NCBI GenBank assembly: GCA_964562405.1 | Contig: CAZLTC010000001.1 | Location: forward strand, 252 to 64,251 | DNA from: an uncultured bacterium | Lineage (GTDB): Bacteria > Joyebacterota > Joyebacteria > Joyebacterales > Joyebacteraceae | Direction: 5' to 3' | Length of the DNA: 64,000 nucleotides | Part shown: one piece after another, positions 1 through 64,000 of the stretch | Position numbering within the stretch: position 1 is the stretch's first letter | How the letters are laid out: every line of letters starts with the position of its first letter | Notes under the pieces: generated by a model | The model's database searches: none | Told to the model about the DNA's origin: nothing | What the model saw: only the letters and a program-made list of their open reading frames with translations | Program-made: the position numbers and the translations under genes

Positions 1-640
1 CCTCGTCTCCTGTGACGACGAGGGGGAGCGGCGCGTCGCCGAGGCGATCCTCTTCAGTGGCGGCGGTGCGTCATACGAAGAAGTCCGCGGACGCGTTGCG
101 TCCATGAGCGAGAATGAGGTGGGCGTGCTCTTGAAGAGCGCTCTCCACGGGATCGGAGGCCATGAGGCGCCGGTCCGGGAGTTCGAGAGCACGGCCTACG
201 TCTTTGAGATAGTCTGCGACTTCGGCGCGTACAGGGATGTCCAGCGCCACAGAATGACGACGCAGTTGCAGCAGCCTCTCACATGTGAGTTGGGCTACTG
301 GCTCCCGGAGGACGCGCACGATGCCGGTGTCGCCGGCCGGATGCGCGAGGCTCTGGAGCGCGCTGCGGCGGCCTGGGAGTCTCTGGCCTCAGTGGACCCG
401 CTGAGCGCCCAGTACGCGGTTCCGTTGGCCTACCGCAAGCGCTTCCTCATGCAGATGAACTACCGCGAGGCATACGTGTTCGTTCGCCTGCGCTCGAAAT
501 CGCACGGGCACGAGTCGTACCGGCGCATCGCGTGCGCCGTGAAGGAAGAGATCGAACGGGTGCATCCTTTGCTCGGCGGGATGATCCCCGCGGAAAGCGT
601 GCCGGCCGCTGTAATGGTGGAGGACTCTGGTGGTGTCTGA
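1..640 (+). CDS. FAD-dependent thymidylate synthase (ThyX)-like protein, C-terminal part; 5' end lies outside the window
   Basis: The open frame runs from position 2 with no stop. An RHR motif (QRHRMTTQLQQ) and an R-x-x-SHxxxE C-terminal region resemble the ThyX family. The classical RHRx7S serine is not conserved, so the assignment is tentative. Confidence 0.5.
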   Translation, partial: LVSCDDEGERRVAEAILFSGGGASYEEVRGRVASMSENEVGVLLKSALHGIGGHEAPVREFESTAYVFEIVCDFGAYRDVQRHRMTTQLQQPLTCELGYWLPEDAHDAGVAGRMREALERAAAAWESLASVDPLSAQYAVPLAYRKRFLMQMNYREAYVFVRLRSKSHGHESYRRIACAVKEEIERVHPLLGGMIPAESVPAAVMVEDSGGV

Positions 641-1682
641 ACCGGGAATGGAAGAAGTGCGGAGTCGCGAGCACGACTCACCGCCCGCGATCAGCGGGTT
701 CGACCACCCCGAGGGTGGCAAGGTCCACTACGGCGGACAGGCCGTCATCGAGGGAGTGATGATGCGCGGCCCGACCGCGGTAGCGACCGCCGTTCGTCTT
801 CCCGACGGGACCATCTCCGTCCACAAGGAGAGCTTCGTATCACTGTCGAGGCGTAACAGGCTGTTGCGCCTTCCGGTCATCCGCGGAGGGCTGACCCTCA
901 TCGAGTCGCTGACCCTGGGCATCAAGGCGCTCAACTACTCTGCGAGCATGGCCATCGACGCGGCCGGCGATCAGGAAGGCGACGACCATGAGGCCAACGA
1001 CCAAGAGGGCGGAGACCGCAACGGCGAAGCGCAGAGGGCGGGTGAGAAGGAGGGCGCCGGTTGGCGCACCAACGCGGCGCTCACCGGCACGATGATCTTC
1101 GCGTTCGCGCTCGGCATCGTCATCTTCTTCTGGATCCCGATGGTCCTGTCGGGCTTCCTGACGGACGTCATGGGTAGTGACAGCGGCATACTCTTCAATC
1201 TCATAGACGGCGTTATCCGCGTCGCCTTCTTCCTGCTCTATCTCTGGGGCATCTCGCGCTGGAAGGAGATGCGCAGGGTGTTCGAGTACCACGGCGCCGA
1301 GCACAAGGCGATCTTCACCGAGGAGAGTGGCCTAGAGCTGACCCCTGAGAATGCCAGGGCGTTCACGACTCGCCACCCTCGGTGCGGCACCAGCTTCCTC
1401 CTCATCGTGATGGTCGTATCGATCCTCATCTTCATGGTCTTCGGCAAGCCGCCGACGATCGGACTCAGACTGGCCAGACTTCTCCTGATCCCGGTGATCG
1501 CCGGAGTCTCGTACGAGATCATGAAGTTCTCGGCCAAGAAGGCCGATCAGAGGTGGGCGCAACTCGTGTCTGCGCCCGGCATCTGGCTTCAGAGAATAAC
1601 CACGAAGGAACCCAGCGACGATCAGGTTGAGGTCGCCATCGCGGCGCTCGAGGCGGTGAGAGTCGAGGATCAGGGCAGATGA
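630..1682 (+). CDS. DUF1385 (YqhQ-like) membrane protein
   Basis: 350 aa. Conserved N-terminal block [14 protein letters not shown] and multiple C-terminal transmembrane segments. GTG start at 630, 5 nt after GGAGGA. Precedes prfA-prmC, as is common for this family. Confidence 0.75.
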
Positions 1683-2755
1683 GCAAGATGTTCGAGAGGC
1701 TCGAGTCCATGAAGGTCCGCTACGACGAGCTGGCGGACCTTCTCTCCGACCCGGCGATCCTGTCGGACCACAACCTCACGAAGAAGTATTCCAAGGAGAG
1801 GGCCGGGCTGGAGGAGGTCATGAATGTCCACGCGGTCTACAAGAAGGTCATGTCCGATATTGAGGACGCCCACGAGATGATGGAGACCTCGACCGACGCC
1901 GAGTCCAGGGAGTTCGCGAGGGCTGAGTTTCACGAACTCGAGGAGAAGGTCGACGAGCTCGAGGAGGAGCTCAAGCGACTCCTCGTGCCCAAGGATCCCA
2001 ACGACGACAAGAACACGATCATAGAGATCAGGGCGGGCACCGGCGGTGAAGAGGCGGCCCTGTTCGCGGCCGACCTGTTCCGCATGTACAACAGATACGC
2101 GGAGTCGAGGCGTTGGAAGGTGGAGGTGATGAACTCCAACCCGACCGGCACCGGAGGGTTCAAGGAGATCATCTTCATGATCGAGGGGAACGGCGCCTAC
2201 AGCCGCATGAAGTACGAGAGCGGAGTTCATCGCGTTCAGCGGGTGCCGGCCACCGAGTCACAGGGGCGCATCCACACGTCAGCCGCCACGGTAGCCGTCC
2301 TTCCCGAGGCCGACGAGGTCGAGGTGGAGGTCAAGCCGGACGACATCGAGGTCGACGTGTTCAGGTCGTCGGGTCCCGGCGGACAGAGCGTCAACACGAC
2401 CGACTCGGCCGTGCGCATCACGCACAAGCCCACCGGGCTGGTCGTGACCTGCCAGGACGAGAAGTCGCAGCACAAGAATAAGGCCAAAGCGCTCAAGGTG
2501 CTGCGCGCGAGGCTGTATGAGCAGGCGCTCGCGGCGCAGGAGAAGGAGACGGCCGAGGCCAGGCGGAGCCAGGTATCCACGGGCGACCGCAGCGCGAAGA
2601 TCCGCACGTACAACTTCCCGCAGAGCCGGGTCACGGACCACCGCATCGGCATGACGCTGCACGGCATAGACCAGTTCATGGATGGGAACATCGACGAGCT
2701 GGTTGATGCGCTCACCACGAGCGACCAGGCCGAGCAGATCGCCAGAGCGTCATGA
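1679..2755 (+). CDS. prfA: peptide chain release factor 1
   Basis: GGQ motif ([19 protein letters not shown]) and the RF1-specific PAT tripeptide ([14 protein letters not shown]). The start overlaps the upstream stop (ATGA). Confidence 0.95.
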
Positions 2756-3654
2756 CCAAGAAGACCTGGACAGTCCTCGAACTCATCGATTGGAGCAGAG
2801 CGTACCTCGCGGAGAAGGGCCTCGAGAACACGAGGCTCGAGACCGAACTTCTCCTGGGTCACGCGCTGTCCCTCCCGCGCATCGAACTGTATCTCAACTA
2901 CGCGCGTCCTATGGACGAGGGCGAGCTGGCTCGTTACAAGGTTCTTCTGAAGAGGCGCCTCTCGGGCGAGCCCGTTCAGTACATAACGGGGACGGTCTCG
3001 TTCATGTTCGCGGAGTTCGAGGTGAACCGATCCGTGCTCATCCCGCGGCCAGAGACTGAGGCGCTTACGGAGGTGGCGCTCCAGTTGCTGAACGAGACGG
3101 GCTCGGGCGTCGATTCGGGAATGGGCTCCGATGCCGAGCAGGTGATCGCGGACGTGGGCACCGGGTCAGGAGTCATCGCCGTCACGCTGGCAATGAAGGC
3201 CCCGCGTGCTCGCGTGCTTGCCACCGACGCGTCGGAGGAGGCGCTGCGAGTCGCGGCCCGCAACGCAGAGAGGGCCGGCGTCTCCGGTCGCATCGAGTTT
3301 CTGCAAGGCGAGATGCTCGAGCCGCTTCTGGGGGCCGGACTCGCAGGCGGTCTGACGCTTCTCGTCTCCAATCCGCCCTACGTGGCCAGCGGCGACATCG
3401 AGTCGCTGCCGCCCGAGGTACGCGACTTCGAGCCCAGGATCGCGCTCGACGGAGGCACGGACGGCCTTGACTGTCTGCGGGTGATGGCGCAGGATGGACC
3501 GTCGCTGCTGGCTCCGGGAGGAGCGCTGGCGCTCGAGGTGGGTGACGGGCAGGCCGACGCGGTCGCGGACATGGTTCGGGCGGTCGTGGGCGCCTCCGAG
3601 ACAATGAAGGACTACGCCGGGCGCGACAGGATCGTCGTCGGGCGCAGGGCATAG
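2752..3654 (+). CDS. prmC: release factor glutamine N5-methyltransferase PrmC/HemK
   Basis: NPPY motif (LLVSNPPYV) and a SAM-binding fold. Lies immediately downstream of prfA with a 4-bp overlap. Confidence 0.9.
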
Positions 3655-3677
3655 ATGGGACAACCGGGAGAGCATCG

Positions 3678-4931
3678 ATGGACAGAATCCTGATAGAGGG
3701 CGGGCATCGACTCGAGGGCGAGGTCACGATCGGCGGCGCGAAGAACGCGGCCCTGCCGATCATGGCGGCCACGCTCCTGGCGCCTGGCGTCTTCACCCTC
3801 AAGAACGTGCCCAGCCTCGCGGACGTCCGTACGATGGGGCACGTCCTTCGTGTGCTGGGTGCGGCCGTCGACCACCACGACCATGCAATGACGATCGACA
3901 CCACGAACGCCCGCTACCACGAGGCGCCCTACGAGTTGGTGAAGACGATGCGCGCCTCGGTCTGTGTGCTCGGTCCGATTCTGGGAAGGCTTGGGAAGGC
4001 CCGCGTGTCGTTACCGGGCGGATGCGCGTGGGGACCGCGCCCCGTCGACTTCCACATCCGGGCCATGAAGGACCTGGGGGCGTCTGTCGAGATCGAGCAT
4101 GGCTACATCGTCGCCGAGTCGGCCCGTCTCAAGGGCGCCACGATCCACTTCGACACCTCGAGCGTCGGCGCCACCGAGAACGCGATGATGGCCGCCACGC
4201 TCGCGAATGGCCAGACCGTCATCGAGAACGCCGCCCGCGAGCCGGAGGTCCGCGCGCTCGCCGAGTTCCTCCGCGCGATGGGCGCGGACATAGCGGGAGA
4301 CGGGACCGGTACGATCGTCATAGAGGGTTCTTCGGAGCTTCACCCCGCCGACGTTGAGGTGATACCTGACAGGATCGAGACGGGCACGTTCATGGTCGCC
4401 GTCGCGATGACCGGAGGTGACGTCCTCATGAGGGGCGCGCGGCTGGACCACGCGAGCGCCGTGGTGAACAAGCTCAGGGAGGCAGGCGCGGAGATCGCCG
4501 AGGAGGATGGGGGCGTCCGCGTGCGCGGCCCGGTGTGGGCAAGGGCGGTCAACGTCACGACCGCGCCGTTTCCAGGTTTCCCGACGGACATGCAGGCCCA
4601 GTTCATGGCGCTCATGGCGGTGGCCGATGGTTCCTCGGTCATCACCGAGACGATCTATGCGGACAGATTCTCGCACGTTCCCGAGCTGAAGCGGCTCGGA
4701 GCCGAGATCAACCTCGACAGAAACATCGCGGTCGTCACGGGAGTGAAGAAGCTTTCGGCAGCGAAGGTCATGGCGACCGATCTCCGCGCAAGCGCGGCGC
4801 TCATTCTCGCGGGGCTCGTGGCTGAGGGCGAGACGGAGGTCTCGCGCGTCTACCACATAGACAGAGGCTACGAGGCCATCGAGAAGAAGCTCGGGGCGCT
4901 CGGCGCGAACGTGACGAGGGTCAAGGACTAG
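3678..4931 (+). CDS. murA: UDP-N-acetylglucosamine 1-carboxyvinyltransferase
   Basis: N-terminus [31 protein letters not shown], active-site loop [13 protein letters not shown] and full-length EPT fold. Confidence 0.95.
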
Positions 4932-4986
4932 AGCGGCGCCTTTGGGCGCTCCGAACCGCTTCCTTCGAACACCGCGGAGGCATCCC

Positions 4987-6888
4987 TTGCCCGAACCCGC
5001 CAGGCACGTCATCCTCGGAACAGCGGGCCACATAGACCACGGCAAGACCGAACTCGTTCGCGCGCTCACCGGCGTCGACACCGACCGACTTCGCGAGGAG
5101 AAGGAGCGTGGCATCTCCATCGAGCTGGGGTTCGCCCGGCTCGACCTGCCCGACGGAACCACCCTGGGCGTCGTGGACGTTCCCGGACACGAGAAGTTCG
5201 TCAGAACGATGCTGGCCGGCGCGGCCGGGACGGATATTGTCCTTCTCGTCGTGGCGGCCGATGAGGGCGTCATGCCGCAGACGCGTGAGCATCTCGACAT
5301 CATCGACCTGCTCGGCGTGAGGGCCGGGATCATCGCGCTCACGAAGACCGACCTCGTCGGGCCCGAGGAGATAGAACTCGCGGCCGAGGAGGCAAGGGAG
5401 CTCGTCGAGGGGACGACCCTCTCAGACGCGCCGGTCGTGCCGGTCTCGTCGGTGACGGGCGATGGGATCGACGAGCTGAAGGCCGTGATCGCCGAGCTGG
5501 CGGCCTCGGTCAAGGAGCGGTCCGCGTCGGGCACCGCACGACTCCCGGTCGACCGCGTGTTCAGCCTGGCCGGCCACGGTACCATCGTCACAGGGACGCT
5601 CTGGTCAGGAAGCGTGGCGGCGGGCGACAGGTTGGAACTCCTGCCCCGCGGCATCGAGGCCCGTGTCCGCAGCGTACAGGTCCACGACTCGCCCGTCGAG
5701 CGGGCCGAGGCCGGACAGAGAACTGCGATAGGGCTCGCCGGTGTGAGCCGCGAGGACGTCGCGCGAGGCGACACCCTGTGTGCCCCGGGCTCGCTGCGCA
5801 TCACGCACATGCTCGACGCGAGGCTTCGGCTGGTTCGTGGCGCCAGGCCGCTGCGCAACAGAGCGCGCGTGCACTTCCACCTCGGGACGGCAGAAGCGCT
5901 CGCGCGGGTCGTGCTCCTGGAGGCCGAGGAACTTGGACCAGGCCAGGAGGGTCTGATCCAGGTCCGGCTCGAGACGCCGATGGTCGCCGATCGTGACGAC
6001 CTCTTCGTCATCCGGTCCTACTCGCCGGTCGCCACGATGGGCGGAGGCCGCGTCATAGACCCCGCGCCCAAGAGACACAAGCGCATGAGGGACGACGTGC
6101 TCGATGCGCTGAGCGTTCTCGAGGAGGGAAGCCCTGAGGACGTGGTCCTTCAGCTCGTCGACGACTCAGGCGTCGAGGGTCTGTCCGAGTCGGAGCTTGC
6201 TCAGGGAGTCGGGCAGGACGCGGCTGGGGCGGTCGATGGCCTGCTCGCAGACGGCAGGCTTGTCGAGCTCGAGGGCAGATACCACACCGTGAGAGGGCTC
6301 GCCGAGGCCGGAGAGCGCATCGCGGAGATCTTGGGCGCGCACCGCAAGAGCGCTCCGCTCGAGTGGGGCATGTCGGCGGAGGAGCTGCGCGGCAAGTTGT
6401 CGCGGGGACTCGACAGGCGGACGCTCGACGCGTTCCTCGCGCGCCTTGGCGAGGAGGGCCTGGTGTCGCGCCGCGGCGATCTGGTGCGTCTGGGTGGGGA
6501 GGACGTGAAGCTGTCCGGTGCCCAGGCATCGCTCGCCGACAGGATAGAGTCCAGATTGCTCGAGGCCGGCGCGAACGTCCCCTCGCTCGACGAGCTCAGA
6601 CTCGAGGTCGGTGGAGCCGAGTTCGACGCCATCGTCAAACTGCTGGTCGAGACCGGTAGGCTGACGAAGGTAACGACGACGCTTCTCTACCATCCGGAAG
6701 TCATTCACGACATCAGGGAGCGAGTGCTCCGCCGACTGGACGAGGACGGCGAACTCTCCGTCCCTCTCTTCAAAGACATGACCGCCGTGTCCAGGAAGTA
6801 CGCGATCCCGTTGCTCGAGTTTTTCGACCGCGAGGGCACGACGATGCGGTCGGGAAACGTCCGCGTAAAAGGCAGGAAAGCAAGATAG
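4987..6888 (+). CDS. selB: selenocysteine-specific translation elongation factor SelB
   Basis: GTP-binding motifs [11 protein letters not shown] and DVPGHEKF, followed by a long C-terminal winged-helix extension. A TTG at 4987 preceded by GGAGG is the most likely start; the ORF-track start is 4942. Confidence 0.85.
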
Positions 6889-6974
6889 CACGGCCGGCGC
6901 CGGTGGTTCGAGGCGGCAGCCGCCACGCGACAGGGCCCCGGCTGAGGGGGTGGTCCTGGGCCGCTGGAGGTCGG

Positions 6975-8048
6975 ATGTCTCTGGGGAGAGAGCGCAGGGA
7001 GTCAAGGGGCGTTTCCATCGGCGGCGTGGCCGTTGGCGGCGGCGCTCCCATATCCGTGCAGTCGATGACAAACACGCCGCCCGCGGACGTCGAGCGGACC
7101 TCGGCGCAGATAGATAGACTTGCCTCAGCCGGCTGCGAGATCATACGCGTCGCCGTCCCGGACGCCTCCGCGACCGACGCGCTGCGGGAGATCGTCGGTC
7201 GCTCACCGATACCGGTCGTCGCTGACGTGCATTTCGACCACCGGCTCGCTCTGGCGGCGATCGCCGCCGGTGCGCACGGCATCCGCATCAACCCCGGCAA
7301 CATAGGCTCGGCGGACCGCGTGCGCGCGGTTGTCGACGCGGCCGGTGACGCCGGGATCCCCATCCGCATTGGCGTCAACGCCGGATCGCTCGAGCGCGAC
7401 ATCCTCGAGCGGGAGGGGCGGCCAACGGCGGAAGGCATGGTCGAGAGCTGCCTGAGGCACGTCGAGCTTGTCGAAGAGATGGGGTTCCGCGACATCATCC
7501 TGTCGCTCAAGGCCTCCGATGTCGCGATGACCGTGGAGGCGAACCGGTCCATCGCGGCGCACTGTGACTATCCGCTGCACCTCGGCGTCACCGAGGCCGG
7601 CACCCTGCTCACCGGAGCCGTGCGCTCGGCGGTCGGCATGGGCATCCTCCTGGCCGAAGGCATAGGCGACACGATACGCGTGTCGCTGGCCGGGCCGCCC
7701 GAGGAGGAGGTCGTCGTCGGGCGGCGCATCCTGTCGTCGCTGGGCCTGCGGCACGGTGGGGTAACAGTCATCGCGTGCCCGACCTGCGGGAGGTGCACGA
7801 TCGACGTGGCGGCCATCGCCGGGGAGGTCGAGCGCAGGACCGCGCACGTCCGCCGCGAGCTGGTGGTCGCCGTCATGGGATGCTCCGTCAACGGCCCCGG
7901 CGAGGCACGCGAGGCGGACGTCGGCGTCGCCGGAGGGGGCGGAGATGCCGTGCTGTTCAGGGGCGGCGAGGTGGTTGGCAGGATAGACGGAGCAGATGCC
8001 GCGCGCATCCTGCTCGAGGAGATCCTGGGAGACGCGGAGCAGGACTAA
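6975..8048 (+). CDS. ispG: 4-hydroxy-3-methylbut-2-enyl diphosphate synthase (flavodoxin)
   Basis: Conserved GcpE blocks (PISVQSMTNT, TEAGT) and C-terminal Fe-S cysteines CPTCGRC. ATG at 6975. Confidence 0.9.
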   Translation: MSLGRERRESRGVSIGGVAVGGGAPISVQSMTNTPPADVERTSAQIDRLASAGCEIIRVAVPDASATDALREIVGRSPIPVVADVHFDHRLALAAIAAGAHGIRINPGNIGSADRVRAVVDAAGDAGIPIRIGVNAGSLERDILEREGRPTAEGMVESCLRHVELVEEMGFRDIILSLKASDVAMTVEANRSIAAHCDYPLHLGVTEAGTLLTGAVRSAVGMGILLAEGIGDTIRVSLAGPPEEEVVVGRRILSSLGLRHGGVTVIACPTCGRCTIDVAAIAGEVERRTAHVRRELVVAVMGCSVNGPGEAREADVGVAGGGGDAVLFRGGEVVGRIDGADAARILLEEILGDAEQD

Positions 8049-8117
8049 CGGTCACAGGCGGCTCGGTCCGAGGATCGTTCCGCGGGTGGGTCGGTGACAC
8101 GCCGATCGGATGGGCAA

Positions 8118-9233
8118 ATGCCGACACTGATCGTATTCGGCGAGCACCTCTGCCACCGCGCGGGCGGGGCCGAGACGAGCACGTACCTCCTGACGCGGCG
8201 TCTTGCGGAGAACCAGGCGTTGCACGTCGTGCCCGTCTCGGGCGTGTCCGAGCGTTACGAGCTGAGGCTCGACCGCGTTCCCTACGATGACCTCGTAGAG
8301 TTGCCGCTGACGAGCCTGAGCGTGCGGCTTCCGTTCTTCGAGTACGCGCTCAACTCTCGACCCGTAGGTGACTACATGCGCGCCGCCTCCGGCGACATCC
8401 TCTTCGCAAACGGCATGGCGGCGCCCGCGGCCATCAACGCGTTCGAGGGCCCATCGGTCTACTTCATCCACGATGAGATGAGCCTGAACGTCTACCGGAC
8501 GTACGAGACGAGACCGCTCAAGCGCCTGAAGTTCGGAGTGAGATGGCAGATCGACCTTCCGTTCATGCTGAGCTATCGCTCCGACAACATGAAGGCGATG
8601 CGCAGGGCGAAGCTCGTGGTGGCCAACTCCCGCCACGTCGCGCGGAGGGCGACCGAGCTCCTGGGGGTGAATCCTGTGGTCGTCTATCCGCAGGTCGATG
8701 TCGTCTCGTTGCGCGGGGAACCCATGCCGCCGCTGGAGGAGCGCCCGTTCATAATGATGGTCGGCGACCAGGAGGTGAAGGGGGCGGGCACATTCCGCAG
8801 GATCGCCAACGCCATGCCCGACCACGAGTTCCTCGCGGTGGGCCGCGGGTTTGCCGAAGGGAAGGTCGGAAACATCACCTTCCGGGGGTTCGTGCCTGAC
8901 CCGCTCACGTACTACAGGAAGGCGAAGGTCGTCCTGCTCCCCTCGACCTGGGAGGAGGGTTTCGGTATGGTGTCGGTCGAGGCGTCGGCTCTGGGTATAC
9001 CGACCGTCGTCTCGAACCGTGGAGGTCTCCCCGAGACGGTGCCCGGCACGGACCTCGTCGTGACCGACTACCGCGATCCGGTACGCTGGGTGGAGACGAT
9101 ACGCCTGGTGCTGGACGACTACGAGGCGCGCTCGAAGAAGGCACGCGAACACGCGATGCAGTTCGACGGCAGGCTACAGATACAGCTTCTGGTGGAACGC
9201 GTCCGCGCCGCGACCGGCGTGGAGCTATCCTGA
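8118..9233 (+). CDS. glycosyltransferase family 4 (GT-B, group 1)
   Basis: EX7E-type motif region EEGFGMVSVEASALGIPTVVSNRGGLPETV. ATG at 8118 is in frame. Confidence 0.8.
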   Translation: MPTLIVFGEHLCHRAGGAETSTYLLTRRLAENQALHVVPVSGVSERYELRLDRVPYDDLVELPLTSLSVRLPFFEYALNSRPVGDYMRAASGDILFANGMAAPAAINAFEGPSVYFIHDEMSLNVYRTYETRPLKRLKFGVRWQIDLPFMLSYRSDNMKAMRRAKLVVANSRHVARRATELLGVNPVVVYPQVDVVSLRGEPMPPLEERPFIMMVGDQEVKGAGTFRRIANAMPDHEFLAVGRGFAEGKVGNITFRGFVPDPLTYYRKAKVVLLPSTWEEGFGMVSVEASALGIPTVVSNRGGLPETVPGTDLVVTDYRDPVRWVETIRLVLDDYEARSKKAREHAMQFDGRLQIQLLVERVRAATGVELS

Positions 9234-9289
9234 CGCACGTGTCAAGTGAGGCGCCGTCCAACGGGGCGGCCGAACCAGAGGAGGCGGAC

Positions 9290-9751
9290 ATGAGACGTTG
9301 GACCAGGTATGCGGCGCTTGCCGCGCTCGTCGTCGCTCTGGCAGCGCTCGCGGGATGCGCCGCCGGCTCCCCGCGGTTCATGGAGGAGCCCGCCGGCTTC
9401 TGGATGGGCGTGTGGCACGGCCTGATCATCATCATCGCGTTCATCGTGAGCCTGTTCAACCACACCGTGCACATCTACGAGGCGAACAACAACGGCGCCT
9501 GGTATGATTTCGGCTTCATCATCGGACTTCTCATCTCGGTAGGAGGCTGCATCGGTGGCGGCCACAAGAAGCGCCGCAGGCGCAAGACGGACGAGTGGGA
9601 CGAGATTGGTGAAAAGGTGGAGAAGCGCGTGCGCATGGGCATCGACCGTTGGCTCGAGGAGAAGGGTGAGCGCGACGACGAGTGGGAGGAGATAGGGAAG
9701 AAGATCGAGGAGAAGATCAAGCGTGAGCTCAAGGACTGGGCGGACAAGTGA
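9290..9751 (+). CDS. hypothetical lipoprotein / membrane protein with a duplicated acidic C-terminal repeat
   Basis: Signal peptide plus lipobox (LAALAGC), two hydrophobic segments and a polybasic stretch (HKKRRRRK). The C-terminal region is highly charged and carries a tandem DEW(D/E)EIG(E/K)K(V/I)E(K/E)K repeat. GAGGAGG RBS before the ATG at 9290. Confidence 0.6.
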   Translation: MRRWTRYAALAALVVALAALAGCAAGSPRFMEEPAGFWMGVWHGLIIIIAFIVSLFNHTVHIYEANNNGAWYDFGFIIGLLISVGGCIGGGHKKRRRRKTDEWDEIGEKVEKRVRMGIDRWLEEKGERDDEWEEIGKKIEEKIKRELKDWADK

Positions 9752-9764
9752 CATCCCGCCACAG

Positions 9765-9797
9765 GTCGGCGACTCGCAACGCCCGGGGCGACACGTC
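9765..9797 (+). terminator. GC-rich hairpin after the lipoprotein gene
   Basis: 11-bp perfect stem (CAACGCCCGGG...CCCGGGCGTTG) with a 9-nt loop. No clear U-tract, so it may be rho-dependent or purely structural. Confidence 0.3.
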
Positions 9798-9935
9798 CCG
9801 GGCGTTGTGACGAGAGCACGTCCGAGGCAACGTTCATGTTTGCTCCCCTCTTCGGGCGCGCGCATCCAAACAGGATGGTAATCGACCGCGGAGCGGTCTT
9901 ATGTTCCCGGAAGTTGCGCGAGAGAGGAGCCGGCG

Positions 9936-10604
9936 ATGGTCGTGCGCAAGATAGTGGAGATCGACGAGGAGAGGTGCGACGGATGCGGGCTGTGCGCGAC
10001 GGCCTGCCACGAGGGCGCAATACAGATCGTGAACGGCAAGGCGAAGCTCGTATCCGACACATACTGCGACGGTCTCGGCGATTGTCTTCAGGAGTGTCCG
10101 AGGGACGCGATCACGGTCATCGAGCGTGAAGCGGACGAGTACGACGCCGAGGCGGTCGAGGAGAGAATAGCCGACGCGAGGCAAGCACCCGGCGCGAAGC
10201 GAGCACCCGGCGCTGCGACGCAGCTCAGGCAGTGGCCCGTACAGCTGATGCTGGTCCCGCCTACCGCTCCCTTCCTCAAGGGCGCGGACATTCTCGTTAC
10301 GGCCGACTGCGTGCCGTTCGCCGCTGCCAACTACCACGACAAGTACCTCGCCGGCAGGGTCACGGTCGTGGGCTGCCCGAAGTTCGACGATATCCAGCAC
10401 TACTACGAGAAGCTCAAGCTCATGTTCGCCGAGGCCCGTCCCGCCAGCATCGCCGTCGTGCGCATGGAAGTGCCATGCTGCGGCGGCATCGCCCAGGTGG
10501 TGACTCGTGCAAGGGCCGACGTCGTCCCCGACACCGAGCTCACGATAATCACCATCGGGATCCACGGAGACGAGAAGAGCGTGGAGCGCGTACCGTCCCC
10601 GTGA
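9936..10604 (+). CDS. 4Fe-4S dicluster ferredoxin-domain protein with a C-terminal CCGG-containing domain
   Basis: Two cluster motifs (CDGCGLCATAC, CDGLGDCLQECP), then a conserved C-terminal domain (WPVQLMLVPP...VPCCGG). GAGGAG RBS. Confidence 0.65.
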   Translation: MVVRKIVEIDEERCDGCGLCATACHEGAIQIVNGKAKLVSDTYCDGLGDCLQECPRDAITVIEREADEYDAEAVEERIADARQAPGAKRAPGAATQLRQWPVQLMLVPPTAPFLKGADILVTADCVPFAAANYHDKYLAGRVTVVGCPKFDDIQHYYEKLKLMFAEARPASIAVVRMEVPCCGGIAQVVTRARADVVPDTELTIITIGIHGDEKSVERVPSP

Positions 10605-10706
10605 TAGACTCGCCCTCCGAGACACGGGGCACCGAACGTCGTGCGTTCCGTCGGGCGCGCACCCGCCACGGGAGTGCGCCCCTCGGACCCTGCCGGGAGA
10701 CGCAGC

Positions 10707-11279
10707 ATGGATGCGAGAACCCTGATGGTGTGTGCGGCCGCCGCGGCCGCGTCGATGCTTATCGCAGGCTGCGGGGACTCTTCACCCGAGCCCGTCGTCG
10801 AGAGCGGAGTCAGCTTTGAGCTGACGAGCCCCGCCTTCCCCGACGGCGGACCGATCCCCGCGATGTACACGTGCGACGGCGAGGACGTTTCTCCGCCCCT
10901 CGAGTGGAAGGGACTGCCGGCAGGCAGCTTCACGGTCGCGCTCGTGATGGACGATCCCGACGCCGTCCCGGTGGCCGGCCACGTGTGGGACCACTGGATC
11001 ATCTACAACATTCCCATGCGCGCTACGGCGATGGCCGAGGCGATACCGCTCACGCCGGACCTCCCCGGTGGCGCGCGACAGGGCAAGGGCTCGTCGGACA
11101 TCGGATACCAGGGACCGTGCCCCCCGCCCGGACAGACGCACACCTACCGGTTCAGGGCGTTCGCCGTCGACACGATGCTCGATCTTCCGGCCGGGGCGTC
11201 GAAGCAGCAGTTGCTCGAGGCCCTGGATGGACACGTGCTGGCAGTGGGCGCGATGACAGGGACGTACTCCAGGCAGTAG
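10707..11279 (+). CDS. YbhB/YbcL-family PEBP (Raf-kinase-inhibitor-like) lipoprotein
   Basis: PEBP signature blocks (PLEWKGLPAGSFTVALVMDDPDAV, HWIIYNIP, CPPPGQTHTYRFRAFA). N-terminal lipobox IAGC. Confidence 0.8.
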   Translation: MDARTLMVCAAAAAASMLIAGCGDSSPEPVVESGVSFELTSPAFPDGGPIPAMYTCDGEDVSPPLEWKGLPAGSFTVALVMDDPDAVPVAGHVWDHWIIYNIPMRATAMAEAIPLTPDLPGGARQGKGSSDIGYQGPCPPPGQTHTYRFRAFAVDTMLDLPAGASKQQLLEALDGHVLAVGAMTGTYSRQ

Positions 11280-11301
11280 GTGCTCGGCCGCCGGAGGTCG
11301 T

Positions 11302-12012
11302 TTGACCCCGATCCTCGAGACCAGAGACCTTCGCAAGATCTTCATGAAGGGCGCCGTGCAGATACCAGTGCTGAACGGCGTCACCCTCGAGGTCGACCAG
11401 GGCGAGTTCCTGTCCATCGTCGGTCGTTCGGGTTCAGGGAAATCGACGCTCTTGAACCTGATCGGCGGTCTGGACACACCCACGGCCGGGAGCATCCTGG
11501 TCAAGGGCGCCGACATCTCCTCGATAGGCAGGGCGGGCCTCGTCAGGCATCGCCGCAACACCGTCGGCATGGTCTTCCAGTCGTTCAACCTCATCCCCTC
11601 GCGCACGGCTCTCGAGAACGTCACGCTCGCGCTCGCGTTCGGTGAGTACCCGTCGCGCGAGAGGCACGCGCGGGCGGCTGAGATCCTGGCGTCTGTCGGG
11701 CTGTCGCACAGGCTCGACCACAGGCCGGGTGAGCTGTCCGGGGGCGAGGCCCAGCGCGTGGCGATAGCGAGGGCGCTCGCAAACGGTCCTGAGATGCTGC
11801 TTGCCGACGAGCCGACGGGGAACCTCGATAGTTCGACCTCGGACGAGATCGTGTCGCTGCTCCGGGAGCTGAACCGCGTCAGCGGCCTCACCGTGGTGAT
11901 GGTGACCCACGAGGAGTCCATCTCGCGATCGGTCTCGCACCGCATCCTGCGGCTTCTGGATGGCCGTCTGGTCGCGGAGGAGCGCGTGGAGAACCCGCAT
12001 GAAGTTCGGTGA
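11302..12012 (+). CDS. ABC transporter ATP-binding protein (MacB/LolD/FtsE type)
   Basis: Walker A GRSGSGKST, ABC signature LSGGEAQR and Walker B LLADEPTGNLD. TTG start. Confidence 0.85.
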   Translation: MTPILETRDLRKIFMKGAVQIPVLNGVTLEVDQGEFLSIVGRSGSGKSTLLNLIGGLDTPTAGSILVKGADISSIGRAGLVRHRRNTVGMVFQSFNLIPSRTALENVTLALAFGEYPSRERHARAAEILASVGLSHRLDHRPGELSGGEAQRVAIARALANGPEMLLADEPTGNLDSSTSDEIVSLLRELNRVSGLTVVMVTHEESISRSVSHRILRLLDGRLVAEERVENPHEVR

Positions 12013-13408
12013 CATCTACCGGCTGGCGAACGCCAACCTCTGGCGGACGAAGCTCCGCACGATCCTGACCACTCTCGGGGTGGTCGTTGGGATCGGGGCA
12101 CTGGTCTCGATGGTCTCTTTCGGCGTCGGGATACAGAAGAACGTGACCGACGAGGTCCGGCGAAACGACCTGTTCACCACGCTCGAGGTCACGTCCGCCA
12201 ATCTCGACCTCGACCGCGTCATGAGCGGTGACGTTGCGTCCGTGATGGATGAGCGGGACGCCGACGCGCCGAGGCTCGACGACGAGGCCGTGCGAGCGAT
12301 CTCGGCCCTGCCCGGAATCGAGATCGCGTTCCCCGAGGTGCGGTTCCCGGTCAAGATCCTTTTCAACGGGCGTGAGACACGGACCGGCGTGCAGGCACTG
12401 CCGGCGGAGATGGGACGCTACCGTCCGTTCGACGAGCTTCCGTACGGCCGGTTCTTCGAGAGCGACGACGAGAACTCGATCGTCATCGGGCCGGCGCTGC
12501 TGCGCGATCTGGGGCTCCGACTCGACGGGCCCGAGCTCCCGCCGACGGCGGGCAGGGCCGGCGACACGGAGGCGCTCGCGACGATATCCGCCGACTCGCT
12601 GCTGGGGCGCGAACTCGTGCTGGTCTCGTCGGTGCTGGACGAGGGACGCCTCATGAGTGCCGCGATGACGGGCGCCATGCCACTTCGGGAGGTGGAGACG
12701 CGGCTCAGGATCGTGGGCGTCCGGGGCAGGCCCTCGGGGTTCGGCATCGGCCGCTTCATGTCGGGCGTGGTCATCCCGATGGGAACGGCAGCGCACATCC
12801 CGCGCCTCGGGTTCAACAACATCTGGCAGCTCCTGAGGGCGGACGGAGAGGAACCGGAGTATCCGACCATCCACGTTCGAGCCGCGTCCATGGAAGACCT
12901 TGAGTCTGCGAGGGATGAAATAGAGGACATGGGGTTCTCGGTGCTCGCGCTCGTCGATCAGTTGGAGGAGTTCAAGCAGCAGTTCCTCATCCTGGATGCG
13001 CTCCTGGGCGCCGTCGGCACCATCGCGCTCTTCGTCGCGTCGCTCGGCATCGTCAACACGATGGTCACGTCCATTCTGGAGAGGACGCGCGAGATAGGCA
13101 TAATGAAGGCGATCGGAGGCAGCGAAGGCGACATCAAGTGGATCTTCTTCGTCGAGGCGGGAACGATCGGCCTCGCAGGCGGCGTCTTGGGACTGCTGCT
13201 GGGGTGGGGCGTCACGCGAGTGGCGAACGTGGTCGTCAACTACCATCTGCGGCCGGAGGGGCTTCCCCCGGCGGAGCTGTTCTACATGCCGATGTGGCTG
13301 CTGCTCGGGGCGCTTGGGTTCTCGGTGCTCGTGAGTCTCATGGCAGGGGTCTACCCGGCGGCGCGCGCGGCGAGGGTCGACCCCCTGACCGCGCTCCGTC
13401 ATGACTGA
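11999..13408 (+). CDS. ABC transporter permease, FtsX/MacB family
   Basis: N-terminal transmembrane segment, large periplasmic domain, and a C-terminal FtsX 3-TM bundle (IGIMKAIGG...). Overlaps the ATPase gene by 14 bp. Confidence 0.8.
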   Translation: MKFGDIYRLANANLWRTKLRTILTTLGVVVGIGALVSMVSFGVGIQKNVTDEVRRNDLFTTLEVTSANLDLDRVMSGDVASVMDERDADAPRLDDEAVRAISALPGIEIAFPEVRFPVKILFNGRETRTGVQALPAEMGRYRPFDELPYGRFFESDDENSIVIGPALLRDLGLRLDGPELPPTAGRAGDTEALATISADSLLGRELVLVSSVLDEGRLMSAAMTGAMPLREVETRLRIVGVRGRPSGFGIGRFMSGVVIPMGTAAHIPRLGFNNIWQLLRADGEEPEYPTIHVRAASMEDLESARDEIEDMGFSVLALVDQLEEFKQQFLILDALLGAVGTIALFVASLGIVNTMVTSILERTREIGIMKAIGGSEGDIKWIFFVEAGTIGLAGGVLGLLLGWGVTRVANVVVNYHLRPEGLPPAELFYMPMWLLLGALGFSVLVSLMAGVYPAARAARVDPLTALRHD

Positions 13409-13651
13409 GCGCCGGGGGCGGCCGGCCAAGGGCTCGCGGCGACCATCGGTCGCCGTGGCGGCAGGTCGAGGGGCGGTTCGTACGGCGGCCGAAGTCGGTC
13501 GGCGTTCAACCACCGGTCAGGCGGGGCGGTCAAAACATACTGCAGGACTCACCGAACATCGGTCGGACTTTCACTGAATGGACTGGGCGCGAATCCCCGT
13601 GAGCCGCGCGTGGGAGCGGAGGGGACGTTGCGCCACACCAAGGGGGGAGCG

Positions 13652-16600
13652 ATGACAAGAGGCAAGGGTGTGCTGTCTTGCATTCTGGTGGCACTCGCGT
13701 TCGTAACGACCGCCGCACAGGCGGTAGAGCCGCATGCCGGGATGCTTCGGTATCCCGACATCAGCGCGACGCAGATCGCCTTCCGCTACGCCAATGACCT
13801 CTGGGTCGTGTCGAGAGAGGGAGGTACCGCGGTCCCGCTCTCGAGCCCGGCCGGAGGCGAGAGCTTCCCCAGGTTCAGTCCGGACGGGCGCACGATCGTG
13901 TTCATGGCGAGCTACGACGGTGTTCGCGACCTCTACACGCTTCCCGTCGAGGGAGGCGTTCCCGAGAGGATCACGCATCATCCCTCGCAGGAGCTTCCGT
14001 GCGACTGGACTCCTGACGGTGACGAGATCGTCTTCTACGTCTACGGCATGGGTGACAACCCGCACGCCTACCAGCTCTACAAGGTGGCGGCCGAGGGTGG
14101 ACTACCCGAAAAGCTGCCGGTGCCCTACGGCACGAACGGAACCATAAGCTCCGACGGCCAGTGGCTCGCCTACACGCCGTTCAGCACCGACTTCTCCACG
14201 TGGAAGCGCTACATGGGAGGCCGCGCTCCGGACATCTGGCTCTTCAATCTCAAGGACCACACCTCCCGCAAGATCACTGACTGGAAGGGCGCCGACACGA
14301 TACCAATGTGGCACGGCGACAAGGTCTACTACCTTTCCGACGGCGGTCCCCACCACCTGCTCAACATATGGGTCTACGACCTCGCGACCGGCCAGCGCAG
14401 GCAGGTCACATCGCACACCGACGTCGACGTGAAGTTCCCGTCGGTGGGCCCGGGCGACCGCGGCCAGGGCGAGATCATCTACCAGCTCGGCCCCGAGCTT
14501 CGCGTCCTCGACCTCGCGACGGAGAAGTCGCGTGTCGTGCGCGTGACCATCCCCGGCGACAGGCCGCGCATCAGGCCGCAGTTGGTCGACGCGTCGGAGT
14601 TCATCGACGAGGGCGACGTGTCGAAGACCGGCAAGCGAGCGGTCGTTTCCGCGCGTGGTGATATCTGGACGCTTCCCGCGGAGAACGGCTCTCCTGTGAA
14701 CATGACCCGCACGGACGGGGTTGCCGAGCGCGATCCGTCGTGGAGCCCCGACGGCAAGTGGATAGCGTACTTCTCGGACGAGACGGGCGAGTACGAGCTC
14801 TACATCAACCAGTCGGACGGAGCCGGCGAGACGAAGAAGGTCACCTCCGACAAGCTCGGATTCATGTTCGCCCCGGTCTGGTCGCCCGACTCCAAGAAGA
14901 TCGCCTTCAAGGACCAGCGAGGCGCCGTCTACATCCACGACATCGACGGCGGCGGGAGCAAGAAGATCTACCAGAGCCAGTCGGGCTCGTGGAGCTTCCG
15001 AACGAACTGGTCGTCCGACTCGAACTGGTTGACCTTCGCGGACTCGGAGTCTCCCAGGAGTCAGTCGGCGGTGTGGCTGTACGACGTCGCCAACGACGAG
15101 ATTCAGCGCGTGACCAGCGGCATGTTCGCCGTCACGTGGCCGACGTTCGACCGCGAGGGCAAATACCTGTTCTTCGCGAGCAACACGGACTTCGAGAACC
15201 CGGTCTACGACGACGTCGGCGAGAACTGGTCGTATCCTCAGACCGACCAGCTGTACGTCGTGACGCTCCAGGACACGACCAAGTCGCCGTTCCTCCCCGA
15301 GGTCGACGAGGAGACCTGGGACGACGAGGACGCGGACGGGGCGGACGAGGCCAAGGCGGATGAGGGCGACGACGACGGGGAAGGCGAGGACGCGGACAAG
15401 GACGCCGACGAGGACGAGGAGGAGCCGATCAGGATCGACCTCGACGGTCTCGAGGCCCGCGCGATTGCTCTTCCCGTCGACCGCGGCGCGTTCTTTAACC
15501 TCGAGGTGAACGCCGACGGCAAGCTGCTCTACGTGAGGCGCTCGGGCGAGTCGCGCGGAGGCGGCACGAGCATTTATCTGGCCGACCTCGACGACGAGGA
15601 CGAGATGGAGAAGGAGGTCCTGTCGGGCGCGGGCAGCTTCGCGATGTCGGCTGACGGCAACAAGATCCTCGCCGCCGACGGCCCGCGCATGGCCATCGTC
15701 GACGCCGCTGCCGATCAGAGCTGGGATAAAGCGCTGTCAACCGCGGGAATGACCGTAGAGATCTCGCCACGGAACGAGTGGGCCCAGATACTCCGCGACG
15801 CGTGGCGCATTCATCGCGACTTCTTCTACGCTCCGAACATGCACGGCGTCGACTGGGACAGGGTCTACCGCAAGTACGAGGCGATGCTCCCCGACTGCGC
15901 CTCCAGGGCCGATCTCTCGTACATCATCGGCGAGATGATAGGAGAGCTGAACGTAGGGCACGCCTACTACTTCGGCGGCGACTACGAGGAGGCTCCGACC
16001 GTGAGTGTCGGGGTCCTGGGGTGCGACTTCGAGATGGGCGACGGAGCCTACCGCATATCGAGGATCTACGAGGGTGGCGCCTGGGACGCAGACGCGCGCG
16101 GACCACTCTCCGAAGACGGCGTGGACGTCTCCGTGGGCGACTATCTGCTAGCCGTGAACGGCGTTCCGCTCGATCCCAAGATGGACCCGTGGGCTGCCTT
16201 CCAGGGGCTCGCCGGGAGCACCGTGACCCTCACGGTGAGCGCCGGTCCCAAGATCGACGATGATGCGAGGTCCGTGGTCGTCGATTTGCTCGGCAGCGAT
16301 CGCGACCTGCGATATCGGGCCTGGGTCGAGGGCCGCAGGGCCTACGTCGACGAGAAGACGGACGGTCGCGTCGGCTACATCTACGTTCCCGACACCGGCG
16401 TCAACGGGCAGAACGAGCTGGTCCGCCAGTTCGGCGGGCAGCTCGAGAAGAGCGCCCTCATCGTCGACGAGAGGTGGAATGGCGGCGGGCAGATCCCGAC
16501 GCGATTCGTCGAACTCCTGAACAGGTCGGTCGCGAGCTACTGGACGATGAGGTACATAGACGGCGTGGTTCCCACTCCCGAGTACTCCATCTACGGTCCC

Positions 16601-16996
16601 AAGTGCATGCTCATAAACGAGTCGGCGGGCTCCGGCGGCGACTACTTCCCGTACTGGTTCAGGGAGGCCGGCGTCGGCAAGCTCGTCGGAACGCGCACCT
16701 GGGGCGGCCTTGTCGGGCTGTCCGGCAACCCCGGGCTCATCGACGGGGGATACGTGAGCGTCCCGAGGTTCGCGTTCGTCAACAAGGACGGCACGTGGGG
16801 CATCGAGGGCCACGGCGTCGACCCGGACATCGAGGTGGTGGACGACCCGGCGCTCATGTGGAACGGTGGAGACCCACAGCTCGACGCCGCCATCGATCTG
16901 ATGCTCAGCGAACTCAAGACGGGAGGCTACAAGCCCCCGAAGAAGCCTGACTACCCGGACAGAAGCGGTATGGGCATAAGGCCGGAGGACTACTAG
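13652..16996 (+). CDS. secreted tricorn-protease homologue (beta-propellers + PDZ + S41 C-terminal peptidase)
   Basis: Signal peptide MTRGKGVLSCILVALAFVTTAAQA. TolB-like propeller repeats (SPDGRTIVF, SPDGKWIAY, SPDSKKIAF). C-terminal S41 catalytic region (VDERWNGGGQ). Contains a ~43-aa D/E-rich insert. Confidence 0.8.
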   Translation: MTRGKGVLSCILVALAFVTTAAQAVEPHAGMLRYPDISATQIAFRYANDLWVVSREGGTAVPLSSPAGGESFPRFSPDGRTIVFMASYDGVRDLYTLPVEGGVPERITHHPSQELPCDWTPDGDEIVFYVYGMGDNPHAYQLYKVAAEGGLPEKLPVPYGTNGTISSDGQWLAYTPFSTDFSTWKRYMGGRAPDIWLFNLKDHTSRKITDWKGADTIPMWHGDKVYYLSDGGPHHLLNIWVYDLATGQRRQVTSHTDVDVKFPSVGPGDRGQGEIIYQLGPELRVLDLATEKSRVVRVTIPGDRPRIRPQLVDASEFIDEGDVSKTGKRAVVSARGDIWTLPAENGSPVNMTRTDGVAERDPSWSPDGKWIAYFSDETGEYELYINQSDGAGETKKVTSDKLGFMFAPVWSPDSKKIAFKDQRGAVYIHDIDGGGSKKIYQSQSGSWSFRTNWSSDSNWLTFADSESPRSQSAVWLYDVANDEIQRVTSGMFAVTWPTFDREGKYLFFASNTDFENPVYDDVGENWSYPQTDQLYVVTLQDTTKSPFLPEVDEETWDDEDADGADEAKADEGDDDGEGEDADKDADEDEEEPIRIDLDGLEARAIALPVDRGAFFNLEVNADGKLLYVRRSGESRGGGTSIYLADLDDEDEMEKEVLSGAGSFAMSADGNKILAADGPRMAIVDAAADQSWDKALSTAGMTVEISPRNEWAQILRDAWRIHRDFFYAPNMHGVDWDRVYRKYEAMLPDCASRADLSYIIGEMIGELNVGHAYYFGGDYEEAPTVSVGVLGCDFEMGDGAYRISRIYEGGAWDADARGPLSEDGVDVSVGDYLLAVNGVPLDPKMDPWAAFQGLAGSTVTLTVSAGPKIDDDARSVVVDLLGSDRDLRYRAWVEGRRAYVDEKTDGRVGYIYVPDTGVNGQNELVRQFGGQLEKSALIVDERWNGGGQIPTRFVELLNRSVASYWTMRYIDGVVPTPEYSIYGPKCMLINESAGSGGDYFPYWFREAGVGKLVGTRTWGGLVGLSGNPGLIDGGYVSVPRFAFVNKDGTWGIEGHGVDPDIEVVDDPALMWNGGDPQLDAAIDLMLSELKTGGYKPPKKPDYPDRSGMGIRPEDY

Positions 16997-17279
16997 CAGA
17001 GAGCCGCGTGCCGCCCGCGCCCTACCGAGGCGTCGGTTGCTGAGGCGAGGCGACAACAAGCGCTCGACGCACGACGTACGCGCCGGATCCCACGAGTCCG
17101 GCACCCCCTGGCGCCCGCGCGGCTTGACAGCCCGCGGGCGCCGGTCCATCGATACCTTCCTCGCCCTCGGGCTGTTGCCGCGACCCCCCTCTTCCTGCTA
17201 AGCTTACGAGGCTGCGAGAGTTTCGCTCCCGCGGAGCCTTGGTGTTCCGGCCACGCCACGTCACAGAAGGAGCCAGCTG

Positions 17280-18035
17280 ATGGCAGTTGATCTCGAGAAG
17301 TTGCTGAGGCCGGTCGACAGGCCCATGCCCCCGTTCCCGCCCAAACACATGACACTGGCCAGCGGCGATGACATGGTCATCCGGCAGGTGGGCCGCGACG
17401 ACATTCCGAGGCTGCTGTCGTTCGTCGCTCCGCTCATGTATGTCGAGCGCGACTACTACGACTGCGTTGCCGCCCGGGTCTACTCTGAGCTTCTGGCCTA
17501 CTACCGCCACAGGGTACAGGATGAGTACGTGCTGGTCGCGCAGATAGGCGGCGAGCTGTGCGCCATCGTGAACGGGCGCATGGTCAACGAGAGGGTGGGG
17601 ATGTCGCTGCACACGCTAGCGCTCCGCAGGGGACTCAGGATCGGGGCGCACGCGTTCGCGACGAAGATGGAGTACCACATCGACATTCTCGGACAGGATG
17701 AGGTGCTGGTGGTGGCCGAGTCGCCCATCGGCTTTCGCAGGTGGATGATCGAGTATAACCTCGAGGAGCGTTTCGATGTTCCGCACGAGCTGGGCGGCGT
17801 CCCGTCGTACGCGCTCACGCGGGAGCTGTTCGATAGGGCCCGAGGCACGCTTGTGATCGGCAGGCGCCCGGTTCCTGAGGACCTCATGGCGAAGGCGATG
17901 GAGGACATCCTTCCGCCGTCCGATCCGCCCAGGCCTCCCGAGGATCTGATGGCGGCAACGCGCTCGAAGTACGACCCGACGGGAACGGCTCTCTTGCTCC
18001 AGAGGTGGGTGCAGGAAGAGAAGGTGAAGCAATGA
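17280..18035 (+). CDS. hypothetical protein, possibly GNAT-fold acyltransferase
   Basis: 251 aa with an AAGGAG RBS. An R-x-x-G-x-G/A-like motif (LRRGLRIGAHA) suggests a GNAT fold. First gene of a 10-gene overlapping operon. Confidence 0.5.
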   Translation: MAVDLEKLLRPVDRPMPPFPPKHMTLASGDDMVIRQVGRDDIPRLLSFVAPLMYVERDYYDCVAARVYSELLAYYRHRVQDEYVLVAQIGGELCAIVNGRMVNERVGMSLHTLALRRGLRIGAHAFATKMEYHIDILGQDEVLVVAESPIGFRRWMIEYNLEERFDVPHELGGVPSYALTRELFDRARGTLVIGRRPVPEDLMAKAMEDILPPSDPPRPPEDLMAATRSKYDPTGTALLLQRWVQEEKVKQ

Positions 18036-19204
18036 GAGACGTATACGTCGCCGGCATCGGCATAACCTCGTTCACGAGGCTCGAATACCCGCTCTCGGAG
18101 ATTGCGGCCTACCCGGTCATGATGGCCATCAAGGACTCCGGCCTGCGGAACATAGACCACCTGTACGTGGCTAACATGGGGAGCGGCAGGGTCAATCACC
18201 AGACGGGGCTTGCGAGCGCGGTCGTCGACACGCTGAGTCTCACCCCATCGGGTGCGGAGCTCATCGAGAACGGTCCCGCCTCAGGCGGCTCGGCGGTGAA
18301 GCAGGGCTTCATGGCCGTCGCATCAGGAATGCATGACGTCGTCGCGGTGACCGGCGCCGAGCGCATGCGTGAGGTCAACAACCTCGAGGCCACTGACTTC
18401 GTGGCCACGCTCACGCACCCGATAGCCGAGTACATCTACGGAGTCACTCTCCCGTCGCTCGCGGCCATGTTCACGCGCATGTACATGGACAAGTACGGCG
18501 TTACCGGACGGCACCTCGCGATGGTTTCGGTCAAGAACCAGCGCCACGCGCTCCGCAACAAGTTCGCGCACATCCAGCAGGAGATCAGCGTCGAGGGTAT
18601 CCTCGACTCGCCGGAGGCCATGACGAACAACCCGTACGTCTCCGATCCACTGCGGTTCTTCGACTGCTGCCCCGTCTCTGACGGGGGCGCGGCGGTCATA
18701 CTCACCACCCGGGAGGTGGCGGAGGCGACGGGCAGGCCTCTAGTGCGGCTCGCGGGAGTCGGGCAGGCGACCGACACCCACTGCGTGCACGAGCGGGAGG
18801 ACCCGACCGACCTGCTGGCCGTCAGGCGTGCCGCGGCCGGCGCGATGAAGATGGCCGGAGTGAAGCCGTCCGACGTCGACGTGGCCGAACTTCACGACGC
18901 GTTCACGATCCTCGAGATCGTCGAGAGCGAGGAAGCGGGCTTCTTCCCGAAGGGCGAGGGGCATCTCGCGCTGGAACGAGGCGAGACCGAGCTTGGCGGG
19001 AAGCTGCCGATCAACGTGTCCGGAGGCCTCAAGGGCCGTGGGCATCCGGTCGGTGCGACCGGTGTCGCGCAGGTCTACGAGATCGTGCACCAGCTGCGGG
19101 GCGAAGCGGAGGACCGCCAGGTCGAGGGCGCGCGCGTCGGGTTCACCTGCAACTTCGGAGGGTTCGGCAACAACGTCGTCTGCATGGTGCTGAAGAAGGA
19201 GTAG
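18032..19204 (+). CDS. thiolase-like protein (SCP-x / nonspecific lipid-transfer thiolase type)
   Basis: Thiolase fold with N-terminal VYVAGIGITSF and C-terminal GHPVGATG...NFGGFG. ATGA overlap with the upstream gene. Confidence 0.8.
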   Translation: MRDVYVAGIGITSFTRLEYPLSEIAAYPVMMAIKDSGLRNIDHLYVANMGSGRVNHQTGLASAVVDTLSLTPSGAELIENGPASGGSAVKQGFMAVASGMHDVVAVTGAERMREVNNLEATDFVATLTHPIAEYIYGVTLPSLAAMFTRMYMDKYGVTGRHLAMVSVKNQRHALRNKFAHIQQEISVEGILDSPEAMTNNPYVSDPLRFFDCCPVSDGGAAVILTTREVAEATGRPLVRLAGVGQATDTHCVHEREDPTDLLAVRRAAAGAMKMAGVKPSDVDVAELHDAFTILEIVESEEAGFFPKGEGHLALERGETELGGKLPINVSGGLKGRGHPVGATGVAQVYEIVHQLRGEAEDRQVEGARVGFTCNFGGFGNNVVCMVLKKE

Positions 19205-19287
19205 GGCGTCGCCGGCGCCGGACGGGAGCGGTCCGGGCGCCATCCCCGGCCCGCGTGGCCGGCGCGATTCCACCAGGAGATGTGGAC

Positions 19288-19635
19288 ATGAGCAGAGAGA
19301 TCTACGCATACAGGTGCAAGAGATGTGGCGAACTGCACTATCCGTACAGGATGGTCTGCAAGAAGTGCCACGAGAACGACCACAACGAGTTCGATCCGGA
19401 GCCACTTCCGAAGACCGGGACGCTCGTCACGTTCACGGAGCTGTACTCGCTGCCGGCCGTCTTCGAGGTGCGCAAGCTGGGGTTGGGCATCGTCGAACTC
19501 TCCAACGGCATACGCATCACGGGACAGCTGCGCATAGACGAGCCGAAGGCCGGGATGAAGGTGCGGGGCGAGGTTGAGGTCGTCAGGAGCGAGACCTACG
19601 AGGACTTCCACGGCATGGTCTTCTACGAGGCGTGA
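19288..19635 (+). CDS. DUF35 zinc-ribbon / OB-fold protein (thiolase partner)
   Basis: CxxC...CxxC rubredoxin-like ribbon (CKRCGELHYPYRMVCKKC), then an OB-fold. Typical partner of SCP-x-type thiolases. Confidence 0.75.
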   Translation: MSREIYAYRCKRCGELHYPYRMVCKKCHENDHNEFDPEPLPKTGTLVTFTELYSLPAVFEVRKLGLGIVELSNGIRITGQLRIDEPKAGMKVRGEVEVVRSETYEDFHGMVFYEA

Positions 19636-19642
19636 GGGGCAA

Positions 19643-20590
19643 TTGGCGGAGCACGAGCGTGCCATCCGACTGCTGAGACGCGGCGATCTCGTCGCGGATG
19701 GAACCTACCGTGTCCACTCGCGCTTCAGGCGAGCGGTCAACCTCAGTGACGGGCGCAGAGTGCTCTCGGTCGTCGCGGCGGGCGTAGACGCCGGGCCCGC
19801 GACCCTGGTCGTGGATCGCCTCCACGCAGGCTCGCCCGAGACCGTCCACGTCGCCGGCTCGTCGGTTACGATCGACGGCCTCCCTGTCGCTACCACGGAT
19901 GCCGCGTCCTACGATTCCACCTTCTATGTCAGAGCGGCCGACGCTCGTGTCGTTCGCCGCAATCTGAGTGTCCTCTCTTTGCTCATCGCCGAGCGCGCGC
20001 CGGTCGAGAGCCTGGCCTTCCTGCTCAATCCCGGGAGGGTCGAGCTTCTACGTCCGGGCTTCGAGCGCACCTACGCGCGCCACATGAGCCACTGCGCACG
20101 CGACATCTTTCACGGCGACATGCTGCGCGGAGTCGAGCGGGCCAGGGGCTGCGGCTTCGGGCTCACTCCGTCCGGTGACGACCTGATGGTCGGCATCCTG
20201 GTAGCGATGCGGTTTCTGGAGCAGACCGGCGGACGAGACCTCTCCGAGGTGAGGGCCGACGTCGAGCGCACGGCACGCACCGGCAGCCTGCTGGGTGATT
20301 CGTTCCTGGCGTTCGCCGCCCGCGGAAGGGTCTGCGAGAGCATGAGGTCGCTCGTGACCGCACTCGCCCTCGGCTCGTCGGGAGACGTGGCGTCCGCGTT
20401 CGACAGGATCTCCAGCGTCGGGGCGACGTCGGGTGTGGATGCCGCCTCCGGGCTCTGCCTGGGCGTCGGCGCGGGTGCCAACGGCTGGCCTCGCACCGGC
20501 CGCGCATCATTCGGTCGGGCCGCCGCGGGCGCCGAACCGGTTCCAGGCGATGTTCGCGCGCCGGGAGAGGGGAGTATCCTGTGGTCCTAG
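19643..20590 (+). CDS. DUF2877 protein (YlbF/AllH-like)
   Basis: ~316 aa from an in-frame TTG at 19643; the track ORF opens at 19574. Lies adjacent to FdrA and DUF1116 genes, as in the E. coli fdrA-ylbE-ylbF cluster. Confidence 0.55.
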   Translation: MAEHERAIRLLRRGDLVADGTYRVHSRFRRAVNLSDGRRVLSVVAAGVDAGPATLVVDRLHAGSPETVHVAGSSVTIDGLPVATTDAASYDSTFYVRAADARVVRRNLSVLSLLIAERAPVESLAFLLNPGRVELLRPGFERTYARHMSHCARDIFHGDMLRGVERARGCGFGLTPSGDDLMVGILVAMRFLEQTGGRDLSEVRADVERTARTGSLLGDSFLAFAARGRVCESMRSLVTALALGSSGDVASAFDRISSVGATSGVDAASGLCLGVGAGANGWPRTGRASFGRAAAGAEPVPGDVRAPGEGSILWS

Positions 20591-22116
20591 AGTGCAGGAT
20601 CAGGAAAGGCGCGTACTTCGACTCGGTCACCCTCATGAACGTCGGGCGCGAGCTGTCCGTCATGGACGGCGTCGACGACGCGGCGATCGTCATGGGCACC
20701 GATGAGAACAAGAACATACTTCGCGCCTCCCGCCTGCTGACCCCGAAGCTCGAAAGCGCCGTCGGCAGCGATCTCCTGATCGCGGTCCGGGCGTCGGACG
20801 CGGCCTCGGCAGCGGCCGCGCTCGCGGCGGTCGACGCGCTCCTGACGCGCGACAGAAGCGCGGTCGGGGACTCGTCGGCACGCGAGCCGCGCAGCCTCGG
20901 CGGCGCGCTCGACGTCGTTCCGGAGGCGAACCTCGCGCTCATATCGGTCGCGGGACGCTATGCCGGCGCCGTGGCCGATGAGGCGCTCGACCGCGGTCTT
21001 CACGTCATGCTCTTCTCGGACAACGTGGCGCTGGAGACGGAGGTCGCCCTCAAGAGGAAGGCCCACGAGAAGGGCCTTCTCGTGATGGGACCCGACTGCG
21101 GCACGGCCATCGTGAACGGCGCGCCGCTCGGGTTCGCCAACGCCGTGTCCCGCGGCCCGGTGGGCATAGTTGCCGCATCCGGCACGGGTCTCCAGGAGGT
21201 CAGCTGCCTGCTCTCAAACGACGGAGTGGGCATTTCGCAGGCGCTCGGGACGGGCAGCAGGGACGTGAACGATGCCGTGGGCGGCGTCACGTTCCAGGAC
21301 GCGCTGCGCGCGCTCGGTGACGACCCGGAGACGGAGGTCATCGTGCTCGTATCCAAGCCACCCGACCCGGGTGTCCATGCGGCCGTGCGCGAGGCGGCTG
21401 CGAAGCTCGGCAAGCCGGTCGTGTCCGTGTTCCTCGGGGCGGAGCCGACCGGTGCGATGGACGCCTGGACGCTGGCCGGGGCGGCCGTCAAGGCGGCGGC
21501 TGTCGTTAGAGGCGAGCCCGTCGAGGACACGCTCGCGTTCGGTCCTATGGACGACGCGCTTCGCGAGTTTGCCGACGACATCGCCTCGGCCAGGAGTGCG
21601 GGGCAGAGGTATCTGAGAGCGCTCATGAGCGGCGGCACGTTCGCTTCCGAGGCCGTGCTGCTACTGGGGCGGATCGGGGTGCCTGACGTGCACGCGAATG
21701 TCTCCGGCAAGCGCGCCGCGAGACTGAGTGACCCGCTCGCGAGCATCGCGAACACGGTCGTCGACATGGGCGCCGACGAGTTCACGGTCGGCCGCCCGCA
21801 CCCCATGATCGACTATTCGCTGAGGCGCAAGCGGCTTGCCGCGGAGTCGAAGGATCCCGAGGTGGCGGTCGTGCTGCTCGACGTGGTTCTGGGCTACGGC
21901 GCCAACCCGGATCCGGCCTCCGAGCTGGAAAACGCGGTCAGGGATGCTTCGTCGCGCGTCGCCGTCGTCTGCTCGATAACGGGAACCGAGCGCGACCCGC
22001 AGGTCCGGAGCGTCGTCGAGAGGCGACTGAGGCGGGCCGGTGCGGTCGTAATGCCTTCCAACGAGGCGGCATGCAGGCTCGCGGGCGAGACCGTACGCAC
22101 GCTGGGAGAACGCTGA
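20581..22116 (+). CDS. FdrA-family protein (succinyl-CoA-synthetase-alpha-like CoA-binding / ligase-CoA domains; AllF-like)
   Basis: N-terminus MVLECRIRKGAYFDSVTLM parallels E. coli FdrA (MIHAFIKKGCFQDSVSLM). GTG start overlapping the upstream gene. Confidence 0.75.
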   Translation: MVLECRIRKGAYFDSVTLMNVGRELSVMDGVDDAAIVMGTDENKNILRASRLLTPKLESAVGSDLLIAVRASDAASAAAALAAVDALLTRDRSAVGDSSAREPRSLGGALDVVPEANLALISVAGRYAGAVADEALDRGLHVMLFSDNVALETEVALKRKAHEKGLLVMGPDCGTAIVNGAPLGFANAVSRGPVGIVAASGTGLQEVSCLLSNDGVGISQALGTGSRDVNDAVGGVTFQDALRALGDDPETEVIVLVSKPPDPGVHAAVREAAAKLGKPVVSVFLGAEPTGAMDAWTLAGAAVKAAAVVRGEPVEDTLAFGPMDDALREFADDIASARSAGQRYLRALMSGGTFASEAVLLLGRIGVPDVHANVSGKRAARLSDPLASIANTVVDMGADEFTVGRPHPMIDYSLRRKRLAAESKDPEVAVVLLDVVLGYGANPDPASELENAVRDASSRVAVVCSITGTERDPQVRSVVERRLRRAGAVVMPSNEAACRLAGETVRTLGER

Positions 22117-23519
22117 TGTCGGCAGGTGAGCTGTTCAGGACGGAACTCAAGGTCGTGAACGTGGGCCTCCGGTCGTTCAGGGATAGCCTCGATTCGGCGG
22201 GCACGGTCGCCGTGCAGGTGGACTGGCAGCCGCCGATGGACGTCTCCGCCGAGTCGATGCGCGTGCTGGCCGGGCGCTCTTCCGTCATCGACGAGGCGAA
22301 CGCGAGGGCGGTCGACATGCTGCTGCGCGCGGCACCGGCCCTCGTGGGGATGGGGACGGCGTTCGACGCCATACCGGGCATGCGCCGCGACCTCTTCCTG
22401 CACGCCGGCCCTCCGGTCACATGGGAGCGTATGTGCGGACCCATGCGCGGCGCGGTCATGGGGGGTATCATCTACGAGGGGCTTGCCGACACTCCGGAAG
22501 CCGCGGAGGAACTGGCAGCGTCCGGTGCGATAGAATTCGAGCCGTGCCACGAGCACAGCGCCGTCGGTCCGATGGCGGGCATCGTGACGCCGTCGATGCC
22601 GGTCTTCGTGATACGGAACACGGAGTTCGGGAACGAGGCCTTCTGCACCATGAACGAGGGGCTCGGGAAGGTCCTGCGCTACGGCGCGTTCGCGCCCGAG
22701 GTCATCGAGCGACTGAACTGGATGCGCGACGTCCTCTACCCGGTCCTCCACCGCGCGATCGCGACCGCCGGTCCCATCGACCTGAAGAACCTGATCGCGC
22801 AGGCGCTCCACATGGGTGACGAGGTCCACAACCGGAACCGCGCGGCGACGTCGCTCCTCTACCGGGCGCTCGCGCCCGCTATCGTCTCGACGTGCGACGA
22901 TCGCGCGGCCGCCGCGCGGGTGCTCGGCTTCATCAACGGGAACGACCACTTCTTCCTCAACCTGTCGATGCCGGCCTGCAAGGCATCGCTCGACCCGGCA
23001 CGCGGCATCGAGGGCTCGAGCCTCGTCGTCGCGATGACGAGGAACGGGACCGACTTCGGCGTGCAGCTCTCCGGCACCGGCGACGAGTGGTTCACGGGTC
23101 CCGCCGACGTGCCGGACGCGCTCTTCTTCCCGGGATATACGAGGGAGGACGCCAACCCGGACATCGGTGACAGCTCGATCACCGAGACCGCGGGACTCGG
23201 AGGGTTCGCGATCGCGGCATCGCCCGCCATCGTCCAGTTCGTCGGCGGGACGACGTCAGACGCCATCAACTACACGCTCGAGATGTACGAGATCACGACG
23301 GCCGAGAACGACGCGTACCAGGTGCCGTACCTCGACTTCCGGGGGACTCCGACGGGCATCGACGTGGTGAAGGTCGTGACGAAGAACATACTGCCGTTCA
23401 TAGACACGGGCGTGGCGCACCGGGACCCCGGCGTGGGGCAGGTCGGGGCGGGAGTGCTCCGGGCCTCGGCGCAGCCGTTCCTCAGGGCATTCGAGGGGCT
23501 CGCCGCCAGACTGGGGTGA
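22116..23519 (+). CDS. DUF1116 protein (YlbE/AllG-like)
   Basis: 468 aa. ATGA overlap with the fdrA-like stop. Family is invariably paired with FdrA. Confidence 0.65.
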   Translation: MSAGELFRTELKVVNVGLRSFRDSLDSAGTVAVQVDWQPPMDVSAESMRVLAGRSSVIDEANARAVDMLLRAAPALVGMGTAFDAIPGMRRDLFLHAGPPVTWERMCGPMRGAVMGGIIYEGLADTPEAAEELAASGAIEFEPCHEHSAVGPMAGIVTPSMPVFVIRNTEFGNEAFCTMNEGLGKVLRYGAFAPEVIERLNWMRDVLYPVLHRAIATAGPIDLKNLIAQALHMGDEVHNRNRAATSLLYRALAPAIVSTCDDRAAAARVLGFINGNDHFFLNLSMPACKASLDPARGIEGSSLVVAMTRNGTDFGVQLSGTGDEWFTGPADVPDALFFPGYTREDANPDIGDSSITETAGLGGFAIAASPAIVQFVGGTTSDAINYTLEMYEITTAENDAYQVPYLDFRGTPTGIDVVKVVTKNILPFIDTGVAHRDPGVGQVGAGVLRASAQPFLRAFEGLAARLG

Positions 23520-23544
23520 GAGCCGGACGATCAGGAGGTGGCAC

Positions 23545-24363
23545 TTGAACATCGACAAGTTCCTGGCATTCATGAACGATGTAAAGCTCTACGACTTGAC
23601 ACAGCGGCTCTCGATACACACGCCGCCCTGGCCCAGCTACATGCCGATGGGGCTCCAGTACTTCAAGCGCATCGCCGGCGCGCACATGGGGCAGGGTGCC
23701 AACGGGCAGATCATGACGACCTCCAACCACGTCGGCACGCACATGGACGGGGAGATCCACTTCCATGCGAGCGGACGCGCCATCGGCCAGGTCCCGCTCG
23801 AGGAGTGGGTCGGCCCGGGCGTCGTGGTCGACATCTCGGACGCCGTGGAGGACTACGGCCTCTACTCGCCGGCCATGATCGAGGAGCGCGTCGCCGTCAA
23901 GCCGGGCGACATTCTCATAATCAACACGGGCTACCACAAGTACGCGTGGGACCAGAAGGGCTCGGATGAGATGCGCTACTTCGTGAAGCACCCGGGTCCG
24001 GACCCCGACTTCCACAAGTGGGCGATCAAGATGAAGCTCAAGTGGATCGGGGTGGACTGCGGAAGCGCCGACCACCCAATGAACACGATCATCCGCGACT
24101 GGCATCCCGGTCTGTTCGAGAAAGCGGAGGCAAAGCTCACGCGCGACTACGGCAAGGTATGGGACGAGATGTTCCCGCCCGAAACGTACTACCAGGTCAT
24201 GCACCTCAAGCTCTTCCCGAAGAAGATCGTCCACGCCGAGAACCTCGGTGGCGACATAGACAAGCTCGGGAGCAGGCGATGCTGGATCGGGTGCTTCCCG
24301 CTGCGAGGCATCGAGCTGGAATCGTCGATGTGCCGCATCGTGGCGATGCTGCCGCCGGAGTGA
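23545..24363 (+). CDS. cyclase-family hydrolase (kynurenine formamidase / isatin hydrolase type)
   Basis: Metal-binding signature HVGTHMDGEIHFH (HxGTHxDxxxH). AGGAGG RBS with a TTG start. Confidence 0.75.
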   Translation: MNIDKFLAFMNDVKLYDLTQRLSIHTPPWPSYMPMGLQYFKRIAGAHMGQGANGQIMTTSNHVGTHMDGEIHFHASGRAIGQVPLEEWVGPGVVVDISDAVEDYGLYSPAMIEERVAVKPGDILIINTGYHKYAWDQKGSDEMRYFVKHPGPDPDFHKWAIKMKLKWIGVDCGSADHPMNTIIRDWHPGLFEKAEAKLTRDYGKVWDEMFPPETYYQVMHLKLFPKKIVHAENLGGDIDKLGSRRCWIGCFPLRGIELESSMCRIVAMLPPE

Positions 24364-24372
24364 GGAGCCAGC

Positions 24373-25263
24373 ATGTCGATATCGCACGAGTTCGACTACG
24401 TACGACCTGACACGCTGGACGAGGCCGTAGCGGCGCTCGGCCGGGCAGGCGATGGAGCGGCCGTCCTCGCGGGAGGCACCGACCTCGTGGCGTGGCTCAG
24501 GGATGGAGTGGCGAGGCCGTCCCTGGTCGTAGACCTCAAGGGCGTTCCTGGGCTCGCCGAGATCGCGGTGTCTGGTGGCGTTCTGTCAGTGGGCTCGTTG
24601 GTGACGTTCGCCGACCTCATCGATTCGGCAGCCGTCGCGGACGCGCTTCCGGTGCTGTGCGAGATGGCGCGCGTGATGGGCTCGACGGGCATACGCAACC
24701 GCGCGACCGTCGCCGGGAACATCTGCTCCGGCGTCCCTTCGTGCGACAGCGGTCCCGTCCTGCTCGTGTGCGACGCCACGGTCAGCGTCGTGGGTCCGGG
24801 TGGAGCGCGCGACGTGCCCGTTTCCGACTGGTTCAAGGGACCGAAGAAGACGGCGCTCAAGGCCGGCGAGATCGTGACGCGCATCGCGATTCCGCTTCCC
24901 GAGAACGGACACGGAGCCTGCTATGTCAAGCTCAGGCGCAACCGCGGCGAGGATCTGGCGCAGGCCGGCGTAGCCGTCATGGCGCTGCCCGATCGGAGCT
25001 ACCGTGTCGCCTTCGGAGCCGTCGCACCGACACCCGTGAGGGCGCCGCGCATCGAGGCGCTCCTCTCGGGGCGCGGGGTGGACGACGCCGTCATCGAAGA
25101 GGCAAAGATGCTCGTGTCCGAGGAGACCGCGCCGATCTGCGACATCAGAGCGAGTCGAGAATACCGGGAGCACATGCTGCCGGTGATGCTCGAGCGGGCG
25201 CTGCGCGCGGCCGCGTCGCGTCTCGCGGGAGCCGGCCCCGTGTACGGGGAGCCGCTCATCTAG
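24373..25263 (+). CDS. xanthine-dehydrogenase-family FAD-binding subunit (CoxM/XdhB-like)
   Basis: FAD_binding_5 N-terminus (AVLAGGTDLVAWLRDG) and CO-dehydrogenase-flavoprotein C-terminal domain. Confidence 0.85.
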   Translation: MSISHEFDYVRPDTLDEAVAALGRAGDGAAVLAGGTDLVAWLRDGVARPSLVVDLKGVPGLAEIAVSGGVLSVGSLVTFADLIDSAAVADALPVLCEMARVMGSTGIRNRATVAGNICSGVPSCDSGPVLLVCDATVSVVGPGGARDVPVSDWFKGPKKTALKAGEIVTRIAIPLPENGHGACYVKLRRNRGEDLAQAGVAVMALPDRSYRVAFGAVAPTPVRAPRIEALLSGRGVDDAVIEEAKMLVSEETAPICDIRASREYREHMLPVMLERALRAAASRLAGAGPVYGEPLI

Positions 25264-25350
25264 ACGGACCGGAAGGGTCGGCGCGTCTCGCGCCGAGGGC
25301 GTCAATCTCTCGCCGTGCCGGCATCACATGCTCTGTCAGGGAGCACTCGA

Positions 25351-25830
25351 ATGACTCGACAGATCACGCTCAACGTCAACGGCGAGGAGTGGACCATCTC
25401 CGTCGCCCCGAACGAGACGCTCCTCGAGGCGCTGCGCGACCGCATAGGCATCAAGAGCCCGAAGATCGGGTGCGAGCGAGGCGACTGCGGAAGCTGCACG
25501 GTCATCCTGGACGGGAAGACCGTGAGGTCGTGTCTCGTTCTCGCCGTCGAGGCCGACGGTCGCGGCGTCCTGACCGTGGAGGGGCTCTCGAAGGACGGGC
25601 TCACCGACCTCCAGAAGGCGTTCATCGACGGCAACTCGTTCCAGTGCGGGTTCTGCGCGCCGGGCGTCATCCTGACCGCCTCGGAGCTCCTGGCGAAGAA
25701 CCCCGAGCCGACCGAGCTGGAGGTCAGGGAGGCGCTCTCCGGGAACCTCTGTCGCTGCACCGGCTATACGCCGATCATCGACGCGGTCCTCGCGGTGGGC
25801 AAGCGGGGAGGAGGACGGAGCGATGGCTGA
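25351..25830 (+). CDS. xanthine-dehydrogenase-family (2Fe-2S)-binding small subunit (CoxS-like)
   Basis: Plant-type and second 2Fe-2S motifs (GCERGDCGSCTVILDG, CGFCAPG, CRCTGY). Confidence 0.9.
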   Translation: MTRQITLNVNGEEWTISVAPNETLLEALRDRIGIKSPKIGCERGDCGSCTVILDGKTVRSCLVLAVEADGRGVLTVEGLSKDGLTDLQKAFIDGNSFQCGFCAPGVILTASELLAKNPEPTELEVREALSGNLCRCTGYTPIIDAVLAVGKRGGGRSDG

Positions 25831-28201
25831 ACGCAAGCACGTGAGCGCGTCCGCTTCTGGTCTCAAGTACGTTGGCTCCTCCGCCACGCGCATCGACGGA
25901 CTGCCCAAGGTCTCGGGCAGCGCCACGTTCGTCGACGACATCGACTTCGGACCGGGCCTGCTTCACGCGGTCATCGTGGAGAGCCCACACGCCCACGCGA
26001 GCATCGTCTCCATCGATAAGTCGGCCGCCGAGGCCGTGCCCGGTGTCGTCCGCGTCGTGACGGGAGAGGACTTCCCATACAGGTTCGGCCTCTACATGAA
26101 GGACCGGCACATCTTCGCGATGGACAGGGTCAGGTTCGTCGGAGAGCAGGTGGCCGCCGTCATCGCGCGCGACCTCAAGACGGCGCAGCGGGCCGCCGAA
26201 CTCGTGCGCGTGGAGTACGAGGAGCTGCCGGCGCTGTTCGATCCGATGGAAGCTGTAGCCGAGGGGTCGTGCCTCCTGCATCCGGACATGTGCGACTGCG
26301 AGCGCGTCCCGTGGTTCTTCCCCGAGCCCGACACGAACGTCGCGCACTGCAGGCGCACGCGGAAGGGCGACGTCCAGGGGGGCTTCGAGGAGGCCGACAT
26401 CGTACTCGAGGACACTTACACGGTGCCGCGCTATGCGCACTGCGCCATAGAGCCGCACGTGGTAGTGGGGCTTCACGACCACTCGGGACGACTCACGCTC
26501 TGGTCGGCGTCGCAGTCACCACACACGCAGCGCAACCTCTTCGCCGAGACGCTCGCGCCGCTCGGGCTCACGCACAAGGACATCAGGGTGGTGACGCCCT
26601 ATGTCGGAGGCGGGTTCGGAGGGAAGGCCGGCGTCACGATGGAGATCATAGGCGCCGCGCTCGCCACCGCGGTCAAGGGTCGGCCGGTCAAGCTGCGCTG
26701 GACGCGCGAGCAGGAGTTCTACAATACCTACCAGCGCCAGGCTGTCGTGGCGAAGCTCAAGATCGGGGCGAAGAAGGACGGTACCCTCACGGCCATCGAG
26801 CACACGCTCTACTGGGACGCCGGGGCCTACGTCGAGTACGGCGCGAACGTGGTGAACGCCGTCGGCCTCTCTGCCACAGGACCGTACCGCATCCCGAACG
26901 TGAAGATCGACTCGTACTGCATCTACACGAACCTGCCGCCCGGCGGGCCGTATCGCGGGTTCGGTTACTCGGAGTTCCACTTCGGGCTCGAGTCGCACAT
27001 GACCCGGCTTGCTCAGGAGCTGGGGCTTGACCCGGTCGAGTTTCGCAAGAGGAACGCGATTCGCGAAGGCGACACGCTTGCCTACGGCGCGAAGATGAAC
27101 CCGAGTGGGCTCCTGGAGGCCATCGACAGGGCGGCGGCCGCCATCGGCTGGGGCGAGAGCACCGAGCCGTCGGGACCGGGCAAGCTCGTCGGCAAGGGTT
27201 TCTCGCTCATGTGGAAGGCGCCGGCCATGCCACCGAACGCGGCCTCGGCCGCGTTCCTCAAGTTCAGCGAGGACGGGAGCATCAACATCACCGTCTCGGG
27301 CATGGAGATCGGGCAGGGCTATCTCACGGCGATGGCTCAGATTGCCGCGGAGGTTCTGTCCGTTCCCACGGAGAAGATCCGCGTCGAGACGCCCGACACC
27401 GACCGCAACCCGTACGAGTGGCAGACCGTGGGGTCGCACGTGACGTGGGGGTGCGGCAACGCCGTGAAGGATGCGGCGATCGAGGCGCGCGAGAGGATCT
27501 TCGACGTCGTGAACAGGGGCAAGGGTCTTCCCGTCGACGCGCTCTACCTCGAGGATGAGAGGGTGAAGAGCCGTCTGGACCCCGACTTCGAGCTTCCGCT
27601 TCGCGACTTCGTCATCTACGGCATCCAGATGGCGGACGGCACCTTCCGCGGCGGCCCCATCATGGGAAGCGGGATGTTCATGCCGGAGTTCACGTCGGCC
27701 CTGTCCGACCCGGCGACGAGCCAGGGCGGACACCCGAACGTGCACTACACCGTCGGGGCGGCTGGCGTCGTGCTCGAGATCGACCGCCAGACCGGCAAGA
27801 TGGACGTCCTCAGGACGGCGCTCGCCGTCGACGTCGGCAAGGCCATAAACCCCGACCTCGTGGAGGGACAGATAACGGGTGGGCTCCTGCAGGGTCTCGC
27901 AACGGTGCTCTACGAGGACATGCGGTTCGACGAGAAGGGGAGGATGCTGAACCCCAACTTCACCGACTACAAGATACCCACCACGATGGACACCCCGAGG
28001 GAGACGATACCCATCATCGTCGAGGTCCCGCAGCCCGACGGCCCGTTCGGCGCGCGCGGCGTGGGGGAGCACACGATGATCCCCGCTGCACCCATGGTCG
28101 CCAACGCGGTCGCGGACGCTACGGGCATACGCCTCAAGTCGATGCCCATCACCGCGGAGAAGGTCGCCCTGGCGATCGCTGAACGCGAGCGGAATCGATA
28201 G
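25823..28201 (+). CDS. xanthine-dehydrogenase-family molybdopterin-binding large subunit
   Basis: 792 aa with Ald_Xan_dh_C/C2 domains and typical blocks (GGGFGGK, GQGxxT, GEHTMIPAAP). Confidence 0.9.
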   Translation: MAERKHVSASASGLKYVGSSATRIDGLPKVSGSATFVDDIDFGPGLLHAVIVESPHAHASIVSIDKSAAEAVPGVVRVVTGEDFPYRFGLYMKDRHIFAMDRVRFVGEQVAAVIARDLKTAQRAAELVRVEYEELPALFDPMEAVAEGSCLLHPDMCDCERVPWFFPEPDTNVAHCRRTRKGDVQGGFEEADIVLEDTYTVPRYAHCAIEPHVVVGLHDHSGRLTLWSASQSPHTQRNLFAETLAPLGLTHKDIRVVTPYVGGGFGGKAGVTMEIIGAALATAVKGRPVKLRWTREQEFYNTYQRQAVVAKLKIGAKKDGTLTAIEHTLYWDAGAYVEYGANVVNAVGLSATGPYRIPNVKIDSYCIYTNLPPGGPYRGFGYSEFHFGLESHMTRLAQELGLDPVEFRKRNAIREGDTLAYGAKMNPSGLLEAIDRAAAAIGWGESTEPSGPGKLVGKGFSLMWKAPAMPPNAASAAFLKFSEDGSINITVSGMEIGQGYLTAMAQIAAEVLSVPTEKIRVETPDTDRNPYEWQTVGSHVTWGCGNAVKDAAIEARERIFDVVNRGKGLPVDALYLEDERVKSRLDPDFELPLRDFVIYGIQMADGTFRGGPIMGSGMFMPEFTSALSDPATSQGGHPNVHYTVGAAGVVLEIDRQTGKMDVLRTALAVDVGKAINPDLVEGQITGGLLQGLATVLYEDMRFDEKGRMLNPNFTDYKIPTTMDTPRETIPIIVEVPQPDGPFGARGVGEHTMIPAAPMVANAVADATGIRLKSMPITAEKVALAIAERERNR

Positions 28202-28212
28202 CGCCGCGCTGC

Positions 28213-30678
28213 CTATCTCACAAGCACCATCTTCCGCGTCTTGACGCCGCTCGCGGTCTCCAGCCTCAGGAAGTAAACGCCGGAACCGACATCCTCGCCG
28301 CGGTCGTCGGTGCCGCGCCACGTGAGCGAGTGCGGTCCTTCCTCGCGCGGTCCGTCCACGAGCACGCGCACGAGCCTCCCCGCCGCGTCGTAGACGGCCA
28401 GTCTCACGTCCGATGGCTCGGGCAGCGAGAACGAGATGGTCGCCGCCGGGTTGAACGGATTCGGGCGGACGGGCTCGAGCCTCACGGCATCGACGGTCTC
28501 ACTCGAGTCGATGTCGCTCGCGGTGTAGTTGAGAGCCCACAGCTCGACGTCGTCGATGTTCCAGCCGCAGTATCTCCACCCACCGTCGGTCTCGCCCATC
28601 GTCCACCGCACGTAGACGGAGCCCTCGTTGTCGGCTATGTCGGAGATGTCGTAGCTGACCTGGGTCCACGCGCCGTCCGAGACGGTGTCGGTGTTCTCCC
28701 ACACGGTCACCCAGTTCGCTCCGTCCGTGCTCACTCGCACGTACGCGTGGTCGTAGTTCGCGTCCTCGACGCCCAGCCAGCGCCAGAAGATCAAGCGCAC
28801 GCCGGCGAGGCCGGTGCAGTCGATTGCGCCTGTTGTCAGGTGAGTCTCGGAAAGCCAGTTCGGATAGTCGCCGGACAGGTTGTAACCGTAGACGTTCGCG
28901 CCAGTGTGCCCGCTCGTCGGGTCGGGCGCCCCGTTCTCGCCTCCACCGCCCGTCGGCTGCCCGTAGGCCCACTGCCCCCCGGTCGTCCAGCCGGGGTCGG
29001 ACGCCATCGTCCACTCGCGCCGGAGCGTCCTCTCGCCGACGAAGAGCTTGAACGTGCGCGTGGCGTCGCCGAGATGGTGCGAGAGGTCGGTGAATTGCAG
29101 CGTCGCCTCATACGCGCCTTCCGCAAGAAGCTCCGCAGCGGCGTTAGGGGTTGCGACGACCTCTCCCGTGACACCGCCGGGCAGTGTGCCACCCGTGTCG
29201 CCCGAGAGCGTCAGCCACGTGCACGATGCATCAAGAGTGACCTCGTAGTCGGTCGCTCCTCCTTCGTAGGTGAACTCGAAGCTCGCCCCGGCGGGCGAGA
29301 AGGGGCCGCCTACCGGTCCTTCCGAGCCCGCGGCTCCGTCGGGCTCCACGCGGAGGCCGGCGTTGTTTGTGAGCGCCTTGATGCAGAAGTTGGCGGTCGG
29401 ATCGAATGTCGTGAGGTCGACCCATCCGCCGCCGTCCCGGTAGTAGCTCTCGCCCGGGCTCGCGGACGACTCGACGATCGTGCGGTAGCTTGCGCCGAGG
29501 AGCACCGGCACGTCGGACGTCGCGTCGTAGGGCTGACCGCCGCGCGAGAGACTAACGTAGACGTAGAAGTCGTCGCCCTCGGTCACGATCACGGGCGCGT
29601 CGAGGTCGACCGTGTGAAACCCACGGAACTCGAAGCTCCCGCTCTGCGTGGTCAGCTGGTCCACGAGCGCGCCACCCTCGAACCCGCCGTAGACGGCGAT
29701 CGTGTAGTCGACGCTGTCGGCGGCCGTGAAGAAGCTGACGGCGTTCACGAACTCGCCCGACTGTGAGACGAACGCGTTCATGGCCTCCTCCACGTCAGTC
29801 ATCGTCTCACGCCACCCGTGGTAGTCGTGGTAGTAGACGTGGTCGTAGCGCATCGGCTCGACGTCAACGAACGACACCGCTCCCATGAACGGCTCCTGAC
29901 CGCACCACTTGTCATAGTAGGAGATCCAGAAGTAGCCACTCTCGCCCCAGCTCGCGCCCCAGCTGTTCTTGATGAGCCACGCGCCGGGGTGTGGAGCCGG
30001 CGTGATCTTGGCGTCGTCCCATCCGACTATCGCGACGGCATGGTTGGGCGGCGTCGAACTCGTCGGCGGCTGGTAGTGGATGTAGTTGCTGATGAACTGA
30101 CTCTCGTAGTCGAGGCAGGTCCCCACGACGCCTTGCGTCATCACCGCTTCCTTGATGGTGTCGATGTTCGAGAGGTCGGGCCCAGCGACGTGCCACTCGA
30201 CGTGCCTGGGGTAGTAGTAGTGCCAACCCTGGCCTGACCTTTCCGGAGGGTTCGTATAGGACTGGCCGTCGACGTCGCGAACGGCGCCCTCGCCCCTCGA
30301 GAGATAGGCCGTGGCGACGAGGTAGTCGCCGCCCTGGTGCACGACGAGTCCCGAGCCCGCGGGCGGCTCGATGTCGTCGTTGTTGTGTTCGTTGAAGCCG
30401 TTCCACCAGTCCAGATGGTACTCGGCGAGGTTGGGTTCCCCGGACTCACCGTTCGCTTCCCAGGCGCCCGTCATGAGCAGGTTGCCCTCGATCGACGCCA
30501 TCGTGCCGTGCGTCCAGCAGGTGCCTCCGGTCTGCGACTTGACCGAGGTTACATAGTCCTCTCCACCGACGTCGCGCAGGTCGAACGAACTCGGGAGCTG
30601 GCAGGTCGCGAGTGACGGGGACAGGCCGAGGGCCGCCACGGCGGCAAGCGCCGACAGCGCTCGGGTGGCAGAGGGCAT
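28213..30678 (-). CDS. secreted papain-like (C1 family) cysteine peptidase with central beta-rich domains and a Por/T9SS-type C-terminal sorting domain
   Basis: Signal peptide. Active-site blocks QTGGTCWTHG (Gln/Cys), NHAVAIVGWDD (His) and NSWGASWGESGYFWISY (Asn/Trp). The C-terminal ~90 aa (NPFNPAATISFSLP...GVYFLRLE...) matches the Por_Secre_tail pattern. Confidence 0.8.
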   Translation of the reverse strand: MPSATRALSALAAVAALGLSPSLATCQLPSSFDLRDVGGEDYVTSVKSQTGGTCWTHGTMASIEGNLLMTGAWEANGESGEPNLAEYHLDWWNGFNEHNNDDIEPPAGSGLVVHQGGDYLVATAYLSRGEGAVRDVDGQSYTNPPERSGQGWHYYYPRHVEWHVAGPDLSNIDTIKEAVMTQGVVGTCLDYESQFISNYIHYQPPTSSTPPNHAVAIVGWDDAKITPAPHPGAWLIKNSWGASWGESGYFWISYYDKWCGQEPFMGAVSFVDVEPMRYDHVYYHDYHGWRETMTDVEEAMNAFVSQSGEFVNAVSFFTAADSVDYTIAVYGGFEGGALVDQLTTQSGSFEFRGFHTVDLDAPVIVTEGDDFYVYVSLSRGGQPYDATSDVPVLLGASYRTIVESSASPGESYYRDGGGWVDLTTFDPTANFCIKALTNNAGLRVEPDGAAGSEGPVGGPFSPAGASFEFTYEGGATDYEVTLDASCTWLTLSGDTGGTLPGGVTGEVVATPNAAAELLAEGAYEATLQFTDLSHHLGDATRTFKLFVGERTLRREWTMASDPGWTTGGQWAYGQPTGGGGENGAPDPTSGHTGANVYGYNLSGDYPNWLSETHLTTGAIDCTGLAGVRLIFWRWLGVEDANYDHAYVRVSTDGANWVTVWENTDTVSDGAWTQVSYDISDIADNEGSVYVRWTMGETDGGWRYCGWNIDDVELWALNYTASDIDSSETVDAVRLEPVRPNPFNPAATISFSLPEPSDVRLAVYDAAGRLVRVLVDGPREEGPHSLTWRGTDDRGEDVGSGVYFLRLETASGVKTRKMVLVR

Positions 30679-30860
30679 CGTCGTGCTCCTTCCTGGGGGT
30701 GTGGCCGGGGGGGAGTGTCACATCGGGCCCAAGGGAGCCACGTCCGGACCCGCGTCCAATCATACAGCCGGATGCGCGGCGAGGCAAGGGGATGGTCCCG
30801 GTTCGGCCCCGCACGGCGGGGCCGCCTGCCCGGATTCAACTCTGGCAGGAAGCGCTGCCG

Positions 30861-30896
30861 CGCAAGAGAACACCCCGCTCCCTGAGGAGCGGGGTG
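30861..30896 (-). terminator. intrinsic terminator downstream of the PPC-domain gene
   Basis: 11-bp perfect stem (CACCCCGCTCC / GGAGCGGGGTG) with loop CTGA. On the - strand it is followed by UUCUCUUG. Lies ~30 nt after the stop codon at 30926. Confidence 0.5.
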
Positions 30897-30925
30897 TCCG
30901 GTGTTCTGCGATCAGACGATGGGGC

Positions 30926-31972
30926 CTAGCGATACAGGGCCTTGATCGTCGTCCAGCTCGCGTCCTCGACCGGCGAGTACGCGCTGCCCTCGACCTCCAG
31001 TACATACTCGGTGCCGCAGGGGCACGCGCCCCAGTCGGCCGGCATGGCGGCAATCCACCAGGTGCCGGCGGTCAGGAACGAGCTGAACTCCTTCACGAAG
31101 TAGGCGTCGCTGATCGCGTAGTAGGTGAAGCTTGTGATCAGAGCGCAGTCGTCCGGGGCTATGAACCCGAATACCATCGGGTACCCGGAGCACATGCGAA
31201 GCGTTACCTGGGCGTCCTCAACCAGGACCACCTCGTACCAGTCGGTCTCGCGATAGGTGGACGTGCCGAACGCGTAGACGCCGGTCTCGCCGCAGATCGT
31301 CAGGACCGGAGCGGCCGGGATCGACTCGAAGACCGGCGGCGTGGAGTTGCAGCCGCCGTTGTAGACGTCGTCGTAGTCGGTGCCACAGGTCGGCTCGCCC
31401 TCGATGAAGGCGCCGGCCGGGCAAAGCGGCTGGCATGGCTCGGGGCATCCCGCATCGTAGATGTGGAGCTCATAGACGCCGGACTCGCCGCCGTAGCCGT
31501 CGACCACGATGTAGTAGTTGTTGCCTGCGGCCAGGTACAGGCCCTCCAGCTTGGACCTGAAGGCGAGCGCGCAGCCGGAGAAGTCGTCGTTGCACGCGTA
31601 CGGCGCACCGGGCGTGTACATGTTCTCGTACACGTAGACCTTCGTGTCGTAGCCCGAGTTGCACAGGTCGATGTCGACGCAGATGTCATCCTCGGGGGTG
31701 AAGACGTAGACGACGTCCGGAGACGTCGAGCCCGTGTACGTGCACACCTCGTCGTAATCGTCGATGTTGTCCGACGTGTCGCCGGTGTCGTCGAACGGCA
31801 GCGCGGGAATGACCCACGCGGTGGCGATCGTCTCTCCGCCTTCTCTGCCGTCTCCGGGAGCGTTGCTGGGAACCGGCTTCTTCGCTTCGAGCTTGTTCGT
31901 AACGGGAACTGCCGCGCTGCATGCCATCGCGGCCACGAACAGCAGAACCAGAGCTATGGTAGCGAACTTCAT
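30926..31972 (-). CDS. secreted cysteine-rich protein with a pre-peptidase C-terminal (PPC)-like domain
   Basis: Signal peptide MKFATIALVLLFVAAMACSAA and more than 18 cysteines. PPC-like pattern (DVVYVF...DIDL...TKVYVYEN...YYIVVDGYGG...YELHIY). Lies directly upstream of, and co-directional with, the C1 peptidase. Confidence 0.6.
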   Translation of the reverse strand: MKFATIALVLLFVAAMACSAAVPVTNKLEAKKPVPSNAPGDGREGGETIATAWVIPALPFDDTGDTSDNIDDYDEVCTYTGSTSPDVVYVFTPEDDICVDIDLCNSGYDTKVYVYENMYTPGAPYACNDDFSGCALAFRSKLEGLYLAAGNNYYIVVDGYGGESGVYELHIYDAGCPEPCQPLCPAGAFIEGEPTCGTDYDDVYNGGCNSTPPVFESIPAAPVLTICGETGVYAFGTSTYRETDWYEVVLVEDAQVTLRMCSGYPMVFGFIAPDDCALITSFTYYAISDAYFVKEFSSFLTAGTWWIAAMPADWGACPCGTEYVLEVEGSAYSPVEDASWTTIKALYR

Positions 31973-32160
31973 TGCCAGCCTCCTATCGTCGTGCAGGCGG
32001 TACACAAACTGGACACCACTGACAGCGCCAGCAGTCGATGAGCGTCATCGCCTCCTTTCCGGAACCGGTCCGCGCGGGGTTGCCAGTGGCAACCCGAATG
32101 TGGCAGTCTATTCGCTCGAGTTCGTCTCTGGTCGGCTGATGAGGACGCTCAAGCGAAACG

Positions 32161-33642
32161 GTGGGCGAATGGGACGGTACTGCAGCTCTCCCTCGTGTGT
32201 CAAGCGCGTGTTCCGCGCTCGCCCCGAAGAATGGCCGAACGGAAACTCAATCTCTGGACGCTGACCGCGCATTCGTGAATCAGCCTGCGCGATTGGAGAA
32301 AGCGCTCGTGAGAGACGGGACCGGCGAGGTGACTGGAGTCACCACAGATCTGCAGCCGCCGCGGCGACTCAGTGAGGCGGCCCGGGCGTGGTGCCTGTAC
32401 GACTGGGCCAACTCCGCGTTCGTGACGACGGTCACGGCCGCTCTGTTCCCGCCGTTCTTTCGCTCTCTCGCCACTGCGGCGGGCTTGAGCGCGAGCCGCG
32501 CGACGGCCTACTGGGGCTACACCTCCTCCGCGGCGCTCCTTCTCATAGCTCTCGTGGCGCCCCTGCTCGGGGCCACCGCCGACCACACGGGCGGCCGGAA
32601 GCGGTACATGGCGGCCTTTGCGGGGCTCGGGATCGTATTCACGGCGTCGTTCTTCCTGATCGGCGAGGGCGCCTGGCAGCTCGCCTCGGCCCTCTATGTG
32701 GTGGCGGCGTTCGGATTCGCCGGGGCCAACGTGTTCTACGACTCGTTTCTGCCTCACGTTGCGGCCCCGCCGGACGTCGACCGAGTCTCTGCCACCGGCT
32801 TCGCGCTGGGGTATCTGGGCGGCGGCGTGCTGCTCATTCTGAACGTGCTCTGGGTCTCCCGTCCGGGCCTGTTCGGCATGCCCGGCACCGGGTTCGCCGT
32901 TCGAGCCTCGTTCGTGAGCGTGGCCGTCTGGTGGGCGCTCTTCTCTATACCGTTCTTCAGGTTCGTTCCGGAGCCGGGAGTCGCCCGGCGCGCGGGCAGC
33001 CACCTTCCCGCCCTGCTGGAGGGACTCTCGCGCCTTGTCGGCACGGTGAGACAGGTGAAGCGGTACCGTCAGCTGAGCCTCTTCCTGGTCGCGTTCTGGA
33101 TCTACACCGACGGCGTGGGGACCATCATCCGCATGGCCACCGCATACGGAAGCGAGATAGGGATCGGCATGACCGACATGGTCATCGCGCTCATCGTCAC
33201 GCAGATCGTCGGCATCCCGTGCACCATGATCTTCGCCCGGCTCGCGCGGCTGATCGGCGCCAAGCGCTCCATCCTGCTGACTCTGGGCGTCTACACGGTC
33301 GTCGCGCTGTCGGCTTACCACATGAAGACGGCCGCGCACTTCTACGCCCTCGCGTTCTCCGTCGCTACCGTTCAGGGCGGCTGCCAGGCTCTGAGCCGCT
33401 CTCTGTTCGCCAGGATGGTCCCGAAGGGAAGCACGTCCGAGTTCTTCGGCTTCTACAGCACAAGCTCCAAGTTCGCGGGCGTCTTCGGACCCCTCGTCTT
33501 CGGGCTCTTGACTCACGCCACAGGGCAGAGCCGGCTCGGGATAGTCTCCGTCGTGGCGTTCTTTCTGGTAGGGGCGGCGGTCCTGTCGCGCGTCAACGTG
33601 GAGGAGGCCGAGATGGCGGCCGATCGTCCCCTTCGTGTATAA
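32161..33642 (+). CDS. MFS transporter, UMF1 (Atg22-like) family
   Basis: Conserved N-terminal WCLYDWANSAF block and ~12 transmembrane segments. The true start may be the in-frame GTG at 32308. Confidence 0.75.
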   Translation: MGEWDGTAALPRVSSACSALAPKNGRTETQSLDADRAFVNQPARLEKALVRDGTGEVTGVTTDLQPPRRLSEAARAWCLYDWANSAFVTTVTAALFPPFFRSLATAAGLSASRATAYWGYTSSAALLLIALVAPLLGATADHTGGRKRYMAAFAGLGIVFTASFFLIGEGAWQLASALYVVAAFGFAGANVFYDSFLPHVAAPPDVDRVSATGFALGYLGGGVLLILNVLWVSRPGLFGMPGTGFAVRASFVSVAVWWALFSIPFFRFVPEPGVARRAGSHLPALLEGLSRLVGTVRQVKRYRQLSLFLVAFWIYTDGVGTIIRMATAYGSEIGIGMTDMVIALIVTQIVGIPCTMIFARLARLIGAKRSILLTLGVYTVVALSAYHMKTAAHFYALAFSVATVQGGCQALSRSLFARMVPKGSTSEFFGFYSTSSKFAGVFGPLVFGLLTHATGQSRLGIVSVVAFFLVGAAVLSRVNVEEAEMAADRPLRV

Positions 33643-33679
33643 TGTCGCCGTCCTGAGGCTTGGCGAAAGGAGCGATCAC

Positions 33680-34270
33680 ATGATACGCGACATGCCGCGC
33701 GCGGTCCGGAAGCGAATACGCTTTCTCGAGGAGCTGGGCGCGAGCCAGAAGCGCGACGACATGCTGTCCTACGACAGACTCCGGCAGGTTCCGCCCGCCA
33801 CCGGGCGGTTCCTGGCTATCCTGGCGTTCGCCGCGCCCGAGGGGCGCTGGATAGAGGTCGGAACGAGCGGCGGGTACTCCGCCCTGTGGCTGAGCCTCGC
33901 GGCAAGGGAGAGGGGAGCGGGCATCACGACGTTCGAGATCTCCGAGAAGAAGGCGGAGCTGGCCCGCGAGTCGTTCAGGACCGCAGGTGTCGAGGACGTC
34001 GTGACCATGGTAGTCGGCGACGCCGTGGAGCACCTCGGGGATTGCTCCAACATCGCGTTCTGCTTCCTGGACACCGAGAAGGACCTCTACGGCCCCTGCT
34101 ACGATCTGACGGTGCCGAGGATGGTGACCGGCGGCATCCTGGCCGCCGACAACGTCATCAGCCACGAGGAGGTCTTGAGACCTTGGACCGAGGCCGCGCT
34201 CGGGGACCCCCGCGTGGATGCGGTGGTCGTGCCCGTGGGGTCAGGCGTCCTGGTCGCAAGGAAGATCTAA
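33680..34270 (+). CDS. class I SAM-dependent O-methyltransferase (family 3, caffeoyl-CoA OMT-like)
   Basis: Methyltransf_3-like blocks (IEVGTSGGYSALWL, FCFLDTEKDLY, GGILAADNV). AAGGAG RBS. Confidence 0.75.
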   Translation: MIRDMPRAVRKRIRFLEELGASQKRDDMLSYDRLRQVPPATGRFLAILAFAAPEGRWIEVGTSGGYSALWLSLAARERGAGITTFEISEKKAELARESFRTAGVEDVVTMVVGDAVEHLGDCSNIAFCFLDTEKDLYGPCYDLTVPRMVTGGILAADNVISHEEVLRPWTEAALGDPRVDAVVVPVGSGVLVARKI

Positions 34271-34314
34271 CCCGGCGGTCGGACGCAGCCGGCGTCCGGA
34301 TCGGAGCCCTGCCC

Positions 34315-34737
34315 ATGCGCATCACTAGGGCGATCTCAATAGACGAACGTGAACTCAAGGAAGAGTTCGTGCGGGCTTCCGGACCCGGCGGGCAGAACGT
34401 GAACAAGGTCGCCACGGCCGTCCAGCTTCGCTTCGACGTGCGCAGGTCACCGTCGCTTCCGGAGGACGTTCGCGAGCGACTGCTGAAGCTGGGCGGCAGG
34501 CGCGTCACCAGAGACGGTGTCCTCGTGATAGACGCGCGCCGCTACAGAACCCAGGAGCGCAACCGGAAGGACGCGAGGGACCGTTTTGTCGCGCTCGTCA
34601 AGCGGGCGGCTGAGAGGCCGCGGAAGCGCCGCGCGACGAAGCCTACGCGAGCTTCGGTGGAGCGCAGGATGTGCGAGAAACGCAGGCTCGGGGACAAGAA
34701 ACGTCGACGCGAGCGCGTCAGGCGCGAGGATGAGTGA
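34315..34737 (+). CDS. arfB: alternative ribosome-rescue factor ArfB (peptidyl-tRNA hydrolase, ICT1/YaeJ family)
   Basis: GGQ motif (ASGPGGQNVNKVATAVQLRFD) and a basic C-terminal tail (KRRATKPTRASVERRMCEKRRLGDKKRRRE). 140 aa from the ATG at 34315. Confidence 0.85.
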   Translation: MRITRAISIDERELKEEFVRASGPGGQNVNKVATAVQLRFDVRRSPSLPEDVRERLLKLGGRRVTRDGVLVIDARRYRTQERNRKDARDRFVALVKRAAERPRKRRATKPTRASVERRMCEKRRLGDKKRRRERVRREDE

Positions 34738-34796
34738 CGCGGGTTCGCGAAGGAACCGCGTCCCGGCTATCGTGACGCGGCTGAGGGTGATGAACC

Positions 34797-35582
34797 ATGT
34801 CACAGGAGACGATCAACAGAGCGACATACGAGTCTCCCAGTATCGTGTCCCTCTACTGCTCCGGGCCGATCCAGTGCGCCGAGCTGCGCGCGCTCGTGAC
34901 CTACAGAGACGACTACTGGGGCAAGAGGGTGCTCGACATCGGGGTCGGGGCGGGCCGCACGACCGAGTTCATGCGCACGCTCAACGTCGACTACATCGGC
35001 GTCGACTACTCCGAGGGGATGATCAGGCAGTGCGGGACGAGGTTCCCTGACGCCCGATGTGTGCACTGCGACGCGCGGGACATGAGTTGCTTTGGCGAAC
35101 GCTCGTTTGAGTTCGTCGTGTTCTCCAACAACGGGCTGGACTGTCTTGTACACGAGGACAGGCTGCTCGCTCTTCGCGAGATTGACCGAGTGCTCAAGGC
35201 GGGCGGTCTCTTCCTGTTCTCAACGCACAACCGGGACTACAGACACGCGCGCTCGGAGCCGCGGCTGACGCTCTCGCTCGATCCACTGCGACAGGCGAGG
35301 TTTCTCTACAGACACCTGAGGAGACTCCGCAACCGCACGCAGAACCGGAGACACGAGCGCTTCGAGGACGACTACTGGATACTCAACGACAGCTCCCACC
35401 TGTACTCGCTGCTCACGTACTACATCAGCGTCCCCACGCAGGTGCGGCAGCTGTCGGATGCGGGGTTCCTGGCGCTCGAGGCTCTGGGCTGGGACGGCAT
35501 GCCCTTGCCTCTGGATGCGCTCGACCGCGACAGCTCATGGATATACTACGTCGCCAGGAAACGCGAGGACGCGGCTAAGTAG
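34797..35582 (+). CDS. class I SAM-dependent methyltransferase
   Basis: Motif I VLDIGVGAGRTT and post-I acidic D (VDYSEGM). Methyltransf_11/25-like. Confidence 0.7.
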   Translation: MSQETINRATYESPSIVSLYCSGPIQCAELRALVTYRDDYWGKRVLDIGVGAGRTTEFMRTLNVDYIGVDYSEGMIRQCGTRFPDARCVHCDARDMSCFGERSFEFVVFSNNGLDCLVHEDRLLALREIDRVLKAGGLFLFSTHNRDYRHARSEPRLTLSLDPLRQARFLYRHLRRLRNRTQNRRHERFEDDYWILNDSSHLYSLLTYYISVPTQVRQLSDAGFLALEALGWDGMPLPLDALDRDSSWIYYVARKREDAAK

Positions 35583-35745
35583 GGAGGGTTTGACGCCCCT
35601 CGCGGCCCTGCTCTGCACACGTTCGACCTCCCTCAGGTCCCGACGCTTCGGACGGCGGCGGCACATCGGATCCCCTGACGTGCTATACTGCACTGGTCCC
35701 ACGACCGGTCATCCTGCAAGCGCGCACCCGAGAGAGGACACCGAC

Positions 35746-36480
35746 TTGGATCCGAAGCGCGACGCGTTCGGGCACATGCTGCTCGACTACCACGAAGGCG
35801 ATCTCTCGGGGAGGGAGATCGTCGAGCGTGACGACGGGTACTTCGACGTCTCGAGCGGACCGGGCTCCTACTTCACGAGCCACAGGGACTGGCCGCCGCA
35901 CGAGAAGGAAGCGATGCGGCTGGTCAAGGGCAGAGTGCTCGACATCGGGTGCGGCGCCGGGAGGCACTCGATCTACCTCCAGGGCAAGGGCTTCGACGTC
36001 ACCGGCATCGACGTTTCACCGCTGGCCATCGAGGTCTGCGAAGCGCGTGGGCTCAGGCAGGCCGAGGTCGTGTCGGTGACACGGCTCGGTCCCTCGCTGG
36101 GCGTCTTCGACACGCTCCTCATGATGTGCAACAACTTCGGCCTCTTCGGGACCCCCGAGCGGGCGCGCTGGCTGCTCCGCAGGTTCAAGAGGCTCACCAG
36201 CGACGAGGCGCGGATCATCGCATCGAGCACGCACGTCTACCAGACGACGAGCCCGTTCCACCTCGCGTACCACCGCCTGAACCGGAAGCGAGGCCGCATG
36301 GCCGGGCAGCTCAGGCTGCGCGTGAGGCACAGAACGTACGCGACACCCTGGTTCGATTACCTTCTGGTGTCTCAGCCCGAGATGCGCGAGCTGCTCGAGG
36401 GGACGGGGTGGCACGTCGAGCGCTTCCTCGAGTCGGGCGGCGCATCGTACATCGCCGTAGTAGAAAAGGACCGGGTCTGA
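35746..36480 (+). CDS. class I SAM-dependent methyltransferase
   Basis: Motif I VLDIGCGAGRHSIYL. TTG at 35746 (ATG at 35776 is the alternative). The upstream part of the track ORF is a non-coding extension. Confidence 0.65.
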   Translation: MDPKRDAFGHMLLDYHEGDLSGREIVERDDGYFDVSSGPGSYFTSHRDWPPHEKEAMRLVKGRVLDIGCGAGRHSIYLQGKGFDVTGIDVSPLAIEVCEARGLRQAEVVSVTRLGPSLGVFDTLLMMCNNFGLFGTPERARWLLRRFKRLTSDEARIIASSTHVYQTTSPFHLAYHRLNRKRGRMAGQLRLRVRHRTYATPWFDYLLVSQPEMRELLEGTGWHVERFLESGGASYIAVVEKDRV

Positions 36481-36491
36481 AGGAGGTGCGC

Positions 36492-36953
36492 ATGGCCGCC
36501 GGTCGCGTGGAGGAGATCTACATCTCCGGTACCGGAGGCGCCCCGATGGAGCGCCTGAAGCAGGTCGAGGCCATCGAGGGAAAGGGGCTCAAGGGCGACC
36601 GCTACGCCGCGGGAGAGGGCTACTGGTCCGGCATCGACGAGTGCCAGGTCACGCTGATCGAGGGCGAGGTGGTCGACGACATCGACGCCGGGACCGATGT
36701 CCGGATCGCACATGGGGAGCACCGCCGCAACATCATCACACGCGGCGTCAGCCTGAGAGAGCTGTCGGGCCGCCGATTCTCAGTTGGGGAAGTCGTGCTG
36801 GAGTTCGACCGCCCGCGGCCGCCGTGCCGGTACATCGAGACGCTCACGCAGAGTGGCATGATGGCCGCGTTGTCAGGATGGCGTGGAGGTATCTGCGCGA
36901 GGGTCGTGAAGGGCGGGGTCATCGCGGAGGGAGACGTTGTTGAGGTCGTCTGA
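36492..36953 (+). CDS. MOSC-domain protein
   Basis: MOSC beta-barrel with the conserved cysteine context (RPRPPCRYIE). AGGAGG RBS before the ATG at 36492. Confidence 0.7.
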   Translation: MAAGRVEEIYISGTGGAPMERLKQVEAIEGKGLKGDRYAAGEGYWSGIDECQVTLIEGEVVDDIDAGTDVRIAHGEHRRNIITRGVSLRELSGRRFSVGEVVLEFDRPRPPCRYIETLTQSGMMAALSGWRGGICARVVKGGVIAEGDVVEVV

Positions 36954-37051
36954 ATGAGGAGGAGCTTCGCAGCGGAGCCGTCGTCGACCCGCGCATGCGC
37001 GCGTTCTACGAGAAGTTCGGAGCGCTCTAGAGAGAAGAGGGGGATCGCACG

Positions 37052-39580
37052 ATGCTCGAAACGAGGAACGGCTTCCGCGTAGGCGTTCTCACTGCGCTCG
37101 CGATCGCCGCGGCCGTCTGCTGGCCGACCCCCGCCGGCGCAACGGCGCAGGCGTCCGACCTCACTCACATTCACGCTCAGACGCCGGACGCCTCGGGCTA
37201 CCGCATGCCCGACAAGGCACTGGCAGACATCATAGACGCGAGAAGAACCCCGTGGGTGACCATCGGCCCCGGCAGGAAGTGGATGCTGCTGCGGGAACGT
37301 CCGGGCTATCCGTCCATAGACGAACTGGCCGAGCGCGAGCTTCGGTTGGCGGGAGTACGATTCAGGCCCGACCAGAACGCCCAGAGCAGGACCTGGTACT
37401 CGAACGGACTCGTGCTGCTTCGGATCGGTGACGCGACCACGGGCGCCGGAGACGCGCCCGCGGAGCGCGCGGTTACCGGCCTGCCGGAACGGCCGCGGAT
37501 CGAGAACGTGACCTGGTCGCCCGACGGTCGCACGATCGCGTTCACGAACACGACCCCGGAGGGACTCGAGCTGTGGGCGCTCGACGTCGAGAGCGCCGCG
37601 GCGCGCAGACTTACCGGGCCGGTCGTGTCGATGACGGCCGGCGTGTCACCCGCCTGGCTCTATGGGAGCGACGCTCTCGTGTGCTGCCTCGTCCCCGACG
37701 GGCGCGGCCCCGAGCCAGCGAGACCTTCGGTGCCCGAGGGACCGGTCATTCAGGAGTCGACGGGTGAGGCAGCCCCGGCTCGGACGTACGTCGACCTTCT
37801 TCACAGCGCCTACGACGAGAGGTTGTTCGAGCACTACATGACCTCTCAGCTCGCCACGGTCTCGCTCTCCAAAGACGTCAGGGAACTCGGATCGCCGGCT
37901 CTCATCTGGGACGTCGACCCGTCCCCGGACGGGAGGTATCTGCTCGTCACCGCGCTCCACAGGCCGTTCTCGTACCTGGTGCCGGTCTACAGGTTTCCCG
38001 AGTCGATCAGCGTGTGGACACTTGAGGGCGATGTCGTGCGTGAGATCGCCGACCTGCCGTTGAGAGACAACATACCGATAGCGCACGGCAGCGTGGCGAC
38101 GGGACCCCGCCAGGTCGGATGGAGGTCGGACGCGCCGGCGACTCTCGTGTGGGCGGAGGCCCTCGACGGGGGAGACGCCGGGGCGGAGACTGAGCTGCGC
38201 GACCGCCTGTATGTCCTCGAGGCGCCATTCGAGAGCGGCCCGAAGCCATGGATGGCGACCGAGCTTCGCTTCTCAGGCGTCGAGTGGGGGCACGACGGTC
38301 TCGCCCTCGTGAGCGAGTACTGGTGGCCAACGAGGACTGAGCGCGTCTGGAAGGTAGCTCCAGGGGAACCGGACATGGAGCCGACGCTCCTCATCGACCG
38401 TTCGTGGGAGGACGCCTACGCGGACCCGGGAAGCCCGGCGATGATACGCAACGGATACGGCAGGTCGGTGCTCCTGACCGGCGACGATGCGAACACCATC
38501 TTCATGATAGGCGACGGCGCGTCGCCGGACGGCAATCGCCCGTTCCTCGACGCGTTCGACACCTATCACGGCGAGACACACCGGATGTTCAGGTCCGAGG
38601 CACCGTACTATGAGAAGCCGGTCGCGGTCCTGAGCAAGGATGCACGGCACGTCATCACGAGCAGGGAGTCGGTCACTGACGTTCCCAACTATTTCCTGCG
38701 AGACCTCGCAGACGGCACGATCCGGCGACTCACCGACTTCCCGCATCCGACCCCTCAGCTGGTCAACCTGCAGAAAGAGCTGATCCGGTACAAGCGGGCG
38801 GACGGCGTCGACCTGACCGCCACCCTCTACCTGCCTCCCGGCTACTCGGTGGAGGACGGTCCTCTTCCGATGGTCATGTGGGCCTACCCCAGGGAGTTCA
38901 AGAGCGCCGACAACGCGGGCCAGCTCGACGACTCCCCGTATCGCTTCGACTGGATCGGCTGGTGGTCGCCGCTCCTGTGGCTCACCCAGGGCTACGCGGT
39001 GCTGGACGGGCCGACCATGCCCATCATCGGGGAGGGCGACCGGGAGCCCAACGACACGTATGTCGAGCAGCTCGTCATGAGCGCCCGGGCGGCCGTCGAC
39101 GAGGTCGTGCGCCGGGGCGTGGCCGACCGCGACAGAATAGCCATAGGTGGGCATTCCTACGGCGCGTTCATGACGGCCAACCTCCTCGCGCACTCCGACC
39201 TTTTCGCGGCGGGGCTCGCGCGGACCGGCGCGTACAACCGGACGCTCACGCCGTTCGGATTCCAGTCCGAGGAGCGGACGCTCTGGCAGGCGCCCGATGT
39301 CTATTTCGAGATGTCGCCGTTCATGCACGCCGACATGATCAACGAGCCGCTCCTTCTCGTCCACGGAGAGGCGGACGACAACCCTGGGACCTTCCCGATG
39401 CAGAGTGAGCGGCTCTACAGCGCCCTCAAGGGGCTGGGCGGCACGGCGCGCCTCGTGATGCTGCCCCTCGAGAGCCACAGCTATCGCGCTCGCGAGTCGC
39501 TCATGCATCTGTTGTGGGAGACGCAGGAGTGGCTAGACCGCTACGTGAAGAACCGTCCTGTCGAAGACGAATCGAGGTGA
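37052..39580 (+). CDS. secreted S9-family serine peptidase (prolyl oligopeptidase / DPP type) with an N-terminal beta-propeller
   Basis: Signal peptide. Catalytic GxSxG (GGHSYGAF), and Asp/His regions (LLLVHGEADDNPGT...ESHS). Confidence 0.85.
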   Translation: MLETRNGFRVGVLTALAIAAAVCWPTPAGATAQASDLTHIHAQTPDASGYRMPDKALADIIDARRTPWVTIGPGRKWMLLRERPGYPSIDELAERELRLAGVRFRPDQNAQSRTWYSNGLVLLRIGDATTGAGDAPAERAVTGLPERPRIENVTWSPDGRTIAFTNTTPEGLELWALDVESAAARRLTGPVVSMTAGVSPAWLYGSDALVCCLVPDGRGPEPARPSVPEGPVIQESTGEAAPARTYVDLLHSAYDERLFEHYMTSQLATVSLSKDVRELGSPALIWDVDPSPDGRYLLVTALHRPFSYLVPVYRFPESISVWTLEGDVVREIADLPLRDNIPIAHGSVATGPRQVGWRSDAPATLVWAEALDGGDAGAETELRDRLYVLEAPFESGPKPWMATELRFSGVEWGHDGLALVSEYWWPTRTERVWKVAPGEPDMEPTLLIDRSWEDAYADPGSPAMIRNGYGRSVLLTGDDANTIFMIGDGASPDGNRPFLDAFDTYHGETHRMFRSEAPYYEKPVAVLSKDARHVITSRESVTDVPNYFLRDLADGTIRRLTDFPHPTPQLVNLQKELIRYKRADGVDLTATLYLPPGYSVEDGPLPMVMWAYPREFKSADNAGQLDDSPYRFDWIGWWSPLLWLTQGYAVLDGPTMPIIGEGDREPNDTYVEQLVMSARAAVDEVVRRGVADRDRIAIGGHSYGAFMTANLLAHSDLFAAGLARTGAYNRTLTPFGFQSEERTLWQAPDVYFEMSPFMHADMINEPLLLVHGEADDNPGTFPMQSERLYSALKGLGGTARLVMLPLESHSYRARESLMHLLWETQEWLDRYVKNRPVEDESR

Positions 39581-39584
39581 TCGT

Positions 39585-40487
39585 ATGGGAAACAGAATGA
39601 CGCTCGTGCCGTTCGTATCGCTCACGCTCCTCGCGTTCATCGCTCTCGGGGGGTGCTCTCGGAGTTCAGGCCACGACGAGAACATCGACTCGATCGTGGC
39701 TGCCGAACACGCCTTCGCGGACGACGTTGCCGAGAAGGGACTGAGAGACGGCTTTCTTGACAACCTCGGGGAGAAGTCGGTGATCTTCAAGCCGCTCCCG
39801 GCGGGTGCCGTGGCCGTCTACGAGTCGATGGGGGACGCGCCGGGCCTGCTCTCCTGGGAGCCGACGCTGGCCGACGTGTCAGCCGCGGGCGACCTCGGTT
39901 TCACGACCGGCCCCTGGGAGTTCAGGACGAGCGCTGATGCCGAGGCCGTGGCGTTCGGGCAGTACGTCAGCGTGTGGATCAAGAACTCTGACGGCGTCTG
40001 GAAGGTCGCGATCGACGTTGGAACACCGAACGACCCGCCGACCGGACCTCCGGCCGAGCTCAAGAGGAGAGGGTACGAGCGCGTGAGGTCCCCCTACGAA
40101 CCGGCGGCGACGTTCGAGGACGTGCTCGACGCCGAACGCGACCTGTGGACGAAGTCGTCGACGCTCGGGTTCGGCCCCGCTCTGTCGGCGATGGGCGCGC
40201 CCGACATGGTCGTGCTCCGGTTCGGAGCGCCACCGGCGACAGGACCGGACGCTGCTCTGCTCCTCGGTCGCGAGGCTCGCGCATCGTGGGAGCCGGGCGG
40301 CGGCTCGGTGTCGGAGTCGGGCGATATCGCTTACACGTACGGAGTCGTCGTTTACAAGGGAGACGAGGGCGACCAACCGGTCGCGCGCGCGTCCTACCTG
40401 AGGATCTGGGAGAGGCTGCCGTCGGGGACGTGGAACGTCGTGCTCGATCTCACCAACCCCATGCTTCTGCAGCAAGGAGGTGAGTGA
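39585..40487 (+). CDS. lipoprotein with tandem SnoaL/DUF4440-like (NTF2-fold) domains
   Basis: Lipobox LGGCS. Two related ~130-aa halves (..VSVWIKNSDGVWKVAIDV.. and ..YLRIWERLPSGTWNVVLDL..). Confidence 0.55.
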   Translation: MGNRMTLVPFVSLTLLAFIALGGCSRSSGHDENIDSIVAAEHAFADDVAEKGLRDGFLDNLGEKSVIFKPLPAGAVAVYESMGDAPGLLSWEPTLADVSAAGDLGFTTGPWEFRTSADAEAVAFGQYVSVWIKNSDGVWKVAIDVGTPNDPPTGPPAELKRRGYERVRSPYEPAATFEDVLDAERDLWTKSSTLGFGPALSAMGAPDMVVLRFGAPPATGPDAALLLGREARASWEPGGGSVSESGDIAYTYGVVVYKGDEGDQPVARASYLRIWERLPSGTWNVVLDLTNPMLLQQGGE

Positions 40488-41770
40488 TGAAGACCGGCCT
40501 GTTCTTTCTCATCACCGCGGCGGCGCTTCTCTCGAGCGTGTCCTGCTCTTCCGACGCTTCTGACGCCGGGAACGCGGGCGCAGCAGATGTCGAGGCCGAC
40601 GCGGCATGGATCATCAAGGGCGACATCGATCTCGCTTTCGGCCTGTACGAACGGCTGGCGCCTCGCGATGGCAACATCTTCTTCTCACCGCAGAGCATCT
40701 ACACCGCGCTCGCGATGACATACATGGGCGCGCGGGGTGCGACGGCCTCTCAGATGGAGGGTGCGCTCGGGTTCTCTCACATCGGCGCGGCCGACGGACC
40801 CGACGCCAGGCGGGAGCGGGTTGCGAAAGCATTCGGCTCGCTCAGGGCCGCACAGGATAGCGACGCCTCCTCAGCTGCTCACACCTTCGCCGAGGCCAAC
40901 GCACTCTGGTGCCAGCAGGGATACAAGTTCATGGACGAGTTCCTGTCGCTCAACCGCGAGGGCTTCGGTGCCAACACATCGACGGTCGACTTCGCGGGGG
41001 ACTCGGAGGGCGCCCGGAGCGCGATAAACTCGTGGGTAGAGGAGAAGACGTTCGGGAAGATCCGCGACCTCGTCGGTCCGAGCGACATCGATGCGCTCGT
41101 CCGCATCGTCCTGACCGACGCCGTCTATTTCAAGGGACTCTGGGACGCGCAGTTCGACCCCAAGGCGACGCGCGACGCGGCGTTCCACACGGACCCCGGT
41201 AGCCCGGGAGGAGATGTCACCGTTCCGATGATGTCGCACAAGGGCGATTACCTCTACGCTGACGTGGAGGGCGCCGGCGCGCAAGTGCTGCAGCTGCCAT
41301 ACGAGGGTGGGCGGGCGGCGATGCTCGTCCTGCTTCCCCACGAGGATCTGCCCGGGGGCGTCTCGGCCCTCGAGTCCAGGCTCTCCTCAGCGAGCCTCGA
41401 TGATTGGATGAGGGAGATGCACGAGACGGAGGTTCTCGTGACCCTCCCGAGGTTCAAGATGACCTGGGGCGCTGAGGACATCATACCCGAGCTGCGCGCG
41501 CTCGGGATCACCGACCTGTTCTCCGGCGACGCCGACCTCTCCGGCATGGACGGAACGAGGGAACTCTACGTGAGCCGGGTGCTGCACAAGGCGTTCGTCG
41601 AGGTGAACGAAGAGGGGACCGAGGCCGCCGCCGCGACGGCGGTCGTGGCGAGGCTCAAGGCCATGAGGCCGCTCCAGTTCATGGCCGACCGACCGTTCGT
41701 CTTCCTGATCCGCGACACGCTGACCGGGGATATTCTCTTCATGGGGCGGCTCACGGATCCGGCGGCATGA
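40487..41770 (+). CDS. serpin (serine protease inhibitor) family lipoprotein
   Basis: Signal plus lipobox (SVSCS). Serpin hinge and reactive-centre loop (EEGTEAAAATAVVARLKAMRP), and a C-terminal serpin signature (FMADRPFVFLIRDTLTGDILFMGR). Confidence 0.85.
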   Translation: MKTGLFFLITAAALLSSVSCSSDASDAGNAGAADVEADAAWIIKGDIDLAFGLYERLAPRDGNIFFSPQSIYTALAMTYMGARGATASQMEGALGFSHIGAADGPDARRERVAKAFGSLRAAQDSDASSAAHTFAEANALWCQQGYKFMDEFLSLNREGFGANTSTVDFAGDSEGARSAINSWVEEKTFGKIRDLVGPSDIDALVRIVLTDAVYFKGLWDAQFDPKATRDAAFHTDPGSPGGDVTVPMMSHKGDYLYADVEGAGAQVLQLPYEGGRAAMLVLLPHEDLPGGVSALESRLSSASLDDWMREMHETEVLVTLPRFKMTWGAEDIIPELRALGITDLFSGDADLSGMDGTRELYVSRVLHKAFVEVNEEGTEAAAATAVVARLKAMRPLQFMADRPFVFLIRDTLTGDILFMGRLTDPAA

Positions 41771-42471
41771 CGTCGCTGCGCAACCTGAGACGCAAGATAA
41801 CGCGATCGGACGCGTTCGTCGGGGCCCTGGCGGCCGTGACGCGCGCCTTCATCATCGCGTACTCGAAGACTCTCCGGATCAGACTCGAGGCGCACGCCGA
41901 CTACGACGCGCTCGACCCCTCGAAGGTGCTGTACGGGTTCTGGCACGGCAGGCAGTTCCTCCTGGTCCCCGCGTTCAGGGGCAGTGGTATCGCCATCATG
42001 ACCGACCTGTCGTGGGCCGGGCGTATACAGAGCCGGGTCCTGGAAGGTTTGGGCTACGTGATCGTCCGAGGCTCGAGCAGGAGGAAGCCCGCCAGGGCAC
42101 TGGCCGCTATGAAGGCGGCGATTGAGTCGGGGCACCCGGCGGCCTTCGCCCTCGACGGTCCAGGCGGTCCGATCCACAGGTCTAAACCCGGCGTTCTCTT
42201 TCTGGCCGAACGGCTCGGGTATCCCATAGTGCCGGTTGGGACGAGCGCCTCGCGCGCCTTCAGCATCCCGCGCACGTGGTGCCACTATCTACTGCCGCTC
42301 CCGTTCTCGGCGTGCGTGGTGAAGCTGGGCCGGCCTCTCTGGGTGACTGAGTCCGACCTGACCGCGGAGGATGTGGACCGCGCGGTGAATCACGTTACAT
42401 TGGAGGCCGACATCGAGGTGGGTCTCGAACGGACGGTAGGGGAATGCGGCAGTCCGAAAGACGACGTGTGA
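41767..42471 (+). CDS. DUF374 domain protein (lysophospholipid-acyltransferase-like)
   Basis: 234 aa. ATGA overlap with the serpin stop. Conserved FWHGRQ block. Confidence 0.55.
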   Translation: MTSLRNLRRKITRSDAFVGALAAVTRAFIIAYSKTLRIRLEAHADYDALDPSKVLYGFWHGRQFLLVPAFRGSGIAIMTDLSWAGRIQSRVLEGLGYVIVRGSSRRKPARALAAMKAAIESGHPAAFALDGPGGPIHRSKPGVLFLAERLGYPIVPVGTSASRAFSIPRTWCHYLLPLPFSACVVKLGRPLWVTESDLTAEDVDRAVNHVTLEADIEVGLERTVGECGSPKDDV

Positions 42472-42489
42472 GCACCGAAAGGCGAAGAG

Positions 42490-42906
42490 ATGAGCAAGAG
42501 GAACAATAGGACCGACGAGGAGTGGAGGAAGGTCCTGACGTCCGAGCAGTTCCGCGTGACGCGCGAGAAGGGGACCGAGCCGCCCTTCACCGGGGAGTAC
42601 AATGATTTCAAGGGAGAGGGGATCTATAGGTGCGTCTGCTGTGGCAACCCGCTCTTCCGTTCGACCGAGAAGTACGATTCCGGCTCCGGGTGGCCGAGCT
42701 TCTGGGCGGCCGTGTCCGAGGACAGCATAGAGACGGAGCGGGACGACTGGGGCGGCATGTCACGCATAGAGATCAAGTGCGCCCGATGCGGCGCCCACCT
42801 TGGACACGTCTTCGAGGATGGGCCAAAGCCCACCGGGCTTCGGTACTGCACCAACTCGGCCTCGCTCGACTTCGATGAGAAGAAGGGTGGGGAGAAGGAC
42901 GACTAG
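42490..42906 (+). CDS. msrB: peptide-methionine (R)-S-oxide reductase
   Basis: SelR fold with two CxxC zinc motifs (CVCCG, CARCG) and the catalytic RYCTNS (Cys form, not Sec). Confidence 0.9.
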
Positions 42907-44354
42907 TTCGGAACGGCCGGGTCAACGAAGACTACCTTCTCGTTCGTCACGACCGCGAGGCCCGGTTTGGAGCGCCGCGGCTTCCTCACGTAGCGCTTCT
43001 CCGTATAGGTGACGGGTACCGTCCTGCCTCCGCCGGACTTGCTGTGGAATGCCGCTATGGCGGCGGCCTGCATGATGGCATCGGGACCAGGCTCCGACTT
43101 TCTTCCCGCTTTCTGGAGTATCACGTGCGAGCCCGGCGACTGCCTCGCGTGGAACCACAGGTCTCCGGGCCGCGCGATCCTGTGGGTCAGGATATCGTTG
43201 TCCCTGTTGGACTTGCCCACGAGAACCTTCCAGCCGCCCGCGACGGTGTAGGTCCTGAACCGGGCGCGCTCCTCTTCTCGCCTCCTCGGCTCGCGTCGTC
43301 GCGGCGGCCGGAACCGCTCCTCTAACTCGGAAAGGACGGCAGGCGACGCCGTCTCCAGACCGCTGATCTCGTCCTCGAGCGCGTCGATCTCGGATTCGAG
43401 CTGCGCGCGCCGTTCGGGCGCGCGACCGGCCCTTCGCTCGGCCTTCCGGGCGCGGGCGAAGAGCGCCTCGGCGTTGCGCGCGGGCGGGAGCGCCGGATCG
43501 ACGTCTATCTCGACCTCGGTCACGCCGTCGTAGTCGAGCAGCCTGAGACGCGCGTCGCCACGGCGAAGGGAGTCCTTTCGCATGAGCAGGAGCTGGGCCT
43601 TGTGCCGGTACTCGCCGGCGCGCTCGGAGTCCTCGATCTCGGCGCGCACCTTGCCGAGCGCCCTCCGCTTCCGTGCGAGCGCGCGCTTCATGACGCGCCG
43701 AAGGGCGGCCCTCCTTGCCGAGGCCGCTATCTCGGGCAGAAGCTCCCTCGCTGCGTGAAGAGCGGCCTCGTTCCACGTGACGAACGTGAGGGTCCCTTCC
43801 CAGGGACCGTCGTTGGGAGGAAGCCCGACGTGCAGCCTGCCGGCCTCGTCTCTGCGCCACGCGACGGCCGGCGGCCCGCACGCATACGTGCCGTCATCAA
43901 CACCGTGCGCCAACGTGACCGCGTCGCGGCCTCCGGGCATCGCAGGTTCAGCCTCGGGCCCATCGCAGGAGCCGGCATCTTCGAGGAGGAATGAGGGCCT
44001 CTCGCCGAGGTCGACGGTGAGCGACCGCCTGACCTCGCGGCCCGCGTGGTCCGTGCAGCTCGTGAGCAGGACCGCCGTCCGCCGGCCCGGCAGAGCGCTG
44101 AGCGAAGCGATCGTCGAGCCCACCAGATCCTCGAGCGGACTGGCGTCCACACGCTCCGTCGCCTTCCGGGGGCGGGAGACAACGTAGAGCAGTGGGAGCG
44201 CCTTCGTGACCGCGAATCCGAGACGGAGAGGCTCGCGTCCGTCGGTCTCGAGTTCGATCCAATCGCGCGCGAGCGCCACGGCCGCCGCGATGCGGTGCCC
44301 GACGAGCCGACCCGCCGTCTCGGCGACGATGGAATGCAGGACCGTGATGTTCAT
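42903..44354 (-). CDS. RqcH/Rqc2-like NFACT-family protein (ribosome quality-control homologue)
   Basis: NFACT-R domain block ([40 protein letters not shown]) and a coiled-coil region. ~483 aa from the ATG at 44354. Confidence 0.7.
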
Positions 44355-44436
44355 GACGGGAGTATAGCTCCGCGCTGTGCGTAGCGTCAACCTGACCGGG
44401 TTTTCGACCGCATACGCGCCGAATCTCGGCGAATCG

Positions 44437-44465
44437 TTGACTTGCTCCGTAAAACGCGGTATGTT
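44437..44465 (+). promoter_or_regulatory. sigma70-like promoter for the yicC-remA-gmk-rpoZ-coaBC operon
   Basis: TTGACT (44437-44442), 17-nt spacer, TATGTT (44460-44465). Lies ~40 nt upstream of the yicC RBS, in the divergent gap shared with the rqcH-like gene. Confidence 0.5.
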
Positions 44466-44504
44466 AGCAGTTCGCTACTGCACAGGAGCCAAGGAGGGAA
44501 TCCC

Positions 44505-45380
44505 GTGCTCAGGAGCATGACCGGCTACGGTGGATCGGAGAGAACCGACGGCGAGCGCAGCGTCCGTGTGGACGTGCGTTCGGTGAACCAGCGTTTCCTC
44601 GACGTTCAGATCAAGGCCCCCAGGCTCCTGCTTCCCGTGGAGGACCGCATGAGGAAGGCGGTCGAGGTCCGACTGGCGCGCGGGCGCGTCACCGTCTTCA
44701 TCGACTGGCGCGGGGGCGGGGGTACCGCCGTCTCGCTGAACGTCGCGGCGGCCCGCAGCCTCGTTTCGGAGCTCAGGGCTCTTGGACGCGACCTCTCTCT
44801 CCCGGGTGACCTCGACCTCTCCGCTCTGGCGACGTTTCCGCAGATCTTCGAGTCCTCCGAGGGCGGCGAGGAGGCGGACAAGTTGTGGGCCTTCGTGGAG
44901 CCCGCCCTTTCGCGGGCGCTCGATGACCTCGTGGCGATGCGTGAGGCCGAGGGACGCGAACTTCACACCGAGCTGCGTGCCCGACTGGACTCGATAGCCG
45001 CGATCGTGTCGACGGTCGAGGAGACGGCACCTGGAGTGGCCGAGACCCTCCGCGACAGGGTCATGACGAGGATTCGGGAGTTGATGGAGGGTGTCGCGCC
45101 GATAGACGACGCGAGGCTCCTGCAGGAGGCGGCCGTCGCCGCGGAGCGCGCCGACTTCACCGAGGAGGTCGTGAGACTTCGCGCGCACGAGTCCCAGGCC
45201 GCTCTGTGCCTCGACAGCGACGAGCCGATGGGCAAACGTCTCAACTTCCTGGTGCAGGAGATGCACCGCGAGGCCAACACGATGGGTTCCAAGACCGCTG
45301 ACACCGAGGTGTCGGGCGCGGTCATCCTGCTCAAGGAAGAGATCGAGAAGTTCCGGGAGCAGGTCCAGAACGTCGAATAG
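44505..45380 (+). CDS. yicC: YicC/YloC-family endoribonuclease
   Basis: N-terminal RSMTGYG and C-terminal DUF1732 region (EANTMGSK). AAGGAGGG RBS before the GTG at 44505. Confidence 0.85.
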
Positions 45381-45400
45381 GTCGGGACGGGAGGTGGAGT

Positions 45401-45658
45401 TTGAGCGGAGTCCTCCTCAATATCGGGTTCGGCAACGTCGTGGCCAGCGACAGGGTCGTGGCCGTCGTGACGCCCGGTTCGGCGCCGGTGAAGAGACTGA
45501 AGGACCACGCGCGCGACACGGGCAAGCTCGTCGACGCCACGCAGGGCAGAAGGACTCGCGCCGTCATCGTGACGGACAGCGACCACGTCATCCTCTCGGC
45601 CATCGCGGCCGAGACCATCACTCAGAGGCTGGAGGGGCGGGACAACGGCGACTCGTGA
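45401..45658 (+). CDS. DUF370 (RemA/YlzA-like) protein
   Basis: 85 aa ([18 protein letters not shown]). Canonical position between yicC and gmk. Confidence 0.75.
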
Positions 45659-45676
45659 CGGGTCCCGCGCCGGAGT

Positions 45677-46258
45677 GTGAACTTGAACCGCAGGGGCTTT
45701 CCGATAGTTGTCTCGGGGCCGTCTGGGGCGGGGAAGACCAGCGTGTGCCAGCGGATTCTGGCGCTCGACCCGCTCATGGCCTACTCGGTGTCGGTGACCA
45801 CCAGACCGCCGCGGCCCGGCGAGACCAATCGACGGCACTACGAGTTCGTCGGAGACGAGGAGTTCGATGCCTTGACGAATGAGGGCGCGCTCGCCGAGTG
45901 GGCGGTCGTCCACGGCTACCGCTACGGCACCCGCCGCGCCGTCATCGACGAGCTTCTCGCCGCCGGCCGCGACGTCGTCATGGATCTCGACGTCCAGGGC
46001 GGCGAGTCGATGCGCGGGGCATACCCCGAGAGCCTGCTGATCTTCATCCTCCCTCCCTCGAGGGAGGCCTTGGAGACCAGGCTGCGCGGAAGGGCGACCG
46101 ACCACGACGAGGTGATCGCCACGAGGCTCAAGAACGCCGCCGATGAGCTGAGCTGCGCCACGCGCTACGACAGGTGCATCGTGAACGAGGATCTCGACCG
46201 CGCGGTGGCGGAGGTCCTACATGTGATCGAATCCGTGAGAGACAAGAGGAGCATGTGA
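45677..46258 (+). CDS. gmk: guanylate kinase
   Basis: P-loop VVSGPSGAGKTS and guanylate-kinase signature. Confidence 0.9.
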   Translation: MNLNRRGFPIVVSGPSGAGKTSVCQRILALDPLMAYSVSVTTRPPRPGETNRRHYEFVGDEEFDALTNEGALAEWAVVHGYRYGTRRAVIDELLAAGRDVVMDLDVQGGESMRGAYPESLLIFILPPSREALETRLRGRATDHDEVIATRLKNAADELSCATRYDRCIVNEDLDRAVAEVLHVIESVRDKRSM

Positions 46259-46291
46259 CGAGGTGGTTCCGAACTCGAGCAGGGAGTTGAG

Positions 46292-46522
46292 ATGAAGCAG
46301 CTGGACAAGAGGAAGCTTCTCAAGAACGCGCAGAACGAGTACCTGGGGGCCGTTCTGGCGGCCAAGGTCGCCAGAAGGCTGCACAACATGCCTCCCGAGG
46401 AGAGGTCCGACCCGAAGGCCAAGGTGACCTCGCTCGCGCTTGAGATGATCACCCAAGGAGAGGTCGAGTACGAGCTGGAGGACTTCGTTTCCAAGGCAGC
46501 CAGTGAGGATTTCGGGAAGTGA
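46292..46522 (+). CDS. rpoZ: DNA-directed RNA polymerase subunit omega
   Basis: 76 aa (NEYLGAVLAAKVARRL). Immediately downstream of gmk. Confidence 0.85.
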   Translation: MKQLDKRKLLKNAQNEYLGAVLAAKVARRLHNMPPEERSDPKAKVTSLALEMITQGEVEYELEDFVSKAASEDFGK

Positions 46523-47793
46523 CAACGTTCCCGTCCAGGCCGCTCTCAGGCAGGACGGTCGTCCTCGGAGTGACCGGGAGCATCGCCGCATTCAAGGCAC
46601 CCCACATCGCCGGCAGGCTTAAGGCGCTCGGGGCGACGGTCGTCGTCGTGATGACCGAGAACGCCACCAGGTTCGTGACGCCTCTCACATTCGAGACGCT
46701 CACCGGCACAGAGGTCGTGGTGAGCATGTTCCCGGAGACCGGGAAGCGCGGAACTGGAGTAGTCTCGGAGGCAGTGGCCTCAGGCGATCACCTGGAGCAC
46801 GTGCATCTGGCAGAGGCGGCGGACCTCGCCATCGTGGCGCCGGCCACGGCGAACATCATCGGGAAGCTCGCGGGAGGCATCGCCGACGATTTCCTCTCGA
46901 CGGAACTCATGGCCATGACCTGCCCCATCGTTCTCGCGCCGGCAATGAACGTGAACATGATGGAGTCGCAGGCAGTCGTTGCGAACCTCGAGATGCTTCG
47001 CACGCGCGGGGTCATCATTATCGAAGCCGATACCGGAAGGCTCGCGAGCGGAGCGGTCGGGAAGGGACGACTTGCCGACCCCGACCACATCGTCGATGTC
47101 GCGCTCGACCTGCTTCTTCCCGACCAGGACCTCGCCGGCAGGCGCGTCGTCGTGACCGCCGGGCCGACGTGGGAACGGATCGATCCCGTACGCCACATTG
47201 CCAACCCGTCCACCGGCACGATGGGATTCGCGCTCGCCGAGCGCGCGCTCCGAAGGGGAGCCGACGTGGTCCTGATCTCCGGACCGACGGCGCTCGAAGC
47301 GCCTCAGGGGGTCGCTATCGTACGCGTCACCACGACGGAGGAGATGGGTGATGCCGTGATGCGGGAGCTGGATCGGCTCGACGTGCTCGTGATGGCGGCC
47401 GCTCCGGCCGACTACAGGCCGGTGACGGTGTCCGAGAGCAAGCTCCGCAAGGGCAACGAACGCACCACGATGGAACTGGAGCCGACCGAGGACATCCTCC
47501 TGAGAGTGCGCGAGTCGAAGCGTCCGGACCAGTGCGTTGTGGGATTCGCTCTCGAGACGGAGAACGAGGTTGAGAACGCTCGGGCCAAACTCGAGCGGAA
47601 GGACCTCGATCTCATCGTGGTCAACAACCCCAAGGTGGAGGGCGCGGCCTTCGGGACCGGAACGAACGTCGTGACGATCATCGGCCGGTCGGGCCGTGAG
47701 GATTCTCCCGGGGTTATGGAGAAGACGGAGCTTGCAGACGTAATCCTGACCGCGGCTCTCGCGGAGCTGGGGGCTCGCAGTGATGCCCGCTGA
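46519..47793 (+). CDS. coaBC: bifunctional phosphopantothenoylcysteine decarboxylase / phosphopantothenate-cysteine ligase
   Basis: Flavoprotein N-domain (VVLGVTGSIAAFKA) and DFP C-domain (VVTAGPTWERIDPVRHIANPSTGTMG). Confidence 0.9.
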   Translation: MTTFPSRPLSGRTVVLGVTGSIAAFKAPHIAGRLKALGATVVVVMTENATRFVTPLTFETLTGTEVVVSMFPETGKRGTGVVSEAVASGDHLEHVHLAEAADLAIVAPATANIIGKLAGGIADDFLSTELMAMTCPIVLAPAMNVNMMESQAVVANLEMLRTRGVIIIEADTGRLASGAVGKGRLADPDHIVDVALDLLLPDQDLAGRRVVVTAGPTWERIDPVRHIANPSTGTMGFALAERALRRGADVVLISGPTALEAPQGVAIVRVTTTEEMGDAVMRELDRLDVLVMAAAPADYRPVTVSESKLRKGNERTTMELEPTEDILLRVRESKRPDQCVVGFALETENEVENARAKLERKDLDLIVVNNPKVEGAAFGTGTNVVTIIGRSGREDSPGVMEKTELADVILTAALAELGARSDAR

Positions 47794-47816
47794 TGACGCC
47801 ATGACCGCAGAACTCG

Positions 47817-48770
47817 ATGAGACGGGGGCACCCGGGAATGCCCGCTTATGACGCCGGGACTTCAGGAGCGAGGTCGGTCCTGATACGCTACCTCAGGCAG
47901 GTTCAGGAACTCGGCGAGGACGAGGTCTACCTCTCCGAGGACGTGAGAAACCTGCTCGCTCAGAGACTGGGATCGCGTAGTGCGTCGCCCGTAGCGAGCG
48001 GCCCGCAGAACCAGGAGCGCGTGGTGGCTGCACCGGGCGGCGGCCAGCAGAACCAGGGGCGCGTGGTGGCGGCACCGGGCGGCGGCCGCTCGGACGCGTC
48101 GAGGCTTGCCGCGTCGATCCCTGAGCCCGAGGTCATCGAGGCCAGGCTGGCCGTCAGCGGTGCAGCGGGCACGGGCGACATGTTCGCCGCGACGACCGAC
48201 ATCGACGACTGCACATCGCTCGAGGACGTGGAGAGACTCGCGCTCGGCTGTGAGAAGTGCGAGCTGGCGAGCGGCCGCACCAAGGTCGTGTTCGGAACGG
48301 GCAACCCAAACGCCACGCTCATGTTCATCGGGGAGGCCCCCGGGCGAGACGAGGATCTGTCCGGCGTGCCCTTCGTCGGGCGCGCGGGTCAGCTTCTCGA
48401 CAAGATACTCGCCGCGGCCGACATCGCCCGCGACAGTGTCTACATCGGCAACATCATCAAGTGCCGTCCTCCTAACAACCGGACGCCTCTCCTGAGCGAG
48501 ATAGACGCCTGCATGCCCTATCTCGCGAAGCAGCTGAACTGCATAAGGCCGAGCATCATATGTACCCTCGGACTTCCGGCAACGCAGACGCTGCTGGGGC
48601 TCAAGGGTTCGATGGCGAGCATGCGCGGGAAGCTCTATCGGGCCGGCGAGATCGCGGTCGTTCCGACCTATCACCCGGCGGCAGCGCTCCGCGACCCCAG
48701 GTACAAGAAGCCGATCTGGGAGGACTTCCTGCTCGTCAAGCGCGAGTACGACAAGGCCGGCAAGTCTTGA
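47817..48770 (+). CDS. family-4 uracil-DNA glycosylase with an N-terminal extension
   Basis: Fe-S cysteines (CEKCELA), GEAPGRDED motif and HPAAALR motif. The N-terminal ~130 aa contain an imperfect tandem repeat ([13 protein letters not shown] / [13 protein letters not shown]). Confidence 0.8.
48005..48085 (+). repeat. imperfect 2x ~40-bp tandem repeat inside the udg N-terminal extension
   Basis: cagaaccagg(a/g)gcgcgtggtgg(c)tgcaccgggcggcggc occurs twice in tandem. It encodes QNQ(E/G)RVVAAPGGG. Confidence 0.6.
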
Positions 48771-49600
48771 GATTCCTCTACGTGACCGACCTCCACGGCG
48801 ACGCTGACAAGTATGCGACGGCGCTTCGAACGGCTCTGGACGAACGCGTGGAGATCGTCGTGAACGGCGGCGACCTTCTCCCCAAGGGCGCGGGACGCGC
48901 CGGGCAGGAGTCGTTCCTGCGGGACTTCATAGACCCTCATCTCTCGGAGTACGACCGGGCGGGTGTTCACTACCTGGCCTGTCTCGGCAACGATGACCTC
49001 AGGATCTACGACGAGGCGTTCGACGAGCTGTGCGGCAGGCATGCGTTCGCGGAGAACCTGGCGCAGCGCCGCTGGGAGCGCGATGGCGTGGAGTTCATAG
49101 GCATGAACTGGGTCGTCGACTACCCGTTTCGCCTCAAGGACCGCTGCAGGATGGACCACGAAGGGTACCAATTCCAGGCGCAGTTCGGGACGGGACTCCT
49201 CTCGGGACGCGACGGGCTCCTTGAAATCGAGGACTGGTTCTCATACGCTCGAACACTGCCCACCATCGAGGACGAGCTGCTTGAGCTGGTCAGACCGTCC
49301 GACATGCGCCGGGCCGTCTACGTAATGCACATGCCTCCCGTCGGCCTGGGGCTGGACGAGTGCGGCCAGGGTCCTAAGGTGGGCTCCGAGTCCGTCTACG
49401 CGTTCATCGAGCGGGAGCAGCCGATGATCACGCTGCACGGTCACATCCACGAGTCGCCCGACGTAAGCAAGCTGTGGTGCTCTTCGATCGGCGACACGGT
49501 CTGCGTTCAGCCGGGACAGTCGGAGAAAGGTGGCCCGCTGTCGCTGGTCATCGTGGACGTTGATGGTGAGAGCAGGACCCTCGAACGGCGAATCGTCTGA
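48767..49600 (+). CDS. metallophosphoesterase (calcineurin-like)
   Basis: Motifs LYVTDLHGD, GGDLLPKG, CLGNDD and LHGHIHES. TTG at 48767 overlaps the udg stop. Confidence 0.7.
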   Translation: MRFLYVTDLHGDADKYATALRTALDERVEIVVNGGDLLPKGAGRAGQESFLRDFIDPHLSEYDRAGVHYLACLGNDDLRIYDEAFDELCGRHAFAENLAQRRWERDGVEFIGMNWVVDYPFRLKDRCRMDHEGYQFQAQFGTGLLSGRDGLLEIEDWFSYARTLPTIEDELLELVRPSDMRRAVYVMHMPPVGLGLDECGQGPKVGSESVYAFIEREQPMITLHGHIHESPDVSKLWCSSIGDTVCVQPGQSEKGGPLSLVIVDVDGESRTLERRIV

Positions 49601-49620
49601 CAGCAGGTGGCGGAGGCACG

Positions 49621-51018
49621 ATGGCAACGACAGAGAGAACAGCTCAGACGGCCGCGCCGGAGATCCCGGCTGGAAGGGTTCCGCCGCAGGCGGTGGACGT
49701 AGAGGTGGCCGTCCTTGGTGCGATAATGCTGGACAAGACGGCCGTCGGGATCGTCACCGAACTTCTCGACGAGACCGCGTTCTACCGCACCTCCCACCGG
49801 AAGATATTCAGGGCCGTCCTGCAGCTCTTCGCCCGTGACGAGGCCGTCGATCTCGTCACGGTCACGCAGGAACTCAAGAAGACGAAGGACCTCGACGACG
49901 TGGGCGGAGCCGCCTACCTGTCGACGATACTCGGCAGCGTTGCGACGACCGCGAACGTGCGCTACCACGCGAAGATCATTCTGGAAAAGTCCGTGCTCCG
50001 CAGGCTCATCACCGTGGCCGCCGAGATCGCGCAGGAGGCCTACGACACGAGCGGCGAGGCGAGCGACATCCTCGACAGGGCCGAGCACATGATCTTCGAG
50101 ATCGCGCAGGCCCGCGTTAGGCGCGACTTCGTGCCGATGAGGGAGATCCTCAAGCACAGCTTCGAGGTCATCGAGGAGCTGTACAGACGCAAGGAACACA
50201 TAACGGGCATACCGTCGGGGTTCGTCGACCTCGACACGATAACCTCGGGCTTCCAGAGGTCCGACCTCGTGATCATCGCCGGGCGGCCGTCGATGGGCAA
50301 GACCGCCTTCGCCCTCAACGTCGCAGCCCACGCGGCCATCCAGAAGGGTCTGGGGACGGCCATCTTCAGTCTCGAGATGTCGCGGGCCCAGCTCGTCCAG
50401 CGAATGCTCTGCAGTGAGGCCCGCGTCGATGCGCATCAGCTCAGGACCGGCCACCTGGCCGACAGACACTGGTCGAGCCTGACGACGGCGGCGGGACTGC
50501 TCTCCGAGGCGCCAATATGGATCGACGACACGCCGGCCATGACCGTTCTCGAGATGCGCTCAAAGGCGCGGCGTCTCAAGACCGAGGCGGACATTGGAGT
50601 GATAATCGTCGACTATCTCCAGCTGATGCATGGGCTGGCGCGCCAGGAAAACAGGCAACAGGAGATCTCGGAGATCTCGCGGTCGCTGAAGGGCCTCGCG
50701 AAGGAGCTGGACGTGCCGGTCATCGCTCTGTCCCAGCTGTCGAGGGCGGTCGAGACGCGAGGCGGCGACAGACGGCCGATCCTGTCAGACCTTCGTGAAT
50801 CGGGCGCCATCGAGCAGGACGCGGACGTCGTGGCGTTCATCTACAGACCCGAGGTCTACGACAGGAGCCCCGAGAACATCGGGATCGCCGAGGTCATCAT
50901 AGGCAAACAGAGGAATGGTCCCACGGGGACGGTCCGTCTCGCGTTTTCTTCCGAGTGCACACGTTTCGACAACCTGAGCTCGAGGCCCGACGATGGATTC
51001 GATATCGGCGACCTCTAG
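49621..51018 (+). CDS. dnaB: replicative DNA helicase
   Basis: DnaB N-domain. Walker A GRPSMGKTAFALN and Walker B IIVDYLQLM. No intein. Confidence 0.95.
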   Translation: MATTERTAQTAAPEIPAGRVPPQAVDVEVAVLGAIMLDKTAVGIVTELLDETAFYRTSHRKIFRAVLQLFARDEAVDLVTVTQELKKTKDLDDVGGAAYLSTILGSVATTANVRYHAKIILEKSVLRRLITVAAEIAQEAYDTSGEASDILDRAEHMIFEIAQARVRRDFVPMREILKHSFEVIEELYRRKEHITGIPSGFVDLDTITSGFQRSDLVIIAGRPSMGKTAFALNVAAHAAIQKGLGTAIFSLEMSRAQLVQRMLCSEARVDAHQLRTGHLADRHWSSLTTAAGLLSEAPIWIDDTPAMTVLEMRSKARRLKTEADIGVIIVDYLQLMHGLARQENRQQEISEISRSLKGLAKELDVPVIALSQLSRAVETRGGDRRPILSDLRESGAIEQDADVVAFIYRPEVYDRSPENIGIAEVIIGKQRNGPTGTVRLAFSSECTRFDNLSSRPDDGFDIGDL

Positions 51019-51811
51019 GGAACAGCGCGGGGGATTCTTCACCGCGCTCGGCGCCGTCACGCTGGAGTTCGTTCGCGAGACCGGGGCGTCCGGGATGCTC
51101 TTCTGGCGCGGACTCGTCGCGCTGCGCATGCTCCCGCGCTCCATGCCGCTCGTGTTCGAGCAGGCACGCCGCATCGGCGTCGAGTCGCTGCCGCTCGTGG
51201 TCATCACATCGGTCTTCACCGGCGCGGTCACCGCCGTCCAGGCCGCGTACCAGCTCAAGGGCTTCGTGCCCGAGGCCTACATCGGGACCGCGATATACAA
51301 GTCCGTCGTGATCGAATTGGGGCCCGTGTTGACAGCGCTCGTAGTGGGCGGGCGTGTCAGCGCCTCGATAGCCGCCGAGCTGGGCACGATGCGAGTGACC
51401 GAACAGGTCGATGCGCTCGAGGCGATGGCGATCGATCCCGTTCGCTACCTCGCGATGCCGCGCATCATCGCCGCCCTCATAATGCTCCCCGTGCTCACGA
51501 TCTTTGCCGACGCTCTTGCCATTGGCGGCGGTTTCGTCATCTCGAACGCGTCGTTGGGAGTGTCTCCGAGCACGTTCCTGAACGGTGTCAGGATGTTCTT
51601 CTTCGAGGGGGACGTCTTCGGAGGTCTCATCAAGTCGTTCGTCTTCGGAGGGATCATCGCTCTCATGGGCTGCGCCGCCGGGCTCCGCGCGCGGGGCGGG
51701 GCGGTCGGGGTGGGCCAGGCCGCGACGCGCGCCGTAGTCGCCAGCTGTGTGCTGATCCTCATCTCCGACTACGTGCTGGCCACGCTTCTCTTCAAGGTGA
51801 TCTTCGGCTAG
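50993..51811 (+). CDS. mlaE: phospholipid ABC transporter permease MlaE
   Basis: MlaE/YrbE permease family with 5-6 transmembrane segments. Followed by mlaF and mlaD. Confidence 0.85.
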   Translation: MDSISATSREQRGGFFTALGAVTLEFVRETGASGMLFWRGLVALRMLPRSMPLVFEQARRIGVESLPLVVITSVFTGAVTAVQAAYQLKGFVPEAYIGTAIYKSVVIELGPVLTALVVGGRVSASIAAELGTMRVTEQVDALEAMAIDPVRYLAMPRIIAALIMLPVLTIFADALAIGGGFVISNASLGVSPSTFLNGVRMFFFEGDVFGGLIKSFVFGGIIALMGCAAGLRARGGAVGVGQAATRAVVASCVLILISDYVLATLLFKVIFG

Positions 51812-51819
51812 GAGCGGTG

Positions 51820-52605
51820 ATGATCGGACGTGTCATCGTGGAGACAGTGGGGCTCTGGAAGTCGTTCGGGGAGAACGAGGTCCTGCGCGGCGTCGACCTG
51901 ACGCTCAAAGACGGAGAGACCCTGGTCGTCCTGGGGCCCTCCGGTTGCGGCAAGAGCGTGCTCCTGAAACACGTCATAGGGCTTCTCTCGCCGGACAGGG
52001 GTTCCGTGCTGGTCTACGGCAAGGACATCACGCGCCTGCCGAGAAGGGCCCTGGCCGAGGCGCGCAAGTCGTTCGGGATGGTCTTCCAGGGCGCAGCCCT
52101 CTTCGACTCCATGAGCGTCGGCGACAACGTCGGACTTCCGCTCCGCGAGCACAAGGGCATGAAGGGTCCTGAGCTTGCGGCGCTCGTGGACCAGAAGCTC
52201 TCACTGGTGGGTCTCGAGGGGATGGCAGCGCTCATGCCGTCCGAGATCTCCGGCGGCATGAAGAAGCGCGTCGCTCTGGCGAGGGCGATCGCGCTCGACC
52301 CCGACATCATCCTGTACGACGAGCCGACCACCGGGCTCGACCCTGTGATGGCCGAGCAGATAAACGAGCTGATACGTAACACGCAGAGGAAGCTGAACGC
52401 TTCGTCCATCGTCGTCACGCACGACCTGCACAGCGCCTGTTTTACGGGAGACCGAGTGGCCTTGATGGACGAGGGACGCATCGCGTTCGTCGGCACGACC
52501 GACGAGCTGACGACGACCGACAATGCGGCGGTAAGGAGCTTCGTGGCCAGGGGTCATCCCGGCACGATCTCCAACCCGTCGTGTGGGCTGGACCCGTTCG
52601 CGTGA
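51820..52605 (+). CDS. mlaF: phospholipid ABC transporter ATP-binding protein MlaF
   Basis: Walker A GPSGCGKS, signature ISGGMKKR and Walker B ILYDEPTTGLD. Confidence 0.85.
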   Translation: MIGRVIVETVGLWKSFGENEVLRGVDLTLKDGETLVVLGPSGCGKSVLLKHVIGLLSPDRGSVLVYGKDITRLPRRALAEARKSFGMVFQGAALFDSMSVGDNVGLPLREHKGMKGPELAALVDQKLSLVGLEGMAALMPSEISGGMKKRVALARAIALDPDIILYDEPTTGLDPVMAEQINELIRNTQRKLNASSIVVTHDLHSACFTGDRVALMDEGRIAFVGTTDELTTTDNAAVRSFVARGHPGTISNPSCGLDPFA

Positions 52606-52702
52606 AACGCCGGGACGGGGAGTGAATCCTCGGGCGGACTGGGTCGGAGGACCCCTGTCCCGCTGCGGCCGGCCCACGGGGAGACGATTCGGAGGGCGCC
52701 AG

Positions 52703-53566
52703 ATGAGCGAGAGAGGCAACGAACTGAAAGTCGGCGTGACGCTGACGGCGGCCGGCCTCGTGCTGATACTGGGGATACTATGGCTGGGCGGCGTGAAGCT
52801 GGGCAACAACGCGTACGGGTTCAGCGTCGTGTTCCCGGAGGTAGCGGGTCTCGGTGTTGGCGACCGCGTCACCGTAGCGGGGATAGCCTCAGGTGAGATC
52901 CTCGATCTTCAGCTTGTCGAGGGCAAGGTCGTGGCGGACGTGTCACTCAACAGCGAGATCCACGTTCCGGTCGACTCGCGCATCAGCGTGTCGACGTACG
53001 GCCTCATCGGTGCCAAGGTGATAGCCATCCGACCCGGCGAGAGCGACGAATACATCAAGGCGGGCGACACGGTCTTCGGGTACTACGACAAGGGGTTGGG
53101 CGATGTAGTGGCGGAGATGGGCGAGGCTCTGACGGAGATCCGCAGCGTGCTCGGTGCGGCAGACCGGGCTCTGTCGGACACCCAGAGCCGCAAGAGGGTC
53201 GGGGAGACGCTCGAGAACGCGAGCATCGCCTCCGCGAGTCTCAAGGAGGCCGTCGGCGACTTCCGCGTTACCGCCGCGAGTCTCAAGGAGTTCGTGGAAC
53301 AGAACAGGGACGGCGCTTCGGCGACCGTGGACTCGCTCACCGTTGCCTCGGCGAGGTTCGCCCAGCTGACCGTCGAACTCAAGAATATCTCGGCGTCGCT
53401 CGACTCGATCGTCACGAGAGTGGAGAGGGGAGAGGGTTCGCTGGGCAAGGTGATCGGCGACGACACGGCCCACGACGAGTTCCTGGCTGCCGTTCGAGAG
53501 GTGCGCGAGCTCGTGGCGAAGATCCGCGAGAACCCGAAGAGCTTCGTGAGGTTCTCGATCTTCTAG
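52703..53566 (+). CDS. mlaD: MCE-family outer-membrane lipid asymmetry protein MlaD-like
   Basis: N-terminal transmembrane anchor and MCE domain (YGFSVVFPEVAGLGVGDRVTVAGIASGEI). GGAGGG RBS before the ATG at 52703. Confidence 0.8.
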   Translation: MSERGNELKVGVTLTAAGLVLILGILWLGGVKLGNNAYGFSVVFPEVAGLGVGDRVTVAGIASGEILDLQLVEGKVVADVSLNSEIHVPVDSRISVSTYGLIGAKVIAIRPGESDEYIKAGDTVFGYYDKGLGDVVAEMGEALTEIRSVLGAADRALSDTQSRKRVGETLENASIASASLKEAVGDFRVTAASLKEFVEQNRDGASATVDSLTVASARFAQLTVELKNISASLDSIVTRVERGEGSLGKVIGDDTAHDEFLAAVREVRELVAKIRENPKSFVRFSIF

Positions 53567-53631
53567 TGCGGGGAACGGCAGCTCTTTCGGTTCGGCTCGT
53601 GTCCGGCGTCTGTCCGGCGCGTACGGGCTCT

Positions 53632-54516
53632 TCAGTGCGCCCGCCGATCCCACTCTCCGATCTCCGCGACCTCACGCCTCATCCCCTCCTCGAACGGGAT
53701 GGCGGAGTAGCCCAGGTCGCGCTCGATCTCATCCGTAGGGAACGACTTGTCCTCGTTCAGACGCAGGATCTGCTCGCCGTGGAGCTGGGGGTTCCTCGTC
53801 AGCCTGCGGTAGAGCCTCACCATCGCCAGCGACAGCGGCAGCGGAATATGCACGCGGAGCACTCGTCTGCCGAGCAGCCTCGCCGTCGTGTCGATGACCT
53901 CGTTGTACGTGACAGCGTCGCCTCCAGCGACGTCGTACGCCCTCCCTATGCTCGCGGGATTCTCGATCGCGAGCACGACTGCCTTCGCGAGATCCTCGAC
54001 GTGCACGGGCTGCTGCAGATGAGTTCCAGGACCGAAGACCGGTATGACTCGGTGCGACGACAGATAGCGGACCAGCTTGCACATGTTCCGGTCCTCGTGG
54101 GTGCCATAGATCATCGTGGGCCGCAGGACCGTGTGGTCCAGGCCGCTATCGCGCACGACGTTCTCGGCTTCGGTCTTCCTGGCCTTGCTCCTCGCGTTCA
54201 GGTTCGTGAAGATGCTCGTCGTGCCGATAACGACGATGCGACGGACTTCCGCCTCGCGGGCGGCCTTCACGATGCCGCGGGCGATGTCGGGCGTGAGCGG
54301 TCCGGCGCTCGCGAGGACGTCGTGACCCCGTACCGCGGCCGCCAGCGCGGAGGCGTCTTCGAGCTCGCCCCCGGCGATCGCCGCGCCCCGGGCCTTGATC
54401 TCGCTCGTATCGCTCCCGGCCCTGGCGTAGCACGTGACCACGTGCCCCGCTTCGAGGAGCAGCCTGAGCACCCTTCTGCCTGTGAATCCGGTCGCTCCCG
54501 CCAGCAGCACCTTCAT
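53632..54516 (-). CDS. NAD(P)-binding Rossmann-fold oxidoreductase (NmrA / complex-I NDUFA9-like)
   Basis: N-terminal GATGFTG motif. 294 aa. Confidence 0.7.
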   Translation of the reverse strand: MKVLLAGATGFTGRRVLRLLLEAGHVVTCYARAGSDTSEIKARGAAIAGGELEDASALAAAVRGHDVLASAGPLTPDIARGIVKAAREAEVRRIVVIGTTSIFTNLNARSKARKTEAENVVRDSGLDHTVLRPTMIYGTHEDRNMCKLVRYLSSHRVIPVFGPGTHLQQPVHVEDLAKAVVLAIENPASIGRAYDVAGGDAVTYNEVIDTTARLLGRRVLRVHIPLPLSLAMVRLYRRLTRNPQLHGEQILRLNEDKSFPTDEIERDLGYSAIPFEEGMRREVAEIGEWDRRAH

Positions 54517-54703
54517 GCGACCTCCCGTTTCCGCGTCGCTGGAGAAGGTAGCAGATTGGCGCTCTGAGCGCCAGCGCTTGTGAGGCGAAGGGCGTCTGTG
54601 CTAATGTCGTCACGCTTCGGTCCGGCCCCCGGGGCCGGTGCAGTGAGCCCGTGAGCGCCGCCGTACGGGCGAGATCCGTCACCCTTCCGCGGAGGAGACA
54701 GCG

Positions 54704-55996
54704 TTGCGTCGTGGAGTCGCGGCCGTCATCTGTGCCGTGCTTGTCGCCGTGGCCGCCGCCCTTTTGTTCATCTGGTGGGCGCCGGCGGAGGAACGGGTCT
54801 TCCTGCCGTTCGCCCCGTCCAGAAGCTGCGTGATCGCTGTCACCGACGACACCGACTTCTTCCAGTTCGACACGACCGACCCCGTCTACGCGCTCATCGA
54901 CAGCCTGGGGTTACGGGTCACGAAGACCGTCTGGGCGTTCGATCACCCGGAGCATCCCCCGCGGCGAGCCGGTCTCACCCTCGACGACCCGGCATACCGC
55001 GAGTGGGTCGCGGGAGAGGCGGCTCACGGGCACGAGATAGCCCTGCACTCGGCCACGGCCGGCCACGACGAGCGCGCCACGACCATAGCGGCGTTCGACA
55101 CGCTGGAGAGCCTGACCGGAACGCCGGCACGCATAGTCGTGTTCCACAGCACCAACCGCGAGGCGTTCTACTGGGGGGATCGGAGGCTTCCGAGCCCGCT
55201 TCTCCGCTGGGTCTACGCGCGCAGAACGGGCGGGTCCGACTTCGAGGGAGACGAGCCGTCGAGCCCGTTCTACTGGGTCGACGTGTCCAGAGACCTCGTG
55301 ACATACGTCAGGGGATACACGACCGACGAGATCAACACGCTCGCCGTCGACCCTTCCATGCCATACGAGGACCCGTGGACTCCGGACGCGCCGCTGTGGT
55401 GCGCCAGCAGCAACGGTCGATTGGCGGGCGAGTTCGAGAGGCTCCTGGCGGCGAACAACGTCGAGCGTCTGAAGCGCCAGCAGGGAGTCAGCCTCGTCTA
55501 CACGCACTTCGCGAGGGGTTTCACTGAGCCGTCGGAGCACGGGAACTCGCGTGTAACGCGGGCGGCGCGCGAGGCGTTCGTCCGCTGCGGCGCCGATTCC
55601 GAGGTCGAGTTCGCGCCCGCGGGAGAGGTCCTCGACCGCCTCCGGGCGGTGCAGTATCTGGAGGATGCGCTCCGGGCGGCGAAGGGCCGTCAAGGCCGCG
55701 CCACCGTGCAGATGCCCCCCAGGCTCATCGGCGTTCTGGACGACATCTCCGTGGTGCCGTCCAGGCTGCCGGCATCGTTCGGTCCGGCGTCAGGGGCGTC
55801 GCATCAGGGCGCCGCGTCAGCTTCGACCGACGCGAGGGTGGCTCTCCGGGAGTGGCTGCGAGATGTGGGCTGGGACGTGAAGGCTGGCGACATGACCGTC
55901 TTCGATGACACCCGGAAGCTCGGTCTGCGAGAGCGCTACCGAATGGTCCTGCGCTGGCTGTGGATGTCCTTCGCATCGCCATCGCGCGGATACTAG
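54704..55996 (+). CDS. membrane-anchored hypothetical protein, possible polysaccharide-deacetylase-like (CE4 / DUF2334-type) fold
   Basis: N-terminal transmembrane helix. VTDDTD and EIALHSATAGH blocks are reminiscent of NodB motifs 1 and 2. Assignment is weak. Confidence 0.4.
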   Translation: MRRGVAAVICAVLVAVAAALLFIWWAPAEERVFLPFAPSRSCVIAVTDDTDFFQFDTTDPVYALIDSLGLRVTKTVWAFDHPEHPPRRAGLTLDDPAYREWVAGEAAHGHEIALHSATAGHDERATTIAAFDTLESLTGTPARIVVFHSTNREAFYWGDRRLPSPLLRWVYARRTGGSDFEGDEPSSPFYWVDVSRDLVTYVRGYTTDEINTLAVDPSMPYEDPWTPDAPLWCASSNGRLAGEFERLLAANNVERLKRQQGVSLVYTHFARGFTEPSEHGNSRVTRAAREAFVRCGADSEVEFAPAGEVLDRLRAVQYLEDALRAAKGRQGRATVQMPPRLIGVLDDISVVPSRLPASFGPASGASHQGAASASTDARVALREWLRDVGWDVKAGDMTVFDDTRKLGLRERYRMVLRWLWMSFASPSRGY

Positions 55997-56019
55997 ACCG
56001 AACGAGAGGGCGAGGGGAC

Positions 56020-57423
56020 GTGACGAAGAAGCGCAGTGTCTTCGTGTGCAAGGAGTGCGGGAACGAGTCGCCGCGCTGGCTGGGGCGGTGCCCCGGGTGC
56101 GGGGAGTGGAACACGCTCGAGCAGCAGTCGGTCGCCACCGACGCCGGGCGTCCCGACAGGCCGAAGCAGGAGGCGGTCAGGCTCTCGGCCATCGAGGTCG
56201 ATGACGGCGGACGGATGGAGACCGGGCTCTCGGAGCTGGACCGCGTGCTGGGCGGGGGAATCGTGCCGGGGGTGGTCGTCCTCGTCGGGGGCGATCCCGG
56301 CATCGGCAAGTCGACCCTCCTTCTGCAGGCCAGCGATCTGCTCGCGTCGGCCGGCGAGACCGTCCTGTACGCGAGCGCCGAGGAGTCGAGGTCGCAGATC
56401 AAGCTCAGGGCCAGGAGATTGGGGATCGACTCCGAGCGGATCGTCGTGCTGGCCGACACCGATCTCGCGCGTGTTCTCGACGAGGCGGCGCGCCTCGAAC
56501 CCGGAGCACTCGTGCTCGACTCGATACAGGCGGTCGCGCACGGGGAGGCGACGGGTTCGGCCGGCAGCGTGTCTCAGGTGCGGGCGTGCGCGGCGGCGCT
56601 CGTCAGGCTGGCCAAGGAGACGGCTCTCCCGGTCTTCATAGTGGGGCACGTCACGAAGCAGGGCTCGATAGCGGGGCCGAGGATACTGGAGCACATGGTC
56701 GACACCGTGCTCTACTTCGAGGGCGACAAACGGCTTCCTTACCGAATACTGCGCGCCGTCAAGAACAGGTTCGGCTCGACTGACGAGATAGGCGTCTTCG
56801 AGATGACGTCGGGCGGGCTGGCGGAGGTCGAGGACCCGTCGGAGCTGTTCGTGACCGAGGGCAGGGGACCCGTGTCCGGGTCGATGGTCGTCGCGACTGT
56901 GGAGGGCACGAGGGCGCTCATGGTGGAAATACAGGCGCTGACCGGTCTCTCCAACTACGCGGTGCCGCAGCGCTCCAGCTCCGGTGTGGACAGGGGGCGG
57001 CTGCCGCTCGTGCTGGCCGTGCTCGAGAGGCGCGGCGGACTGAGCCTGGGCAACAGGGACGTCTTCGTGAACGTTGCCGGAGGCGTCAGGGTCGACGAGC
57101 CCGCGGCCGACCTCGCCATCGCGCTCTCGATAGCCTCCAGCTACTGGGACGTCCCGGTGGACGCACGGACCGCCGTCTTCGGCGAGATAGGCCTGGGAGG
57201 CGAGGTGAGACGCGTGGCGCTTTCCGGCAAGCGCGCGCAGGAGGCCGGCAGGCTGGGCTACAAAAGGGTCGTGGTGCCCGCGGGCGCCGTGCCGGCCGAG
57301 GAGCGCCCACCGGGCATCGAGTTCGTGGAGGTCCGCTCGATCTCGGAGGCCATCGAGGCCGTGCTCGGACGGCGGTCCGGACGCGCCGGGAGGCGGCAGG
57401 CAGAGGAACTGGAGGAGGTGTGA
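56020..57423 (+). CDS. radA: DNA repair protein RadA
   Basis: N-terminal zinc ribbon (CKECGNESPRWLGRCPGCGEW), RecA-like Walker A GDPGIGKST, KNRFG motif and Lon-like C-domain. Confidence 0.9.
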   Translation: MTKKRSVFVCKECGNESPRWLGRCPGCGEWNTLEQQSVATDAGRPDRPKQEAVRLSAIEVDDGGRMETGLSELDRVLGGGIVPGVVVLVGGDPGIGKSTLLLQASDLLASAGETVLYASAEESRSQIKLRARRLGIDSERIVVLADTDLARVLDEAARLEPGALVLDSIQAVAHGEATGSAGSVSQVRACAAALVRLAKETALPVFIVGHVTKQGSIAGPRILEHMVDTVLYFEGDKRLPYRILRAVKNRFGSTDEIGVFEMTSGGLAEVEDPSELFVTEGRGPVSGSMVVATVEGTRALMVEIQALTGLSNYAVPQRSSSGVDRGRLPLVLAVLERRGGLSLGNRDVFVNVAGGVRVDEPAADLAIALSIASSYWDVPVDARTAVFGEIGLGGEVRRVALSGKRAQEAGRLGYKRVVVPAGAVPAEERPPGIEFVEVRSISEAIEAVLGRRSGRAGRRQAEELEEV

Positions 57424-58607
57424 ACGTGGCGCGCGTCGGTGCGGTCGTCGTGGCCGCGGGTTCGTCCACGAGGGCCGGAGAGGGAACGCCGAAGCAGTTC
57501 CGCATGCTCGGAGCGAAGCCCATGTTCGTCGCCGCCGTCGAGCCGCTGCTCGGGGAGTGCGACGAGATCGTCGTGGTCGTGCCGGGCGGGTCGGAGAAGC
57601 GCGCGGCCTCGATGCTCCGCGCCGCCGGGCTGCCGGACGCGGGCGTCCGGTTCGTGGCCGGCGGCGAGCGAAGGCACGACTCCGTGGGGCGAGGCCTCGA
57701 CGCGCTCTCGCCGGACGTTGAGATCGTGATCGTCCACGATGCGGCGAGGCCGTTCGCCAGCGCCGGGCTGGTGGCACGCGTGGTCGCCGCGGCCGCGGAG
57801 CACGGGGCGGCCATACCGGTGATTCCGGTGACGGACAGCGTGAAGCGCGTGGACGCCGGGGCGGTCGTCGCATCGCTCGACCGCTCTGTCCTCTGGCTAT
57901 CGCAGACGCCGCAGGGTTTCAGGCGAGAGGTCCTCGAGCACGCGCGGGAGCTGTGCGTTGACGCAGAAGTGACCGATGACGCGCAATGCGTCGAGATGTC
58001 GGGCCATCCGGTTGCCGTTGTCGAGGGCGAGCCGGGGAACGTGAAGCTGACGCACGCCTCCGACCTCGAGGTCGCCGGCCTGCGGGTCGGTCGGGCGACC
58101 GGGCTCGACCGGCCGGCTCGTGTCGGCATCGGGAGCGACCTTCACAGGCTGGTTGCCGGAAGGAAACTCGTGCTGTGCGGTGTCGAGATACCGTTCGACA
58201 AGGGACTGGACGGCTGGTCCGACGCCGACGTGGCCACGCACGCCGTGATGGACGCGCTCCTGGGGGCCGTTGCCGAGAGGGACATCGGGCACCACTTCCC
58301 GCCGGGCGACGAGGAGCACAGGGACGCGTCGAGCATCGGGCTGCTCCGTAAGGTCGTGAAGCTGCTGCGCTCGAGGGGCTACACTCCATCGAGCATCGAC
58401 GTCACGATCGTCGCCGAGGCGCCAAGACTGTCGCTCTTCGTCGAAGACATGAGGCGCGCGCTCGCCGATGCGACCGGCCTGGCGCTGCGCGAGGTTTCCG
58501 TCAAGGCCACCACCACCGAGGGCACGGGCGCCGAGGGCGCGGGCGAGGCCATCTCCGCGAGCGCCGTGGCGGTCGTCAGGCCCACAGGGTACGCCGAGGG
58601 GGAGTAG
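57420..58607 (+). CDS. ispDF: bifunctional 2-C-methyl-D-erythritol 4-phosphate cytidylyltransferase / 2-C-methyl-D-erythritol 2,4-cyclodiphosphate synthase
   Basis: IspD N-half (VVAAGSSTRAG). IspF C-half (GIGSDLHRL...DADVATHAVMDALLGA). Confidence 0.9.
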   Translation: MNVARVGAVVVAAGSSTRAGEGTPKQFRMLGAKPMFVAAVEPLLGECDEIVVVVPGGSEKRAASMLRAAGLPDAGVRFVAGGERRHDSVGRGLDALSPDVEIVIVHDAARPFASAGLVARVVAAAAEHGAAIPVIPVTDSVKRVDAGAVVASLDRSVLWLSQTPQGFRREVLEHARELCVDAEVTDDAQCVEMSGHPVAVVEGEPGNVKLTHASDLEVAGLRVGRATGLDRPARVGIGSDLHRLVAGRKLVLCGVEIPFDKGLDGWSDADVATHAVMDALLGAVAERDIGHHFPPGDEEHRDASSIGLLRKVVKLLRSRGYTPSSIDVTIVAEAPRLSLFVEDMRRALADATGLALREVSVKATTTEGTGAEGAGEAISASAVAVVRPTGYAEGE

Positions 58608-58612
58608 GTCCG

Positions 58613-59845
58613 ATGCGCGCGTCGCGGGTCAGGGGTCTCATCGTCAACATCTGCGTTGCTGCGGCGTCCCTCGCGGTGACGTACCTGTTCATCGAGTTCG
58701 TGGTCTTCCCCAGGGTTCTGCCGCACGTGCCGCTGGGGCGGCAGATAGACCTCCACGAGGGAATACGGGCGCTCGCTCAGAGCTCCAAGTCAGGCACGCT
58801 TCCTCGCGACTACGTTGCCATCACTGGCGACTCATATGCTCAGGGCGTGGGCGACTGGGTCAGGACGGCCGACCAGGGGCGGAACCCCCCGTACAACGTC
58901 ACGCACATCTTGTACGAGCGGACGGGACGCGACGCCATCACATTCGGCGCGAGCGGTGCGGGGAGCTTGAGGGGCATCGTGGCGGAGCCTGTGACGCAGT
59001 ACGAGTTCATGAAGGCCACCGGGCGGTTTCGCATAGACGAGCCCGACGTCATGGTCGTCTACTTCTACGAGGGGAACGACCTCGACGACAACGTCCGTGA
59101 CGTGGCCGCCAGATACCACGGTCCGGGATGCCGCCCTGGAGAGCCCTTCGACGAGCGGGCGTTCGCGGCCTTCATAGACCGCACGATCGTCGATGAGGAC
59201 CCTCTCTACCGTCAGGCCGTGACGTTCCGGTGGTACGACAACATGTTCGTGGCCAACTTCATCTATCGTACGGCCCTGCGCACCGTGAAGTACGCGATCA
59301 ACGGCAAGGAGGCGTACGTGCCGCCGCTTCCGGAGTGGCACGAGGGACCGACGAACCGTGTCGTGGTTGGCGGCGAGGCCGTCGCTATCCCGGAGGGCCT
59401 GCAGGGACCCGCGCTGGAACTCACCGAGGATGAGATCGAGCTTGGCGTCGACGTGTTCGAGCAGGCGCTCATCTACCTGCGCGGCCGCTTCGCCGACTCG
59501 CGGATCGCCGTGCTCTACGTTCCGTCGCCGCTCTCGTCTTACGAACTGGCGTCGTCCGAGGTCACCTGTCAGACCTACCACGGTCGCGGGGACCGCTATC
59601 CCGCATCGCTCGTGCGCGAGAGGAGCGACGAGATCGCCAGCAGAGTGAGGGACGTGGCCGCGCGCGCGGGCTGCCCGTTCGCCGACGCGCGTCCCACCAT
59701 ACGTCGCGCGGCCGCGGAGCGCTTCGTCCACGGTCCGCTCGACTGGCGACATCTGAACAGGTACGGATTCGAGACGCTCGCCGATACGGTGCTCGGTCTC
59801 GTGGAGGAGTGCCGCCCGACAGCGAGCGAGGAGCAGACACGTTGA
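58613..59845 (+). CDS. membrane-anchored SGNH/GDSL-like hydrolase family protein
   Basis: N-terminal transmembrane helix. GDS-containing block (ITGDSYAQG). 410 aa. Confidence 0.45.
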   Translation: MRASRVRGLIVNICVAAASLAVTYLFIEFVVFPRVLPHVPLGRQIDLHEGIRALAQSSKSGTLPRDYVAITGDSYAQGVGDWVRTADQGRNPPYNVTHILYERTGRDAITFGASGAGSLRGIVAEPVTQYEFMKATGRFRIDEPDVMVVYFYEGNDLDDNVRDVAARYHGPGCRPGEPFDERAFAAFIDRTIVDEDPLYRQAVTFRWYDNMFVANFIYRTALRTVKYAINGKEAYVPPLPEWHEGPTNRVVVGGEAVAIPEGLQGPALELTEDEIELGVDVFEQALIYLRGRFADSRIAVLYVPSPLSSYELASSEVTCQTYHGRGDRYPASLVRERSDEIASRVRDVAARAGCPFADARPTIRRAAAERFVHGPLDWRHLNRYGFETLADTVLGLVEECRPTASEEQTR

Positions 59846-61302
59846 CCGACGGAGTCCGGGTAAGGTTCGCTCCGAGCCCAACGGGGCATCTTCACGTGGG
59901 TGGCGCCCGAACGGCGCTCTTCAACTGGCTGTTCGCGAAGCACGAGGGCGGCTCGTTCGTCGTGAGGATAGAGGACACCGACATCGCCCGCTCCTCGAAG
60001 GGGTCCGAGGCGGCCGTGCTCGGCGACCTGCGCTGGCTCGGACTCGACTGGGACGAGGGGCCGGACGTCGGAGGGCCGCACGGGCCGTACCGCCAGTCTG
60101 AGCGGGCGGCGATCTACCAGGAGCACGCCCGGAGGCTGGTGTCGGCCGGCCTCGCCTATCCATGCTATTGCACGGACGAGCAGCTCGGGGTCAAACGCAA
60201 GGCCGCCCTTGCCGCGGGGGCCGACCCCAGATACGACGGAACCTGCAGACACCTGACGGATGAGGAGCGTGCGGCCAAGGAGGCTCGGGGCCTGAGACCC
60301 GCGCTCAGGTTCCTTTCCGGCGACCGCGGCGTACGTGTGAAGGATGTGGTCAGGGGTGACGTCGAGTTCGGGAGCGAGATGCTCGGGGATTTCGTGATCC
60401 TGAGAGGCGACGGAAGGCCCACGTACAACTTCGCCGTCGTGGTGGACGATGCGCTGATGGAGATCACGCACGTCATTCGCGCGGAGGAGCACCTGCCTAA
60501 CACGATGAGGCAGGTCCTGCTGTACGAGGCGCTCGGCTACGAACGCCCGAGGTTCGCGCACGTTTCGCTCATCGTGGACAAGTACCGAAGCAAACTGTCG
60601 AAGCGCAGAGGTGCGACTTCCGTCGCGGAATTCAGGGAGCGCGGATATCTGCCCGGGGCGCTTCTGAACTACCTGGCGCTCCTGGGATGGTCACCTCCGG
60701 ACGACCGCGAGCTGCTCTCGAGACAGGAACTCGCGGAGTCGTTCGACATCTCGAGAGTGTCGTCGGCGCCGGCGGCATTCGACGAGGACAAGCTGGACTG
60801 GATCAACGCCCATCACATCCGGGAGGAGCCGCTAGACCGCGTGGTAGCCCTCGCTCGTCCCTTCGCTGAGGCAGCGGGTCTCGTCGAGCCGGATGAGTCC
60901 AGGTTCGCGTCGATGATCGACCTGGTGCGGCCGAGGCTCAGCAGGCTCTCGGATGTGCCGGCCGAGATCGCGATCTTCTTCGAGGGGCAGTGGGCCCCCG
61001 ATGACGACTCGCGCCGCGCTCTCTCCGAACCCGGGGCGCGCAGTGTGGTGCGCGCGGTCAGGGACCGGCTCGCTTCGGACGGCGGCGAGGTCACGGCCGA
61101 TTCGTTCAAGCAGCTTCTGTCGGACGTCGGCAGAGAGGTCGGTGTGAAGGGTAAGGACCTCTATGCGCCGGTGCGGGCGGCCATGACCGGCACCACGCAT
61201 GGGCCGGGGCTCGGAGAGATCGCGGCCATCATGGGCCGGGGGCTGGTCCTGCACAGGCTTGCCGAGGCTCTCTCTGGGCGAACGGAAAGGGCTTTGTCGT
61301 GA
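59842..61302 (+). CDS. gltX: glutamate--tRNA ligase
   Basis: HIGH motif (PTGHLHVGGART) and KMSKS motif (KLSKRRG). TTG at 59842. Confidence 0.9.
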   Translation: MTDGVRVRFAPSPTGHLHVGGARTALFNWLFAKHEGGSFVVRIEDTDIARSSKGSEAAVLGDLRWLGLDWDEGPDVGGPHGPYRQSERAAIYQEHARRLVSAGLAYPCYCTDEQLGVKRKAALAAGADPRYDGTCRHLTDEERAAKEARGLRPALRFLSGDRGVRVKDVVRGDVEFGSEMLGDFVILRGDGRPTYNFAVVVDDALMEITHVIRAEEHLPNTMRQVLLYEALGYERPRFAHVSLIVDKYRSKLSKRRGATSVAEFRERGYLPGALLNYLALLGWSPPDDRELLSRQELAESFDISRVSSAPAAFDEDKLDWINAHHIREEPLDRVVALARPFAEAAGLVEPDESRFASMIDLVRPRLSRLSDVPAEIAIFFEGQWAPDDDSRRALSEPGARSVVRAVRDRLASDGGEVTADSFKQLLSDVGREVGVKGKDLYAPVRAAMTGTTHGPGLGEIAAIMGRGLVLHRLAEALSGRTERALS

Positions 61303-62366
61303 AGATCGCAGTTCTCTACGGGGGAGTGTCCACGGAGCGGGAAGTCTCGCTCGTCACCGGAACGGCAGTGGGAGCGGCTCTGGCCGACCGTGGCCACGAC
61401 GTGCTCCTGATAGACACGGCGGTGGGGGACGTTCCGGTCGGCGCCCGCGAGGCCCAGGCCGCGGCACGGCTTGCCGGGCGGCCGGCGGCGCCACGGTCCT
61501 CGCGGGACAGCACGGCGAGAGCGGTCGCCGGCGAGGCCGTGGGGCAGGCGGACGTGGTGTTAATCGCCCTGCACGGCGCGGCGGGGGAGAACGGGACGGT
61601 TCAGGGCCTGCTGGAGCTGTCCGGAAAGCGCTACACCGGCTCCGGAGTCCTGGCCAGCGCCCTGGCGATGGACAAACGGATGTCGAAGCTCGCCTTCCGC
61701 GCGGCTGGTGTTCCGACGCCAGACTGGCGCGTGGTGACGGTGGAGTGCGCCCGGGTCGAGAGCCGGTGTGACGGTTCGCCTTCGTTTCCGGATGACCTCC
61801 CGCTCGAGTCGGCTGCAGAGGCTACGGGTGAACTCGGGGGATACCCGCTCATCGTCAAGCCCAACGACCAGGGCTCAACCGTCGGGCTGACGCTCGTGAC
61901 CCGCGGAGAGCAGCTCGCCGACGCGATCGCGCTCGCCGGGCGCTACGGGAGGAACGTGCTGCTCGAGACGTACATCCCCGGCCGGGAGCTGACGGTTGCG
62001 GTGCTCGAGGACAGGGCGTTGCCCCCGGTCGAGGTCGCTCCGCACAAAGGTCTCTACGACTACGAGAGCAAGTACACGAAGGGCATGACCGACTACACGT
62101 GCCCGGCCGACGTCCCGGCGGACACCGCGGTGGCGCTCGGGGAAAGCGGACTCGCGGCCTTCGCGGCGCTGGGCTGCAGCGGCTACGCCCGCGTCGACTA
62201 TCGCCTCGGTCCGGATGGCGCGTTCTGGTGCCTGGAGGTCAACACGGTGCCAGGTATGACCGAGTTCAGCCTCGTGCCCATGGCCGCCCGAGCGGCCGGG
62301 ATCGAGTTCGGCGAGCTCTGCGAGCGCATAGTGGGAACGGCCCTCCGGGGTTCCCGGTCCGGCTGA
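61299..62366 (+). CDS. ddl: D-alanine--D-alanine ligase
   Basis: N-domain (KIAVLYGGVSTEREVSL) and ATP-grasp C-domain. GTG start overlaps gltX. Confidence 0.9.
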   Translation: MKIAVLYGGVSTEREVSLVTGTAVGAALADRGHDVLLIDTAVGDVPVGAREAQAAARLAGRPAAPRSSRDSTARAVAGEAVGQADVVLIALHGAAGENGTVQGLLELSGKRYTGSGVLASALAMDKRMSKLAFRAAGVPTPDWRVVTVECARVESRCDGSPSFPDDLPLESAAEATGELGGYPLIVKPNDQGSTVGLTLVTRGEQLADAIALAGRYGRNVLLETYIPGRELTVAVLEDRALPPVEVAPHKGLYDYESKYTKGMTDYTCPADVPADTAVALGESGLAAFAALGCSGYARVDYRLGPDGAFWCLEVNTVPGMTEFSLVPMAARAAGIEFGELCERIVGTALRGSRSG

Positions 62367-62541
62367 GTGGCGGCCGGGTCAGGCGCCCGTGAGTGAGTGC
62401 GGTGGACCATCTGAGACGAAAGAGGGCCCTTGAAACGGCCCTGAAGCAGGGCGACTGCTGGCACATCTGATGCAGTATCGATGGGGAAACAAGGGCGCGG
62501 CGATGGCGCCCGGACCCGTCCGTACGGCACACACGGTCTGG

Positions 62542-62570
62542 GGCGGCCCATGTGGCCGCCTTGTTAAATG
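62542..62570 (+). terminator. candidate intrinsic terminator in the ddl 3' region
   Basis: GGCGGCC-CATGT-GGCCGCC hairpin followed by TTGTTAAAT. Confidence 0.35.
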
Positions 62571-62656
62571 ATTGTGTGGTAATGACTTGAAGGGTCCAGG
62601 GTGTGTCGCAGGGGGCACGGACCGTCGGGAAAGGCTACACTCGGCCTGCGAATCCT

Positions 62657-62685
62657 GTTGACCGGGGAGATGGCTGCCTGTAGCT
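62657..62685 (+). promoter_or_regulatory. candidate sigma70-like promoter upstream of the polysaccharide export locus
   Basis: TTGACC (62657-62662), 17-nt spacer, TAGCTT (62680-62685). Followed by a perfect 11-bp-stem hairpin (62697-62722) in the ~140-nt leader. Confidence 0.35.
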
Positions 62686-62831
62686 TTCCCCAGTGGCTCC
62701 CACGGCGGCCTGCGCCGCCGTGGGTGAGTTCGTAAGTGCCCAACAGCCGCACAATTGGTGGCTCCGCGCCCTCCGGCAGCGGTCGGGGAAGGCGTCGTCC
62801 TGGAACGTTTCAGTTCGCGGGGGAACAGCCG

Positions 62832-63854
62832 ATGTCGTACGGACGAGCATTGCAGATTGCTCTAGTTGTGGTGGCCGTCATACTGCCGGTCACCGAGGCC
62901 GCCTCACAGCTGCCATCGGACTACGAGATCGGCCCAGGAGACGTGTTGGCGATATCCGTCTGGCGACACCCGGATCTTGACAGGAGCGTGGTCGTTCGCT
63001 CGAACGGCACGGTCACATTCCCGCCGGTGGGTGACCTGACGGCCTCCGGGCTGACGCCGGTCGAGCTGTCGAGAGAGATCATGCAGCGCCTGCGCGATTA
63101 CACGCGTGAGACCACGCAGGTGACCGTTTCGATGGCTCAGTTCAACAGCCGCGCCATCTACCTGACCGGCCAGGTAGCTGCGCCGGGACGCTACAGCTTC
63201 GAACGTATTCCGGATCTGCTGCAGCTCCTGAGCCAGGCCGGAGGGCCGCTGCCGGGTGCCGACCTCTCGGCGGTCTCGATCGTGCGCCCTGCGGCCGGGG
63301 GCGCAGACGTGACGAGGGTCGACGTCGGCGCCTACATGAGGGGACAGGAGTCAGCCGCGCTGCCGGTTCTCCAACCCGGCGACACCGTGGACGTCCCATC
63401 GCTGGCGATGGGCGGCAGCGCCATGGGAGGCGCTGGGCTGGTCTACATACTGGGCGAGGTGACCACTCCCGGCGCGTACCCCGCGACCGACGGACTTGAT
63501 CTGCTGCAACTCATCGCGCTGGCGGGCGGAACCACTCCAGAGGCGAGACTGAACAACGTGGCCGTAGTCATGAACGGTGGAGGCAGCCAGGTCGTTGCCA
63601 CGGTGGATCTGGACAGGGTGATCGAGCACGGGACGGCTGATCCCTTCCTGCTGGGGTCTGGTGACAGGGTCGTCGTGCAGGGCAGGACGTCGAGCGTGCT
63701 CGCCCAGACGCTCGGAATAACCTCGACAGTGCTCGGGTACGGGCGCGACATCCTGTCCTCGTACCTGCTCTACCTGAGCGTTGACAGAGAACTGGCCGAC
63801 CGCCAGGCCAGAGCGGCGGCAGAGGCGTCAGCGGCCGAGGCGGCCGCCCAGTAG
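62832..63854 (+). CDS. polysaccharide export protein (Wza/Poly_export + SLBB domains)
   Basis: Signal sequence. Poly_export motif (PGDVLAISVW...DLDRSVVVRSNGTVTFPPVGDL) and SLBB repeats. ATG at 62832. Confidence 0.8.
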   Translation: MSYGRALQIALVVVAVILPVTEAASQLPSDYEIGPGDVLAISVWRHPDLDRSVVVRSNGTVTFPPVGDLTASGLTPVELSREIMQRLRDYTRETTQVTVSMAQFNSRAIYLTGQVAAPGRYSFERIPDLLQLLSQAGGPLPGADLSAVSIVRPAAGGADVTRVDVGAYMRGQESAALPVLQPGDTVDVPSLAMGGSAMGGAGLVYILGEVTTPGAYPATDGLDLLQLIALAGGTTPEARLNNVAVVMNGGGSQVVATVDLDRVIEHGTADPFLLGSGDRVVVQGRTSSVLAQTLGITSTVLGYGRDILSSYLLYLSVDRELADRQARAAAEASAAEAAAQ

Positions 63855-63875
63855 CGGGGGGAATACTGACCGGCA

Positions 63876-64000
63876 TGAGACAGTCGGACGCGACTCACGA
63901 GCAGGAGATCAAGACCCTGGACATTCGCTCCTACGTCAAGGCCATGTGGCGACGGAAGTGGCTGCTCATCATACCCGTCGCGGCGGCGGCAGTGGTCGGA
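63876..64000 (+). CDS. polysaccharide chain-length determinant (Wzz / GumC-like) protein, N-terminal fragment; continues beyond the window
   Basis: The ORF opens at the ATG at 63876 (MRQSDATHEQEIKTLDIRSYVKAMWRRKWLLIIPVAAAAVVG). The basic RRKWLL juxtamembrane motif followed by a transmembrane segment is typical of Wzz N-termini. Confidence 0.5.

Follow-up and report, generated by a model that had tools for sequence, protein, structure and literature searches.

A ten-gene operon at 17280-28201 of the window (the whole 64,000-nucleotide stretch of DNA analysed, from an uncultured Joyebacterota bacterium) probably encodes an oxidative breakdown of uracil, and probably also of thymine, that proceeds via barbiturate and conserves the energy of the ring bonds. 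The first-pass annotation had described a general scheme of hydroxylation, ring opening, transcarbamoylation and CoA chemistry, which agrees with our comparison of related clusters. It had left the substrate as unknown, however, and the related clusters point to uracil/thymine, because a barbiturase orthologue replaces the cyclase gene in some of them, genes resembling uracil permease, cytosine deaminase and nucleoside-binding proteins are linked to others, and an acyl-CoA decarboxylase and a carbamate kinase occur in variants. 

In the proposed pathway, the products of g8-g10 would oxidise uracil at C6 to barbiturate, and g7 would open the barbiturate ring to give ureidomalonate (N-carbamoyl-malonamate). 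This N-acylurea would react with phosphate on g4-g6 to yield carbamoyl phosphate and malonamate, as oxalurate yields carbamoyl phosphate and oxamate, and ATP could then be gained from the carbamoyl phosphate by a carbamate kinase whose gene lies elsewhere in the genome. The GNAT-fold acyltransferase g1, working in the N-to-S direction, would take the malonyl group off its nitrogen and pass it to CoA, and g2/g3 would decarboxylate malonyl-CoA to acetyl-CoA and CO2, pulling the g1 step. The substrates and reactions of all steps are predictions, those of g1 and g2/g3 being the most tentative.

All ten genes lie on the plus strand. They had been described as co-directional and overlapping or nearly touching, and both the positions and the quoted junctions were correct: g1/g2 overlap by 4 nt (ATGA), g4/g5 by 10 nt, g5/g6 by 1 nt and g9/g10 by 8 nt, and the remaining gaps within the operon are 9-83 nt. 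The reported 283-bp gap upstream of g1 was confirmed at 16997-17279 (plus strand), where it separates g1 from a tricorn-protease gene and presumably holds the promoter/regulatory region. This leader had no Rfam match and no sigma-70-like promoter match, and its terminator-like hairpin at 17220-17237 was within chance expectation. Scanning for consensus promoters and terminators inside the operon gave nothing above chance, which fits a single transcription unit without proving it. The downstream neighbour of g10 is a convergent gene on the minus strand (28213-30678). The earlier family calls hold for all ten genes by Pfam or NCBIfam profiles, or by fold for g1, although PF13280, which had also been listed, matched nowhere in the operon.

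The operon is conserved in many phyla of uncultured bacteria. Relatives of g1 were found in at least 559 species-representative genomes. Among the 80 best loci, the complete set was present in 30, which spread over many phyla (16 with the gene order of the window and 14 with a second complete order), and another 27 were interrupted by contig ends. On one contig of 4.29 Mb, the set was rearranged as two convergent operons. The co-location, which the first-pass annotation had named as a check, thus extends to many other genomes, and the gene set is more than a chance neighbourhood, since the same set recurs in 30 complete loci of many phyla. No cultured carrier of this cluster was identified. 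Counting against the pyrimidine reading, about nine loci with ample flank hold only part of the set, and some GNAT-like relatives stand alone in unrelated contexts.

The last three genes appear to encode a three-subunit molybdenum hydroxylase, comprising the FAD subunit g8 (24373-25263; Pfam FAD_binding_5 and CO_deh_flav_C), the 2x[2Fe-2S] subunit g9 (25315-25830; Fer2 and Fer2_2) and the molybdopterin subunit g10 (25823-28201; Ald_Xan_dh_C and MoCoBD_1/2). The hydroxylase catalytic Glu is retained in g10 (GVGEH), which scores below all NCBIfam equivalog cutoffs, and we propose it as the uracil/thymine dehydrogenase (C6 hydroxylase).

The ring-opening amidohydrolase would be g7 (23545-24363), a cyclase-family metal hydrolase (Pfam Cyclase PF04199, 119.5 bits) whose motif HVGTHMDGEIH fits HxGTHxDxxxH. 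It matched kynurenine formamidase structures with 44 bits only, a distant relationship to the characterised members of the family. We propose that g7 is a non-homologous barbiturase; against this, we know of no barbiturase in the cyclase family. The proposal derives from the Actinomycetota clusters, in which the cyclase gene is missing and an AtzD-family gene adjoins AllH-AllF-AllG, the two genes being mutually exclusive across related loci. The Actinomycetota AtzD-family protein scored 534 bits to PDB 5HWE ('Barbiturase') and at most 312 bits to cyanuric acid hydrolases. The barbiturate inference is transferred from orthologous clusters in other phyla, which counts against the pyrimidine reading. 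Orthologues in the window and in these barbiturase-bearing clusters share 64-79% identity for the Mo subunit (71-79% save one locus), 68-79% for the GNAT protein and 73-79% for the thiolase-like protein. An NCS2 permease gene lies immediately downstream in nine Actinomycetota barbiturase-type loci, with uracil permease as its top NCBIfam match (345 bits versus 228 for xanthine permease). A cytosine-deaminase-like gene adjoins the archaeal version of the cluster, and the Coprothermobacterota version contains a Bmp nucleoside-binding ABC system. In the cultured actinomycete Embleya, the genes beside a barbiturase homologue encode a CoA-transferase of family III and a carboxyltransferase, which shows the same downstream logic (malonate to malonyl-CoA to acetyl-CoA). 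The window itself holds no barbiturase, nucleobase transporter, regulator or carbamate kinase, which counts against the pyrimidine reading.

The three genes g4-g6 resemble AllFGH, which the first-pass annotation had correctly identified as the E. coli oxamate carbamoyltransferase (Kim & Kim 2024, PMC11326118). AllH/DUF2877-like g4 (19643-20590, with an uncertain start, TTG 19574 being likewise open) matched Pfam AllH with 77 bits and shares ~30% identity with E. coli YlbF across 132 aa. The succinyl-CoA-synthetase-alpha-like AllF/FdrA homologue g5 (20581-22116) exceeded the NCBIfam FdrA cutoff (455.6 bits, cutoff 433), with 38% identity to E. coli FdrA, and AllG/DUF1116-like g6 (22116-23519; Pfam AllG, 341 bits) is 45% identical to E. 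coli YlbE. As in E. coli, where the carbamate kinase AllK accompanies AllFGH (PMC11326118), the genes of the three subunits lie together, and the proposed chemistry is likewise a phosphorolytic cleavage of an N-acylurea into carbamoyl phosphate and an amide. However, identities are only 30-45%, the order is H-F-G instead of F-G-H, and the C-terminal tail of FdrA has been relocated to the N-terminus of AllG: the first ~50 aa of g6 correspond to that tail in E. coli, and positions 508-550 of the NCBIfam FdrA profile align there. Furthermore, the operon has neither an allantoin gene nor a carbamate kinase gene, and the proposed substrate, ureidomalonate, is one carbon longer than oxalurate. In the Halanaerobium cluster, a carbamate kinase gene (arcC, 434.6 bits, cutoff 358) sits between the cyclase genes and those of the Mo hydroxylase, but such a gene was nearby in only one of the first 88 related loci examined, which counts against the pyrimidine reading.

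The remaining module starts with g1 (17280-18035), a GNAT-fold protein of an unnamed family that matched no Pfam model, proposed as an acyl(N)-to-CoA transferase forming malonyl-CoA from malonamate or ureidomalonate. It is translationally coupled to the thiolase-fold protein g2 (18032-19204; Pfam Thiolase_N and Thiolase_C_1) and the DUF35 protein g3 (19255-19635; zf-ChsH2 and OB_ChsH2_C), an arrangement that recalls the channelled archaeal acetoacetyl-CoA thiolase/HMG-CoA synthase/DUF35 complex (PDB 6ESQ/6ET9). Other thiolase-DUF35 pairs are BbsAB, PhlABC and Ltp2-ChsH2. The true start of g3 is probably ATG 19288, its orthologues having 112-115 aa, and the four Zn-ribbon Cys (CxxC...CxxC) are present. 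Archaeal acetoacetyl-CoA thiolases (7YVY and 6ESQ, 273 and 214 bits) are the top PDB matches of g2, which differs from them at the active site. Every real thiolase has a nucleophilic Cys, and SCP2-type thiolases have an acid/base Cys; in g2, Pro occupies the first position (ENGPASG versus xxCASG) and Ala the second (HDAF versus HDCF), both invariant in 78 of 78 sequences. Both oxyanion-hole His are retained in all 78, and Cys373, at the CxG-like position, in 74. Because Pro occupies the Cys position, g2, judging from these residues, cannot form an acyl-enzyme, and the thiolytic cleavage suggested earlier is unlikely; neither thiolysis nor an acyl-enzyme Claisen condensation would therefore be expected. 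The third partner is also a GNAT-fold protein here and not an HMG-CoA synthase.

The residue pattern of g2 is that of the thiolase-superfamily members that decarboxylate, such as KSQ/chain-length-factor domains, which have lost the active-site Cys and kept the enolate-stabilising residues, and we propose g2 as a malonyl-CoA decarboxylase subunit. Unlike those domains, g2 falls into the SCP2/archaeal branch of the thiolases, carries Pro and not Gln at the Cys position and would need its DUF35 partner; we know of no described decarboxylase of this type. The clusters of Halanaerobium, Coprothermobacterota and Nitrososphaerota retain the g1 relative and lack the thiolase-like/DUF35 pair, and beside the g1 relative lie genes for a biotin-dependent Na+-translocating acyl-CoA decarboxylase of the (methyl)malonyl-CoA type (mmdA-like carboxyltransferase, 739 bits; OAD_gamma; biotinyl carrier; OAD_beta, 492 bits, cutoff 190.6). 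These enzymes, akin to Na+-translocating methylmalonyl-CoA decarboxylase, fill the equivalent place in the variants, which points to a malonyl-CoA intermediate in the predicted pathway. However, conversion of malonamate, a primary amide, to a thioester is uphill by an estimated 20 kJ/mol or so, which counts against the pyrimidine reading and would leave little free energy for Na+ pumping by the variant decarboxylases. The true GNAT substrate could therefore be ureidomalonate or another compound.

The similarity of g10 to 4-hydroxybenzoyl-CoA reductase (4-HBCR) alpha, which is its top PDB match (351 bits; next 276) and also leads its NCBIfam matches, raises an alternative that we consider improbable, namely that a carboxylated heteroaromatic compound is broken down in the form of a CoA thioester, in the manner of the furoyl-CoA and 4-hydroxybenzoyl-CoA pathways. 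The Mo enzyme would then hydroxylate a heteroaryl-CoA, FdrA/AllG/AllH would be an ADP-forming CoA ligase, and processing of the CoA esters would fall to the GNAT and thiolase-like proteins. The nearest solved relative of the Mo subunit indeed uses a CoA thioester, which counts against the pyrimidine reading, g5 carries CoA_binding and Ligase_CoA domains, and GNAT-fold and thiolase-fold proteins bind CoA as a rule. However, a barbiturase orthologue, whose substrate is free barbiturate, stands in for the cyclase in orthologous clusters, and the Halanaerobium carbamate kinase implies a carbamoyl phosphate product. The extra Fe-S insertion of 4-HBCR beta also appears to be absent from g8, which has 296 aa and matched the 4-HBCR beta profile in two pieces only, and the E. 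coli homologue of g4-g6 is a phosphorolytic carbamoyltransferase and not a CoA ligase (PMC11326118).

A purine/allantoin branch, with a xanthine dehydrogenase and an oxamate carbamoyltransferase acting on oxalurate, is more improbable still. The NCBIfam XdhA/B/C profiles scored strongly, albeit each below its cutoff, and anaerobic degradation of allantoin is known to involve AllFGH; however, no uricase, allantoinase, allantoate amidohydrolase or ureidoglycolate dehydrogenase was found in the window flanks, the locus gene tables or the recurrent neighbours. The linked transporter is nearer to uracil permease than to xanthine permease, and a barbiturase and a biotin-dependent beta-carboxy-acyl-CoA decarboxylase would make no sense for C2 oxamate. 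Some probability, if a small one, attaches to a different ureide or azine ring (for example an s-triazine that yields cyanuric acid, a pyrimidine with a 5-substituent or a carboxyl group, or a compound of the hydantoin type) handled by the same logic with different chemistry. The specificities of g7 and g10 are not readable from sequence, the AtzD family includes cyanuric acid hydrolases, and the Actinomycetota protein scored 465 bits with the NCBIfam equivalog profile for AtzD, above its cutoff of 360; AllFGH genes have also been observed next to triuret/biuret genes in nitrifier MAGs (PMC12625717). However, that protein is far nearer to barbiturase than to the solved cyanuric acid hydrolases, a triazine has no carbon chain for the malonyl-type C3 acyl-CoA decarboxylase linked in variant clusters, and the neighbours resemble uracil permease and cytosine deaminase.

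Breakdown of uracil via barbiturate is known from Rhodococcus, Nocardia and Mycobacterium, where an oxidative route leads from uracil through barbiturate and ureidomalonate to urea and malonate (Hayaishi and Kornberg 1952; Soong et al. 2002). The proposed pathway shares its first two intermediates, formed by C6 hydroxylation (dehydrogenase) and hydrolytic opening of barbiturate, and the Actinomycetota versions of the cluster contain a true barbiturase homologue. In the window, a cyclase-family hydrolase is found instead of barbiturase, an AllFGH-like phosphorolytic carbamoyltransferase takes the place of a ureidomalonase-type amidase, and the GNAT-like/thiolase-like/DUF35 module, or the biotin-dependent decarboxylase in variants, is added. 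The earlier statement that no described pathway combines these modules stands insofar as literature searches found no published description, but the pathway would be a novel version of a known oxidative one. It may allow the cell to regain ATP and acetyl-CoA from the pyrimidine ring. Uracil/thymine dehydrogenase, which oxidises uracil at C6 to barbiturate, is known as a biochemical activity, and to our knowledge its gene has never been assigned; the cluster offers a candidate gene for this enzyme.

Ten ORFs lie on the + strand at 17280-28201 and encode a GNAT-fold protein (g1), a thiolase-fold protein (g2), a DUF35 protein (g3), an AllH/DUF2877 protein (g4), FdrA/AllF (g5), AllG/DUF1116 (g6), a cyclase-family hydrolase (g7), and the FAD, 2Fe-2S and MoCo subunits of a hydroxylase (g8 to g10). 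Our re-reading of the ORFs reproduced the layout and junctions of the first-pass annotation, and Pfam and NCBIfam confirmed nine of its ten family calls (g2 to g10). The g1/g2 junction is an ATGA overlap (18032/18035), g4/g5 overlap by 10 nt, g5/g6 by 1 nt (22116) and g9/g10 by 8 nt, and the other intergenic gaps within the operon are 9 to 83 nt. A tricorn-protease homologue (13610-16996) lies upstream, followed by a 283-bp gap, and a secreted papain-like protease (28213-30678) is convergent and directly downstream; both flanking genes are functionally unrelated to the operon. The G+C content of the window is ~66%. The Rfam scan gave no match, and the promoter/terminator scan gave nothing exceeding chance. 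The operon flanks contain no allantoin genes (allB/C/D/E), the window contains no carbamate kinase gene and no transporter or regulator for the operon, and the cluster contains no amidase-type gene. Protease-related genes are abundant around the operon (13610-16996, 28213-30678, 37052-39580 and 40484-41770). The papain-family enzyme among them has a lectin-like domain and a C-terminal sorting domain of the FlgD-Ig/Por type, and the same neighbourhood encodes a bacterial serpin and an S9 peptidase. The window also encodes the selenocysteine-specific elongation factor SelB (4942-6888), and the organism therefore makes selenoproteins.

Close homologues of g1 (2229 proteins, 75 to 100% identical) occur across phyla and are nearly all unnamed. 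The family is compact, since g1 matches only 176 of 1.8 billion cluster representatives; no match was found in the plasmid collection. A scan with one genome per species showed that at least 559 genomes encode a g1 relative, and the ten window proteins were mapped onto the best 80 of these loci. The complete window order (type I) was found in 16 of the 80, from Eisenbacteria, Verrucomicrobiota, Ignavibacteria, Bacteroidota, Acidobacteriota and Lentisphaerota, and a second complete order (type II) in 14, from Actinomycetota/Acidimicrobiia. Another 27 were truncated by contig ends yet fitted type I or II, 14 were too short for judgement, and ~9 had a partial set within the available flank. The thiolase-like gene immediately follows g1 in 87 of 87 loci, and on a 4.29-Mb contig the set is divided between two convergent operons but still together. 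The gene set is thus a conserved unit, and the finding is real and widespread. Clustering of neighbouring ORFs revealed no universally linked regulator or transporter. A full-text search, whose coverage leaves out many subscription-journal papers, found no description of the cluster; an earlier description elsewhere is possible.

Several related loci differ in their surroundings. In the closest long-contig relatives, L002 (5722-9787) and L003 (803-2316), an Rrf2-family regulator and a PBP_like_2/BPD_transp_1 ABC system of the phosphate or oxyanion type are divergent from g1; these genes, absent from the window, could be related to phosphate or molybdate supply. Six loci from Verrucomicrobiota, Kiritimatiellae and Riflebacteria genomes (L017, L019, L027, L030, L032 and L078) carry GNAT-thiolase-like-DUF35, with or without AllH, amid unrelated neighbours. 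This module can therefore exist apart from the genes for the hydroxylase and AllFG; those genes may be located at another site in the same genomes.

The ring hydrolase differs between the two complete orders. In type I it is g7, which matched Pfam Cyclase (PF04199) with 119.5 bits (cutoff 23.1) and has the metal-binding motif HxGTHxDxxxH as HVGTHMDGEIH. Its score against the NCBIfam arylformamidase equivalog was 51.8 bits, below the cutoff of 223, and no orthology to a characterised cyclase-family member was found, the best PDB hit being KynB (44 bits), with isatin hydrolase at 23 bits. Judged by sequence, g7 is only a distant relative of the characterised enzymes. The type II order is AtzD-family-AllH-AllF-AllG ... 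FAD-FeS-Mo-GNAT-thiolase-like-DUF35; the cyclase gene is absent and the AtzD-family gene stands beside AllHFG instead. No locus has both hydrolases, and the window has no AtzD-family barbiturase. PDB 5HWE, a structure deposited as 'Barbiturase', gave 534 bits with the type II AtzD-family protein, as opposed to at most 312 bits for solved cyanuric acid hydrolases. The other type II proteins are closely orthologous to those of the window, with identities of 64 to 79% for the Mo subunit (71 to 79% bar one locus), 68 to 79% for GNAT and 73 to 79% for the thiolase-like protein. The single recurrent neighbour, found in Actinomycetota loci, is an NCS2 permease, which is the next gene in nine type II loci and matched the NCBIfam uracil permease best (345 bits; xanthine permease 228). 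The simplest reading of these comparisons is that barbiturate is the ring-hydrolase substrate in both types, in which case g7 would be a non-homologous replacement of barbiturase.

With the Actinomycetota barbiturase as query, all homologues recovered were near-identical MAG proteins. Cultured Nonomuraea and Embleya also have a barbiturase homologue, and were rejected as cluster carriers because the GNAT/AllFGH modules are absent. In L090, from Embleya sp. NBC_00888 (9988-15089 and 21039-27986), this homologue is 72% identical to the Acidimicrobiia one and adjoins genes for a carboxyltransferase and a family III CoA-transferase. At a distance of 6 to 13 kb are an NCS2 permease, a CN-hydrolase and a non-orthologous enzyme of the XDH family, with 29% identity to g10. 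L090 may be where a cultured actinomycete encodes the classical oxidative pyrimidine pathway, and its CoA-transferase/carboxyltransferase pairing follows the downstream logic proposed for the cluster. Cyclase genes are sometimes duplicated: in locus L026 the stretch from AllG to FAD contains two cyclase hits, and L097 has tandem genes (7330-8088 and 8387-9145) 58% and 53% identical to g7. The tandem duplication hints at two related substrates, e.g., uracil- and thymine-derived rings.

The hydroxylase subunits g8, g9 and g10 have the standard FAD, 2x[2Fe-2S] and MoCo domain sets in Pfam. In the alignment with HcrA, the Glu-containing segment is matched by GVGEH of g10, so that the catalytic Glu is kept; we take this residue to correspond to Glu1261 of bovine XDH. 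For the hydroxylase, all NCBIfam equivalogs scored below their cutoffs, including XdhA (503 bits, cutoff 780) and 4-HBCR alpha (519 bits, cutoff 995). Among solved proteins, the one nearest to the Mo subunit is 4-HBCR, which acts on a CoA ester.

The AllFGH-like module was recovered by Pfam AllH for g4 (77 bits), Pfam AllG for g6 (341 bits) and NCBIfam FdrA for g5 (455.6 bits, above the cutoff of 433). BLASTP identities to the E. coli K-12 proteins were 38% for g5 with FdrA, 45% for g6 with YlbE and ~30% for g4 with YlbF. These E. coli proteins form the oxamate carbamoyltransferase, which converts oxalurate and Pi to carbamoyl phosphate and oxamate (PMC11326118). As in that family, three co-encoded subunits are present; the association with allantoin genes and allK is absent. 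Carbamate kinase is nearby in only 1 of 88 related loci, and a bona fide carbamate kinase gene lies between the cyclase and Mo-hydroxylase genes of a variant Halanaerobium cluster. The genomic context suggests ureidomalonate, rather than oxalurate, as the substrate of g4 to g6. Ureidomalonate is the one-carbon-longer homologue of oxalurate, and an analogous reaction would therefore give carbamoyl phosphate and malonamate. A segment of ~50 residues forms the C-terminus of FdrA in E. coli (NCBIfam profile 508-550), the AllG N-terminus in the window (22116-22265), and a separate small ORF in L001 (18321-18512, 63 aa) and in L093, a Nitrososphaerota cluster (13517-13690, 57 aa). It looks like a mobile inter-subunit peptide of the AllFGH complex. 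L093 also encodes a ThiS-like small protein between AllF and AllH (15444-15737).

The thiolase-fold protein g2 matched Pfam Thiolase_N and Thiolase_C_1, with PDB 7YVY at 273 bits, and its partner g3 is a DUF35 protein in Pfam. Pro83 of g2, in the motif ENGPASG, aligns with the nucleophilic Cys of 7YVY, 6ESQ and 6HSJ, and this motif is invariant in 78 of 78 g2 sequences. All 78 also have HDAF at the position of HDCF in SCP2-type enzymes, which is not decisive alone because 7YVY has HDAF too. The oxyanion-hole histidines (of HDxF and GHP) are both present throughout, and Cys373, at a CxG-like position, is conserved in 74 of the 78; from motif similarity only, we infer that it is the counterpart of the acid/base Cys of classical thiolases. 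With the nucleophilic Cys missing, true thiolysis or retro-Claisen cleavage by g2 was rejected, and the protein is predicted to be unable to form an acyl-enzyme. The retained residues could stabilise and protonate a thioester enolate, as a malonyl-thioester decarboxylase requires. The nucleophilic Cys is likewise missing (NTSGSGG) from PDB 4YZO, which was deposited as 'putative acyl-CoA acyltransferase' and is the second-best structural relative of g2. Cys-less thiolase-fold proteins may be a wider, unexplored group.

The remaining protein, g1, has a GNAT fold. It matched no Pfam or NCBIfam GNAT model, a sequence search of the PDB gave nothing significant, and its beta4-alpha3 loop (RRGLRIGAH) is Arg/Gly-rich and deviates from the canonical CoA-binding motif Q/RxxGxG/A. 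A divergent subfamily of at least 1089 proteins, ~35 to 40% identical, retains the family-invariant motifs SxHT, AKxE, ES and HELGG, and occurs in variant clusters with a biotin-dependent decarboxylase. The Halanaerobium order is carboxyltransferase, OAD_gamma, a 137-aa gene, OAD_beta, GNAT-like, AllF, AllG, cyclase, cyclase, carbamate kinase, FAD, FeS, Mo; the 137-aa product has no Pfam hit and is a candidate biotin carrier by position. The GNAT-like gene of Coprothermobacterota precedes genes for an mmdA-like carboxyltransferase, OAD_gamma, a biotinyl carrier and a Na+-pump beta subunit; Mo-hydroxylase genes lie nearby, as does a Bmp nucleoside ABC transporter. The Nitrososphaerota locus contains cytosine-deaminase-like, GNAT-like, Mo-FAD-FeS and AllF-ThiS-AllH-AllG genes and a carboxyltransferase/OAD_beta system. 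None of these three loci has thiolase-like or DUF35 genes, and the pair and the decarboxylase are therefore alternatives accompanying the same GNAT-like protein. The product of the latter would thus be a beta-carboxy acyl-CoA, namely malonyl-CoA, or methylmalonyl-CoA from thymine, which g2/g3 would decarboxylate. Divergent GNAT-like members also occur alone, outside the cluster, in L096 (9001-9729) and L099 (10001-10726), beside flagellin/FliD/FliS genes or amid glycosyltransferase and radical-SAM genes, so the roles of the fold family extend beyond the pathway.

In the pathway we propose, g8 to g10 would oxidize uracil or thymine to (5-methyl)barbiturate, g7 would open barbiturate to ureidomalonate, g4 to g6 would convert ureidomalonate to carbamoyl phosphate and malonamate, g1 would convert malonamate to malonyl-CoA, and g2/g3 would release acetyl-CoA and CO2. 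The first three steps are proposed because of two independent substitutions, linked genes and homology, and the last two because of the decarboxylase substitution and the active-site pattern. We consider the pyrimidine/barbiturate assignment reasonably probable, while the detailed GNAT/decarboxylase mechanism is tentative. By our estimate, making a thioester from a primary amide is endergonic, so an acylurea, not malonamate, might be the GNAT substrate, and the order of the third and fourth steps is uncertain. The first-pass annotation had described an uncharacterised N-heterocycle/ureide catabolic operon with thiolytic cleavage. Its generic pathway logic was largely right, its thiolysis step is unsupported, with Pro replacing the nucleophilic Cys in every g2 sequence, and a probable substrate can now be named.

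A heteroaryl-CoA pathway would account for the similarity of the Mo subunit to 4-HBCR and for CoA-ligase-like domains, but is contradicted by the barbiturase, the carbamate kinase and the known AllFGH activity. Degradation of purines through oxalurate was rejected on gene content and on the presence of a C3 decarboxylase. A triazine or another ureide ring is possible in principle as the substrate, although it fits poorly with a hydrolase of the barbiturase clade and with a malonyl-type decarboxylase.

Of the systems known, the cluster comes closest to the oxidative pyrimidine pathway of Rhodococcus and its relatives, with which it would share its intermediates. In that route, known since the 1950s, uracil is first oxidized to barbiturate, and ureidomalonate is hydrolysed to urea and malonate. 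The cluster differs in its ring-opening protein, at least in the window, in the proposed cleavage of the ureide by phosphorolysis rather than hydrolysis, and in a proposed extra CoA-dependent C3 module. To our knowledge, complete gene assignments exist only for the reductive, Rut and URC routes, and no sequence or gene has been assigned to uracil/thymine dehydrogenase in ~70 years. The cluster probably contains at least two new enzyme functions. It offers candidate genes for uracil/thymine dehydrogenase, a candidate second barbiturase unrelated to the first, a candidate new substrate for the AllFGH carbamoyltransferases, a family discovered only recently, and a candidate function for the unnamed GNAT-like family and the Cys-less thiolase/DUF35 pairs.

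A bolder proposal, which we regard as somewhat improbable, is that g1 to g3 are a new enzyme system in which a 'backwards' GNAT takes the malonyl group off the N of an amide or acylurea and passes it to CoA without ATP, and decarboxylation by the Cys-less thiolase-fold/DUF35 pair makes the transfer favourable. Together with phosphorolysis, this would make the ring fermentable and would assign the uracil/thymine dehydrogenase genes. The pyrimidine ring would then be ATP-yielding, with 1 ATP (from carbamoyl phosphate) and 1 acetyl-CoA per uracil, and the route would be present in many uncultured anaerobic or microaerobic phyla and in archaea. The cluster is found in hundreds of species-level genomes, with hosts including Eisenbacteria, Verrucomicrobiota, Ignavibacteria, Bacteroidota, Acidobacteriota and Actinomycetota, and in variant form in Halanaerobium, Coprothermobacterota and Nitrososphaerota archaea. 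Pyrimidines are plentiful in necromass. If the energy-conserving logic is true, nucleobase turnover and nitrogen release would be modelled differently in sediments, bogs and wastewater systems.

Follow-up and report, generated by a model that had tools for sequence, protein, structure and literature searches.

Escherichia coli AllFGH is the only characterised member of its enzyme family. It interconverts oxalurate plus phosphate and carbamoyl phosphate plus oxamate without requiring CoA; none of its catalytic residues is experimentally defined, the AllFGH paper offering docking only. E. coli also carries a second trio, YahEFG, whose function is uncharacterised, so it provides no functional anchor for the trio described here. 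In every other clade of the family that was sampled, a carbamate kinase adjoins the trio: AllK beside AllFGH, YahI beside YahEFG, and likewise at loci L087 and L092. The oxidative pyrimidine route, from pyrimidine through barbiturate and 3-oxo-3-ureidopropanoate to malonate and urea, is established chemistry, and in Rhodococcus and others it employs uracil/thymine dehydrogenase, barbiturase and ureidomalonase (PMC3758960).

Gene content of the operon

The window, meaning the whole 64-kb stretch of DNA analysed, contains a trio of this family within a plus-strand operon spanning 17280-28201 (Table 1). Three further co-transcribed genes, encoding GNAT-fold, thiolase-like and DUF35 proteins, precede the trio and place the upstream boundary at 17280. 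It is followed by genes for a cyclase-family hydrolase and for the three subunits of a Mo hydroxylase, as the first-pass annotation had reported. That annotation was also right that the trio stands outside an allantoin/oxalurate context, its operon lacking a carbamate kinase, a YgeW-type transcarbamylase and an allantoinase. Pfam searches of most GC3-supported ORFs found none of these three in the window, YgeW and allantoinase not being excluded in 61299-62366 and a few short gaps outside coverage, and tblastn with AllK, YahI and YahJ queries gave zero matches across the 64 kb. Neither a permease nor a recognisable amidase is encoded in the operon. Its gene order, DUF2877-FdrA-DUF1116, had been described as permuted; this is correct relative to allFGH, but the order is not unusual, being native to E. 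coli yahE-yahF-yahG.

Table 1. Genes of the operon, with the basis for each assignment
Feature	Position	Strand	Basis
GNAT-fold 251-aa protein, first operon gene	17280..18035	+	Foldseek on AF2 model
SCP-x/archaeal-type thiolase-like protein without nucleophilic Cys	18032..19204	+	Pfam Thiolase_C_1, Thiolase_N
DUF35/ChsH2-type zinc-ribbon + OB-fold scaffold protein	19255..19635	+	Pfam OB_ChsH2_C, zf-ChsH2
AllH/YahE-like DUF2877 subunit	19643..20590	+	Pfam PF11392, E 1.8e-21
FdrA/AllF/YahF-like subunit	20581..22116	+	Pfam Ligase_CoA, Succ_CoA_lig, CoA_binding; NCBIfam PRK06091
AllG/YahG-like DUF1116 subunit	22116..23519	+	Pfam PF06545, E 2.7e-102
Cyclase-family metal-dependent amidohydrolase (kynurenine-formamidase / isatin-hydrolase type)	23545..24363	+	Pfam PF04199, E 1.7e-34
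Mo hydroxylase FAD-binding medium subunit (CoxM/XdhB type)	24373..25263	+	Pfam FAD_binding_5, CO_deh_flav_C
Mo hydroxylase [2Fe-2S] small subunit	25315..25830	+	Pfam Fer2_2, Fer2
Mo hydroxylase molybdopterin-binding large subunit, xanthine-dehydrogenase family	25823..28201	+	Pfam Ald_Xan_dh_C, MoCoBD_1, MoCoBD_2

The three subunits

Homology of the trio to AllFGH, claimed at first pass, is borne out by alignment. In BLASTP searches of K-12 proteins, the FdrA-, AllG- and AllH-like subunits are 38% (E 1e-103), 45% (E 3e-130) and 30% (E 3e-10, over the C-terminal half) identical to E. coli AllF, AllG and AllH, and the corresponding values for YahF, YahG and YahE are 39%, 45% and 25%. FdrA also scores 455.6 bits against the NCBIfam model PRK06091, 'acyl-CoA synthetase FdrA' (cutoff 433). 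By sequence comparison, the trio is a third paralogous clade beside AllFGH and YahEFG rather than an AllFGH orthologue, since its FdrA and AllG subunits are about equally distant from both (~38-45% identity) and it forms a separate clade on an NJ tree.

The DUF2877 subunit, which starts at TTG 19643 in a frame open from 19574, evolves fastest of the three, with 24-50% identity among cluster orthologues. These orthologues share the motif G-x-G-x-G-[L]-T-P-x-G-D-D, invariant except for the nearly invariant Leu, and an invariant S-G-x-D preceded by a variable residue. The AF2 model of this subunit (pLDDT 90) had no fold match in the PDB. FdrA combines an HMA-like N-domain with succinyl-CoA-synthetase-alpha-like domains and a Ligase_CoA domain, and keeps the GPDCG, ASGTG, GTG[SG]RD and GRPHPMID motifs common to AllF and YahF. 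When the FdrA family is aligned, the column of the SucD phosphohistidine is gapped or variable. At 511 aa, the window protein is of the Yah type and lacks the C-terminal tail of ~45 aa of AllF, with which the N-terminal segment of window AllG aligns; at locus L083 this segment appears, judging by gene sizes and position and not by alignment, to be a separate 63-aa ORF. AllG likely starts at ATG 22116 and not at ATG 22071, where the ORF opens, because the downstream codon overlaps the FdrA stop (TGATG) and gives 467 aa, the same length as its orthologues. These are 64-80% identical across phyla, and the solved homologue, 3CLQ (E 4e-130), is labelled 'uncharacterized protein'.

The neighbouring enzymes

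Downstream of the trio, the cyclase-family protein has an intact metal motif, HxGTHxDxxxH (NHVGTHMDGEIHF aligned to KynB), and is proposed to be a ring-opening hydrolase. Its orthologues are 72-87% identical across phyla and lie directly 3' of AllG in most loci. The large subunit of the Mo hydroxylase, CoxL, is similarly conserved (68-86%) and retains the GGGFGGK loop and the catalytic Glu (GVGEHT). Its closest solved relative is the alpha subunit of 4-hydroxybenzoyl-CoA reductase (4-HBCR; 351 bits, runner-up 276), yet it scores only 519 against the NCBIfam model of that enzyme, where the cutoff is 995. The FAD subunit matches the 4-HBCR beta model in two pieces only, and thus has no extra Fe-S insertion. 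We know of neither a barbiturase of the cyclase family nor a Mo-dependent uracil dehydrogenase whose sequence could serve as a comparator.

The first upstream gene encodes a protein with no Pfam or NCBIfam match and 2229 homologues, which are 'hypothetical' wherever named and 75-100% identical among the matches listed. In a Foldseek search of the PDB with its AF2 model (pLDDT 73), the best 50 matches were all GNAT acetyltransferases (E ~1e-4, TM 0.45-0.59), suggesting that it belongs to an unnamed family whose fold is a divergent version of GNAT (acyl-CoA N-acyltransferase); RRGLRIGAH at the beta4-alpha3 junction is invariant. The gene lies beside the trio in 23/80 surveyed loci, in three distinct arrangements, and its stop overlaps the ATG of the thiolase-like gene (ATGA). 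The closest structures to the thiolase-like protein are archaeal acetoacetyl-CoA thiolases (7yvy, 273 bits; 6esq/6et9), with BbsB and PhlC also matching. The catalytic 'EAACASGG' is replaced by 'ENGPASG[GAS]' here and in 21/21 orthologues checked, with retention of the GHP histidine; without the nucleophilic Cys, thiolysis is not possible. A DUF35 gene, with a weak NCBIfam match to BbsA, invariably lies 3' of the thiolase-like gene.

Conservation across phyla

The main point, missed at first pass, is that the trio belongs to a conserved cluster of 7-10 genes found across many phyla. The survey took a single locus from each GTDB species, giving 80 loci from at least 10 phyla; 48 of these loci are 15 kb or longer. 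A seven-gene core of trio, cyclase and CoxMSL recurs, with the cyclase in 64/80 loci (44 of the 48 longer ones) and CoxL in 50/80. The genes stay linked in no fewer than four distinct arrangements, and this persistence argues for a functional unit. Most hosts are from uncultured lineages (Elusimicrobiota, Cloacimonadota, Ignavibacteria, Verrucomicrobiota and Eisenbacteria among others), which we take to be mostly anaerobic. A literature search found no publication describing the cluster.

Accessory genes vary among three unrelated amidase types, a CoA-transferase or the GNAT-fold/thiolase-like/DUF35 module, and uracil/RutG-type permeases. AS-amidases (best models AtzE/allophanate-hydrolase-like) and nitrilase-superfamily C-N hydrolases each occur in 13/80 loci, and isochorismatase-family hydrolases in 2/80. 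Family-III CoA-transferases, which match models of CoA:oxalate, succinate-glutarate and mesaconate transferases best, are found in 7/80 loci and in L091 and L093, whereas the thiolase module is missing from 57/80. Pyrimidine-type permeases occur in 6/80 loci and in cultured Thermorudis peleae of the sister clade. These NCS2 proteins score best as uracil permease in Cloacimonadota (352 bits, pbuX 214) and as RutG in T. peleae (522 bits, pbuX 188); the Acidobacteriota protein reaches 382 bits as RutG.

The sister clade retains the AllG-cyclase adjacency, yet its Mo enzyme has a non-orthologous CoxL of another subgroup, 'CODH group 5' (30% identity), apparently doing the same job. At L091, a fused AccD/AccA carboxyltransferase (AccA 352 bits, cutoff 357) sits beside a CoA-transferase with succinate-glutarate as its top model; L095 has an AS amidase; and in L096, a noisy assembly, an arcC-type carbamate kinase lies immediately upstream of FdrA.

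A candidate pyrimidine pathway

From this gene context, we propose that the trio, instead of being an allantoin enzyme, may perform the N-acylurea-cleaving step of a catabolic operon for a pyrimidine-like N-heterocycle, leading from uracil or thymine through barbiturate to N-malonylurea, a reading to which we assign a probability of roughly 45%. Where a uracil/RutG-type permease is present, it would import uracil or thymine. The CoxLMS-type Mo hydroxylase would hydroxylate C6 to give barbiturate (or 5-methylbarbiturate), and the cyclase-family metallo-amidohydrolase would open the ring to N-malonylurea (ureidomalonate, 3-oxo-3-ureidopropanoate). The AllH/FdrA/AllG-like complex would then convert N-malonylurea into carbamoyl phosphate and malonamate, as AllFGH does with oxalurate, and an amidase, of a family differing by lineage, would release malonate. 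Malonate would be handled as a CoA thioester and then decarboxylated, through a family-III CoA-transferase (joined at one sister locus by the ACC-type carboxyltransferase) or, in the window variant, the upstream module. In that module, the thiolase-like protein, DUF35 protein and third enzyme suggest, by analogy, a scaffolded, channelling complex on CoA thioesters. Malonyl-CoA decarboxylation or transfer would be a speculative role for it, analogous to that of malonyl-CoA decarboxylases with a GNAT fold and of KS decarboxylases lacking the Cys.

Several features support this scheme, among them the homology of all three subunits to AllFGH, the conserved linkage of the cluster and the established chemistry of the oxidative pyrimidine route. 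The recruitment of three unrelated amidase families is evidence for an amide intermediate, the family-III CoA-transferases and L091 AccD/AccA for a malonyl-type dicarboxylate, the operon NCS2 permeases of three lineages for a pyrimidine substrate, and the L096 kinase for carbamoyl phosphate chemistry in a cyclase-linked trio. The first-pass idea of an OXTCase homologue acting on a different ureido compound survives in part: the conserved neighbours point that way, but the trio belongs to the third clade. Other features count against the scheme. Carbamate kinase is missing from the window and from 80/80 loci, the window operon lacks both permease and amidase, and pyrimidine-type permeases are rare. 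Within the sister clade, just one locus supplies the ACC-type carboxyltransferase and just one, in a noisy assembly, the carbamate kinase, and the cyclase and Mo steps have no known sequences for comparison. The Cloacimonadota CoA-transferase, whose top NCBIfam model is CoA:oxalate CoA-transferase (381 bits), would also fit oxalurate and oxamate, and CoxL is nearest to 4-HBCR, which acts on CoA thioesters.

Alternative explanations

On the same pathway and substrate, the trio could instead transfer the malonyl half, turning N-malonylurea and phosphate or CoA into malonyl-phosphate or malonyl-CoA plus urea, as an acyl-transferring enzyme resembling site I of succinyl-CoA synthetase rather than a transcarbamylase. 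The consistent lack of a carbamate kinase favours this, as do the CoA_binding, Succ_CoA_lig and Ligase_CoA domains and SucD phosphate-binding motifs kept by FdrA, and a window operon that lacks an amidase but has GNAT-fold and thiolase-like proteins that would each act on CoA thioesters. We nevertheless consider it unlikely. The sole characterised homologue produces carbamoyl phosphate with no need for CoA, the recurring amidases and dicarboxylate CoA-transferases imply that free amide and free acid are formed, a cyclase-linked sister locus does have a carbamate kinase, and a non-exhaustive search saw neither urease nor urea carboxylase in the loci. Somewhat more doubtful is a genuine oxalurate enzyme (OXTCase), with the Mo hydroxylase and cyclase producing oxalurate from another heterocycle, for example by way of parabanate from a hydantoin/imidazolone-type ring, and oxamate passing through oxalate to oxalyl-CoA. 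Although homology to AllFGH, the amidases and the Cloacimonadota CoA-transferase would suit such a route, the trio is no nearer to AllFGH than to YahEFG, and the loci lack allantoin genes, an AllD-like dehydrogenase and oxalyl-CoA decarboxylase. The permeases are of uracil/RutG type, the L091 carboxyltransferase fits malonyl-CoA and not oxalyl-CoA, and the accompanying CoA-transferase is succinate-glutarate-like.

Less probable again is an anaerobic (hetero)aromatic-acid pathway on CoA thioesters, in which the trio would be an acyl-CoA synthetase, a 4-HBCR-like Mo enzyme would act on aryl-CoA, and the thiolase-like/DUF35 pair would perform BbsAB-like C-C cleavage. The FdrA family lacks the phosphohistidine of succinyl-CoA synthetase and the operon lacks an ATP-grasp partner, which goes against this despite the NCBIfam label of FdrA; for these two reasons, the broader CoA-dependent activity raised at first pass is likewise disfavoured. 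CoxL, for all its closeness to the 4-HBCR alpha subunit, reaches about half the 4-HBCR cutoff beside a beta subunit with no Fe-S insertion, and the weak BbsA/BbsB matches include a protein incapable of thiolysis. Most loci lack the thiolase module, the recurring accessory genes being instead those for amidases, nucleobase permeases and dicarboxylate CoA-transferases, and the sister clade employs an unrelated CoxL type. Finally, the cluster might be biosynthetic and provide an alternative route to uracil, with the GNAT protein malonylating urea, the 'cyclase' closing a barbiturate ring and the 4-HBCR-like enzyme dehydroxylating it reductively. The family name, the suitability of a GNAT fold for N-acylation and the relationship of CoxL to a reductive dehydroxylase would agree with this, yet we regard it as very improbable: the beta subunit lacks the low-potential Fe-S insertion, most loci lack the GNAT module, the trio is left without a role, and a catabolic function is signalled by the permeases, the amidases, the CoA-transferases and the decarboxylating-type carboxyltransferase.

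Comparison with known systems

The window trio shares with AllFGH three homologous subunits, the conserved FdrA motifs and a presumed substrate class, N-acylureas from nucleobase-ring breakdown. The two differ in gene order and in the FdrA/AllG domain boundary, and whereas AllFGH is accompanied by the allK carbamate kinase and allantoin genes, the window trio has the cyclase-family hydrolase and Mo hydroxylase; oxalurate is the substrate of the former and N-malonylurea the predicted one of the latter. With YahEFG, the trio shares gene order, subunit sizes and domain boundary (FdrA ~511-515 aa, DUF1116 ~470 aa), including a DUF1116 subunit that carries N-terminally the segment found at the C-terminus of AllF. 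The YahEFG neighbours yahI (carbamate-kinase-like) and yahJ (amidohydrolase) have no counterpart beside it.

Like xanthine-dehydrogenase-family hydroxylases, of which 1rm6 is nearest, the Mo enzyme has the three-subunit Moco / FAD / 2x[2Fe-2S] build with the GGGFGGK loop and catalytic Glu; unlike 1rm6, it has no 4-HBCR beta Fe-S insertion, and it falls under all NCBIfam equivalog cutoffs. The upstream module resembles archaeal thiolase-HMGCS-DUF35 (6esq/6et9), PhlACB (5m3k) and BbsAB (7pxp) in that an SCP-x-type thiolase-fold gene adjoins DUF35 and a third enzyme, and Ltp2-ChsH2 is presumably a further comparable complex. It differs in its replaced Cys (ENGPASG), as in non-thiolytic members, and in a novel third partner, the GNAT-fold protein outside Pfam.

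The proposed pathway and the Rhodococcus-type pathway have barbiturate, 3-oxo-3-ureidopropanoate and a malonate-level product in common, and in both oxidation precedes hydrolytic ring opening. The Rhodococcus-type barbiturase belongs to the AtzD/'Toblerone' family, which has no homologue in the cluster, where a cyclase-family metalloenzyme would take its place. Likewise, ureidomalonase hydrolyses the N-acylurea to urea, whereas the cluster would use an AllFGH-type complex. If the proposed pathway is correct, this conserved and undescribed operon would encode a new route for the breakdown of uracil-like bases.

Organization of the operon

The AllH/DUF2877, FdrA and AllG/DUF1116 trio itself belongs to the known AllFGH/YahEFG family, and the operon that carries it is probably, as a whole, an undescribed and very widespread pathway of nucleobase catabolism. 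GC3-supported ORFs outline a tight plus-strand operon at 17280-28201 in a window of high GC content (~66%), preceded at its 5' end by a gap of 284 bp and followed downstream by a convergent gene. AllG likely starts at ATG 22116, behind a GGGAGA ribosome-binding site and overlapping the FdrA stop; the product is 467 aa long, as in the orthologues. Screening the whole window against Rfam at gathering thresholds returned no riboswitch and no other RNA, and a scan of 16900-28500 for sigma-70 promoters and terminators found nothing exceeding shuffled sequences.

Genes of the operon and other annotated features of the window
Feature	Position	Strand	Basis or remark
251-aa protein without a family	17280-18035	+	First operon gene
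Thiolase-like protein	18032-19204	+	ATG overlaps stop of preceding gene
DUF35/ChsH2-type protein	19255-19635	+	
AllH/DUF2877	19643-20590	+	Pfam/NCBIfam
FdrA	20581-22116	+	NCBIfam PRK06091, 455.6 bits against a cutoff of 433
AllG/DUF1116	22071-23519 (open ORF)	+	E 2.7e-102
Cyclase-family protein	23545-24363	+	Pfam/NCBIfam
Xanthine-dehydrogenase-family FAD, 2Fe-2S and Moco subunits	24373-28201	+	Pfam/NCBIfam
SelB selenocysteine-specific elongation factor	4942-6888		
GcpE/IspG	6903-8048		MEP pathway
Fused IspD-IspF	57420-58607		MEP pathway
ORF of 170 aa	9239-9751	+	GC3-supported, no Pfam match
ORF of 359 aa	30926-32005	-	GC3-supported, no Pfam match
ORF of 430 aa	54704-55996	+	GC3-supported, no Pfam match

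Most GC3-supported ORFs in the rest of the 64 kb were scanned, leaving out 61299-62366 and a few short gaps, and encode housekeeping proteins, proteases and transporters. The selB gene implies that the organism makes selenoproteins, and the MEP pathway genes are ordinary. The window also carries many large secreted or processing proteases and an inhibitor (13610-16996, 28213-30678 on the minus strand, 37052-39580 and 40484-41770): a tricorn-type protease, a papain-family protease, an S9 peptidase and a bacterial serpin. The papain-family protein has lectin-like and FlgD-Ig domains, and its match to a Por (T9SS-type) secretion tail is sub-threshold only.

Relationship of the trio to AllFGH and YahEFG

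The first-pass annotation described an AllFGH-like trio in permuted order. Its likeness to AllFGH is borne out: the three subunits are encoded together, match Pfam and NCBIfam models above their cutoffs, and align significantly with E. coli AllF, AllG and AllH (BLASTP E 1e-103, 3e-130 and 3e-10). Identities to the K-12 proteins are 38% for FdrA/AllF, 45% for AllG and 30% for AllH, the last over the C-terminal half of AllH. The permuted order does not hold up, since E. coli itself has DUF2877-FdrA-DUF1116 in its second set, yahE-yahF-yahG, with yahI (carbamate-kinase-like) and yahJ (amidohydrolase) next in line. The window proteins are equally similar to the Yah set (YahF 39%, YahG 45% over the full length), and AllG scores 425 bits against YahG versus 372 against E. 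coli AllG. A neighbor-joining tree, built without bootstrap, separates the window clade from both AllFGH and YahEFG. The gene order is thus no novelty, and the trio, equally close to the two sets, forms a third clade of paralogues and is not orthologous to AllFGH.

In YahG and in the window AllG, the counterpart of the ~45-aa C-terminal tail of AllF is the N-terminus, AllF residues 513-539 aligning to residues 28-54 of the window AllG. A segment of ~45-60 aa that moves between subunits is seen at 22071-22300 of the window, at 12200-12348 of locus L081 and at 18321-18512 of locus L083; on one related 4.3-Mb contig a separate 63-aa ORF occupies its position, as read from gene sizes and not from alignment. 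Among proteins P0123-P0144 of the representative library there are FdrA-AllG fusions of ~1000 aa, and proteins of ~800 aa with ~320 extra N-terminal residues, a length that would accommodate an AllH domain.

FdrA contains CoA-binding and Ligase_CoA domains (Pfam PF02629, PF13607 and PF00549). Aligned with E. coli SucD, the protein keeps the GPDCG, ASGTG and GTG[SG]RD motifs, which AllF and YahF share. The column of the SucD phosphohistidine (GHAGA) is gapped or variable in the window FdrA, AllF, YahF and the orthologues, the residue being absent from the whole FdrA family, and no ORF of the operon has an ATP-grasp Pfam match. The confident AF2 model of AllH finds no fold match in the PDB, and the solved homologue of AllG, 3CLQ, is uncharacterised. 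The published AllFGH study relies on docking and defines no catalytic residues. Within the DUF1116 family, which comprises ~760 clusters at 50% identity (E <= 1e-30), a reaction is known for AllFGH alone (oxalurate + Pi <-> carbamoyl-P + oxamate).

Carbamate kinase and allantoin genes

The absence of partner genes noted at first pass extends well beyond the operon. The E. coli AllK, YahI and YahJ proteins gave no tblastn match in the 64 kb, and searches with AllK, YahI and the kinase of locus L087 detected no carbamate kinase in the window or in any of 80 orthologous loci. The non-allantoin context is likewise upheld, as allantoinase, AllC, AllE and AllD were not found among the Pfam assignments of the scanned window ORFs (61299-62366 and short gaps left out) or among the recurrent gene families of related loci. 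The kinase is likewise part of the allFGHK clusters published for nitrifiers. Two further contexts were reached through distant AllH relatives in a protein search: L087 and L088 have the order AllG - AA_kinase - FdrA - GlcD/GlcF-like - AllH (AllG 41% identical to the window protein), and L092 is a Yah-type locus with a carbamate kinase, an amidohydrolase and a PucR regulator (AllG 46%). Since a kinase lies beside the trio in AllFGHK, Yah-type and L087/L088 contexts, kinase adjacency is the rule outside the window clade.

A conserved cluster across phyla

Scanning one genome per GTDB species recovered these 80 loci, with 63-80% AllG identity to the window protein. Complete MAGs such as GCA_016930695.1 and WJLY01 are among the carriers of the cluster. 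The nearest is from Eisenbacteria (80%); others come from Elusimicrobiota, Verrucomicrobiota/Kiritimatiellia, Cloacimonadota, Ignavibacteria/Chlorobiota, Bacteroidales, Acidobacteriota, Bdellovibrionota, Spirochaetota, Zixibacteria, Planctomycetota and further groups. Locus counts rest on tblastn with ten operon proteins, ORF calling being crude in high-GC loci. The cyclase is found in 64 of the 80 loci and in 44 of the 48 that span at least 15 kb, CoxL (the Moco subunit) in 50, and the module of 251-aa, thiolase-like and DUF35 proteins in 23. Cross-phylum identity is unusually high, at 72-87% for the cyclase and 68-86% for CoxL. The thiolase-like protein is 73-92% identical in most phyla and 49-57% in the two with a rearranged module, Cloacimonadota and Spirochaetota.

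Gene arrangement varies: the thiolase module sits after CoxL in some Cloacimonadota, the cyclase-Cox block lies upstream of the trio in Elusimicrobiota, and the two halves of the cluster are convergent on one 4.3-Mb contig. Linkage in at least ten phyla and at least four arrangements rules out chance adjacency. Four long loci lack the cyclase (L022, L031, L040 and L077). In the three covered by Pfam (L031, L040 and L077), the neighbours examined are housekeeping genes with no relation to the cluster and provide no alternative context. A literature search found no description of the cluster, of the 251-aa family or of YahEFG function.

The Mo hydroxylase, the cyclase and the upstream module

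The Mo enzyme has the features of the xanthine dehydrogenase family, with Moco, FAD and 2x[2Fe-2S] subunits and with the catalytic Glu and the GGGFGGK loop intact. The cyclase likewise retains its metal motif, HxGTHxDxxxH.

The 251-aa protein has 2229 homologues, all called hypothetical where the source gives a name, and matches no Pfam or NCBIfam model. The family members listed (P0001-P0120) are 75-100% identical across phyla, and the gene is always followed by genes for a Cys-less thiolase-like protein and a DUF35 protein. Its AF2 model (pLDDT 73) points to a possible divergent GNAT fold: all top PDB matches in Foldseek are GNATs, although weak (E ~1e-4, TM 0.45-0.59), and a loop reads RRGLRIGA against the canonical GNAT R/Q-x-x-G-x-G/A. 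The thiolase-like protein is nearest to archaeal acetoacetyl-CoA thiolases that work with DUF35 proteins, and also matches BbsB and PhlC. It has lost the nucleophilic cysteine: the motif EAACASGG reads ENGPASG[GAS] in the window protein and in all 21 orthologues examined, and a protein with this motif cannot be a thiolase proper. Malonyl-CoA decarboxylases with a GNAT fold are known, as are Cys-less ketosynthases that decarboxylate malonyl groups, and DUF35 proteins act as scaffolds that channel intermediates between a partner and an enzyme of thiolase fold. These precedents make the processing of malonyl thioesters by a complex a plausible candidate role for the module.

Accessory genes and a sister clade

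ORF clustering and NCBIfam models identified recurrent accessory genes. AS-family amidases occur in 13 of the 80 loci, where AtzE, allophanate hydrolase and an unnamed amidase are the best-matching models. Thirteen Elusimicrobiota loci carry a C-N hydrolase of the nitrilase superfamily, placed between CoxL and AllH in the six with a called ORF, and two Bdellovibrionota loci have an isochorismatase-family hydrolase. NCS2 permeases, in six loci, score 352-382 bits on uracil permease or RutG models versus ~213 on xanthine permease. A family-III CoA-transferase, present in seven loci, has CoA:oxalate, mesaconate and succinate-glutarate transferases as its best models. It never occurs together with the upstream module (seven and 23 loci, zero overlaps, the loci being phylogenetically non-independent), which is only suggestive of alternative solutions to one step.

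An Rrf2-family regulator and a PstSCAB-like ABC transporter (PBP_like_2, two BPD_transp_1 and ABC_tran) lie divergently upstream of the cluster in one lineage (L084 5722-9787, L085 803-2316); the arrangement could be a coincidence or could be tied to a phosphate-consuming, phosphorolytic step. Directly 5' of the cyclase-Cox block in three Elusimicrobiota loci (L057, L059 and L079), a ~194-aa ORF with a Cys-rich end has an N-terminal half that is PAS-like by eye only, and may serve the cluster as a sensor or regulator.

A sister clade, with AllG 51-58% identical to the window protein, is again linked to the cyclase. One strand of L091 carries a non-orthologous CoxL (CODH "group 5", 30% identity), CoxG/M/S and AllH; the other carries FdrA - AllG - cyclase - family-III CoA-transferase - fused AccD/AccA carboxyltransferase. 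Its AccA match reaches 352 bits against a cutoff of 357, and it is the only sister-clade locus with an ACC-type carboxyltransferase. An AS amidase adjoins AllG-cyclase in L095. L096, from a noisy assembly, is the only sister locus with an arcC-type carbamate kinase (302 bits), directly 5' of FdrA-AllG-AllH-cyclase. L094 belongs to the cultured aerobe Thermorudis peleae (GCA_000744775.1, JQMP01000003.1, ~207-228 kb), where AllH-FdrA-AllG is divergent from a RutG-type permease (RutG 522 bits versus pbuX 188), followed by CoxM - CoxS - CoxL - cyclase - cyclase. The Mo hydroxylase of this clade (L091 3617-5950, L094 6667-9054) matches NCBIfam CODH_aero_grp5 above cutoff, at 992-1093 bits. NCBI names that model aerobic CO dehydrogenase large subunit; the gene context beside trio and cyclase suggests an N-heterocycle hydroxylase instead.

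A proposed pyrimidine pathway and its alternatives

From gene context we infer, for every step, that the components converge on a pyrimidine that is hydroxylated and then opened to an N-acylurea. A pyrimidine-type permease would import the ring compound, and the Mo hydroxylase would hydroxylate it first. The cyclase, a metal-dependent cyclic-amide hydrolase, would then open the ring to an N-acylurea, the substrate class of AllFGH. If the trio works as AllFGH does (oxalurate + Pi -> carbamoyl-P + oxamate), it would turn ureidomalonate + Pi into carbamoyl-P + malonamate. Malonamate as the product would explain the recurring amidase and dicarboxylate CoA activation, with interchangeable amidases, the dicarboxylate CoA-transferase and the ACC-type carboxyltransferase acting on later products. 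In its full form, the proposal is that the operon encodes a complete, unrecognised and widespread oxidative pyrimidine pathway with enzymes unrelated to those of Rhodococcus: a Mo-dependent uracil/thymine dehydrogenase, a cyclase-family barbiturase, a "malonamate transcarbamylase" and a malonyl-processing GNAT/Cys-less-thiolase/DUF35 complex. We give this tentative reading roughly one chance in three.

The main difficulty of the pyrimidine model is that carbamate kinase is missing from all 80 loci. The kinase for carbamoyl-P may be encoded elsewhere in the genome; alternatively, the trio may transfer the malonyl group and release urea. Two other readings, in which the trio is a true oxalurate enzyme or the cluster a CoA-thioester aromatic pathway, agree less well with the permeases and the ACC-type carboxyltransferase, with the lack of phosphohistidine and ATP-grasp, and with the Cys-less thiolase. 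Readings based on purine or allantoin were rejected: allantoin genes are missing from the scanned window ORFs and from the recurrent families of the loci, and uracil/RutG models fit the permeases far better than xanthine models do.

Implications and comparison with known systems

The window clade gives the DUF1116 family a second, specific and testable substrate prediction. The oxidative pyrimidine pathway has been known since the 1950s and, to our knowledge, no gene has been assigned to its first step; the pyrimidine model, if true, would supply such genes. It would also explain three abundant groups in uncultured lineages that are hypothetical or generically named: the cyclase family protein, the CoxL-like protein and the 251-aa family (>2000 members). 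These lineages, including Elusimicrobiota, Cloacimonadota, Ignavibacteria, Verrucomicrobiota and Eisenbacteria, we take to be mostly anaerobic. If carbamoyl-P is made, the ureido group would yield ATP to fermenters, a new route of substrate-level phosphorylation from nucleobases that bears on how fermenters recycle nucleic acids. Because cultured T. peleae carries the sister version, the idea is open to direct test.

Structurally, the trio shares its three subunit types with AllFGH, yet it lacks an operonic allK and allantoin-branch neighbours and has the Yah-type architecture. It resembles YahEFG in gene order, short FdrA and long DUF1116 with an N-terminal segment, but is without the adjoining YahI kinase-like and YahJ genes that true Yah-type loci such as L092 both have. 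The Mo hydroxylase falls below equivalog level for 4-hydroxybenzoyl-CoA reductase (alpha 519 bits versus a cutoff of 995, beta 142 versus 405), whose beta subunit carries an extra Fe-S insertion; the window beta matches that model in two pieces. The chemistry of the oxidative pyrimidine pathway runs from pyrimidine through barbiturate and 3-oxo-3-ureidopropanoate to malonate (PMC3758960). The proposed route would follow the same chemistry with unrelated enzymes: neither the AtzD-family barbiturase domain nor the AS-family ureidomalonase domain of the classical pathway occurs in the window operon, whereas AS amidases appear in related loci.
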